Source: Auanema rhodensis (Eukaryota > Animalia > Nematoda). From it: DNA of 64,000 nt. The notes beneath the pieces were generated by a model. It saw nothing but the letters and a program-made list of their open reading frames with translations, did not search any database and was not told the origin of the DNA. The stretch covers positions 22,692,001-22,756,000 of the forward strand of contig OZ059896.1 in the NCBI GenBank assembly GCA_964057225.1, in the 5' to 3' direction. Shown in pieces: positions 1 through 64,000 of the stretch; within the stretch, counting starts at the first letter, position 1, and each line of letters opens with the position of its first letter. Both the position numbers and the translations under genes were made by a program.

Positions 1-66
1 TTTTAAGCTGCGTCGATCTGTGTTATCAGATTTGCGCTAGCTTAAAAATGCACCGAGATATCAACT

Positions 67-88
67 GATATAAGTTCACACTTATATC
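67..88. repeat. Perfect 9-bp inverted repeat in monomer A (representative copy)
   Basis: GATATAAGT-tcac-ACTTATATC; present in most A monomers. Confidence 0.95.
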
Positions 89-238
89 CTCGATTTTCAC
101 CCTGAAGAATTAATTTTTTCGTTGAATAACATTGTCCATCGTCTTTGCCTTAAAAAAAGGAATCTAAAAACATCTACTTTTTGCTAAATTATTCTGAAAT
201 TTTTCGAAAAAATTTTTGTCAAAATGTTTTTGGAAGCA

Positions 239-266
239 ATGTTGAGTGTACATGGAAACTCAACAT
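239..266. repeat. Second perfect 9-bp inverted repeat in monomer A (representative copy)
   Basis: ATGTTGAGT-gtacatggaa-ACTCAACAT. Confidence 0.95.
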
Positions 267-349
267 ACACTAATGCATCATTTTTCAAACGATCATAACT
301 AATTTCTGTATTAAGCGTTTCTCAATGTAGTATAGTGCATTCGATGCGG

Positions 350-400
350 ATTTTTAAGCTGCGTCGATCTGTGTTATCAGATTTGCGCTAGCTTAAAAAT
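350..400. repeat. 51-bp imperfect palindrome in monomer A (representative copy)
   Basis: ATTTTTAAGCT-GCG-tcg-ATCTG tgttat CAGAT-ttg-CGC-t-AGCTTAAAAAT: an 11-bp perfect outer stem plus 3-bp and 5-bp inner stems. Confidence 0.9.
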
Positions 401-3400
401 GCACCGAGATATCAACTGATATAAGTTCACACTTATATCCTCGATTTTCACCCTGAAGAATTAATTTTTTCGTAGAATAACATTGTCCATCGTCTTTGCC
501 TTGAAAAAAGGAATCTAAAAACATCTACTTTTTGCTAAATTATTTTGAAATTTTTCGAAAAAATTTTTGTCAAAATGTTTTTGGAAGCAATGTTGAGTGT
601 ACATGGAAACTCAACATACACTAATGCATCATTTTTCTAACGATCATAACTAATTTTTGTATTAAGCGTTTCTCAATGTAGTATAGTGCATTCGATGCGG
701 ATTTTTAAGCTGCGTCGATCTGTGTTATCAGATTTGCGCTAGCTTAAAAATGCACCGAGATATCAACTGATATAAGTTCACACTTATATCCTCGATTTTC
801 ACCCTGAAGAATTAATTTTTTCGTTGAATAACATTGTCCATCGTCTTTGCTTTGAAAAAAGGAATCTAAAAACATCTACTTTTTGCTAAATTATTTTGAA
901 ATTTTCCGAAAAAATTTTTGTCAAAATGTTTTTGGAAGCAATGTTGAGTGTACATGGAAACTCAACATACACTAATGCATCATTTTTCAAACGATCATAA
1001 CTAATTTCTGTATTAAGCGTTTCTCAATGTAGTATAGTGCATTCGATGCGGATTTTTAAGCTGCGTCGATCTGTGTTATCAGATTTGCGCTAGCTTAAAA
1101 ATGCACCGAGATATCAACTGATATAAGTTCACACTTATATCCTCGATTTTCACCCTGAAGAATTAATTTTTTCGTTGAATAACATTGTCCATCGTCTTTG
1201 CCTTAAAAAAAGGAATCTAAAAACATCTACTTTTTGCTAAATTATTCTGAAATTTTTCGAAAAAATTTTTGTCAAAATGTTTTTGGAAGCAATGTTGAGT
1301 GTACATGGAAACTCAACATACACTAATGCATCATTTTTCAAACGATCATAACTAATTTCTGTATTAAGCGTTTCTCAATGTAGTATAGTGCATTCGATGC
1401 GGATTTTTAAGCTGCGTCGATCTGTGTTATCAGATTTGCGCTAGCTTAAAAATGCACCGAGATATCAACTGATATAAGTTCACACTTATATCCTCGATTT
1501 TCACCCTGAAGAATTAATTTTTTCGTAGAATAACATTGTCCATCGTCTTTGCCTTGAAAAAAGGAATCTAAAAACATCTACTTTTTGCTAAATTATTTTG
1601 AAATTTTTCGAAAAAATTTTTGTCAAAATGTTTTTGGAAGCAATGTTGAGTGTACATGGAAACTCAACATACACTAATGCATCATTTTTCTAACGATCAT
1701 AACTAATTTTTGTATTAAGCGTTTCTCAATGTAGTATAGTGCATTCGATGCGGATTTTTAAGCTGCGTCGATCTGTGTTATCAGATTTGCGCTAGCTTAA
1801 AAATGCACCGAGATATCAACTGATATAAGTTCACACTTATATCCTCGATTTTCACCCTGAAGAATTAATTTTTTCGTTGAATAACATTGTCCATCGTCTT
1901 TGCCTTAAAAAAAAGGAATCTAAAAACATCTACTTTTTGCTAAATTATTCTGAAATTTTTCGAAAAAATTTTTGTCAAAATGTTTTTGGAAGCAATGTTG
2001 AGTGTACATGGAAACTCAACATACACTAATGCATCATTTTTCAAACGATCATAACTAATTTCTGTATTAAGCGTTTCTCAATGTAGTATAGTGCATTCGA
2101 TGCGGATTTTTAAGCTGCGTCGATCTGTGTTATCAGATTTGCGCTAGCTTAAAAATGCACCGAGATATCAACTGATATAAGTTCACACTTATATCATCGA
2201 TTTTCACCCTGAAGAATTAATTTTTTCGTTGAATAACATTGTCCATCGTCTTTGCCTTAAAAAAAGGAATCTAAAAACATCTACTTTTTGCTAAATTATT
2301 CTGAAATTTTTCGAAAAAATTTTTGTCAAAATGTTTTTGGAAGCAATGTTGAGTGTACATGGAAACTCAACATACACTAATGCATCATGTTTCAAACGAT
2401 CATAACTAATTTTTGTATTAAGCGTTTCTCAATGTAGTATAGTGCATTCGATGCGGATTTTTAAGCTGCGTCGATCTGTGTTATCAGATTTGCGCTAGCT
2501 TAAAAATGCACCGAGATATCAACTGATATAAGTTCACACTTATATCCTCGATTTTCACCCTGAAGAATTAATTTTTTCGTTGAATAACATTGTCCATCGT
2601 CTTTGCCTTAAAAAAAAGGAATCTAAAAACATCTACTTTTTGCTAAATTATTCTGAAATTTTTCGAAAAAATTTTTGTCAAAATGTTTTTGGAAGCAATG
2701 TTGAGTGTACATGGAAACTCAACATACACTAATGCATCATTTTTCAAACGATCATAACTAATTTCTGTATTAAGCGTTTCTCAATGTAGTATAGTGCATT
2801 CGATGCGGATTTTTAAGCTGCGTCGATCTGTGTTATCAGATTTGCGCTAGCTTAAAAATGCACCGAGATATCAACTGATATAAGTTCACACTTATATCCT
2901 CGATTTTCACCCTGAAGAATTAATTTTTTCGTTGAATAACATTGTCCATCGTCTTTGCCTTAAAAAAAAGGAATCTAAAAACATCTACTTTTTGCTAAAT
3001 TATTCTGAAATTTTTCGAAAAAATTTTTGTCAAAATGTTTTTGGAAGCAATGTTGAGTGTACATGGAAACTCAACATACACTAATGCATCATTTTTCAAA
3101 CGATCATAACTAATTTCTGTATTAAGCGTTTCTCAATGTAGTATAGTGCATTCGATGCGGATTTTTAAGCTGCGTCGATCTGTGTTATCAGATTTGCGCT
3201 AGCTTAAAAATGCACCGAGATATCAACTGATATAAGTTCACACTTATATCATCGATTTTCACCCTGAAGAATTAATTTTTTCGTTGAATAACATTGTCCA
3301 TCGTCTTTGCCTTAAAAAAAGGAATCTAAAAACATCTACTTTTTGCTAAATTATTCTGAAATTTTTCGAAAAAATTTTTGTCAAAATGTTTTTGGAAGCA

Positions 3401-6400
3401 ATGTTGAGTGTACATGGAAACTCAACATACACTAATGCATCATTTTTCAAACGATCATAACTAATTTCTGTATTAAGCGTTTCTCAATGTAGTATAGTGC
3501 ATTCGATGCGGATTTTTAAGCTGCGTCGATCTGTGTTATCAGATTTGCGCTAGCTTAAAAATGCACCGAGATATCAACTGATATAAGTTCACACTTATAT
3601 CCTCGATTTTCACCCTGAAGAATTAATTTTTTCGTTGAATAACATTGTCCATCGTCTTTGCCTTAAAAAAAAGGAATCTAAAAACATCTACTTTTTGCTA
3701 AATTATTCTGAAATTTTTCGAAAAAATTTTTGTCAAAATGTTTTTGGAAGCAATGTTGAGTGTACATGGAAACTCAACATACACTAATGCATCATGTTTC
3801 AAACGATCATAACTAATTTTTGTATTAAGCGTTTCTCAATGTAGTATAGTGCATTCGATGCGGATTTTTAAGCTGCGTCGATCTGTGTTATCAGATTTGC
3901 GCTAGCTTAAAAATGCACCGAGATATCAACTGATATAAGTTCACACTTATATCCTCGATTTTCACCCTGAAGAATTGATTTTTTCGTAGAATGACATTGT
4001 CCATCGTCTTTGCCTTGAAAAAAGGAATCTAAAAACATCTACTTTTTGCTAAATTATTTTGAAATTTTTCGAAAAAATTTTTGTCAAAATGTTTTTGGAA
4101 GCAATGTTGAGTGTACATGGAAACTCAACATACACTAATGCATCATTTTTCAAACGATCATAACTAATTTTTGTATTAAGCGTTTCTCAATGTAGTATAG
4201 TGCATTCGATGCGGATTTTTAAGCTGCGTCGATCTGTGTTTTCAGATTTGCGCTAGCTTAAAAATGCACCGAGATATCAACTGATATAAGTTCACACTTA
4301 TATCATCGATTTTCACCCTGAAGAATTAATTTTTTCGTTGAATAACATTGTCCATCGTCTTTGCCTTAAAAAAAGGAATCTAAAAACATCTACTTTTTGC
4401 TAAATTATTCTGAAATTTTTTGAAAACATTTTTGTCAAAATGTTTTTGGAAGCAATGTTGATTGTACATGGAAACTCAACATACACTAATGCATCATTTT
4501 TCAAACGATCATAACTAATTTTTGTATTAAGCGTTTCTCAATGTGGTATAGTGCATTCGATGCGGATTTTTAAGCTGCGTCGATCTGTGTTATCAGATTT
4601 GCGCTAGTTTAAAAATGCACCGAGATATCAACTGATATAAGTTCACACTTATATCCTCGATTTTCACCCTGAAGAATTGATTTTTTCGTTGAATAACATT
4701 GTCCATCGTTTTTGCCTTGAAAAAAGAAATCTAAAAACATCTACTTTTTGCTAAGTTATTTTGAAATTTTTCGAAAAAATTTTTGTCAAAATGTTTTTGG
4801 AAGCAATGTTGAGTGTACATGGAAACTCAACATACACTAATGCATCATTTTTCAAACGATCATAACTAATTTCTGTATTAAGCGTTTCTCAATGTAGTAT
4901 AGTGCATTCGATGCGGATTTTTAAGCTGCGTCGATCTGTGTTGTCAGATTTGCGCTAGCTTAAAAATGCACCGAGATATCAACTGATATCTGTTCACACT
5001 TATATCCTCGATTTTCACCCTGAAGAATTAATTTTTTCGTTGAATAAAATTGTCCATCGTCTTTGCCTTGAAAAAAGGAATCTAAAAACATCTACTTTTT
5101 GCTAAATTATTCTGAAATTTTTCGAAAAAATTTTTATCAAAATGTTTTTGGAAGCAATGTTGAGTGTACATGGAAACTCAACATACACTAATGCATCATT
5201 TTTCAAACGATCATAACTAATTTTTGTATTGAGCGTTTCTCAATGTAGTATAGTGCATTCGATGCGGATTTTTAAGCTGCGTCGATCTGTGTTATCAGAT
5301 TTGCGCTAGCTTGAAAATGCACCGAGATATCAACTGATATAAGTTCACACTTATATCCTCGATTTTCACCCTGAAGAATTAATTTTTTCGTTGAATAACA
5401 TTGTCCATCGTCTTTGCTTTGAAAAAAGGAATCTAAAAACATCTACTTTTTGCTAAATTATTTTGAAATTTTTCGAAAAAATTTTTGTCAAAATGTTTTT
5501 GGAAGCAATGTTGAGTGTACATGGAAACTCAACATACACTAATGCATCATTTTTCAAACGATCATAACTAATTTTTTCATTAAGCGTTTCTCAATGTAGT
5601 ATAGTGCATTCGATGCGGATTTTTAAGCTGCGTCGATCTGTGTTATCAGATTTGCGCTAGCTTAAAAATGCACCGAGATATCAACTGATATAAGTTCACA
5701 CTTATATCCTCAATTTTCACCCTGAAGAATCAATTTTTTCGTTGAATAACATTGTCCATCGTCTTTGCCTTGAAAAAAGGAATCTAAAAACATCTACTTT
5801 TTGCTAAATTATTTTGAAATTTTTCGAAAAAATTTTTGTCAAAATGTTTTTGGAAGCAATGTTGAGTGTACATGGAAACTCAACATACACTAATGCATCA
5901 TTTTTCAAACGATCATAACTAATTTTTGTATTGAGCGTTTCTCAATGTAGTATAGTGCATTCGATGCGGATTTTTAAGATGCGTCGATCTGTGTTATCAG
6001 ATTTGCGCTAGCTTGTAAATGCACCGAGATATCAACTGATATAAGTTCACACTTATATCCTCGATTTTCACCCTGAAGAATTGATTTTTTCGTTGAATAA
6101 CATTGTCCATCGTTTTTGCCTTGAAAAAAGAAATCTAAAAACATCTACTTTTTGCTAAATTATTTTGAAATTTTTCGAAAAAATTTTTGTCAAAATGTTT
6201 TTGGAAGCAATGTTGATTGTACATGGAAACTCAACATACACTAATGCATCATTTTTCAAACGATCATAACTAATTTTTGTATTGAGCGTTTCTCAATGTA
6301 GTATAGTGCATTCGATGCGGATTTTTAAGCTGCGTCGATCTGTGTTATCAGATTTGCGCTAGCTTGAAAATGCACCGAGATATCAACTGATATAAGTTCA

Positions 6401-9400
6401 CACTTATATCCTCGATTTTCACCCTGAAGAATTAATTTTTTCGTTGAATAACATTGTCCATCGTCTTTGCTTTGAAAAAAGGAATCTAAAAACATCTACT
6501 TTTTGCTAAATTATTTTGAAATTTTTCGAAAAAATTTTTGTCAAAATGTTTTTGGAAGCAATGTTGAGTGTACATGGAAACTCAACATACACTAATGCAT
6601 CATTTTTCAAACGATCATAACTAATTTTTTCATTAAGCGTTTCTCAATGTAGTATAGTGCATTCGATGCGGATTTTTAAGCTGCGTCGATCTGTGTTATC
6701 AGATTTGCGCTAGCTTGAAAATGCACCGAGATATCAACTGATATAAGTTCACACTTATATCCTCGATTTTCACCCTGAAGAATTAATTTTTTCGTTGAAT
6801 AACATTGTCCATCGTTTTTGCCTTGAAAAAAGAAATCTAAAAACATCTACTTTTTGCTAAATTATTTTGAAATTTTTCGAAAAAATTTTTGTCAAAATGT
6901 TTTTGGAAGCAATGTTGATTGTACATGGAAACTCAACATACACTAATGCATCATTTTTCAAACGATCATAACTAATTTTTGTATTGAGCGTTTCTCAATG
7001 TAGTATAGTGCATTCGATGCGGATTTTTAAGCTGCGTCGATCTGTGTTATCAGATTTGCGCTAGCTTGTAAATGCACCGAGATATCAACTGATATAAGTT
7101 CACACTTATATCCTCGATTTTCACCCTGAAGAATTGATTTTTTCGTTGAATAACATTGTCCATCGTTTTTGCCTTGAAAAAAGAAATCTAAAAACATCTA
7201 CTTTTTGCTAAATTATTTTGAAATTTTTCGAAAAAATTTTTGTCAAAATGTTTTTGGAAGCAATGTTGATTGTACATGGAAACTCAACATACACTAATGC
7301 ATCATTTTTCAAACGATCATAACTAATTTTTGTATTGAGCGTTTCTCAATGTAGTATAGTGCATTCGATGCGGATTTTTAAGCTGCGTCGATCTGTGTTA
7401 TCAGATTTGCGCTAGCTTGAAAATGCACCGAGATATCAACTGATATAAGTTCACACTTATATCCTCGATTTTCACCCTGAAGAATTAATTTTTTCGTTGA
7501 ATAACATTGTCCATCGTCTTTGCTTTGAAAAAAGGAATCTAAAAACATCTACTTTTTGCTAAATTATTTTGAAATTTTTCGAAAAAATTTTTGTCAAAAT
7601 GTTTTTGGAAGCAATGTTGAGTGTACATGGAAACTCAACATACACTAATGCATCATTTTTCAAACGATCATAACTAATTTTTTCATTAAGCGTTTCTCAA
7701 TGTAGTATAGTGCATTCGATGCGGATTTTTAAGCTGCGTCGATCTGTGTTATCAGATTTGCGCTAGCTTAAAAATGCACCGAGATATCAACTGATATAAG
7801 TTCACACTTATATCCTCAATTTTCACCCTGAAGAATCAATTTTTTCGTTGAATAACATTGTCCATCGTCTTTGCCTTGAAAAAAGGAATCTAAAAACATC
7901 TACTTTTTGCTAAATTATTTTGAAATTTTTCGAAAAAATTTTTGTCAAAATGTTTTTGGAAGCAATGTTGAGTGTACATGGAAACTCAACATACACTAAT
8001 GCATCATTTTTCAAACGATCATAACTAATTTTTGTATTGAGCGTTTCTCAATGTAGTATAGTGCATTCGATGCGGATTTTTAAGCTGCGTCGATCTGTGT
8101 TATCAGATTTGCGCTAGCTTGTAAATGCACCGAGATATCAACTGATATAAGTTCACACTTATATCCTCGATTTTCACCCTGAAGAATTGATTTTTTCGTT
8201 GAATAACATTGTCCATCGTTTTTGCCTTGAAAAAAGAAATCTAAAAACATCTACTTTTTGCTAAATTATTTTGAAATTTTTCGAAAAAATTTTTGTCAAA
8301 ATGTTTTTGGAAGCAATGTTGATTGTACATGGAAACTCAACATACACTAATGCATCATTTTTCAAACGATCATAACTAATTTTTGTATTAAGCGTTCCTC
8401 AATGTAGTATAGTGCATTCGATGCGGATTTTTAATCTGCGTCGATCTGTGTTATCAGATTTGCGCTAGCTTAAAAATGCACCGAGATATCAACTGATATA
8501 AGTTCACACTTATATCCTCGATTTTCACCCTGAAGAATTAATTTTTTTGTTGAATAACATTGTCCATCGTCTTTGCCTTGAAGAAAGGAATCTAAAAACA
8601 TCTACTTTTTGCTAAATTATTCTGAAATTTTTCGAAAAAATTTTTGTCCAAATGTTTTTGGAAGCAATGTTGATTGTACATGGAAACTCAACATACACTA
8701 ATGCATCATTTTTCAAACGATCATAACTAATTTTTGTATTAAGCGTTTCTCAATGTAGTATAGTGCATTCGATGCGGATTTTTAAGCTGCGTCGATCTGT
8801 GTTATCAGATTTGCGCTAGCTTGAAAATGCACCGAGATATCAACTGATATAAGTTCACACTTATATCCTCGATTTTCACCCTGAAGAATTGATTTTTTCG
8901 TTGAATAACATTGTCCATCGTTTTTGCCTTGAAAAAAGAAATCTAAAAACATCTACTTTTTGCTAAATTATTTTGAAATTTTTTGAAAAAATTTTTGTCA
9001 AAATGTTTTTGGAAGCAATGTTGATTGTACATGGAAACTCAACATACACTAATGCATCATTTTTCAAACGATCATAACTAATTTTTGTATTAAGCGTTTC
9101 TCAATGTAGTATAGTGCATTCGATGCGGATTTTTAAGCTGCGTCGATCTGTGTTATCAGATTTGCGCTAGCTTAAAAATGCACCGAGATATCAACTGATA
9201 TAAGTTCACACTTATATCCTCGATTTTCACCCTGAAGAATTAATTTTTTCGTTGAATAACATTGTCCATCGTCTTTGCCTTGAAGAAAGGAATCTAAAAA
9301 CATCTACTTTTTGCTAAATTATTCTGAAATTTTTCGAAAAAATTTTTGTCAAAATGTTTTTGGAAGCAATGTTGATTGTACATGGAAACTCAACATACAC

Positions 9401-12400
9401 TAATGCATCATTTTTCAAACGATCATAACTAATTTTTGTATTAAGCGTTTCTCAATGTAGTATAGTGCATTCGATGCGGATTTTTAAGCTGCGTCGATTT
9501 GTGTTATCAGATTTGCGCTAGCTTAAAAATGCACCGAGATATCAACTGATATAAGTTCACACTTATATCCTCGATTTTCACCCTGAAGAATTAATTTTTT
9601 CGTTGAATAACATTGTCCATCGTCTTTGCCTTGAAAAAAGAAATCTAAAAACATCTACTTTTTGCCATATTATTCTGAAATTTTTCGAAAAAATTTTTGT
9701 CAAAATGTTTTTGGAAGCAATGTTGAGTGTACATGGAAACTCAACATACACTAATGCATCATTTTTCAAACGATCATAACTAATTTTTGTATTGAGCGTT
9801 TCTCAATGTAGTATAGTGCATTCGATGCGGATTTTTAAGCTGCGTCGATCTGTGTTATCAGATTTGCACTAGCTTGAAAATGCACCGAGATATCAACTGA
9901 TATAAGTTCACACTTATATCCTCGATTTTCACCCTGAAGAATTAATTTTTTCGTTGAATAACATTGTCCATCGTCTTTGCCTTGAAAAAAGGAATCTAAA
10001 AACATCTACTTTTTGCCATATTATTCTGAAATTTTTCGAAAAAATTTTTGTCAAAATGTTTTTGGAAGCAATGTTGAGTGTACATGGAAACTCAACATAC
10101 ACTAATGCATCATTTTTCAAACGATCATAACTAATTTTTGTATTAAGCGTTTCTCAATGTAGTATAGTGCATTCGATGCGGATTTTTAAGCTGCGTCGAT
10201 CTGTGTTGTTAGATTTGCGCTAGCTTAAAAATGCACCGAGATATCAACTGATATCTGTTCACACTTATATCCTCGATTTTCACCCTGAAGAATTAATTTT
10301 TTCGTTGAATAACATTGTCCATCGTCTTTGCCTTGAAAAAAGGAATCTAAAAACATCTACTTTTTGCTAAATTATTCTGAAATTTTTCGAAAAAATTTTT
10401 GTCAAAATGTTTTTGGAAGCAATGTTGAGTGTACATGGAAACTCAACATACACTAATGCATCATTTTTCAAACGATCATAACTAATTTTTGTATTGAGCG
10501 TTTCTCAATGTAGTATAGTGCATTCGATGCGGATTTTTAAGCTGCGTCGATCTGTGTTATCAGATTTGCACTAGCTTGAAAATGCACCGAGATATCAACT
10601 GATATAAGTTCACACTTATATCCTCGATTTTCACCCTGAAGAATTAATTTTTTCGTTGAATAACATTGTCCATCGTCTTTGCCTTGAAAAAAGGAATCTA
10701 AAAACATCTACTTTTTGCTAAATTATTCTGAAATTTTTCGAAAAAATTTTTGTCAAAATGTTTTTGGAAGCAATGTTGAGTGTACATGGAAACTCAACAT
10801 ACACTAATGCATCATTTTTCAAACGATCATAACTAATTTTTGTATTAAGCGTTTCTCAATGTAGTATAGTGCATTCGATGCGGATTTTTAAGCTGCGTCG
10901 ATCATTGTTATCAGATTTGCGCTAGCTTGAAAATGCACCGAGATATCAACTGATATAAGTTCACACTTATATCCTCGATTTTCACCCTGAAGAATTAATT
11001 TTTTCGTTGAATAACATTGTCCATCGTCTTTGCCTTGAAAAAAGGAATCTAAAAACATCTACTTTTTGCTAAATTATTCTGAAATTTTTCGAAAAAATTT
11101 TTGTCAAAATGTTTTTGGAAGCAATGTTGAGTGTACATGGAAACTCAACATACACTAATGCATCATGTTTCAAACGATCATAACTAATTTTTGTATTAAG
11201 CGTTTCTCAATGTAGTATAGTGCATTCGATGCGGATTTTTAAGCTGCGTCGATCTGTGTTATCAGATTTGCGCTAGCTTGAAAATGCACCGAGATATCAA
11301 CTGATATGAGTTCACACTTATATCCTCGATTTTCACCCTGAAGAATTGATTTTTTCGTTGAATAACATTGTCCATCGTTTTTGCCTTGAAAAAAGAAATC
11401 TAAAAACATCTACTTTTTGCTAAATTATTTTGAAATTTTTCGAAAAAATTTTTGTCAAAATGTTTTTGGAAGCAATGTTGATTGTACATGGAAACTCAAC
11501 ATACACTAATGCATCATTTTTCAAACGATCATAACTAATTTTTGTATTAAGCGTTTCTCAATGTAGTATAGTGCATTCGATGCGGATTTTTAAGCTGCGT
11601 CGATCTGTGTTATCAGATTTGCGCTAGCTTAAAAATGCACCGAGATATCAACTGATATAAGTTCACACTTATATCCTCGATTTTCACCCTGAAGAATTAA
11701 TTTTTTCGTTGAATAACATTGTCCATCGTCTTTGCCTTGAAGAAAGGAATCTAAAAACATCTACTTTTTGCTAAATTATTCTGAAATTTTTCGAAAAAAT
11801 TTTTGTCAAAATGTTTTTGGAAGCAATGTTGATTGTACATGGAAACTCAACATACACTAATGCATCATTTTTCAAACGATCATAACTAATTTTTGTATTA
11901 AGCGTTTCTCAATGTAGTATAGTGCATTCGATGCGGATTTTTAAGCTGCGTCGATCTGTGTTATCAGATTTGCGCTAGCTTAAAAATGCACCGAGATATC
12001 AACTGATATAAGTTCACACTTATATCCTCGATTTTCACCCTGAAGAATTAATTTTTTCGTTGAATAACATTGTCCATCGTCTTTGCCTTGAAGAAAGGAA
12101 TCTAAAAACATCTACTTTTTGCTAAATTATTCTGAAATTTTTCGAAAAAATTTTTGTCAAAATGTTTTTGGAAGCAATGTTGATTGTACATGGAAACTCA
12201 ACATACACTAATGCATCATTTTTCAAACGATCATAACTAATTTTTGTATTAAGCGTTTCTCAATGTAGTATAGTGCATTCGATGCGGATTTTTAAGCTGC
12301 GTCGATTTGTGTTATCAGATTTGCGCTAGCTTAAAAATGCACCGAGATATCAACTGATATAAGTTCACACTTATATCCTCGATTTTCACCCTGAAGAATT

Positions 12401-13340
12401 AATTTTTTCGTTGAATAACATTGTCCATCGTCTTTGCCTTGAAAAAAGAAATCTAAAAACATCTACTTTTTGCCATATTATTCTGAAATTTTTCGAAAAA
12501 ATTTTTGTCAAAATGTTTTTGGAAGCAATGTTGAGTGTACATGGAAACTCAACATACACTAATGCATCATTTTTCAAACGATCATAACTAATTTTTGTAT
12601 TAAGCGTTTCTCAATGTAGTATAGTGCATTCGATGCGGATTTTTAAGCTGCGTCGATCTGTGTTGTCAGATTTGCGCTAGCTTAAAAATGCACCGAGATA
12701 TCAACTGATATCTGTTCACACTTATATCCTCGATTTTCACCCTGAAGAATTAATTTTTTCGTTGAATAACATTGTCCATCGTCTTTGCCTTGAAAAAAGA
12801 AATCTAAAAACATCTACTTTTTGCTAAATTATTCTGAAATTTTTCGAAAAAATTTTTGTCAAAATGTTTTTGGAAGCAATGTTGAGTGTACATGGAAACT
12901 CAACATACACTAATGCATCATTTTTCAAACGATCATAACTAATTTTTGTATTGAGCGTTTCTCAATGTAGTATAGTGCATTCGATGCGGATTTTTAAGCT
13001 GCGTCGATCTGTGTTATCAGATTTGCACTAGCTTGAAAATGCACCGAGATATCAACTGATATAAGTTCACACTTATATCCTCGATTTTCACCCTGAAGAA
13101 TTAATTTTTTCGTTGAATAACATTGTCCATCGTCTTTGCCTTGAAAAAAGGAATCTAAAAACATCTACTTTTTGCCATATTATTCTGAAATTTTTCGAAA
13201 AAATTTTTGTCAAAATGTTTTTGGAAGCAATGTTGAGTGTACATGGAAACTCAACATACACTAATGCATCATTTTTCAAACGATCATAACTAATTTTTGT
13301 ATTGAGCGTTTCTCAATGTAGTATAGTGCATTCGATGCGG

Positions 13341-16300
13341 ATTTTAAGCTGCGCCGATCTGTGTTATCAGATTTGCGCTAGCTTAAAAATGCACCGAGAT
13401 ATCAACTGATATAAGTTCACACTTATATCCTCTATTTTCACCCTGAAGAATTAATTTTTTCGTTGAATAACATTGTCCATCGTCTTTGCCTTGAAGAAAG
13501 GAATCTAAAAACATCTACTTTTTGCTAAATTATTCTGAAATTTTTCGAAAAAATTTTTGTCAAAATGTTTTTGGAAGCAATGTTGATTGTACATGGAAAC
13601 TCAACATACACTAATGCATCATTTTTCAAACGATCATAACTAATTTTTGTATTAAGCGTTTCTCAATGTAGTATAGTGCATTCGATGCGGATTTTTAAGC
13701 TGCGTCGATTTGTGTTATCAGATTTGCGCTAGCTTAAAAATGCACCGAGATATCAACTGATATAAGTTCACACTTATATCCTCGATTTTCACCCTGAAGA
13801 ATTAATTTTTTCGTTGAATAACATTGTCCATCGTCTTTGCCTTGAAAAAAGGAATCTAAAAACATCTACTTTTTGCCATATTATTCTGAAATTTTTCGAA
13901 AAAATTTTTGTCAAAATGTTTTTGGAAGCAATGTTGACTGTACATGGAAACTCAACATACACTAATGCATCATGTTTCAAACGATCATAACTAATTTTTG
14001 TATTAAGCGTTTCTCAATGTAGTATAGTGCATTCGATGCGGATTTTTAAGCTGCGTCGATCTGTGTTATCAGATTTGCGCTAGCTTGAAAATGCACCGAG
14101 ATATCAACTGATATAAGTTCACACTTATATCCTCGATTTTCACCCTGAAGAATTGATTTTTTCGTTGAATAACATTGTCCATCGTTTTTGCCTTGAAAAA
14201 AGAAATCTAAAAACATCTACTTTTTGCTAAATTATTTTGAAATTTTTCGAAAAAATTTTTGTCAAAATGTTTTTGGAAGCAATGTTGATTGTACATGGAA
14301 ACTCAACATACACTAATGCATCATTTTTCAAACGATCATAACTAATTTTTGTATTAAGCGTTTCTCAATGTAGTATAGTGCATTCGATGCGGATTTTTAA
14401 GCTGCGTCGATCTGTGTTATCAGATTTGCGCTAGCTTAAAAATGCACCGAGATATCAACTGATATAAGTTCACACTTATATCCTCGATTTTCACCCTGAA
14501 GAATTAATTTTTTCGTTGAATAACATTGTCCATCGTCTTTGCCTTGAAGAAAGGAATCTAAAAACATCTACTTTTTGCTAAATTATTCTGAAATTTTTCG
14601 AAAAAATTTTTGTCAAAATGTTTTTGGAAGCAATGTTGATTGTACATGGAAACTCAACATACACTAATGCATCATTTTTCAAACGATCATAACTAATTTT
14701 TGTATTAAGCGTTTCTCAATGTAGTATAGTGCATTCGATGCGGATTTTTAAGCTGCGTCGATTTGTGTTATCAGATTTGCGCTAGCTTAAAAATGCACCG
14801 AGATATCAACTGATATAAGTTCACACTTATATCCTCGATTTTCACCCTGAAGAATTAATTTTTTCGTTGAATAACATTGTCCATCGTCTTTGCCTTGAAA
14901 AAAGAAATCTAAAAACATCTACTTTTTGCCATATTATTCTGAAATTTTTCGAAAAAATTTTTGTCAAAATGTTTTTGGAAGCAATGTTGAGTGTACATGG
15001 AAACTCAACATACACTAATGCATCATTTTTCAAACGATCATAACTAATTTTTGTATTAAGCGTTTCTCAATGTAGTATAGTGCATTCGATGCGGATTTTT
15101 AAGCTGCGTCGATCTGTGTTGTCAGATTTGCGCTAGCTTAAAAATGCACCGAGATATCAACTGATATCTGTTCACACTTATATCCTCGATTTTCACCCTG
15201 AAGAATTAATTTTTTCGTTGAATAACATTGTCCATCGTCTTTGCCTTGAAAAAAGAAATCTAAAAACATCTACTTTTTGCTAAATTATTCTGAAATTTTT
15301 CGAAAAAATTTTTGTCAAAATGTTTTTGGAAGCAATGTTGAGTGTACATGGAAACTCAACATACACTAATGCATCATTTTTCAAACGATCATAACTAATT
15401 TTTGTATTGAGCGTTTCTCAATGTAGTATAGTGCATTCGATGCGGATTTTTAAGCTGCGTCGATCTGTGTTATCAGATTTGCACTAGCTTGAAAATGCAC
15501 CGAGATATCAACTGATATAAGTTCACACTTATATCCTCGATTTTCACCCTGAAGAATTAATTTTTTCGTTGAATAACATTGTCCATCGTCTTTGCCTTGA
15601 AAAAAGGAATCTAAAAACATCTACTTTTTGCCATATTATTCTGAAATTTTTCGAAAAAATTTTTGTCAAAATGTTTTTGGAAGCAATGTTGAGTGTACAT
15701 GGAAACTCAACATACACTAATGCATCATTTTTCAAACGATCATAACTAATTTTTGTATTGAGCGTTTCTCAATGTAGTATAGTGCATTCGATGCGGATTT
15801 TAAGCTGCGCCGATCTGTGTTATCAGATTTGCGCTAGCTTAAAAATGCACCGAGATATCAACTGATATAAGTTCACACTTATATCCTCTATTTTCACCCT
15901 GAAGAATTAATTTTTTCGTTGAATAACATTGTCCATCGTCTTTGCCTTGAAGAAAGGAATCTAAAAACATCTACTTTTTGCTAAATTATTCTGAAATTTT
16001 TCGAAAAAATTTTTGTCAAAATGTTTTTGGAAGCAATGTTGATTGTACATGGAAACTCAACATACACTAATGCATCATTTTTCAAACGATCATAACTAAT
16101 TTTTGTATTAAGCGTTTCTCAATGTAGTATAGTGCATTCGATGCGGATTTTTAAGCTGCGTCGATTTGTGTTATCAGATTTGCGCTAGCTTAAAAATGCA
16201 CCGAGATATCAACTGATATAAGTTCACACTTATATCCTCGATTTTCACCCTGAAGAATTAATTTTTTCGTTGAATAACATTGTCCATCGTCTTTGCCTTG

Positions 16301-18660
16301 AAAAAAGGAATCTAAAAACATCTACTTTTTGCCATATTATTCTGAAATTTTTCGAAAAAATTTTTGTCAAAATGTTTTTGGAAGCAATGTTGAGTGTACA
16401 TGGAAACTCAACATACACTAATGCATCATTTTTCAAACGATCATAACTAATTTTTGTATTAAGCGTTTCTCAATGTAGTATAGTGCATTCGATGCGGATT
16501 TTTAAGCTGCGTCGATTTGTGTTATCAGATTTGCGCTAGCTTAAAAATGCACCGAGATATCAACTGATATAAGTTCACACTTATATCCTCGATTTTCACC
16601 CTGAAGAATTAATTTTTTCGTTGAATAACATTGTCCATCGTCTTTGCCTTGAAAAAAGAAATCTAAAAACATCTACTTTTTGCCATATTATTCTGAAATT
16701 TTTCGAAAAAATTTTTGTCAAAATGTTTTTGGAAGCAATGTTGAGTGTACATGGAAACTCAACATACACTAATGCATCATTTTTCAAACGATCATAACTA
16801 ATTTTTGTATTAAGCGTTTCTCAATGTAGTATAGTGCATTCGATGCGGATTTTTAAGCTGCGTCGATCTGTGTTGTCAGATTTGCGCTAGCTTAAAAATG
16901 CACCGAGATATCAACTGATATCTGTTCACACTTATATCCTCGATTTTCACCCTGAAGAATTAATTTTTTCGTTGAATAACATTGTCCATCGTCTTTGCCT
17001 TGAAAAAAGAAATCTAAAAACATCTACTTTTTGCTAAATTATTCTGAAATTTTTCGAAAAAATTTTTGTCAAAATGTTTTTGGAAGCAATGTTGAGTGTA
17101 CATGGAAACTCAACATACACTAATGCATCATTTTTCAAACGATCATAACTAATTTTTGTATTGAGCGTTTCTCAATGTAGTATAGTGCATTCGATGCGGA
17201 TTTTTAAGCTGCGTCGATCTGTGTTATCAGATTTGCACTAGCTTGAAAATGCACCGAGATATCAACTGATATAAGTTCACACTTATATCCTCGATTTTCA
17301 CCCTGAAGAATTAATTTTTTCGTTGAATAACATTGTCCATCGTCTTTGCCTTGAAAAAAGGAATCTAAAAACATCTACTTTTTGCCATATTATTCTGAAA
17401 TTTTTCGAAAAAATTTTTGTCAAAATGTTTTTGGAAGCAATGTTGAGTGTACATGGAAACTCAACATACACTAATGCATCATTTTTCAAACGATCATAAC
17501 TAATTTTTGTATTGAGCGTTTCTCAATGTAGTATAGTGCATTCGATGCGGATTTTAAGCTGCGCCGATCTGTGTTATCAGATTTGCGCTAGCTTAAAAAT
17601 GCACCGAGATATCAACTGATATAAGTTCACACTTATATCCTCTATTTTCACCCTGAAGAATTAATTTTTTCGTTGAATAACATTGTCCATCGTCTTTGCC
17701 TTGAAGAAAGGAATCTAAAAACATCTACTTTTTGCTAAATTATTCTGAAATTTTTCGAAAAAATTTTTGTCAAAATGTTTTTGGAAGCAATGTTGATTGT
17801 ACATGGAAACTCAACATACACTAATGCATCATTTTTCAAACGATCATAACTAATTTTTGTATTAAGCGTTTCTCAATGTAGTATAGTGCATTCGATGCGG
17901 ATTTTTAAGCTGCGTCGATTTGTGTTATCAGATTTGCGCTAGCTTAAAAATGCACCGAGATATCAACTGATATAAGTTCACACTTATATCCTCGATTTTC
18001 ACCCTGAAGAATTAATTTTTTCGTTGAATAACATTGTCCATCGTCTTTGCCTTGAAAAAAGAAATCTAAAAACATCTACTTTTTGCTAAATTATTCTGAA
18101 ATTTTTCGAAAAAATTTTTGTCAAAATGTTTTTGGAAGCAATGTTGAGTGTACATGGAAACTCAACATACACTAATGCATCATTTTTCAAACGATCATAA
18201 CTAATTTTTGTATTGAGCGTTTCTCAATGTAGTATAGTGCATTCGATGCGGATTTTTAAGCTGCGTCGATCTGTGTTATCAGATTTGCACTAGCTTGAAA
18301 ATGCACCGAGATATCAACTGATATAAGTTCACACTTATATCCTCGATTTTCACCCTGAAGAATTAATTTTTTCGTTGAATAACATTGTCCATCGTCTTTG
18401 CCTTGAAAAAAGGAATCTAAAAACATCTACTTTTTGCCATATTATTCTGAAATTTTTCGAAAAAATTTTTGTCAAAATGTTTTTGGAAGCAATGTTGAGT
18501 GTACATGGAAACTCAACATACACTAATGCATCATTTTTCAAACGATCATAACTAATTTTTGTATTGAGCGTTTCTCAATGTAGTATAGTGCATTCGATGC
18601 GGATTTTAAGCTGCGCCGATCTGTGTTATCAGATTTGCGCTAGCTTAAAAATGCACCGAG
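13341..18660. repeat. Higher-order block duplications in array A (7-, 5- and 3-monomer spacing)
   Basis: A diagnostic 350-bp monomer (GATTTTAAGCTGCGCC with CCTCTATTT) has its T>C marker at 13354, 15810, 17564 and 18616, giving spacings of 2456, 1754 and 1052. Confidence 0.9.
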
Positions 18661-21600
18661 ATATCAACTGATATAAGTTCACACTTATATCCTCTATTTT
18701 CACCCTGAAGAATTAATTTTTTCGTTGAATAACATTGTCCATCGTCTTTGCCTTGAAGAAAGGAATCTAAAAACATCTACTTTTTGCTAAATTATTCTGA
18801 AATTTTTCGAAAAAATTTTTGTCAAAATGTTTTTGGAAGCAATGTTGATTGTACATGGAAACTCAACATACACTAATGCATCATTTTTCAAACGATCATA
18901 ACTAATTTTTGTATTAAGCGTTTCTCAATGTAGTATAGTGCATTCGATGCGGATTTTTAAGCTGCGTCGATTTGTGTTATCAGATTTGCGCTAGCTTAAA
19001 AATGCACCGAGATATCAACTGATATAAGTTCACACTTATATCCTCGATTTTCACCCTGAAGAATTAATTTTTTCGTTGAATAACATTGTCCATCGTCTTT
19101 GCCTTGAAAAAAGGAATCTAAAAACATCTACTTTTTGCCATATTATTCTGAAATTTTTCGAAAAAATTTTTGTCAAAATGTTTTTGGAAGCAATGTTGAG
19201 TGTACATGGAAACTCAACATACACTAATGCATCATTTTTCAAACGATCATAACTAATTTTTGTATTAAGCGTTTCTCAATGTAGTATAGTGCATTCGATG
19301 CGGATTTTTAAGCTGCGTCGATCTGTGTTGTCAGATTTGCGCTAGCTTAAAAATGCACCGAGATATCAACTGATATCTGTTCACACTTATATCCTCGATT
19401 TTCACCCTGAAGAATTAATTTTTTCGTTGAATAACATTGTCCATCGTCTTTGCCTTGAAGAAAGGAATCTAAAAACATCTACTTTTTGCTAAATTATTCT
19501 GAAATTTTTCGAAAAAATTTTTGTCAAAATGTTTTTGGAAGCAATGTTGATTGTACATGGAAACTCAACATACACTAATGCATCATTTTTCAAACGATCA
19601 TAACTAATTTTTGTATTAAGCGTTTCTCAATGTAGTATAGTGCATTCGATGCGGATTTTTAAGCTGCGTCGATTTGTGTTATCAGATTTGCGCTAGCTTA
19701 AAAATGCACCGAGATATCAACTGATCTAAGTTCACACTTATATCCTCGATTTTCACCCTGAAGAATTAATTTTTTCGTTGAATAACATTGTCCATCGTCT
19801 TTGCCTTGAAAAAAGGAATCTAAAAACATCTACTTTTTGCCATATTATTCTGAAATTTTTCGAAAAAATTTTTGTCAAAATGTTTTTGGAAGCAATGTTG
19901 ACTGTACATGGAAACTCAACATACACTAATGCATCATTTTTCAAACGATCATAACTAATTTTTGTATTAAGCGTTTCTCAATGTAGTATAGTGCATTCGA
20001 TGCGGATTTTTAAGCTGCGTCGATCTGTGTTGTCAGATTTGCGCTAGCTTAAAAATGCACCGAGATATCAACTGATATCTGTTCACACTTATATCCTCGA
20101 TTTTCACCCTGAAGAATTAATTTTTTCGTTGAATAACATTGTCCATCGTCTTTGCCTTGAAGAAAGGAATCTAAAAATATCTACTTTTTGCTAAATTATT
20201 CTGAAATTTTTCGAAAAAATTTTTGTCAAAATGTTTTTGGAAGCAATGTTGATTGTACATGGAAACTCAACATACACTAATGCATCATTTTTCAAACGAT
20301 CATAACTAATTTTTGTATTAAGCGTTTCTCAATGTAGTATAGTGCATTCGATGCGGATTTTTAAGCTGCGTCGATTTGTGTTATCAGATTTGCGCTAGCT
20401 TAAAAATGCACCGAGATATCAACTGATATAAGTTCACACTTATATCCTCGATTTTCACCCTGAAGAATTAATTTTTTCGTTGAATAACATTGTCCATCGT
20501 CTTTGCCTTGAAAAAAGGAATCTAAAAACATCTACTTTTTGCCATATTATTCTGAAATTTTTCGAAAAAATTTTTGTCAAAATGTTTTTGGAAGCAATGT
20601 TGACTGTACATGGAAACTCAACATACACTAATGCATCATTTTTCAAACGATCATAACTAATTTTTGTATTAAGCGTTTCTCAATGTAGTATAGTGCATTC
20701 GATGCGGATTTTTAAGCTGCGTCGATCTGTGTTGTCAGATTTGCGCTAGCTTAAAAATGCACCGAGATATCAACTGATATCTGTTCACACTTATATCCTC
20801 GATTTTCACCCTGAAGAATTAATTTTTTCGTTGAATAACATTGTCCATCGTCTTTGCCTTGAAGAAAGGAATCTAAAAACATCTACTTTTTGCTAAATTA
20901 TTCTGAAATTTTTCGAAAAAATTTTTGTCAAAATGTTTTTGGAAGCAATGTTGATTGTACATGGAAACTCAACATACACTAATGCATCATTTTTCAAACG
21001 ATCATAACTAATTTTTGTATTAAGCGTTTCTCAATGTAGTATAGTGCATTCGATGCGGATTTTTAAGCTGCGTCGATTTGTGTTATCAGATTTGCGCTAG
21101 CTTAAAAATGCACCGAGATATCAACTGATATAAGTTCACACTTATATCCTCGATTTTCACCCTGAAGAATTAATTTTTTCGTTGAATAACATTGTCCATC
21201 GTCTTTGCCTTGAAAAAAGAAATCTAAAAACATCTACTTTTTGCCATATTATTCTGAAATTTTTCGAAAAAATTTTTGTCAAAATGTTTTTGGAAGCAAT
21301 GTTGAGTGTACATGGAAACTCAACATACACTAATGCATCATTTTTCAAACGATCATAACTAATTTTTGTATTAAGCGTTTCTCAATGTAGTATAGTGCAT
21401 TCGATGCGGATTTTTAAGCTGCGTCGATCTTTGTTATCAGATTTGCGCTAGCTTGAAAATGCACCGAGATATCAACTGATATAAGTTCACACTTATATCC
21501 TCGATTTTCACCCTGAAGAATTAATTTTTTCGTTGAATAACATTGTCCATCGTCTTTGCCTTGAAAAAAGGAATCTAAAAACATCTACTTTTTGCTAAAT

Positions 21601-24600
21601 TATTCTGAAATTTTTCGAAAAAATTTTTGTCAAAATGTTTTTGGAAGCAATGTTGAGTGTACATGGAAACTCAACATACACTAATGCATCATGTTTCAAA
21701 CGATCATAACTAATTTTTGTATTAAGCGTTTCTCAATGTAGTATAGTGCATTCGATGCGGATTTTTAAGCTGCGTCGATCTGTGTTATCAGATTTGCGCT
21801 AGCTTGAAAATGCACCGAGATATCAACTGATATAAGTTCACACTTATATCCTCGATTTTCACCCTGAAGAATTGATTTTTTCGTTGAATAACATTGTCCA
21901 TCGTTTTTGCCTTGAAAAAAGAAATCTAAAAACATCTACATTTTGCTAAATTATTTTGAAATTTTTCGAAAAAATTTTTGTCAAAATGTTTTTGGAAGCA
22001 ATGTTGATTGTACATGGAAACTCAACATACACTAATGCATCATTTTTCAAACGATCATAACTAATTTTTGTATTAAGCGTTTCTCAATGTAGTATAGTGC
22101 ATTCGATGCGGATTTTTAAGCTGCGTCGATCTGTGTTATCAGATTTGCGCTAGCTTAAAAATGCACCGAGATATCAACTGATATAAGTTCACACTTATAT
22201 CCTCGATTTTCACCCTGAAGAATTAATTTTTTCGTTGAATAACATTGTCCATCGTCTTTGCCTTGAAGAAAGGAATCTAAAAACATCTACTTTTTGCTAA
22301 ATTATTCTGAAATTTTTCGAAAAAATTTTTGTCAAAATGTTTTTGGAAGCAATGTTGATTGTACATGGAAACTCAACATACACTAATGCATCATTTTTCA
22401 AACGATCATAACTAATTTTTGTATTAAGCGTTTCTCAATGTAGTATAGTGCATTCGATGCGGATTTTTAAGCTGCGTCGATTTGTGTTATCAGATTTGCG
22501 CTAGCTTAAAAATGCACCGAGATATCAACTGATATAAGTTCACACTTATATCCTCGATTTTCACCCTGAAGAATTAATTTTTTCGTTGAATAACATTGTC
22601 CATCGTCTTTGCCTTGAAAAAAGAAATCTAAAAACATCTACTTTTTGCCATATTATTCTGAAATTTTTCGAAAAAATTTTTGTCAAAATGTTTTTGGAAG
22701 CAATGTTGAGTGTACATGGAAACTCAACATACACTAATGCATCATTTTTCAAACGATCATAACTAATTTTTGTATTAAGCGTTTCTCAATGTAGTATAGT
22801 GCATTCGATGCGGATTTTTAAGCTGCGTCGATCTGTGTTGTCAGATTTGCGCTAGCTTAAAAATGCACCGAGATATCAACTGATATCTGTTCACACTTAT
22901 ATCCTCGATTTTCACCCTGAAGAATTAATTTTTTCGTTGAATAACATTGTCCATCGTCTTTGCCTTGAAGAAAGGAATCTAAAAACATCTACTTTTTGCC
23001 ATATTATTCTGAAATTTTTCGAAAAAATTTTTGTCAAAATGTTTTTGGAAGCAATGTTGAGTGTACATGGAAACTCAACATACACTAATGCATCATTTTT
23101 CAAACGATCATAACTAATTTTTGTATTAAGCGTTTCTCAATGTAGTATAGTGCATTCGATGCGGATTTTTAAGCTGCGTCGATCTGTGTTGTTAGATTTG
23201 CGCTAGCTTAAAAATGCACCGAGATATCAACTGATATCTGTTCACACTTATATCCTCGATTTTCACCCTGAAGAATTAATTTTTTCGTTGAATAACATTG
23301 TCCATCGTCTTTGCCTTGAAAAAAAGAATCTAAAAACATCTACTTTTTGCTAAATTATTCTGAAATTTTTCGAAAAAATTTTTGTCAAAATGTTTTTGGA
23401 AGCAATGTTGAGTGTACATGGAAACTCAACATACACTAATGCATCATTTTTCAAACGATCATAACTAATTTTTGTATTAAGCGTTTCTCAATGTAGTATA
23501 GTGCATTCGATGCGGATTTTTAAGCTGCGTCGATTTGTGTTATCAGATTTGCGCTAGCTTAAAAATGCACCGAGATATCAACTGATATAAGTTCACACTT
23601 ATATCCTCGATTTTCACCCTGAAGAATTAATTTTTTCGTTGAATAACATTGTCCATCGTCTTTGCCTTGAAAAAAGAAATCTAAAAACATCTACTTTTTG
23701 CCATATTATTCTGAAATTTTTCGAAAAAATTTTTGTCAAAATGTTTTTGGAAGCAATGTTGAGTGTACATGGAAACTCAACATACACTAATGCATCATTT
23801 TTCAAACGATCATAACTAATTTTTGTATTAAGCGTTTCTCAATGTAGTATAGTGCATTCGATGCGGATTTTTAAGCTGCGTCGATCTGTGTTGTCAGATT
23901 TGCGCTAGCTTAAAAATGCACCGAGATATCAACTGATATCTGTTCACACTTATATCCTCGATTTTCACCCTGAAGAATTAATTTTTTCGTTGAATAACAT
24001 TGTCCATCGTCTTTGCCTTGAAAAAAGAAATCTAAAAACATCTACTTTTTGCTAAATTATTCTGAAATTTTTCGAAAAAATTTTTGTCAAAATGTTTTTG
24101 GAAGCAATGTTGAGTGTACATGGAAACTCAACATACACTAATGCATCATTTTTCAAACGATCATAACTAATTTTTGTATTGAGCGTTTCTCAATGTAGTA
24201 TAGTGCATTCGATGCAGATTTTTAAGCTGCGTCGATCTGTGTTATCAGATTTGCACTAGCTTGAAAATGCACCGAGATATCAACTGATATAAGTTCACAC
24301 TTATATCCTCGATTTTCACCCTGAAGAATTAATTTTTTCGTTGAATAACATTGTCCATCGTCTTTGCCTTGAAAAAAGGAATCTAAAAACATCTACTTTT
24401 TGCCATATTATTCTGAAATTTTTCGAAAAAATTTTTGTCAAAATGTTTTTGGAAGCAATGTTGAGTGTACATGGAAACTCAACATACACTAATGCATCAT
24501 TTTTCAAACGATCATAACTAATTTTTGTATTAAGCGTTTCTCAATGTAGTATAGTGCATTCGATGCGGATTTTTAAGCTGCGTCGATCTGTGTTGTTAGA

Positions 24601-25689
24601 TTTGCGCTAGCTTAAAAATGCACCGAGATATCAACTGATATCTGTTCACACTTATATCCTCGATTTTCACCCTGAAGAATTAATTTTTTCGTTGAATAAC
24701 ATTGTCCATCGTCTTTGCCTTGAAAAAAGGAATCTAAAAACATCTACTTTTTGCTAAATTATTCTGAAATTTTTCGAAAAAATTTTTGTCAAAATGTTTT
24801 TGGAAGCAATGTTGAGTGTACATGGAAACTCAACATACACTAATGCATCATTTTTCAAACGATCATAACTAATTTTTGTATTGAGCGTTTCTCAATGTAG
24901 TATAGTGCATTCGATGCGGATTTTTAAGCTGCGTCGATCTGTGTTATCAGATTTGCACTAGCTTGAAAATGCACCGAGATATCAACTGATATAAGTTCAC
25001 ACTTATATCCTCGATTTTCACCCTGAAGAATTAATTTTTTCGTTGAATAACATTGTCCATCGTCTTTGCCTTGAAAAAAGGAATCTAAAAACATCTACTT
25101 TTTGCTAAATTATTTTGAAATTTTTCGAAAAAATTTTTGTCAAAATGTTTTTGGAAGCAATGTTGAGTGTACATGGAAACTCAACATACACTAATGCATC
25201 ATTTTTCAAACGATCATAACTAATTTTTTCATTAAGCGTTTCTCAATGTAGTATAGTGCATTCGATGCGGATTTTTAAGTTGCGTCGATCTGTGTTATCA
25301 GATTTGCGCTAGCTTGAAAATGCACCGAGATATCAACTGATATAAGTTCACACTTATATCCTCGATTTTCACCCTGAAGAATTAATTTTTTCGTTGAATA
25401 ACATTGTCCATCGTCTTTGCCTTGAAAAAAGGAATCTAAAAACATCTACTTTTTGCTAAATTATTTTGAAATTTTTCGAAAAAATTTTTGTCAAAATGTT
25501 TTTGGAAGCAATGTTGAGTGTACATGGAAACTCAACATACACTAATGCATCATTTTTCAAACGATCATAACTAATTTTTTCATTAAGCGTTTCTCAATGT
25601 AGTATAGTGCATTCGATGCGGATTTTTAAGTTGCGTCGATCTGTGTTATCAGATTTGCGCTAGCTTGAAAATGCACCGAGATATCAACT

Positions 25690-25715
25690 GATATAAGTTC
25701 ACACTTTATGCTAAT
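25690..25715. other. Abrupt junction between the 351-bp and 176-bp satellites, with a 2-bp (TT) overlap and no filler DNA
   Basis: The observed sequence is GATATAAGTTCACAC-TT-TATGCTAAT. Array A normally continues CACTTATATCC, and array B is normally entered as AATTTATGCT. TT at 25705-25706 can be assigned to either array. Confidence 0.95.
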
Positions 25716-25719
25716 TAAA

Positions 25720-25856
25720 TGTACACGTGATGTGCACTTGGTATGTAACTCGCTTCACGTGAAAGATAAAGAGATGCGGTTTTCAAAATTAGATTCCCCA
25801 TGTCCATATTAGTCTAAAAACAAATTTTTATTAATATTGGTTCATGGTAACCATGT
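25720..25856. repeat. Cluster of short dyads in monomer B (representative copy)
   Basis: TGTACA, CACGTG, GTGCAC, TTCACGTGAA (10-bp perfect), TAAAAA-caaa-TTTTTA and CATGGT-a-ACCATG all fall within one 176-bp unit. Confidence 0.9.
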
Positions 25857-28629
25857 CTTTGAAATTTACGTGAACTTTAATTTATGCTAATTAAATGTAC
25901 ACGTGATGTGCACTTGGTATGTAACTCGCTTCACGTGAAAGATAAAGAGATGCGGTTTTCAAAATTAGATTCCCCATGTCCATATTAGTCTAAAAACAAA
26001 TTTTTATTAATATTGGTTCATGGTAACCATGTCTTTGAAATTTACGTGAACTTTAATTTATGCTAATTAAATGTACACGTGATGTGCACTTGGTATGTAA
26101 CTCGCTTCACGTGAAAGATAAAGAGATGCGGTTTTCAAAATTAGATTCCCCATGTTCATATTAGTCTAAAAACAAATTTTTATTAATATTGGTTCATGGT
26201 AACCATGTCTTTGAAATTTACGTGAACTTTAATTTATGCTAATTAAATGTACACGTGATGTGCACTTGGTATGTAACTCGCTTCACGTGAAAGATAAAGA
26301 AATGCGGTTTTCAAAATTAGATTCTCCATGTTCATATTAGTCTAAAAACAAATTTTTATTAATATTGGTTCATGGTAACCATGTCTTTGAAATTTACGTG
26401 AACTTTAATTTATGCTAATTAAATGTACACGTGATGTGCACTTGGTATGTAACTCGCTTCACGTGAAAGATAAAAAGATGCGGTTTTCAAAATTAGATTC
26501 CCCATGTCCATATTAGTCTAAAAACAAATTTTTATTGATATTGGTTCATGGTAACCATGTTTTTGAAATTTACGTGAACTTTAATTTATGCTAATTAAAT
26601 GTACACGTGATGTGCACTTGGTATGTAACTCGCTTCACGTGAAAGATAAAGAGATGCGGTTTTCAAAATTAGATTCCCCATGTTCATATTAGTCTAAAAA
26701 CAAATTTTTATTGATATTGGTTCATGGTAACCATGACTTTGAAATTTACGTGAACTTTAATTTATGCTAATTAAATGTACACGTGATGTGCACTTGGTAT
26801 GTAACTCGCTTCACGTGAAAGATAAAGAAATGCGGTTTTCAAAATTAGATTCCCCATGTCCATTTTAGTCCAAAAACAAATTTTTATTGATATTGGTTCA
26901 TGGTAACCATGACTTTGAAATTTACGTGAACTTTAATTTATGCTAATTAAATGTACACGTGATGTGCACTTGGTATGTAACTCGCTTCACGTGAAAGATA
27001 AAGAGATGCGGTTTTCGAAATTAGATTCCCCATGTCCATATTAGTCTAAAAACAAATTGTTATTGATATTGGTTCATGGTAACCATGTCTTTGAAATTTT
27101 CGTGAACTTTAATTTATGCTAATTAAATGTACACGTGATGTGCACTTGGTATGTAACTCGCTTCACGTGAAAGATAAAGAGATGCGGTTTTCAAAATTAG
27201 ATTCCCCATGTCCATATTAGTCTAAAAACAAATTTTTATTAATATTGGTTCATGGTAACCATGACTTTGAAATTTACGTGAACTTTAATTTATGCTAATT
27301 AAATGTACACGTGATGTGCACTTGGTATGTAACTCGCTTCACGTGAAAGATAAAGAGATGCGGTTTTCGAAATTAGATTCCCCATGTCCATATTAGTCTA
27401 AAAACCAATTGTTATTGATATTGGTTCATGGTAACCATGTCTTTGAAATTTTCGTGAACTTTAATTTATGCTAATTAAATGTACACGTGATGTGCACTTG
27501 GTATGTAACTCGCTTCACGTGAAAGATAAAGAGATGCGGTTTTCAAAATTAGATTCCCCATGTCCATATTAGTCTAAAAACAAATTTTTATTGATATTGG
27601 TTCATGGTAACCATGACTTTGAAATTTACGTGAACTTTAATTTATGCTAATTAAATGTACACTTGATGTGCACTTGGTATGTAACTCGCTTCACGTGAAA
27701 GATAAAGAGATGCGGTTTTCAAAATTAGATTCCCCATGTCCATATTAGTCTAAAAAGAAATTTTTATTGATATTGGTTCATGGTAACCATGACTTTGAAA
27801 TTTACGTGAATTTTAATTTATGCTAATTAAATGTACACGTGATGTGCACTTGGTATGTAACTCGCTTCACGTGAAAGATAAAGAGATGCGGTTTTCGAAA
27901 TTAGATTCCCCATGTCCATATTAGTCTAAAAACAAATTGTTATTGATATTGGTTCATGGTAACCATGTCTTTGAAATTTTCGTGAACTTTAATTTATGCT
28001 AATTAAATGTACACGTGATGTGCACTTGGTATGTAACTCGCTTCACGTGAAAGATAAAGAGATGCGGTTTTCAAAATTAGATTCCCCATGTCCATATTAG
28101 TCTAAAAACAAATTTTTATTGATATTGGTTCATGGTAACCATGACTTTGAAATTTACGTGAACTTTAATTTATGCTAATTAAATGTACACTTGATGTGCA
28201 CTTGGTATGTAACTCGCTTCACGTGAAAGATAAAGAGATGCGGTTTTCAAAATTAGATTCTCCATGTCCATATTAGTCTAAAAACAAATTTTTATTGATA
28301 TTGGTTCATGGTAACCATGACTTTGAAATTTACGTGAACTTTAATTTATGCTAATTAAATGTACACGTGATGTGCACTTGGTATGTAACTCGCTTCACGT
28401 GAAAGATAAAGAGATGCGGTTTTCAAAATTAGATTCCCCATGTCCATATTAGTCTAAAAACAAATTTTTATTGATATTGGTTCATGGTAACCATGACTTT
28501 GAAATTTACGTGAACTTTAATTTATGCTAATTAAATGTACACGTGATGTGCACTTGGTATGTAACTCGCTTCACGTGAAAGATAAAGAGATGCGGTTTTC
28601 AAAATTAGATTCCCCATGTCCATATTAGT

Positions 28630-31600
28630 ATAAAAACAAATTTTTATTAATATTGGTTCATGGTAACCATGTCTTTGAAATTTACGTGAACTTTAATTTA
28701 TGCTAATTAAATGTACACGTGATGTGCACTTGGTATGTAACTCGCTTCACGTGAAAGATAAAGAGATGCGGTTTTCAAAATTAGATTCCCCATGTCCATA
28801 TTAGTCTAAAAACAAATTTTTATTAATATTGGTTCATGGTAACCATGTCTTTGAAATTTACGTGAACTTTAATTTATGCTAATTAAATGTACACGTGATG
28901 TGCACTTGGTATGTAACTCGCTTCACGTGAAAGATAAAGAGATGCGGTTTTCAAAATTAGATTCCCCATGTCCATATTGTTCTAAAAACAAATTTTTATT
29001 GATATTGGTTCATGGTAACCATGACTTTGAAATTTACGTGAACTTTAATTTATGCTAATCAAATGTACACGTGATGTGCACTTGGTATGTAACTCGCTTC
29101 ACGTGAAAGATAAAGAGATGCGGTTTTCAAAATTAGATTCCCCATGTCCATATTAGTCTAAAAACAAATTTTTATTGATATTGGTTCATGGTAACCATGA
29201 TTTTGAAATTTACGTGAACTTTAATTTATGCTAATTAAATGTACACGTGATGTGCACTTGGTATGTAACTCGCTTCACGTGAAAGATAAAGAGATGCGGT
29301 TTTCAAAATTAGATTCCCCATGTCCATATTAGTCTAAAAACAAATTTTTATTAATATTGGTTCATGGTAACCATGTCTTTGAAATTTACGTGAACTTTAA
29401 TTTATGCTAATTAAATGTACACGTGATGTGCACTTGGTATGTAACTCGCTTCACGTGAAAGATAAAGAGATGCGGTTTTCAAAATTAGATTCCCCATGTC
29501 CATATTAGTCTAAAAACAAATTTTTATTGATATTGGTTCATGGTAACCATGACTTTGAAATTTACGTGAACTTTAATTTATGCTAATCAAATGTACACGT
29601 GATGTGCACTTGGTATGTAACTCGCTTCACGTGAAAGATAAAGAGATGCGGTTTTCAAAATTAGATTCCCCATGTCCATATTAGTCTAAAAACAAATTTT
29701 TATTGATATTGGTTCATGGTAACCATGATTTTGAAATTTACGTGAACTTTAATTTATGCTAATTAAATGTACACGTGATGTGCACTTGGTATGTAACTCG
29801 CTTCACGTGAAAGATAAAGAAATGCGGTTTTCAAAATTAGATTCCCCATGTCCATTTTAGTCTAAAAACAAGTTTTTATTGATATTGGTTCATGGTAACC
29901 ATGACTTTGAAACTTACGTGAACTTTAATTTATGCTAATTAAATGTACACGTGATGTGCACTTGGTATGTAACTCGCTTCACGTGAAAGATAAAGAGTTG
30001 CGGTTTTCAAAATTAGATTCCCCATGTCCATATTAGTCTAAAAACAAATTTTTATTAATATTGGTTCATGGTAACCATGTCTTTGAAATTTACGTGAACT
30101 TTAATTTATGCTAATTAAATGTACACGTGATGTGCACTTGGTATGTAACTCGCTTCACGTGAAAGATAAAGAGATGCGGTTTTCAAAATTAGATTCCCCA
30201 TGTCCATATTAGTCTAAAAAGAAATTTTTATTGATATTGGTTCATGGTAACCATGACTTTGAAATTTACGTGAACTTTAATTTATGCTAATTAAATGTAC
30301 ACGTGATGTGCACTTGGTATGTAACTCGCTTCACGTGAAAGATAAAGAGATGCGGTTTTCGAAATTAGATTCCCCATGTCCATATTAGTCTAAAAACAAA
30401 TTTTTATTAATATTGGTTCATGGTAACCATGTCTTTGAAATTTACGTGAACTTTAATTTATGCTAATTAAATGTACACGTGATGTGCACTTGGTATGTAA
30501 CTCGCTTCACGTGAAAGATAAAGAGATGCGGTTTTCAAAATTAGATTTCCCATGTCCATATTAGTCTAAAAACAAATTTTTATTGATATTGGTTCATGGA
30601 AACCATTACTTTGAAATTTACGTGAACTTTAATTTATGCTAATTAAATGTACACGTGATGTGCACTTGGTATGTAACTCGCTTCACGTGAAAGATAAAGA
30701 GATGCGGTTTTCAAAATTAGATTCCCCATGTCCATATTAGTATAAAAACAAATTTTTATTAATATTGGTTCATGGTAACCATGTCTTTGAAATTTACGTG
30801 AACTTTAATTTATGCTAATTAAATGTACACGTGATGTGCACTTGGTATGTAACTCGCTTCACGTGAAAGATAAAGAGATGCGGTTTTCAAAATTAGATTC
30901 CCCATGTCCATATTAGTCTAAAAACAAATTTTATTGATATTGGTTCATGGTAACCATGACTTTGAAATTTACGTGAACTTTAATTTATGCTAATTAAATG
31001 TACACGTGATGTGCACTTGGTATGTAACTCGCTTCACGTGAAAGATAAAGAGATGCGGTTTTCAAAATTAGATTCCCCATGTCCATATTAGTCTAAAAAC
31101 AAATTTTTATTGATATTGGTTCATGGTAACCATGACTTTGAAATTTACGTGAACTTTAATTTATGCTAATTAAATGTACACGTGATGTGCACTTGGTATG
31201 TAACTCGCTTCACGTGAAAGATAAAGAGATGCGGTTTTCAAAATTAGATTCCCCATGTCCATATTAGTATAAAAACAAATTTTTATTAATATTGGTTCAT
31301 GGTAACCATGTCTTTGAAATTTACGTGAACTTTAATTTATGCTAATTAAATGTACACGTGATGTGCACTTGGTATGTAACTCGCTTCACGTGAAAGATAA
31401 AGAGATGCGGTTTTCAAAATTAGATTCCCCATGTCCATATTAGTCTAAAAACAAATTTTTATTAATATTGGTTCATGGTAACCATGTCTTTGAAATTTAC
31501 GTGAACTTTAATTTATGCTAATTAAATGTACACGTGATGTGCACTTGGTATGTAACTCGCTTCACGTGAAAGATAAAGAGATGCGGTTTTCAAAATTAGA

Positions 31601-33572
31601 TTCCCCATGTCCATATTAGTCTAAAAACAAATTTTTATTGATATTGGTTCATGGTAACCATGACTTTGAAATTTACGTGAACTTTAATTTATGCTAATCA
31701 AATGTACACGTGATGTGCACTTGGTATGTAACTCGCTTCACGTGAAAGATAAAGAGATGCGGTTTTCAAAATTAGATTCCCCATGTCCATATTAGTCTAA
31801 AAACAAATTTTTATTGATATTGGTTCATGGTAACCATGATTTTGAAATTTACGTGAACTTTAATTTATGCTAATTAAATGTACACGTGATGTGCACTTGG
31901 TATGTAACTCGCTTCACGTGAAAGATAAAGAGATGCGGTTTTCAAAATTAGATTCCCCATGTCCATATTAGTCTAAAAACAAATTTTTATTAATATTGGT
32001 TCATGGTAACCATGTCTTTGAAATTTACGTGAACTTTAATTTATGCTAATTAAATGTACACGTGATGTGCACTTGGTATGTAACTCGCTTCACGTGAAAG
32101 ATAAAGAGATGCGGTTTTCAAAATTAGATTCCCCATGTCCATATTAGTCTAAAAACAAATTTTTATTGATATTGGTTCATGGTAACCATGACTTTGAAAT
32201 TTACGTGAACTTTAATTTATGCTAATCAAATGTACACGTGATGTGCACTTGGTATGCAACTCGCTTCACGTGAAAGATAAAGAGATGCGGTTTTCAAAAT
32301 TAGATTCCCCATGTCCATATTAGTCTAAAAACAAATTTTTATTGATATTGGTTCATGGTAACCATGATTTTGAAATTTACGTGAACTTTAATTTATGCTA
32401 ATTAAATGTACACGTGATGTGCACTTGGTATGTAACTCGCTTCACGTGAAAGATAAAGAAATGCGGTTTTCAAAATTAGATTCCCCATGTCCATTTTAGT
32501 CTAAAAACAAGTTTTTATTGATATTGGTTCATGGTAACCATGACTTTGAAACTTACGTGAACTTTAATTTATGCTAATTAAATGTACACGTGATGTGCAC
32601 TTGGTATGTAACTCGCTTCACGTGAAAGATAAAGAGTTGCGGTTTTCAAAATTAGATTCCCCATGTCCATATTAGTCTAAAAACAAATTTTTATTAATAT
32701 TGGTTCATGGTAACCATGTCTTTGAAATTTACGTGAACTTTAATTTATGCTAATTAAATGTACACGTGATGTGCACTTGGTATGTAACTCGCTTCACGTG
32801 AAAGATAAAGAGATGCGGTTTTCAAAATTAGATTCCCCATGTCCATATTAGTCTAAAAAGAAATTTTTATTGATATTGGTTCATGGTAACCATGACTTTG
32901 AAATTTACGTGAACTTTAATTTATGCTAATTAAATGTACACGTGATGTGCACTTGGTATGTAACTCGCTTCACGTGAAAGATAAAGAGATGCGGTTTTCG
33001 AAATTAGATTCCCCATGTCCATATTAGTCTAAAAACAAATTTTTATTAATATTGGTTCATGGTAACCATGTCTTTGAAATTTACGTGAACTTTAATTTAT
33101 GCTAATTAAATGTAAACGTGATGTGCACTTGGTATGTAACTCGCTTCACGTGAAAGATAAAGAGATGCGGTTTTCAAAATTAGATTCCCCATGTCCATAT
33201 TAGTCTAAAAACAAATTTTTATTGATATTGGTTCATGGTAACCATGACTTTGAAATTTACGTGAACTTTAATTTATGCTAATTAAATGTACACGTGATGT
33301 GCACTTGGTATGTAACTCGCTTCACGTGAAAGATAAAGAGATGCGGTTTTCAAAATTAGATTCCCCATGTCCATATTAGTATAAAAACAAATTTTTATTA
33401 ATATTGGTTCATGGTAACCATGTCTTTGAAATTTACGTGAACTTTAATTTATGCTAATTAAATGTACACGTGATGTGCACTTGGTATGTAACTCGCTTCA
33501 CGTGAAAGATAAAGAGATGCGGTTTTCAAAATTAGATTCCCCATGTCCATATTAGTCTAAAAACAAATTTTA
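28630..33572. repeat. Tandem duplication of a 15-monomer (2639-bp) block in array B (marker-supported extent)
   Basis: Paired markers lie 2639 bp apart: AGTATAA at 28630/31269 and 30742/33381, CAAGTTTT at 29872/32511, and a 1-bp T deletion at about 30933/33572. Confidence 0.92.
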
Positions 33573-36500
33573 TTGATATTGGTTCATGGTAACCATGACT
33601 TTGAAATTTACGTGAACTTTAATTTATGCTAATTAAATGTACACGTGATGTGCACTTGGTATGTAACTCGCTTCACGTGAAAGATAAAGAGATGCGGTTT
33701 TCAAAATTAGATTCCCCATGTCCATATTAGTCTAAAAACAAATTTTTATTGATATTGGTTCATGGTAACCATGACTTTGAAATTTACGTGAACTTTAATT
33801 TATGCTAATTAAATGTACACGTGATGTGCACTTGGTATGTAACTCGCTTCACGTGAAAGATAAAGAGATGCGGTTTTCAAAATTAGATTCCCCATGTCCA
33901 TATTAGTCTAAAAACAAATTTTTATTAATATTGGTTCATGGTAACCATGTCTTTGAAATTTACGTGAACTTTAATTTATGCTAATTAAATGTACACGTGA
34001 TGTGCACTTGGTATGTAACTCGCTTCACGTGAAAGTTAAAGAGATGCGGTTTTCAAAATTAGATTCCCCATGTCCATATTAGTCTAAAAACAAATTTTTA
34101 TTAATATTGGTTCATGGTAACCATGTCTTTGAAATTTACGTGAACTTTAATTTATGCTAATTAAATGTACACGTGATGTGCACTTGGTATGTAACTCGCT
34201 TCACGTGAAAGATAAAGAGATGCGGTTTTCAAAATTAGATTCCCCATGTCCATATTAGTCTAAAAACAAATTTTTATTAATATTGGTTCATGGTAACCAT
34301 GTCTTTGAAATTTACGTGAACTTTAATTTATGCTAATTAAATGTACACGTGATGTGCACTTGGTATGTAACTCGCTTCACGTGAAAGATAAAGAGATGCG
34401 GTTTTCAAAATTAGATTCCCCATGTCCATATTAGTCTAAAAACAAATTTTTATTGATATTGGTTCATGGTAACCATGACTTTGAAATTTACGTGAACTTT
34501 AATTTATGCTAATTAAATGTACACGTGATGTGCACTTGGTATGTAACTCGCTTCACGTGAAAGATAAAGAGATGCGGTTTTCAAAATTAGATTCCCCATG
34601 TCCATATTAGTCTAAAAACAAATTTTTATTAATATTGGTTCATGGTAACCATGTCTTTGAAATCTACGTGAACTTTAATTTATGCTAATTAAATGTACAC
34701 GTGATGTGCACTTGGTATGTAACTCGCTTCACGTGAAAGATAAAGAGATGCGGTTTTCAAAATTAGATTCCCCATGTCCATATTAGTCTAAAAACAAATT
34801 TTTATTGATATTGGTTCATGGTAACCATGACTTTGAAATTTACGTGAACTTTAATTTATGCTAATCAAATGTACACGTGATGTGCACTTGGTATGTAACT
34901 CGCTTCACGTGAAAGATAAAGAGATGCGGTTTTCAAAATTAGATTCCCCATGTCCATATTAGTCTAAAAACAAATTTTTATTGATATTGGTTCATGGTAA
35001 CCATGACTTTGAAATTTACGTGAACTTTAATTTATGCTAATTAAATGTACACGTGATGTGCACTTGGTATGTAACTCGCTTCACGTGAAAGATAAAGAGA
35101 TGCAGTTTTCAAAATTAGATTCCCCATGTCCATATTAGTCTAAAAACAAATTTTTATTGATATTGGTTCATGGTAACCATGACTTTGAAATTTACGTGAA
35201 CTTTAATTTATGCTAATTAAATGTACACGTGATGTGCACTTGGTATGTAACTCGCTTCACGTGAAAGATAAAGAGATGCGGTTTTCAAAATTAGATTCCC
35301 CATGTCCATATTAGTCTAAAAACAAATTTTTATTGATATTGGTTCATGGTAACCATGACTTTGAAATTTACGTGAACTTTAATTTATGCTAATTAAATGT
35401 ACACGTGATGTGCACTTGGTATGTAACTCGCTTCACGTGAAAGATAAAGAGATGCGGTTTTCAAAATTAGATTCCCCATGTCCATATTAGTCTAAAAACA
35501 AATTTTTATTAATATTGGTTCATGGTAACCATGTCTTTGAAATTTACGTGAACTTTAATTTATGCTAATTAAATGTACACGTGATGTGCACTTGGTATGT
35601 AACTCGCTTCACGTGAAAGATAAAGAGATGCGGTTTTCAAAATTAGATTCCCCATGTCCATATTAGTCTAAAAACAAATTTTTATTGATATTGGTTCATG
35701 GTAACCATGACTTTGAAATTTACGTGAACTTTAATTTATGCTAATCAAATGTACACGTGATGTGCACTTGGTATGTAACTCGCTTCACGTGAAAGATAAA
35801 GAGATGCGGTTTTCAAAATTAGATTCCCCATGTCCATATTAGTCTAAAAACAAATTTTTATTGATATTGGTTCATGGTAACCATGACTTTGAAATTTACG
35901 TGAACTTTAATTTATGCTAATTAAATGTACACGTGATGTGCACTTGGTATGTAACTCGCTTCACGTGAAAGATAAAGAGATGCGGTTTTCAAAATTAGAT
36001 TCCCCATGTCCATATTAGTCTAAAAACAAATTTTTATTGATATTGGTTCATGGTAACCATGACTTTGAAATTTACGTGAACTGTAATTTATGCTAATTAA
36101 ATGTACACGTGATGTGCACTTGGTATGTAACTCGCTTCACGTGAAAGATAAAGAGATGCGGTTTTCAAAATTAGATTCCCCATGTCCATATTAGTCTAAA
36201 AACAAATTTTTATTAATATTGGTTCATGGTAACCATGTCTTTGAAATTTACGTGAACTTTAATTTATGCTAATTGAATGTACACGTGATGTGCACTTGGT
36301 ATGTAACTCGCTTCACGTGAAAGATAAAGAGATGCGGTTTTCAAAATTAGATTCCCCATGTCCATATTAGTCTAAAAACAAATTTTTATTGATATTGGTT
36401 CATGGTAACCATGACTTTGAAATTTACGTGAACTTTAATTTATGCTAATTAAATGTACACGTGATGTGCACTTGGTATGTAACTCGCTTCACGTGAAAGA

Positions 36501-37064
36501 TAAAGAGATGCGGTTTTCAAAATTAGATTCCCCATGTCCATATTAGTCTAAAAACAAATTTTTATTGATATTGGTTCATGGTAACCATGACTTTGAAATT
36601 TACGTGAACTTTAATTTATGCTAATCAAATGTACACGTGATGTGCACTTGGTATGTAACTCGCTTCACGTGAAAGAGAAAGAGATGCGGTTTTCAAAATT
36701 AGATTCCCCATGTCCATATTAGTCTAAAAACAAATTTTTATTGATATTGGTTCATGGTAACCATGACTTTGAAATTTACGTGAACTTTAATTTATGCTAA
36801 TTAAATGTACACGTGATGTGCACTTGGTATGTAACTCGCTTCACGTGAAAGATAAAGAGATGCGGTTTTCAAAATTAGATTCCCCATGTCCATTTTAGTC
36901 TAAAAACAAATTTTTATTAATATTGGTTCATGGTAACCATGTCTTTGAAATTTACGTGAACTTTAATTTATGCTAATTAAATGTACACGTGATGTGCACT
37001 TGGTATGTAACTCGCTTCACGTGAAAGATAAAGAGATGCGGTTTTCAAAATTAGATTCCCCATG

Positions 37065-39187
37065 CCCATATTAGTCTAAAAACAAATTTTTATTGATATT
37101 GGTTCATGGTAACCATGACTTTGAAATTTACGTGAACTTTAATTTATGCTAATTAAATGTACACGTGATGTGCACTTGGTATGTAACTCGCTTCACGTGA
37201 AAGATAAAGAGATGCGGTTTTCAAAATTAGATTCCCCATGTCCATATTAGTCTAAAAACAAATTTTTATTGATATTGGTTCATGGTAACCATGACTTTGA
37301 AATTTACGTGAACTTTAATTTATGCTAATTAAATGTACACGTGATGTGCACTTGGTATGTAACTCGCTTCACGTGAAAGATAAAGAGATGCGGTTTTCAA
37401 AATTAGATTCCCCATGTCCATATTAGTATAAAAACAAATTTTTATTAATATTGGTTCATGGTAACCATGACTTTGAAATTTACGTGAACTTTAATTTATG
37501 CTAATTAAATGTACACGTGATGTGCACTTGGTATGTAACTCGCTTCACGTGAAAGATAAAGAGATGCGGTTTTCAAAATTAGATTCCCCATGTCCATATT
37601 AGTCTAAAAACAAATTTTTATTGATATTGGTTCATGGTAACCATGACTTTGAAATTTACGTGAACTTTAATTTATGCTAATTAAATGTACACGTGATGTG
37701 CACTTGGTATGTAACTCGCTTCACGTGAAAGATAAAGAGATGCGGTTTTCAAAATTAGATTCCCCATGTCCATATTAGTCTAAAAACAAATTTTTATTAA
37801 TATTGGTTCATGGTAACCATGTCTTTGAAATTTACGTGAACTTTAATTTATGCTAATTAAATGTACACGTGATGTGCACTTGGTATGTAACTCGCTTCAC
37901 GTGAAAGAGAAAGAGATGCGGTTTTCAAAATTAGATTCCCCATGTCCATATTAGTCTAAAAACAAATCTTTATTGATATTGGTTCATGGTAACCATGACT
38001 TTGAAATTTACGTGAACTTTAATTTATGCTAATTAAATGTACACGTGATGTGCACTTGGTATGTAACTCGCTTCACGTGAAAGATAAAGAGATGCGGTTT
38101 TCAAAATTAGATTCCCCATGTCCATATTAGTCTAAAAACAAATTTTTATTGATATTGGTTCATGGTAACCATGACTTTGAAATTTACGTGAACTTTAATT
38201 TATGCTAATTAAATGTACACGTGATGTGCACTTGGTATGTAACTCGCTTCACGTGAAAGATAAAGAGATGCGGTTTTCAAAATTAGATTCCCCATGTCCA
38301 TATTAGTCTAAAAACAAATTTTTATTAATATTGGTTCATGGTAACCATGTCTTTGAAATTTACGTGAACTTTAATTTATGCTAATTAAATGTACACGTGA
38401 TGTGCACTTGGTATGTAACTCGCTTCACGTGAAAGATAAAGAGATGCGGTTTTCAAATTAGATTCCCCATGTCCATATTAGTCTAAAAACAAATTTTTAT
38501 TGATATTGGTTCATGGTAACCATGACTTTGAAATTTACGTGAACTTTAATTTATGCTAATTAAATGTACACGTGATGTGCACTTGGTATGTAACTCGCTT
38601 CACGTGAAAGATAAAGAGATGCGGTTTTCAAAATTAGATTCCCCATGTCCATATTAGTCTAAAAACAAATTTTTATTAATATTGGTTCATGGTAACCATG
38701 TCTTTGAAATTTACGTGAACTTTAATTTATGCTAATTAAATGTACACGTGATGTGCACTTGGTATGTAACTCGCTTCACGTGAAAGATAAAGAGATGCGG
38801 TTTTCAAAATTAGATTCCCCATGCCCATATTAGTCTAAAAACAAATTTTTATTGATATTGGTTCATGGTAACCATGACTTTGAAATTTACGTGAACTTTA
38901 ATTTATGCTAATTAAATGTACACGTGATGTGCACTTGGTATGTAACTCGCTTCACGTGAAAGATAAAGAGATGCGGTTTTCAAAATTAGATTCCCCATGT
39001 CCATATTAGTCTAAAAACAAATTTTTATTGATATTGGTTCATGGTAACCATGACTTTGAAATTTACGTGAACTTTAATTTATGCTAATTAAATGTACACG
39101 TGATGTGCACTTGGTATGTAACTCGCTTCACGTGAAAGATAAAGAGATGCGGTTTTCAAAATTAGATTCCCCATGTCCATATTAGTA
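37065..39187. repeat. 10-monomer-spaced duplication in array B
   Basis: CATGCCC at 37065/38824 and AGTATAA at 37428/39187 are both 1759 bp apart (10x176 minus a 1-bp deletion near 38455). Confidence 0.85.
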
Positions 39188-42100
39188 TAAAAACAAATTT
39201 TTATTAATATTGGTTCATGGTAACCATGACTTTGAAATTTACGTGAACTTTAATTTATGCTAATTAAATGTACACGTGATGTGCACTTGGTATGTAACTC
39301 GCTTCACGTGAAAGATAAAGAGATGCGGTTTTCAAAATTAGATTCCCCATGTCCATATTAGTCTAAAAACAAATTTTTATTGATATTGGTTCATGGTAAC
39401 CATGACTTTGAAATTTACGTGAACTTTAATTTATGCTAATTAAATGTACACGTGATGTGCACTTGGTATGTAACTCGCTTCACGTGAAAGATAAAGAGAT
39501 GCGGTTTTCAAAATTAGATTCCCCATGTCCATATTAGTCTAAAAACAAATTTTTATTAATATTGGTTCATGGTAACCATGTCTTTGAAATTTACGTGAAC
39601 TTTAATTTATGCTAATTAAATGTACACGTGATGTGCACTTGGTATGTAACTCGCTTCACGTGAAAGATAAAGAGATGCGGTTTTCAAAATTAGATTCCCT
39701 ATGTCCATATTAGTCTAAAAACAAATTTTTATTAATATTGGTTCATGGTAACCATGACTTTGAAATTTACGTGAACTTTAATTTATGCTAATTAAATGTA
39801 CACGTGATGTGCACTTGGTATGTAACTCGCTTCACGTGAAAGATAAAGAGATGCGGTTTTCAAAATTAGATTCCCCATGTCCATATTAGTCTAAAAACAA
39901 ATTTTTATTGATATTGGTTCATGGTAACCATGACTTTGAAATTTACGTGAACTTTAATTTATGCTAATTAAATGTACACGTGATGTGCACTTGGTATGTA
40001 ACTCGCTTCACGTGTAAGATAAAGAGATGCGGTTTTCAAAATTAGATTCCCCATGTCCATATTAGTCTAAAAACAAATTGTTATTGATATTGGTTCATGG
40101 TAACCATGTCTTTGAAATTTTCGTGAACTTTAATTTATGCTAATTAAATGTACACGTGATGTGCACTTGGTATGTAACTCGCTTCATGTGAAAGATAAAG
40201 AGATGCGGTTTTCAAAATTAGATTCCCCATGTCCATATTAGTCTAAAAACAAATTTTTATTAATATTGGTTCATGGTAACCATGTCTTTGAAATTTACGT
40301 GAACTTTAATTTATGCTAATTAAATGTACACGTGATGTGCTCTTGGTATGTAACTCGCTTCACGTGAAAGATAAAGAGATGCGGTTTTCAAAATTAGATT
40401 CCCCATGTCCATATTAGTCTAAAAACAAATTTTTATTATTATTGGTTCATGGTAACCATGTCTTTGAAATTTACGTGAACTTTAATTTATGCTAATTAAA
40501 TGTACACGTGATGTGCACTTGGTATGTAACTCGCTTCACGTGAAAGAAAAAGAGATGCGGTTTTCAAAACTAGATTCCCCATGTCCATATTAGTCTAAAA
40601 ACAAATTTTTATTGATATTGGTTCATGGTAACCATGACTTTGAAATTTACGTGAACTTTAATTTATGCTAATTAAATGTACACGTGATGTGCACTTGGTA
40701 TGTAACTCGCTTCACGTGAAAGATAAAGAGATGCGGTTTTCAAAATTAGATTCCCCATTTCCATATTAGTCTAAAAACAAATTTTTATTAATATTGGTTC
40801 ATGGTAACCATGTCTTTGAAATTTACGTGAACTTTAATTTATGCTAATTAAATGTACACGTGATGTGCACTTGGTATGTAACTCGCTTCACGTGAAAGAA
40901 AAAGAGATGCGGTTTTCAAAATTAGATTCCCCATGTCCATATTAGTCTAAAAACAAATTTTTATTGATATTGGTTCATGGTAACCATGACTTTGAAATTT
41001 ACGTGAACTTTAATTTATGCTAATTAAATGTACACGTGATGTGCACTTGGTATGTAACTCGCTTCACGTGAAAGATAAAGAGATGCGGTTTTCAAAATTA
41101 GATTCCCCATTTCCATATTAGTCTAAAAACAAATTTTTATTAATATTGGTTCATGGTAACCATGTCTTTGAAATTTACGTGAACTTTAATTTATGCTAAT
41201 TAAATGTACACGTGATGTGCACTTGGTATGTAACTCGCTTCACGTGAAAGATAAAGAGATGCGGTTTTCAAAATTAGATTCCACATGTCCATATTAGTCT
41301 AAAAACAAATTTTTATTGATATTGGTTCATGGTAACCATGATTTTGAAATTTACGTGAACTTTAATTTATGCTAATTAAATGTACACGTGATGTGCACTT
41401 GGTATGTAACTCGCTTCACGTGAAAGAAAAAGAGATGCGGTTTTCAAAATTAGATTCCCCATGTCCATATTAGTCTAAAAACAAATTTTTATTGATATTG
41501 GTTCATGGTAACCATGACTTTGAAATTTACGTGAACTTTAATTTATGCTAATTAAATGTACACGTGATGTGCACTTGGTATGTAACTCGCTTCACGTGAA
41601 AGATAAAGAGATGCGGTTTTCAAAATTAGATTCCCCATTTCCATATTAGTCTAAAAACAAATTTTTATTAATATTGGTTCATGGTAACCATGTCTTTGAA
41701 ATTTACGTGAACTTTAATTTATGCTAATTAAATGTACACGTGATGTGCACTTGGTATGTAACTCGCTTCACGTGAAAGATAAAGAGATGCGGTTTTCAAA
41801 ATTAGATTCCACATGTCCATATTAGTCTAAAAACAAATTTTTATTGATATTGGTTCATGGTAACCATGATTTTGAAATTTACGTGAACTTTAATTTATGC
41901 TAATTAAATGTACACGTGATGTGCACTTGGTATGTAACTCGCTTCACGTGAAAGATAAAGAAATGCGGTTTTCAAAATTAGATTCCCCATGTCCATTTTA
42001 GTCTAAAAACAAATTTTTATTGATATTGGTTCATGGTAACCATGACTTTGAAATTTACGTGAACTTTAATTTATGCTAATTAAATGTACACGTGATGTGC

Positions 42101-43036
42101 ACTTGGTATGTAACTCGCTTCACGTGAAAGATAAAGAGATGCGGTTTTCAAAATTAGATTCCCCATGTCCATATTAGTCTAAAAACAAATTTTTATTAAT
42201 ATTGGTTCATGGTAACCATGTCTTTGAAATTTACGTGAACTTTAATTTATGCTAATTAAATGTACACGTGATGTGCTCTTGGTATGTAACTCGCTTCACG
42301 TGAAAGATAAAGAGATGCGGTTTTCAAAATTAGATTCCCCATGTCCATATTAGTCTAAAAACAAATTTTTATTGATATTGGTTCATGGTAACCATGACTT
42401 TGAAATTTACGTGAACTTTAATTTATGCTAATTAAATGTACACGTGATGTGCACTTGGTATGTAACTCGCTTCACGTGAAAGATAAAGAGATGCGGTTTT
42501 CAAAATTAGATTCCCCATGTCCATATTAGTCTAAAAACAAATTTTTATTAATATTGGTTCATGGTAACCATGTCTTTGAAATTTACGTGAACTTTAATTT
42601 ATGCTAATTAAATGTACACGTGATGTGCACTTGGTATGTAACTCGCTTCACGTGAAAGATAAAGAGATGCGGTTTTCAAAATTAGATTCCCCATGTCCAT
42701 ATTAGTCTAAAAACAAATTTTTATTAATATTGGTTCATGGTAACCATGTCTTTGAAATTTACGTGAACTTTAATTTATGCTAATTAAATGTACACGTGAT
42801 GTGCACTTGGTATGTAACTCGCTTCACGTGAAAGATAAAGAGATGCGGTTTTCAAAATTAGATTCCCCATGTCCATATTAGTCTAAAAACAAATTTTTAT
42901 TAATATTGGTTCATGGTAACCATGTCTTTGAAATTTACGTGAACTTTAATTTATGCTAATTAAATGTACACGTGATGTGCACTTGGTATGTAACTCGCTT
43001 CACGTGAAAGATAAAGAGATGCGGTTTTCAAAATTA

Positions 43037-46000
43037 AATTCCCCATGTCCATATTAGTCTAAAAACAAATTTTTATTGATATTGGTTCATGGTAACCATG
43101 ACTTTGAAATTTACGTGAACTTTAATTTATGCTAATTAAATGTACACGTGATGTGCACTTGGTATGTAACTCGCTTCACGTGAAAGATAAAGAGATGCGG
43201 TTTTCAAAATTAGATTCCCCATGTCCATATTAGTCTAAAAACAACTTTTTATTAATATTGGTTCATGGTAACCATGTCTTTGAAATTTACGTGAACTTTA
43301 ATTTATGCTAATTAAATGTACACGTGATGTGCACTTGGTATGTAACTCGCTTCACGTGAAAGATAAAGAGATGCGGTTTTCAAAATTAGATTCCCCATGT
43401 CCATATTAGTCTAAAAACAAATTTTTATTAATATTGGTTCATGGTAACCATGTCTTTGAAATTTACGTGAACTTTAATTTATGCTAATTAAATGTACACG
43501 TGATGTGCACTTGGTATGTAACTCGCTTCACGTGAAAGATAAAGAGATGCGGTTTTCAAAATTAGATTCCCCATGTCCATATTAGTCTAAAAACAAATTT
43601 TTATTAATATTGGTTCATGGTAACCATGTCTTTGAAATTTACGTGAACTTTAATTTATGCTAATTAAATGTACACGTGATGTGCACTTGGTATGTAACTC
43701 GCTTCACGTGAAAGATAAAGAGATGCGGTTTTCAAAATTAAATTCCCCATGTCCATATTAGTCTAAAAACAAATTTTTATTGATATTGGTTCATGGTAAC
43801 CATGACTTTGAAATTTACGTGAACTTTAATTTATGCTAATTAAATGTACACGTGATGTGCACTTGGTATGTAACTCGCTTCACGTGAAAGATAAAGAGAT
43901 GCGGTTTTCAAAATTAGATTCCCCATGTCCATATTAGTCTAAAAACAACTTTTTATTAATATTGGTTCATGGTAACCATGTCTTTGAAATTTACGTGAAC
44001 TTTAATTTATGCTAATTAAATGTACACGTGATGTGCACTTGGTATGTAACTCGCTTCACGTGAAAGATAAAGAGATGCGGTTTTCAAAATTAGATTCCCC
44101 ATGTCCATATTAGTCTAAAAACAAATTTTTATTAATATTGGTTCATGGTAACCATGTCTTTGAAATTTACGTGAACTTTAATTTATGCTAATTAAATGTA
44201 CACGTGATGTGCACTTGGTATGTAACTCGCTTTACGTGAAAGATAAAGAGATGCGGTTTTCAAAATTAAATTCCCCATGTCCATATTAGTCTAAAAACAA
44301 ATTTTTATTGATATTGGTTCATGGTAACCATGACTTTGAAATTTACGTGAACTTTAATTTATGCTAATTAAATGTACACGTGATGTGCACTTGGTATGTA
44401 ACTCGCTTCACGTGAAAGATAAAGAGATGCGGTTTTCAAAATTAGATTCCCCATGTCCATATTAGTCTAAAAACAAATTTTTATTGATATTGGTTCATGG
44501 TAACCATGACTTTGAAATTTACGTGAACTTTAATTTATGCTAATTAAATGTACACGTGATGTGCACTTGGTATGTAACTCGCTTCACGTGAAAGATAAAG
44601 AGATGCGGTTTTCAAAATTAGATTCCCCATGTCCATATTAGTCTAAAAACAAATTTTTATTGATATTGCTTCATGGTAACCATGACTTTGAAATTTACGT
44701 GAACTTTAATTTATGCTAATTAAATGTACACGTGATGTGCACTTGGTATGTAACTCGCTTCACGTGAAAGATAAAGAGATGCGGTTTTCAAAATTAAATT
44801 CCCCATGTCCATATTAGTCTAAAAACAAATTTTTATTGATATTGGTTCATGGTAACCATGACTTTGAAATTTACGTGAACTTTAATTTATGCTAATTAAA
44901 TGTACACGTGATGTGCACTTGGTATGTAACTCGCTTCACGTGAAAGATAAAGAGATGCGGTTTTCAAAATTAGATTCCCCATGTCCATATTAGTCTAAAA
45001 ACAAATTTTTATTAATATTGGTTCATGGTAACCATGTCTTTGAAATTTACGTGAACTTTAATTTATGCTAATTAAATGTACACGTGATGTGCACTTGGTA
45101 TGTAACTCGCTTCACGTGAAAGATAAAGAGATGCGGTTTTCAAAATTAGATTCCCCATGTCCATATTAGTCTAAAAACAAATTTTTATTAATATTGGTTC
45201 ATGGTAACCGTGTCTTTGAAATTTACGTGAACTTTAATTTATGCTAATTAAATGTACACGTGATGTGCACTTGGTATGTAACTCGCTTCACGTGAAAGAT
45301 AAAGAGATGCGGTTTTCAAAATTAAATTCCCCATGTCCATATTAGTCTAAAAACAAATTTTTATTGATATTGGTTCATGGTAACCATGACTTTGAAATTT
45401 ACGTGAACTTTAATTTATGCTAATTAAATGTACACGTGATGTGCACTTGGTATGTAACTCGCTTCACGTGAAAGATAAAGAGATGCGGTTTTCAAAATTA
45501 GATTCCCCATGTCCATATTAGTCTAAAAACAAATTTTTATTAATATTGGTTCATGGTAACCATGTCTTTGAAATTTACGTGAACTTTAATTTATGCTAAT
45601 TAAATGTACACGTGATGTGCACTTGGTATGTAACTCGCTTCACGTGAAAGATAAAGAGATGCGGTTTTCAAAATTAGATTCCCCATGTCCATATTAGTCT
45701 AAAAACAAATTTTTATTAATATTGGTTCATGGTAACCATGTCTTTGAAATTTACGTGAACTTTAATTTATGCTAATTAAATGTACACGTGATGTGCACTT
45801 GGTATGTAACTCGCTTCACGTGAAAGATAAAGAGATGCGGTTTTCAAAATTAAATTCCCCATGTCCATATTAGTCTAAAAACAAATTTTTATTGATATTG
45901 GTTCATGGTAACCATGACTTTGAAATTTACGTGAACTTTAATTTATGCTAATTAAATATACACGTGATGTGCACTTGGTATGTAACTCGCTTCACGTGAA

Positions 46001-47700
46001 AGATAAAGAGATGCGGTTTTCAAAATTAGATTCTTCATGTCCATATTAGTCTAAAAACAAATTTTTATTAATATTGGTTCATGGTAACCATGTCTTTGAA
46101 ATTTACGTGAACTTTAATTTATGCTAATTAAATGTACACGTGATGTGCACTTGGTATGTAACTCGCTTCACGTGAAAGATAAAGAGATGCGGTTTTCAAA
46201 ATTAGATTCCCCATGTCCATATTAGTCTAAAAACAAATTTTTATTAATATTGGTTCATGGTAACCATGTCTTTGAAATTTACGTGAACTTTAATTTATGC
46301 TAATTAAATGTACACGTGATGAGCACTTGGTATGTAACTCGCTTCACGTGAAAGATAAAGAGATGCGGTTTTCAAAATTAGATTCCCCATGTCTATATTA
46401 GTCTAAAAACAAATTTTTATTGATATTGGTTCATGGTAACCATGACTTTGAAATTTACGTGAACTTTAATTTATGCTAATTAAATGTACACGTGATGTGC
46501 ACTTGGTATGTAACTCGCTTCACGTGAAAGATAAAGAGATGCGGTTTTCAAAATTAGATTCCCCATGTCCATATTAGTCTAAAAACAAATTTTTATTGAT
46601 ATTGGTTCATGGTAACCATGACTTTGAAATTTACGTGAACTTTAATTTATGCTAATTAAATGTACACGTGATGTGCACTTGGTATGTAACTCGCTTCACG
46701 TGAAAGATAAAGAGATGCGGTTTTCAAAATTAGATTCCCCATGTCCATATTAGTCTAAAAACAAATTTTTATTAATATTGGTTCATGGTAACCATGTCTT
46801 TGAAATTTACGTGAACTTTAATTTATGCTAATTAAATGTACACGTGATGTGCACTTGGTATGTAACTCGCTTCACGTGAAAGATAAAGAGATGCGGTTTT
46901 CAAAATTAGATTCCCCATGTCCATATTAGTCTAAAAACAAATTTTTATTAATATTGGTTCATGGTAACCATGTCTTTGAAATTTACGTGAACTTTAATTT
47001 ATGCTAATTAAATGTACACGTGATGTGCACTTGGTATGTAACTCGCTTCACGTGAAAGATAAAGAGATGCGGTTTTCAAAATTAAATTCCCCATGTCCAT
47101 ATTAGTCTAAAAACAAATTTTTATTGATATTGGTTCATGGTAACCATGACTTTGAAATTTACGTGAACTTTAATTTATGCTAATTAAATATACACGTGAT
47201 GTGCACTTGGTATGTAACTCGCTTCACGTGAAAGATAAAGAGATGCGGTTTTCAAAATTAGATTCTTCATGTCCATATTAGTCTAAAAACAAATTTTTAT
47301 TAATATTGGTTCATGGTAACCATGTCTTTGAAATTTACGTGAACTTTAATTTATGCTAATTAAATGTACACGTGATGTGCACTTGGTATGTAACTCGCTT
47401 CACGTGAAAGATAAAGAGATGCGGTTTTCAAAATTAGATTCCCCATGTCCATATTAGTCTAAAAACAAATTTTTATTAATATTGGTTCATGGTAACCATG
47501 TCTTTGAAATTTACGTGAACTTTAATTTATGCTAATTAAATGTACACGTGATGAGCACTTGGTATGTAACTCGCTTCACGTGAAAGATAAAGAGATGCGG
47601 TTTTCAAAATTAGATTCCCCATGTCTATATTAGTCTAAAAACAAATTTTTATTGATATTGGTTCATGGTAACCATGACTTTGAAATTTACGTGAACTTTA
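43037..47700. repeat. 4-mer, 3-mer and 7-mer higher-order periodicity in array B
   Basis: The ATTAAATTCC allele occurs at 43037, 43741, 44269, 44797, 45325, 45853 and 47085 (spacings 704, 4x528, 1232). AAATATA at 45958/47190 and GAGCAC at 46322/47554 are 1232 bp (7x176) apart. Confidence 0.88.
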
Positions 47701-50344
47701 ATTTATGCTAATTAAATGTACACGTGATGTGCACTTGGTATGTAACTCGCTTCACGTGAAAGATAAAGAGATGCGGTTTTCAAAATTAGATTCCCCATGT
47801 CCATATTAGTCTAAAAACAAATTTTTATTAATATTGGTTCATGGTAACCATGACTTTGAAATTTACGTGAACTTTAATTTATGCTAATTAAATGTACACG
47901 TGATGTGCACTTGGTATGTAACTCGCTTCACGTGAAAGATAAAGAGATGCGGTTTTCAAAATTAGATTCCCCATGTCCATATTAGTCTAAAAACAAATTT
48001 TTATTAATATTGGTTCATGGTAACCATGTCTTTGAAATTTACGTGAACTTTAATTTATGCTAATTAAATGTACACGTGATGTGCACTTGGTATGTAACTC
48101 GCTTCACGTGAAAGATAAAGAGATGCGGTTTTCAAAATTAGATTCCCCATGTCCATATTAGTCTAAAAACAAATTTGTATTAATATTGGTTCATGGTAAC
48201 CATGTCTTTGAAATTTACGTGAACTTTAATTTATGCTAATTAAATGTACACGTGATGTGCACTTGGTATGTAACTCGCTTCACGTGAAAGATAAAGAGAT
48301 GCGGTTTTCAAAATTAGATTCCCCATGTCCATATTAGTCTAAAAACAAATTTTTATTAATATTGGTTCATGGTAACCATGTCTTTGAAATTTACGTGAAC
48401 TTTAATTTATGCTAATTAAATGTACACGTGATGTGCACTTGGTATGTAACTCGCTTCACGTGAAAGATAAAGAGATGCGGTTTTCAAAATTAGATTCCCC
48501 ATGTCCATATTAGTATAAAAACAAATTTTTATTAATATTGGTTCATGGTAACCATGTCTTTGAAATTTACGTGAACTTTAATTTATGCTAATTAAATGTA
48601 CACGTGATGTGCACTTGGTATGTAACTCGCTTCACGTGAAAGATAAAGAGATGCGGTTTTCAAAATTAGATTCCCCATGTCCATATTAGTCTAAAAACAA
48701 ATTTTTATTAATATTGGTTCATGGTAACCATGTCTTTGAAATTTACGTGAACTTTAATTTATGCTAATTAAATGTACACGTGATGTGCACTTGGTATGTA
48801 ACTCGCTTCACGTGAAAGATAAAGAGATGCGGTTTTCAAAATTAGATTCCCCATGTCCATATTAGTCTAAAAACAAATTTTTATTAATATTGGTTCATGG
48901 TAACCATGTCTTTGAAATTTACGTGAACTTTAATTTATGCTAATTAAATGTACACGTGATGTGCACTTGGTATGTAACTCGCTTCACGTGAAAGATAAAG
49001 AGATGCGGTTTTCAAAATTAGATTCCCCATGTCCATATTAGTCTAAAAACAAATTTTTATTGATATTGATTCATGGTAACCATGACTTTGAAATTTACGT
49101 GAACTTTAATTTATGCTAATTAAATGTACACGTGATGTGCACTTGGTATGTAACTCGCTTCACGTGAAAGATAAAGAGATGCGGTTTTCAAAATTAGATT
49201 CCCCATGTCCATATTAGTCTAAAAACAAATTTTTATTAATATTGGTTCATGGTAACCATGTCTTTGAAATTTACGTGAACTTTAATTTATGCTAATTAAA
49301 TGTACACGTGATGTGCACTTGGTATGTAACTCGCTTCATGTAAAAGATAAAGAGATGCGGTCTTCAAAATTAGATTCCCCATGTCCATATTAGTCTAAAA
49401 ACAAATTATTATTGATATTGGTTCATGGTAACCATGATTTTGAAATTTACGTGAACTTTAATTTATGCTAATTAAATGTACACGTGATGTGCACTTGGTA
49501 TGTAACTCGCTTCATGTAAAAGATAAAGAGATGCGGTCTTCAAAATTAGATTCCCCATGTCCATATTAGTCTAAAAACAAATTTTTATTGATATTGGTTC
49601 ATGGTAACCATGTCTTTGAAATTTACGTGAACTTTAATTTATGCTAATTAAATGTACACGTGATGTGCACTTGGTATGTAACTCGCTTCACGTGAAAGAT
49701 AAAGAGATGCGGTTTTCAAAATTAGATTCCCCATGTCCATATTAGTCTAAAAACAAATTTTTATTAATATTGGTTCATGGTAACCATGTCTTTGAAATTT
49801 ACGTGAACTTTAATTTATGCTAATTAAATGTACACGTGATGTGCACTTGGTATGTAACTCGCTTCACGTAAAAGATAAAGAGATGCGGTCTTCAAAATTA
49901 GATTCCCCATGTCCATATTAGTCTAAAAACAAATTTTTATTGATATTGGTTCATGGTAACCATGATTTTGAAATTTACGTGAACTTTAATTTATGCTAAT
50001 TAAATGTACACGTGATGTGCACTTGGTATGTAACTCGCTTCACGTGAAAGATAAAGAGATGCGGTTTTCAAAATTAGATTCCCCATGTCCATATTAGTCT
50101 AAAAACAAATTTTTATTAATATTGGTTCATGGTAACCATGTCTTTGAAATTTACGTGAACTTTAATTTATGCTAATTAAATGTACACGTGATGTGCACTT
50201 GGTATGTAACTCGCTTCACGTGAAAGATAAAGAGATGCGGTTTTCAAAATTAGATTCCCCATGTCCATATTAGTCTAAAAACAAATTTTTATTAATATTG
50301 GTTCATGGTAACCATGTCTTTGAAATTTACGTGAACTTTAATTT

Positions 50345-50501
50345 ATGCTAATTAAATGTACACGTGATGTGCACTTGGTATGTAACTCGCTTCACGTGAA
50401 AGATAAAGAGATGCGGTTTTCAAAATTAGATTCCCCATGTCATTTTTATTGATATTGGTTCATGGTAACCATGTTTTTGAAATTTACGTGAACTTTAATT
50501 T
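50345..50501. repeat. 157-bp monomer carrying a unique 19-bp deletion
   Basis: CATGTC|ATTTTTATT at 50441-50442 lacks CATATTAGTCTAAAAACAA; the next monomer starts 157 bp later. Confidence 0.95.
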
Positions 50502-53500
50502 ATGCTAATTAAATGTACACGTGATGTGCACTTGGTATGTAACTCGCTTCACGTGAAAGATAAAGAGATGCGGTTTTCAAAATTAGATTCCCCATGTCCA
50601 TATTAGTCTAAAAACAAATTTCTATTGATATTGGTTTATGGTAACCATGTCTTTGAAATTTACGTGAACTTTAATTTATGCTAATTAAATGTACACGTGA
50701 TGTGCACTTGGTATGTAACTCGCTTCACGTGAAAAATAAAAAGATGCGGTTTTCAAAATTAGATTCCCCATGTCCATATTAGTCTAAAAACAAATTTTTA
50801 TTAATATTGGTTCATGGTAACCATGTCTTTGAAATTTACGTGAACTTTAATTTATGCTAATTAAATGTACACGTGATGTGCACTTGGTATGTAACTCGCT
50901 TCACGTGAAAGATAAAAAGATGCAGTTTTCAAAATTAGATTCCCCATGTCCATATTAGTCTAAAAACAAATTTTTATTGATATTGGTTCATGGTAACCAT
51001 GTCTTTGAAATTTACGTGAACTTTAATTTATGCTAATTAAATCTACACGTGATGTGCACTTGGTATGTAACTCGCTTCACGTGAAAAATAAAGAGATGCG
51101 GTTTCCAAAATTAGATTCCCCATGTCCATATTAGTCTAAAAACAAATTTTTATTAATATTGGTTCATGGTAACCATGACTTTGAAATTTACGTGAACTTT
51201 AATTTATGCTAATTAAATGTACACGTGATGTGCTCTTGGTATGTAACTCGCTTCACGTGAAAGATAAAGAGATGCGGTTTTCAAAATTAGATTCCCCATG
51301 TCCATTTTAGTCTAAAAACAAATTTTTATTGATATTGGTTTATGGTAACCATATCTTTGAAATTTACGTGAACTTTAATTTATGCTAATTAAATGTACAC
51401 GTGATGTGCACTTGGTATGTAACTCGCTTCACGTGAAAAATAAAAAGATGCGGTTTTCAAAATTAGATTCCCCATGTCCATATTAGTCTAAAAACAAATT
51501 TTTATTAATATTGGTTCATGGTAACCATGTCTTTGAAATTTACGTGAACTTTAATTTATGCTAATTAAATGTACACGTGATGTGCACTTGGTATGTAACT
51601 CGCTTCACGTGAAAGATAAAAAGATGCAGTTTTCAAAATTAGATTCCCCATGTCCATATTAGTCTAAAAACAAATTTTTATTGATATTGGTTCATGGTAA
51701 CCATGTCTTTGAAATTTACGTGAACTTTAATTTATGCTAATTAAATCTACACGTGATGTGCACTTGGTATGTAACTCGCTTCACGTGAAAAATAAAGAGA
51801 TGCGGTTTCCAAAATTAGATTCCCCATGTCCATATTAGTCTAAAAACAAATTTTTATTAATATTGGTTCATGGTAACCATGACTTTGAAATTTACGTGAA
51901 CTTTAATTTATGCTAATTAAATGTACACGTGATGTGCACTTGGTATGTAACTCGCTTCACGTGAAAGATAAAGAGATGCGGTTTTCAAAATTAGATTCCC
52001 CATGTCCATATTAGTCTAAAAACAAATTTTTATTAATATTGGTTCATGGTAACCATGACTTTGAAATTTACGTGAACTTTAATTTATGCTAATTAAATCT
52101 ACACGTGATGTGCACTTGGTATGTAACTCGCTTCACGTGAAAAATAAAAAGATGCGGTTTTCAAAATTAGATTCCCCATGTCCATATTAGTCTAAAAACA
52201 AATTTTTATTAATATTGGTTCATGGTAACCATGTCTTTGAAATTTACGTGAACTTTAATTTATGCTAATTAAATGTACACGTGATGTGCACTTGGTATGT
52301 AACTCGCTTCACGTGAAAGATAAAGAGATGCGGTTTTCAAAATTAGATTCCCCATGTCCATATTAGTCTAAAAACAAATTTTTATTAATATTGGTTCATG
52401 GTAACCATGTCTTTGAAATTTACGTGAACTTTAATTTATGCTAATTAAATGTACACGTGATGTGCTCTTGGTATGTAACTCGCTTCACGTGAAAAATAAA
52501 AAGATGCGGTTTTCAAAATTAGATTCCCCATGTCCATATTAGTCTAAAAACAAATTTTTATTGATATTGGTTCATGGTAACCATGTCTTTGAAATTTACG
52601 TGAACTTTAATTTATGCTAATTAAATCTACACGTGATGTGCACTTGGTATGTAACTCGCTTCACGTGAAAAATAAAAAGATGCGGTTTTCAAAATTAGAT
52701 TCCCCATGTCCATATTAGTCTAAAAACAAATTTTTATTAATATTGGTTCATGGTAACCATGACTTTGAAATTTACGTGAACTTTAATTTATGCTAATTAA
52801 ATGTACACGTGATGTGCACTTGGTATGTAACTCGCTTCACGTGAAAGATAAAGAGATGCGGTTTTCAAAATTAGATTCCCCATGTCCATATTAGTCTAAA
52901 AACAAATTTTTATTGATATTGGTTCATGGTAACCATGACTTTGAAATTTACGTGAACTTTAATTTATGCTAATTAAATGTACACGTGATGTGCACTTGGT
53001 ATGTAACTCGCTTCACGTGAAAGATAAAGAGATGCGGTTTTCAAAATTAGATTCCCCATGTCCATATTAGTCTAAAAACAAATTTTTATTGATATTGGTT
53101 CATGGTAACCATGACTTTGAAATTTACGTGAACTTTAATTTATGCTAATTAAATGTACACGTGATGTGCACTTGGTATGTAACTCGCTTCACGTGAAAGA
53201 TAAAGAGATGCGGTTTTCAAAATTAGATTCCCCATGTCCATATTAGTCTAAAAACAAATTTTTATTAATATTGGTTCATGGTAACCATGTCTTTGAAATT
53301 TACGTGAACTTTAATTTATGCTAATTAAATGTACACGTGATGTGCTCTTGGTATGTAACTCGCTTCACGTGAAAGATAAAGAGATGCGGTTTTCAAAATT
53401 AGATTCCCCATGTCCATTTTAGTCTAAAAACAAATTTTTATTGATATTGGTTTATGGTAACCATATCTTTGAAATTTACGTGAACTTTAATTTATGCTAA

Positions 53501-56500
53501 TTAAATGTACACGTGATGTGCACTTGGTATGTAACTCGCTTCACGTGAAAGATAAAGAGATGCGGTTTTCAAAATTAGATTCCCCATGTCCATATTAGTC
53601 TAAAAACAAATTTTTATTGATATTGGTTCATGGTAACCATGTTTTTGAAATTTACGTGAACTTTAATTTATGCTAATTAAATGTACACGTGATGTGCACT
53701 TGGTATGTAACTCGCTTCACGTGAAAGATAAAGAGATGCGGTTTTCAAAATTAGATTCCCCATGTCCATATTAGTCTAAAAACAAATTTCTATTGATATT
53801 GGTTTATGGTAACCATGTCTTTGAAATTTACGTGAACTTTAATTTATGCTAATTAAATGTACACGTGATGTGCACTTGGTATGTAACTCGCTTCACGTGA
53901 AAAATAAAAAGATGCGGTTTTCAAAATTAGATTCCCCATGTCCATATTAGTCTAAAAACAAATTTTTATTAATATTGGTTCATGGTAACCATGTCTTTGA
54001 AATTTACGTGAACTTTAATTTATGCTAATTAAATGTACACGTGATGTGCACTTGGTATGTAACTCGCTTCACGTGAAAGATAAAAAGATGCAGTTTTCAA
54101 AATTAGATTCCCCATGTCCATATTAGTCTAAAAACAAATTTTTATTGATATTGGTTCATGGTAACCATGTCTTTGAAATTTACGTGAACTTTAATTTATG
54201 CTAATTAAATCTACACGTGATGTGCACTTGGTATGTAACTCGCTTCACGTGAAAAATAAAGAGATGCGGTTTCCAAAATTAGATTCCCCATGTCCATATT
54301 AGTCTAAAAACAAATTTTTATTAATATTGGTTCATGGTAACCATGACTTTGAAATTTACGTGAACTTTAATTTATGCTAATTAAATGTACACGTGATGTG
54401 CACTTGGTATGTAACTCGCTTCACGTGAAAGATAAAGAGATGCGGTTTTCAAAATTAGATTCCCCATGTCCATATTAGTCTAAAAACAAATTTTTATTAA
54501 TATTGGTTCATGGTAACCATGTCTTTGAAATTTACGTGAACTTTAATTTATGCTAATTAAATGTACACGTGATGTGCACTTGGTATGTAACTCGCTTCAC
54601 GTGAAAGATAAAGAGATGCGGTTTTCAAAATTAGATTCCCCATGTCCATATTAGTCTAAAAACAAATTTTTATTAATATTGGTTCATGGTAACCATGTCT
54701 TTGAAATTTACGTGAACTTTAATTTATGCTAATTAAATGTACACGTGATGTGCTCTTGGTATGTAACTCGCTTCACGTGAAAAATAAAAAGATGCGGTTT
54801 TCAAAATTAGATTCCCCATGTCCATATTAGTCTAAAAACAAATTTTTATTGATATTGGTTCATGGTAACCATGTCTTTGAAATTTACGTGAACTTTAATT
54901 TATGCTAATTAAATCTACACGTGATGTGCACTTGGTATGTAACTCGCTTCACGTGAAAAATAAAAAGATGCGGTTTTCAAAATTAGATTCCCCATGTCCA
55001 TATTAGTCTAAAAACAAATTTTTATTAATATTGGTTCATGGTAACCATGACTTTGAAATTTACGTGAACTTTAATTTATGCTAATTAAATGTACACGTGA
55101 TGTGCACTTGGTATGTAACTCGCTTCACGTGAAAGATAAAGAGATGCGGTTTTCAAAATTAGATTCCCCATGTCCATATTAGTCTAAAAACAAATTTTTA
55201 TTGATATTGGTTCATGGTAACCATGACTTTGAAATTTACGTGAACTTTAATTTATGCTAATTAAATGTACACGTGATGTGCACTTGGTATGTAACTCGCT
55301 TCACGTGAAAGATAAAGAGATGCGGTTTTCAAAATTAGATTCCCCATGTCCATATTAGTCTAAAAACAAATTTTTATTGATATTGGTTCATGGTAACCAT
55401 GACTTTGAAATTTACGTGAACTTTAATTTATGCTAATTAAATGTACACGTGATGTGCACTTGGTATGTAACTCGCTTCACGTGAAAGATAAAGAGATGCG
55501 GTTTTTAAAATTAGATTCCCCATGTCCATATTAGTCTAAAAACAAATTTTTATTAATATTGGTTCATGGTAACCATGTCTTTGAAATTTACGTGAACTTT
55601 AATTTATGCTAATTAAATGTACACGTGATGTGCTCTTGGTATGTAACTCGCTTCACGTGAAAGATAAAGAGATGCGGTTTTCAAAATTAGATTCCCCATG
55701 TCCATTTTAGTCTAAAAACAAATTTTTATTGATATTGGTTTATGGTAACCATATCTTTGAAATTTACGTGAACTTTAATTTATGCTAATTAAATGTACAC
55801 GTGATGTGCACTTGGTATGTAACTCGCTTCACGTGAAAGATAAAGAGATGCGGTTTTCAAAATTAGATTCCCCATGTCCATATTAGTCTAAAAACAAATT
55901 TTTATTGATATTGGTTCATGGTAACCATGTTTTTGAAATTTACGTGAACTTTAATTTATGCTAATTAAATGTACACGTGATGTGCACTTGGTATGTAACT
56001 CGCTTCACGTGAAAAATAAAGAGATGCGGTTTTCAAAATTAGATTCCCCATGTCCATATTAGTCTAAAAACAAATTTTTATTGATATTGGTTCATGGTAA
56101 CCATGACTTTGAAATTTACGTGAACTTTAATTTATGCTAATTAAATGTACACGTGATGTGCACTTGGTATGTAACTCGCTTCACGTGAAAGATAAAGAGA
56201 TGCGGTTTTCAAAATTAGATTCCCCATGTCCATATTAGTCTAAAAACAAATTTCTATTGATATTGGTTTATGGTAACCATGTCTTTGAAATTTACGTGAA
56301 CTTTAATTTATGCTAATTAAATGTACACGTGATGTGCACTTGGTATGTAACTCGCTTCACGTGAAAAATAAAAAGATGCGGTTTTCAAAATTAGATTCCC
56401 CATGTCCATATTAGTCTAAAAACAAATTTTTATTAATATTGGTTCATGGTAACCATGTCTTTGAAATTTACGTGAACTTTAATTTATGCTAATTAAATGT

Positions 56501-57000
56501 ACACGTGATGTGCACTTGGTATGTAACTCGCTTCACGTGAAAGATAAAAAGATGCAGTTTTCAAAATTAGATTCCCCATGTCCATATTAGTCTAAAAACA
56601 AATTTTTATTGATATTGGTTCATGGTAACCATGTCTTTGAAATTTACGTGAACTTTAATTTATGCTAATTAAATCTACACGTGATGTGCACTTGGTATGT
56701 AACTCGCTTCACGTGAAAAATAAAGAGATGCGGTTTCCAAAATTAGATTCCCCATGTCCATATTAGTCTAAAAACAAATTTTTATTAATATTGGTTCATG
56801 GTAACCATGACTTTGAAATTTACGTGAACTTTAATTTATGCTAATTAAATGTACACGTGATGTGCACTTGGTATGTAACTCGCTTCACGTGAAAGATAAA
56901 GAGATGCGGTTTTCAAAATTAGATTCCCCATGTCCATATTAGTCTAAAAACAAATTTTTATTAATATTGGTTCATGGTAACCATGACTTTGAAATTTACG
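50502..57000. repeat. 13/14-monomer block duplications in distal array B
   Basis: The GGTTTCC allele occurs at 51105, 51809, 54273 and 56737 (spacings 704, 2464, 2464). TGCTCT with AAAATAAAAAG at 52466/54754 and ATGTTTTTG at 53639/55927 are 2288 bp (13x176) apart. Confidence 0.85.
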
Positions 57001-60000
57001 TGAACTTTAATTTATGCTAATTAAATCTACACGTGATGTGCACTTGGTATGTAACTCGCTTCACGTGAAAGATAAAGAGATGCGGTTTTCAAAATTAGAT
57101 TCCCCATGTCCATATTAGTCTAAAAACAAATTTTTATTAATATTGGTTCATGGTAACCATGACTTTGAAATTTACGTGAACTTTAATTTATGCTAATTAA
57201 ATGTACACGTGATGTGCACTTGGTATGTAACTCGCTTCACGTGAAAGATAAAGAGATGCGGTTTTTAAAATTAGATTCCCCATGTCCATATTAGTCTAAA
57301 AACAAATTTCTATTGATATTGGTTTATGGTAACCATATCTTTGAAATTTACGTGAACTTTAATTTATGCTAATTAAATGTACACGTGATGTGCACTTGGT
57401 ATGTAACTCGCTTCACGTGAAAGATAAAGAGATGCGGTTTTCAAAATTAGATTCCCCATGTCCATATTAGTCTAAAAACAAATTTTTATTGATATTGGTT
57501 CATGGTAACCATGTCTTTGAAATTTACGTGAACTTTAATTTATGCTAATTAAATGTACACGTGATGTGCACTTGGTATGTAACTCGCTTCACGTGAAAGA
57601 TAAAAAGATGCAGTTTTCAAAATTAGATTCCCCATGTCCATATTAGTCTAAAAACAAATTTTTATTGATATTGGTTCATGGTAACCATGTCTTTGAAATT
57701 TACGTGAACTTTAATTTATGCTAATTAAATCTACACGTGATGTGCACTTGGTATGTAACTCGCTTCACGTGAAAAATAAAGAGATGCGGTTTTCAAAATT
57801 AGATTCCCCATGTCCATATTAGTCTAAAAACAAATTTTTATTAATATTGGTTCATGGTAACCATGACTTTGAAATTTACGTGAACTTTAATTTATGCTAA
57901 TTAAATCTACACGTGATGTGCACTTGGTATGTAACTCGCTTCACGTGAAAAATAAAGAGATGCGGTTTTCAAAATTAGATTCCCCATGTCCATATTAGTC
58001 TAAAAACAAATTTTTATTAATATTGGTTCATGGTAACCATGACTTTGAAATTTACGTGAACTTTAATTTATGCTAATTAAATGTACACGTGATGTGCACT
58101 TGGTATGTAACTCGCTTCACGTGAAAGATAAAGAGATGTGGTTTTCAAAATTAGATTCCCCATGTCCATATTAGTCTAAAAACAAATTTTTATTAATATT
58201 GGTTCATGGTAACCATGACTTTGAAATTTACGTGAACTTTAATTTATGCTAATTAAATGTACACGTGATGTGCACTTGGTATGTAACTCGCTTCACGTGG
58301 AAGATAAAAAGATACAGTTTTCAAAATTAGATTCCCCATGTCCATATTAGTCTAAAAACAAATTTTTATTGATATTGGTTCATGGTAACCATGACTTTGA
58401 AATTTACGTGAACTTTAATTTATGCTAATTAAATGTACACGTGATGTGCACTTGGTATGTAACTCGCTTCACGTGAAAGATAAAGAGATGCGGTTTTCAA
58501 AAGTAGATTCCCCATGTCCATATTAGTCTAAAAACAAATTTTTATTGATATTGGTGCATGGTAACCATGACTTTGAAATTTACGTGAACTTTAATTTATG
58601 CTAATTAAATGTACACGTGATGTGCACTTGGTATGTAACTCGCTTCACGTGAAAGATAAAGAGATGCGGTTTTCAAAATTAGATTCCCCATGTCCATATT
58701 AGTCTAGAAACAAATTTCTATTGATATTGGTTCATGGTAACCATATCTTTGAAATTTACGTGAACTTTAATTTATGCTAATTAAATGTACACGTGATGTG
58801 CACTTGGTATGTAACTCGCTTCACGTGAAAGATAAAGAGATGCGGTTTTCAAAATTAGATTCCCCATGTCCATATTAGTCTAGAAACAAATTTCTATTGA
58901 TATTGGTTTATGGTAACCATATCTTTGAAATTTACGTGAACTTTAATTTATGCTAATTAAATGTACACGTGATGTGCACTTGGTATGTAACTCGCTTCAC
59001 GTGAAAGATAAAAAGATGCAGTTTTCAAAATTAGATTCCCCATGTCCATATTAGTCTAAAAACAAATTTTTATTGATATTGGTTCATGGTAACCATGACT
59101 TTGAAATTTACGTGAACTTTAATTTATGCTAATTAAATGTACACGTGATGTGCACTTGGTATGTAACTCGCTTGAAAGATAAAGAGATGCGGTTTTCAAA
59201 ATTAGATTCCCCATGTCCATATTAGTCTAAAAACAAATTTTTATTGATATTGGTTCATGGTAACCATGACTTTGAAATTTACGTGAACTTTAATTTATGC
59301 TAATTAAATTTACACGTGATGTGCACTTGGTATGTAACTCGCTTCACGTGAAAGATAAAGAGATGCGGTTTTCAAAATTAGATTCCCCATGTCCATATTA
59401 GTCTAAAAACAAATTTTTATTGATATTGGTTCATGGTAACCATGACTTTGAAATTTACGTGAACTTTAATTTATGCTAATTAAATGTACACGTGATGTGC
59501 ACTTGGTATGTAACTCGCTTCACGTGAAAGATAAAGAGATGCGGTTTTCAAAATTAGATTCCCCATGTCCATATTAGTCTAAAAACAAATTTTTATTAAT
59601 ATTGGTTCATGGTAACCATGTCTTTGAAATTTACGTGATCTTTAATTTATGCTAATTAAATGTACACGTGATGTGCACTTGGTATGTAACTCGCTTCACG
59701 TGAAAGATAAAGAGATGCGGTTTTCAAAATTAGATTTCCCATGTCCATATTAGTCTAGAAACAAATTTCTATTGATATTGGTTTATGGTAACCATATCTT
59801 TGAAATTTACGTGAACTTTAATTTATGCTAATTAAATGTACACGTGATGTGCACTTGGTATGTAACTCGCTTCACGTGAAAGATAAAGAGATGCGGTTTT
59901 CAAAATTAGATTCCCCATGTCCATATTAGTCTAGAAACAAATTTCTATTGATATTGGTTTATGGTAACCATATCTTTGAAATTTACGTGAACTTTAATTT

Positions 60001-63000
60001 ATGCTAATTAAATGTACACGTGATGTGCACTTGGTATGTAACTCGCTTCACGTAAAAGATAAAAAGATGCAGTTTTCAAAATTAGATTCCCCATGTCCAT
60101 ATTAGTCTAAAAACAAATTTTTATTGATATTGGTTCATGGTAACCATGACTTTGAAATTTACGTGATCTTTAATTTATGCTAATTAAATGTACACGTGAT
60201 GTGCACTTGGTATGTAACTCGCTTCACGTGAAAGATAAAGAGATGCGGTTTTCAAAATTAGATTCCCCATGTCCATATTAGTCTAGAAACAAATTTCTAT
60301 TGATATTGGTTTATGGTAACCATATCTTTGAAATTTACGTGAACTTTAATTTATGCTAATTAAATGTACACGTGATGTGCACTTGGTATGTAACTCGCTT
60401 CACGTGAAAGATAAAGAGATGCGGTTTTCAAAATTAGATTCCCCATGTCCATATTAGTCTAGAAACAAATTTCTATTGATATTGGTTTATGGTAACCATT
60501 TCTTTGAAATTTACGTGAACTTTAATTTATGCTAATTAAATGTACACGTGATGTGCACTTGGTATGTAACTCGCTTCACGTGAAAGATAAAAAGATGCAG
60601 TTTTCAAAATTAGATTCCCCATGTCCATATTAGTCTAAAAACAAATTTTTATTGATATTGGTTCATGGTAACCATGACTTTGAAATTTACGTGAACTTTA
60701 ATTTATGCTAATTAAATGTACACGTGATGTGCACTTGGTATGTAACTCGCTTCACGTGAAAGATAAAGAGATGCGGTTTTCAAAAGTAGATTCCCCATGT
60801 CCATATTAGTCTAAAAACAAATTTTTATTGATATTGGTGCATGGTAACCATGACTTTGAAATTTACGTGAACTTTAATTTATGCTAATTAAATGTACACG
60901 TGATGTGCACTTGGTATGTAACTCGCTTCACGTGAAAGATAAAGAGATGCGGTTTTCAAAATTAGATTCCCCATGTCCATATTAGTCTAGAAACAAATTT
61001 CTATTGATATTGGTTTATGGTAACCATATCTTTGAAATTTACGTGAACTTTAATTTATGCTAATTAAATGTACACGTGATGTGCACTTGGTATGTAACTC
61101 GCTTCACGTGAAAGATAAAGAGATGCGGTTTTCAAAATTAGATTCCCCATGTCCATATTAGTCTAAAAACAAATTTTTATTGATATTGGTTGATGGTAAC
61201 CATGTCTTTGAAATTTACGTGAACTTTAATTTATGCTAATTAAATGTACACGTGATGTGCACTTGGTATGTAACTCGCTTCACGTGAAAGATAAAGAGAT
61301 GCGGTTTTCAAAAGTAGATTCCCCATGTCCATATTAGTCTAAAAACAAATTTTTATTGATATTGGTGCATGGTAACCATGACTTTGAAATTTACGTGAAC
61401 TTTAATTTATGCTAATTAAATGTACACGTGATGTGCACTTGGTATGTAACTCGCTTCACGTGAAAGATAAAGAGATGCGGTTTTCAAAATTAGATTCCCC
61501 ATGTCCATATTAGTCTAGAAACAAATTTCTATTGATATTGGTTTATGGTAACCATATCTTTGAAATTTACGTGAACTTTAATTTATGCTAATTAAATGTA
61601 CACGTGATGTGCACTTGGTATGTAACTCGCTTCACGTGAAAGATAAAGAGATGCGGTTTTCAAAATTAGATTCCCCATGTCCATATTAGTCTAAAAACAA
61701 ATTTTTATTGATATTGGTTCATGGTAACCATGTCTTTGAAATTTACGTGAACTTTAATTTATGCTAATTAAATGTACACGTGATGTGCACTTGGTATGTA
61801 ACTCGCTTCACGTGAAAAATAAAGAGATGCGCTTTTCAAAATTAGATTCCCCATGTCCATATTAGTCTAAAAACAAATTTTTATTAATATTGGTTCATGG
61901 TAACCATGTCTTTGAAATTTACGTGAACTTTAATTTATGCTAATTAAATGTACACGTGATGTGCACTTGGTATGTAACTCGCTTGAAAGATAAAGAGATG
62001 CGGTTTTCAAAATTAGATTCCCCATGTCCATATTAGTCTAAAAACAAATTTTTATTGATATTGGTTCATGGTAACCATGACTTTGAAATTTACGTGAACT
62101 TTAATTTATGCTAATTAAATGTACACGTGATGTGCACTTGGTATGTAACTCGCTTCACGTGAAAGATAAAGAGATGCGGTTTTCAAAATTAGATTCCCCA
62201 TGTCCATATTAGTCTAAAAACAAAATTTTATTGATATTGGTTCATGGTAACCATGACTTTGAAATTTACGTGAACTTTAATTTATGCTAATTAAATGTAC
62301 ACGTGATGTGCACTTGGTATGTAACTCGCTTCACGTGAAAGATAAAGAGATGCGGTTTTCAAAATTAGATTCCCCATGTCCATATTAGTCTAAAAACAAA
62401 TTTCTATTGATATTGGTTTATGGTAACCATGTCTTTGAAATTTACGTGAACTTTAATTTATGCTAATTAAATGTTCACGTGATGTGCACTTGGTATGTAA
62501 CTCGCTTCACGTGAAAGATAAAGAGATGCGGTTTTCAAAATTAGATTCCCCATGTCCATATTAGTCTAAAAACAAATTTTTATTAATATTGGTTCATGGT
62601 AACCATGTCTTTGAAATTTACGTGAACTTTAATTTATGCTAATTAAATGTACACGTGATGTGCACTTGGTATGTAACTCGCTTCACGTGAAAGATAAAAA
62701 GATGCAGTTTTCAAAATTAGATTCCCCATGTCCATATTAGTCTAAAAACAAATTTTTATTGATATTGGTTCATGGTAACCATGTCTTTGAAATTTACGTG
62801 AACTTTAATTTATGCTAATTAAATCTACACGTGATGTGCACTTGGTATGTAACTCGCTTCACGTGAAAAATAAAAAGATGCGGTTTTCAAAATTAGATTC
62901 CCCATGTCCATATTAGTCTAAAAACAAATTTTTATTAATATTGGTTCATGGTAACCATGACTTTGAAATTTACGTGAACTTTAATTTATGCTAATTAAAT

Positions 63001-64000
63001 GTACACGTGATGTGCACTTGGTTTGTAACTCGCTTCACGTGAAAGATAAAGAGATGCGGTTTTCAAAATTAGATTCCCCATGTCCATATTAGTCTAAAAA
63101 CAAATTTTTATTGATATTGGTTCATGGTAACCATGACTTTGAAATTTACGTGAACTTTAATTTATGCTAATTAAATGTACACGTGATGTGCACTTGGTAT
63201 GTAACTCGCTTCACGTGAAAGATAAAGAGATGCGGTTTTCAAAATTAGATTCCCCATGTCCATATTAGTCTAAAAACAAATTTTTATTGATATTGGTTCA
63301 TGGTAACCATGACTTTGAAATTTACGTGAACTTTAATTTATGCTAATTAAATGTACACGTGATGTGCACTTGGTATGTAACTCGCTTCACGTGAAAGATA
63401 AAGAGATGCGGTTTTTAAAATTAGATTCCCCATGTCCATATTAGTCTAAAAACAAATTTTTATTAATATTGGTTCATGGTAACCATGTCTTTGAAATTTA
63501 CGTGAACTTTAATTTATGCTAATTAAATGTACACGTGATGTGCACTTGGTATGTAACTCGCTTCACGTGAAAGATAAAGAGATGCGGTTTTCAAAATTAG
63601 ATTCCCCATGTCCATATTAGTCTAAAAACAAATTTTTATTGATATTGGTTCATGGTAACCATGTTTTTGAAATTTACGTGAACTTTAATTTATGCTAATT
63701 AAATGTACACGTGATGTGCACTTGGTATGTAACTCGCTTCACGTGAAAAATAAAGAGATGCGGTTTTCAAAATTAGATTCCCCATGTCCATATTAGTCTA
63801 AAAACAAATTTTTATTGATATTGGTTCATGGTAACCATGACTTTGAAATTTACGTGAACTTTAATTTATGCTAATTAAATGTACACGTGATGTGCACTTG
63901 GTATGTAACTCGCTTCACGTGAAAGATAAAGAGATGCGGTTTTCAAAATTAGATTCCCCATGTCCATATTAGTCTAAAAACAAATTTCTATTGATATTGG

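What the first reader, a model, noticed from the sequence alone, without database searches (positions are those of the whole stretch)
50615..64000. Compensatory base-pair swap in the TAAAAA-caaa-TTTTTA hairpin of the 176-bp satellite
Seen: a T>C change in the right arm (TTTCTA) occurs alone at about 50622, 53790, 56254, 57310, 62404 and 63988. An A>G change in the left arm (TAGAAA) occurs in 8 monomers (about 58707, 58883, 59758, 59934, 60286, 60462, 60990, 61518), always together with TTTCTA. This restores a perfect TAGAAA-caaa-TTTCTA stem (A:T becomes G:C), with the unpaired intermediate still visible in the array. Inference: either template-switch correction of a quasi-palindrome, or selection for a cruciform or RNA stem, followed by amplification. 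Caveat: the 8 copies probably descend from one event.
Basis: partly seen in the sequence, partly recalled or inferred. Interest (0 to 1): 0.78.

Follow-up and report, generated by a model that had tools for sequence, protein, structure and literature searches.

The report
Hairpin base-pair swap in worm satellite
The paired A>G / T>C change in a small hairpin of this roundworm's 176-letter repeat is real, but it traces to one or two mutations copied many times by block duplication, and genome-wide counts give only weak evidence that anything is actively preserving the hairpin.

Summary
In the window there are 8 monomers with TAGAAA-caaa-TTTCTA, 6 with only TTTCTA and none with only TAGAAA.

The repeat is the published germline-restricted AT-1 satellite of the nematode Auanema rhodense (not human). 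It has about 122,000 copies, roughly 12% of the genome.

All 8 double-change copies share one haplotype (105G 116C 131T 143A). That lineage reaches 58 copies in this C4 array, spread by multi-monomer block duplication. A second, probably independent origin (5-6 copies) lies on C1.

The same lineage carries a second compensated pair (131T:143A) in the adjacent palindrome. That double change has a single origin, against 671 and 338 uncompensated singles.

Against a context-matched null, compensated dyad pairs are about 4-fold enriched (4/248 vs 16/3,959). P is 0.027, or 0.10 without the discovery pair.

Several results point away from a preserved stem:
- Two other pairs of the same stem show no compensated doubles.
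- No loop inversion exists.
- A non-compensating double (103C+116C) reached 40 copies.
- Stem positions are not less variable than the rest of the monomer.
- The stems are thermodynamically weak.

The most likely explanation is neutral mutation and recombination plus amplification. Occasional template switching is not excluded.

First-stage readers noted the same two swaps in this window and in two neighbouring windows of this array. None of those notes was followed up.

The parts
25705..64000 (+). 176-bp satellite array, the AT-1 germline-restricted repeat of Auanema rhodense. 217 monomers lie in the window, and the array continues beyond the window's end.
   Evidence: TRF. The published 28-nt AT-1 FISH probe matches 189 monomers exactly (probe from bioRxiv 10.64898/2026.08.27.747507).
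58705..58720 (+). Hairpin 1 with both changes (TAGAAA-caaa-TTTCTA). This copy's haplotype is 105G 116C 143A; it lacks 131T and is probably a recombinant.
58881..58896 (+). Hairpin 1 with both changes, on haplotype 105G 116C 131T 143A.
59756..59771 (+). Hairpin 1 with both changes; same haplotype plus 84T.
59932..59947 (+). Hairpin 1 with both changes; same haplotype.
60284..60299 (+). Hairpin 1 with both changes; same haplotype.
60460..60475 (+). Hairpin 1 with both changes; this copy has 143T instead of 143A.
60988..61003 (+). Hairpin 1 with both changes; same haplotype.
61516..61531 (+). Hairpin 1 with both changes; same haplotype.
50609..50624 (+). Hairpin 1 with T>C only, on haplotype 116C 131T (both dyads mismatched). 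Further copies of this haplotype lie at 53777-53792, 56241-56256, 62391-62406 and 63975-63990.
57297..57312 (+). Hairpin 1 with T>C only, on haplotype 72T 116C 131T 143A. This is the closest background to the double-change lineage, lacking only 105G.
58909..58921 (+). Second dyad in its compensated form TATGGTaACCATA (131C>T and 143G>A) on a double-change monomer. The consensus is CATGGTaACCATG.
51341..51353 (+). Second dyad compensated (131T 143A) on a different background (24T 96T) with hairpin 1 unchanged. Further copies lie at 53453-53465 and 55741-55753.

Best explanation
The pattern is ordinary satellite-array evolution. It occurs in the AT-1 176-bp repeat of Auanema rhodense, which the worm discards from its body cells. 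Point mutations arose on single monomers: 116T>C and 131C>T first, then 143G>A, then 105A>G. Crossing-over and gene conversion between neighbouring monomers reshuffled them. Tandem duplication of multi-monomer blocks then copied whichever variants lay in the duplicated blocks, whether or not their stems were intact. The 105A>G change happened to land opposite an existing 116C, once in the C4 array and probably once more in a diverged C1 array. Its present abundance reflects block amplification, not any benefit of the restored pair.

Shown: the counts, the shared haplotype, the block duplication, the reticulated haplotype network, the abundance of uncompensated and non-compensating variants, and the lack of constraint on stem positions.

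Inferred: the order of mutations, the independence of the C1 origin, and the neutrality of the change.
For: - One lineage: all 8 window doubles, and 57 of 61 doubles in the extended C4 sample, carry 105G 116C 131T 143A.
- Amplification: an identical run of 29 monomers (5,104 bp) holding 4 doubles is repeated in tandem, and spacings of 176, 1,056, 1,584, 3,168 and 5,104 bp between doubles recur.
- Reticulation: all four combinations of 116 and 143 occur on 131T, and 59A/66A appear on many backgrounds.
- The hairpin is not protected genome-wide: 287 A>G-alone copies in about 30 or more clusters among the first 100 listed, and on at least 6 haplotype backgrounds in 8 loci. There are 279 T>C-alone copies, 671 with 131T alone and 338 with 143A alone.
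- Broken versions amplify equally well: [116C 131T], with both dyads mismatched, has 43 copies in the C4 sample. The non-compensating 103C+116C has 40 copies in one C1 cluster.
- In C1, 104G (96 copies) and 117C (64 copies), which would pair, co-occur only 5 times against 19 expected.
- There are no compensated doubles at pairs 106:115 or 107:114 in the whole genome.
- Stem positions are not less variable than others (Mann-Whitney p = 0.20 and 0.84), and only 30% of C1 monomers keep hairpin 1 fully paired.
- The structure is weak: the unchanged two-dyad segment folds at -5.3 kcal/mol as DNA, z = -1.4.
Against: - Four derived changes on one lineage form two compensating pairs in two adjacent dyads. 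In the C4 sample, 2 of 47 real dyad pairs carry linked complementary derived alleles, against 3 of 913 context-matched pseudo-pairs (Fisher 0.021).
- A further tightly linked compensating pair, 133A:141T (two transversions), and a second origin of 105G:116C appear in C1.
- Pooled over three arrays the enrichment is about 4-fold, P = 0.027.
- At the level of events, two A>G origins on the 0.28% of copies that carry 116C give P = 0.003-0.027, depending on how many origins the 287 singles represent.
- These numbers rest on four events, one of which was the discovery itself.
Confidence: 0.6

Rival explanations
1. Template-switch (quasi-palindrome) correction. After a first mutation makes a short inverted repeat imperfect, a brief strand switch during replication copies the mutated arm into the other arm. 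This produces the complementary change at a rate well above ordinary point mutation. The corrected monomers are then amplified neutrally.
For: - The new bases are exactly those the opposite arm would template, in two adjacent dyads of one lineage, with a second origin on C1 and a transversion pair 133A:141T.
- Enrichment over context-matched pseudo-pairs is about 4-fold, P = 0.027. The event-level test gives P = 0.003-0.027.
- The mechanism is established in bacteria, yeast and humans, and has been proposed for compensatory changes in hairpins (PMC5453318, PMC8794818, PMC3820800).
- It needs no selection, which fits the lack of constraint.
Against: - Only single-base changes are seen, so there is no diagnostic multi-base signature.
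- Loop inversion occurs in 0 of about 122,000 copies.
- There are no compensated doubles at pairs 106:115 and 107:114. Pooling the three tested pairs of the stem gives P = 0.03-0.17.
- Without the discovery pair the pooled enrichment is P = 0.10.
- More than 1,500 uncorrected mismatched copies persist.
- Arms of 6 bp are short for known quasi-palindrome hotspots (my own knowledge).
- 143G>A also fits a competing dyad (T123:A143), so reading it as a correction of 131:143 is ambiguous.
- The authors of PMC8794818 themselves call the evidence for this role in short stems circumstantial.
Confidence: 0.28
2. Selection keeps the dyads intact because they act as a cruciform, an RNA stem or a symmetric protein-binding site in the germline, for example in meiotic pairing. 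Compensated monomers are then favoured.
For: - Compensated pairs occur in two adjacent dyads.
- The double-double haplotype folds best of the four natural haplotypes (DNA -6.2 kcal/mol, z = -2.5).
- Short dyad symmetries are enriched in the centromeric satellites of many eukaryotes (PMC5889037).
- The preprint speculates that some repeat blocks might act like pairing centres.
Against: - Stem sites show no reduced variability.
- Uncompensated variants outnumber compensated ones about 9:1 in both dyads.
- The both-dyads-broken haplotype and the non-compensating 103C+116C amplified to about 40 copies each.
- The potentially pairing variants 104G and 117C are in repulsion.
- The unchanged stems are no more stable than shuffles, and there is no Rfam match.
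- Selection on a single monomer among 122,000 copies would be extremely weak (inference).
- The satellite palindromes are not the elimination motif: only 15 high-scoring SFE matches exist in all eliminated DNA.
Confidence: 0.06
3. The variants are assembly or sequencing artefacts of a highly repetitive region.
For: Long satellite arrays are hard to assemble, and collapsed or mis-joined blocks could mimic duplication.
Against: - The variants are substitutions that recur in regular multi-monomer patterns. They are linked to other variants in consistent haplotypes over 130 kb and on two chromosomes.
- The assembly is reported as PacBio HiFi plus Hi-C.
Confidence: 0.02

Closest known systems
AT-1 autosomal-terminal eliminated tandem repeat of Auanema rhodense (bioRxiv 10.64898/2026.08.27.747507)
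   Same: The published 28-nt AT-1 FISH probe matches 189 monomers of the window exactly. The genome size (181 Mb), the terminal position on a 23.6-Mb contig and the repeat-unit range all fit.
   Different: The preprint's main text has no occurrence of 'hairpin', and its uses of 'palindromic' refer to the elimination motif. In what I read it does not describe monomer variants, internal dyads or compensated changes.
Template-switch / quasi-palindrome mutations (Ripley model; PMC5453318, PMC8794818, PMC3820800)
   Same: A mismatch in a short inverted repeat is followed by exactly the change the other arm would template, which makes the repeat perfect again.
   Different: Only one base per event, no loop inversion, no adjacent parallel changes, 6-bp arms, and statistical support resting on four events.
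Short dyad symmetries in satellite DNA (non-B-form DNA at centromeres, PMC5889037)
   Same: An AT-rich satellite monomer holding several dyads shorter than 10 bp.
   Different: Nematodes of this group are holocentric (my own knowledge). This repeat is subterminal and discarded from the soma, and I found no constraint on its dyads.
Higher-order-repeat and block amplification of variant monomers in satellite arrays (unequal exchange)
   Same: Variant monomers recur at fixed multi-monomer spacings, and identical 29-monomer blocks lie in tandem.
   Different: Nothing material; this is the ordinary behaviour of such arrays.

Membership tests
AT-1 satellite of Auanema rhodense | Sequence contains the published AT-1 FISH probe | tested here: met
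   189 exact matches in the window, 0 in shuffles; probe sequence.
AT-1 satellite of Auanema rhodense | Large terminal blocks on the autosomes of a genome of about 180 Mb with 7 chromosomes | tested here: met
   The window lies at C4:22.69 Mb of a 23.58-Mb contig. G000 is 181 Mb. About 122,000 copies lie on many contigs, near contig ends and internally.
AT-1 satellite of Auanema rhodense | Eliminated from somatic nuclei from the 12-cell stage | not testable with these tools
   Reported by FISH in the preprint.
Template-switch / quasi-palindrome correction | A pre-existing imperfect inverted repeat, with the new base identical to what the other arm templates | tested here: met
   116C precedes 105G on the haplotype network. 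The same holds for 131T/143A and 133A/141T.
Template-switch / quasi-palindrome correction | A multi-base or parallel signature (adjacent co-changes, loop inversion) | tested here: not met
   The inverted loop TTTG occurs 0 times in the genome. Each event is a single base.
Template-switch / quasi-palindrome correction | Excess of arm-templated changes over a context-matched null | tested here: inconclusive
   4/248 real dyad pairs vs 16/3,959 pseudo-pairs, P = 0.027, or 0.10 without the discovery pair. No doubles at two other pairs of the stem.
Structure under selection (functional stem with covariation) | Stem positions less variable than unpaired positions | tested here: not met
   Mann-Whitney p = 0.20 (C4) and 0.84 (C1). 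Hairpin 1 is among the most variable parts of the monomer in C1.
Structure under selection (functional stem with covariation) | Uncompensated mismatches rare relative to compensated pairs | tested here: not met
   566 singles vs 63 doubles, and 1,009 singles vs 107 doubles.
Structure under selection (functional stem with covariation) | Folding stability beyond shuffled sequence | tested here: not met
   Unchanged segment z = -1.4 as DNA and -0.3 as RNA.
Known structured RNA family (Rfam) | Match to a covariance model | tested here: not met
   No match at E <= 1 in window 57000-61000.

The most novel reading that the evidence does not exclude
Short template switches during germline replication repeatedly 'repair' mismatched mini-palindromes in a satellite that is under little or no selection because it is discarded from the soma. 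If so, this 21-Mb array would be a natural record of the rate and spectrum of quasi-palindrome correction in an animal germline. The two compensated dyads on one lineage would be its first visible events.
Probability: 0.25. Interest if true: 0.45.

Novelty: already known. Interest (0 to 1): 0.2.

Why it matters
If the compensated pairs were produced by a directed process, this very large and apparently unconstrained array would give a clean way to measure template-switch mutation in an animal germline. It would also caution against reading covariation as proof of function.

As it stands, the main value is the opposite lesson. In tandem arrays, one or two chance events copied by block duplication can look like strong covariation (63 copies observed against 1 expected). 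Only counts of independent origins, compared with context-matched controls, are meaningful.

Tried and rejected
The general test therefore rests on 920 C4 monomers, 323 C1 monomers and 64 monomers of the 351-bp satellite.
- A link between the 13-bp palindrome and the elimination motif (SFE). The motif's sequence is only in a figure, and the paper reports just 15 high-scoring matches in all eliminated DNA. That is incompatible with a 122,000-copy satellite site. Rejected.
- Known RNA families: none found.
- The compensated pair 104G:117C in C1: rejected as evidence, because the two common variants are in repulsion (5 observed, 19 expected).
- The neighbouring 351-bp satellite as a replicate: 0 of 154 dyad pairs compensated, with low power.
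- A tree-based covariation test and the count of structure pairs were not run. The haplotype network is reticulated (four-gamete violations), so a tree would mislead, and the alignment would have needed more than a hundred typed references. Permutation and pseudo-pair nulls were used instead.
It was re-run with the consensus derived from the data.
Full report
WHAT THE REGION IS

The whole window is satellite DNA. A 351-bp repeat covers 1-25706 and a 176-bp repeat covers 25705-64000, both at about 31% G+C.

Earlier scan notes named the nematode Auanema rhodense, and I tested this. The preprint bioRxiv 10.64898/2026.08.27.747507 describes a 180-Mb germline genome of 7 chromosomes whose multi-megabase tandem-repeat blocks are lost from somatic cells at the 12-cell stage. 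Its 28-nt FISH probe for the autosomal-terminal eliminated repeat AT-1 matches 189 monomers of the window exactly, against none in shuffles.

The window lies at C4:22,692,001-22,756,000 of a 23.58-Mb contig in a 181-Mb assembly. The 176-bp satellite is therefore AT-1 of A. rhodense, and the contig is not human. The unchanged hairpin 22-mer occurs 122,060 times. That is about 21 Mb, or roughly 12% of the genome.

THE OBSERVATION

Cutting the array into monomers gives 217 hairpin sites:

| Hairpin state | Copies in window |
|---|---|
| TAAAAA-caaa-TTTTTA (unchanged) | 177 |
| TAGAAA-caaa-TTTCTA (both changed) | 8 |
| TTTCTA only | 6 |
| TAGAAA only | 0 |

The remaining 26 sites carry other variants. 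In my monomer frame the changes are 105A>G and 116T>C, and these two positions pair in a 6-bp stem with a 4-nt loop.

ONE LINEAGE, AMPLIFIED

- All eight doubles share a haplotype: 105G 116C 131T 143A, with minor derivatives.
- The T>C-only copies are 116C 131T.
- One copy (monomer starting at 57194) is 72T 116C 131T 143A, the closest background lacking only 105G.

I fetched the next 130 kb of the array. Over the 194 kb examined (window plus the fetched 130 kb), the lineage has 61 doubles among 920 monomers. An identical run of 29 monomers (5,104 bp) holding four doubles is repeated in tandem, and spacings between doubles recur at fixed multiples of 176 bp.

The haplotype network is reticulated. 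All four combinations of 116 and 143 occur on 131T, and variants such as 59A/66A sit on many backgrounds. Recombination between monomers is therefore frequent, and 'intermediates' may be recombinants as well as mutational steps.

A SECOND COMPENSATED PAIR

Positions 131 and 143 are the outer pair of the adjacent 13-bp palindrome CATGGTaACCATG. On this lineage 131C>T and 143G>A turn C:G into T:A. All four derived changes of the lineage thus form two compensating pairs in two neighbouring dyads.

One caution: 143G>A equally improves a competing dyad (GATAT.TGGTT / AACCATATC, where T123:G143 becomes T:A). The fold prefers that dyad in some haplotypes.

GENOME-WIDE COUNTS

| Pair | Unchanged | Left change only | Right change only | Both |
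|---|---|---|---|---|
| 105:116 | 122,060 | 287 (A>G) | 279 (T>C) | 63 |
| 131:143 | not counted | 671 (131T) | 338 (143A) | 107 |

For pair 105:116:
- The A>G-only copies fall into about 30 or more separate clusters among the first 100 listed places, on six contigs.
- Eight sampled loci on C1 show at least six different backgrounds.
- The doubles lie in only two places: 58 in this C4 array and 5 on C1 at 18.08-18.10 Mb.

The C1 copies belong to a diverged subfamily with 7 fixed differences. They carry 20T 22A 74T 140G, lack 131T/143A, and keep the C1-diagnostic bases within 15 bp on either side of the hairpin. I infer from this a second, independent A>G on a local 116C background.

For pair 131:143, all 107 doubles lie in this one C4 cluster, so the double has a single origin.

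IS COMPENSATION MORE THAN CHANCE?

Per copy, yes: 63 observed against about 1 expected. But copies are not events.

Event-level test on the focal pair. Copies carrying 116C are 0.28% of all copies. Two A>G origins on that background give P = 0.003-0.027, for 30-90 origins elsewhere.

Unbiased test over all 47 dyad pairs of the monomer. I counted position pairs carrying linked, complementary derived alleles, and compared them with pseudo-pairs of the same spacing and complementary consensus bases.

| Array | Real dyad pairs hit | Pseudo-pairs hit | Fisher P |
|---|---|---|---|
| C4 (176 bp) | 2/47 | 3/913 | 0.021 |
| C1 (176 bp; pairs 105G:116C and 133A:141T) | 2/47 | 12/913 | 0.15 |
| 351-bp satellite | 0/154 | 1/2,133 | not computed |
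| Pooled | 4/248 | 16/3,959 | 0.027 |

The pooled odds ratio is 4.0. Without the pair that prompted the finding, P is 0.10.

Evidence against a general process:
- Compensated double transitions at two other pairs of the same stem (106:115 and 107:114) are absent from the whole genome. Pooling the three tested pairs of the stem gives P = 0.03-0.17.
- In C1 the common variants 104G (96 copies) and 117C (64 copies), which would pair, co-occur only 5 times against 19 expected.
- On 116C backgrounds the left arm also acquired 103C, 104G and 105C.
- The non-compensating double 103C+116C reached 40 copies in one cluster, the same order as the compensating double.

The statistical case is suggestive but rests on four events.

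IS THE STEM CONSTRAINED OR STABLE?

No.
- Stem positions are as variable as other positions (Mann-Whitney p = 0.20 in C4 and 0.84 in C1).
- In C1 only 30% of monomers keep hairpin 1 fully paired, and it is among the most variable parts of the monomer there.
- The both-dyads-mismatched haplotype [116C 131T] has 43 copies in the C4 sample.
- As single-stranded DNA, the unchanged two-dyad segment folds at -5.3 kcal/mol (z = -1.4). The mismatched forms fold at about -3.7, and the double-double form at -6.2 (z = -2.5). As RNA the unchanged form has z = -0.3.
- Rfam has no match.
- Six-base-pair A:T stems are short for cruciform extrusion (my own knowledge).
- The palindromes are not the elimination motif. 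The preprint finds only 15 strong SFE matches in all eliminated DNA.

MECHANISM

Most likely (about 0.6) is neutral point mutation and inter-monomer recombination, followed by block amplification. The complementary changes would then be coincidences made conspicuous by copying.

The main rival (about 0.28) is template-switch correction of quasi-palindromes. It is a known mechanism (PMC5453318, PMC3820800) and has been proposed to create compensatory changes in hairpins, although its authors call the evidence for that role in short stems circumstantial (PMC8794818). It fits the two compensated dyads on one lineage, the C1 recurrence and the transversion pair, and it needs no selection. But its diagnostic side-signatures are missing: loop inversion occurs in 0 of about 122,000 copies, and there are no multi-base changes.

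Selection for a cruciform, an RNA stem or a symmetric binding site (about 0.06) is contradicted by the lack of constraint.

LIMITS

The number of independent origins among the single changes is estimated from clusters in partial listings. No tree-based test was run, because the network is reticulated.

VERDICT

The satellite and its amplification behaviour are known kinds of things. The compensatory reading is not established, and selection on the stem is unlikely. A low-rate templated correction remains an open, testable possibility.

Noticed in passing
window 50430-50445: One monomer lacks 19 bp (spacing 333 instead of 352), which removes the left arm and loop of hairpin 1. TRF splits the array here. 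The part before it (25.7-50.4 kb) has no 116C at all and is a fairly regular 352-bp dimer in which 121A and 144A monomers alternate.
   Followed up: partly
window 25705-64000, monomer positions 130 and 144: The common 144T>A variant (about half of monomers) extends the 13-bp palindrome by one pair, to TCATGGTaACCATGA. 130T>G, fixed in the C1 subfamily, removes that pair again.
   Followed up: no
window 58873-58928 (monomer positions 121-145): Overlapping, competing dyads: GATAT.TGGTT / AACCATATC competes with CATGGTaACCATG. 143G>A improves both, so its assignment to pair 131:143 is not unique.
   Followed up: partly
L030-L036 (G000:C1:18030001-18100000, minus strand): An internal C1 array is a diverged AT-1 subfamily, with 7 fixed differences and about 11 differences per monomer from the C4 consensus. 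Its diversity is high: 103C is in 33% of monomers, 104G in 30%, and 116C and 117C in 20% each.
   Followed up: partly
L025-L026 (about G000:C4:22835375-22845600): Two tandem, base-identical copies of a 29-monomer (5,104-bp) block, which implies a very recent segmental duplication inside the array.
   Followed up: partly
window 59125-59300 and 61936-62111: Two monomers of 171 bp (a 5-bp deletion) recur about 16 monomers apart, another marker of block duplication.
   Followed up: no
window 25690-25715: An abrupt junction between the 351-bp and 176-bp satellites, with the GC skew changing sign there.
   Followed up: no
G000 contig C2: The partial listings (first 100 places each, sorted by contig) of AT-1 variant hits run from C1 to C3 and beyond with no place on C2. 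This fits the preprint's statement that the X chromosome carries different repeats from the autosomes.
   Followed up: no
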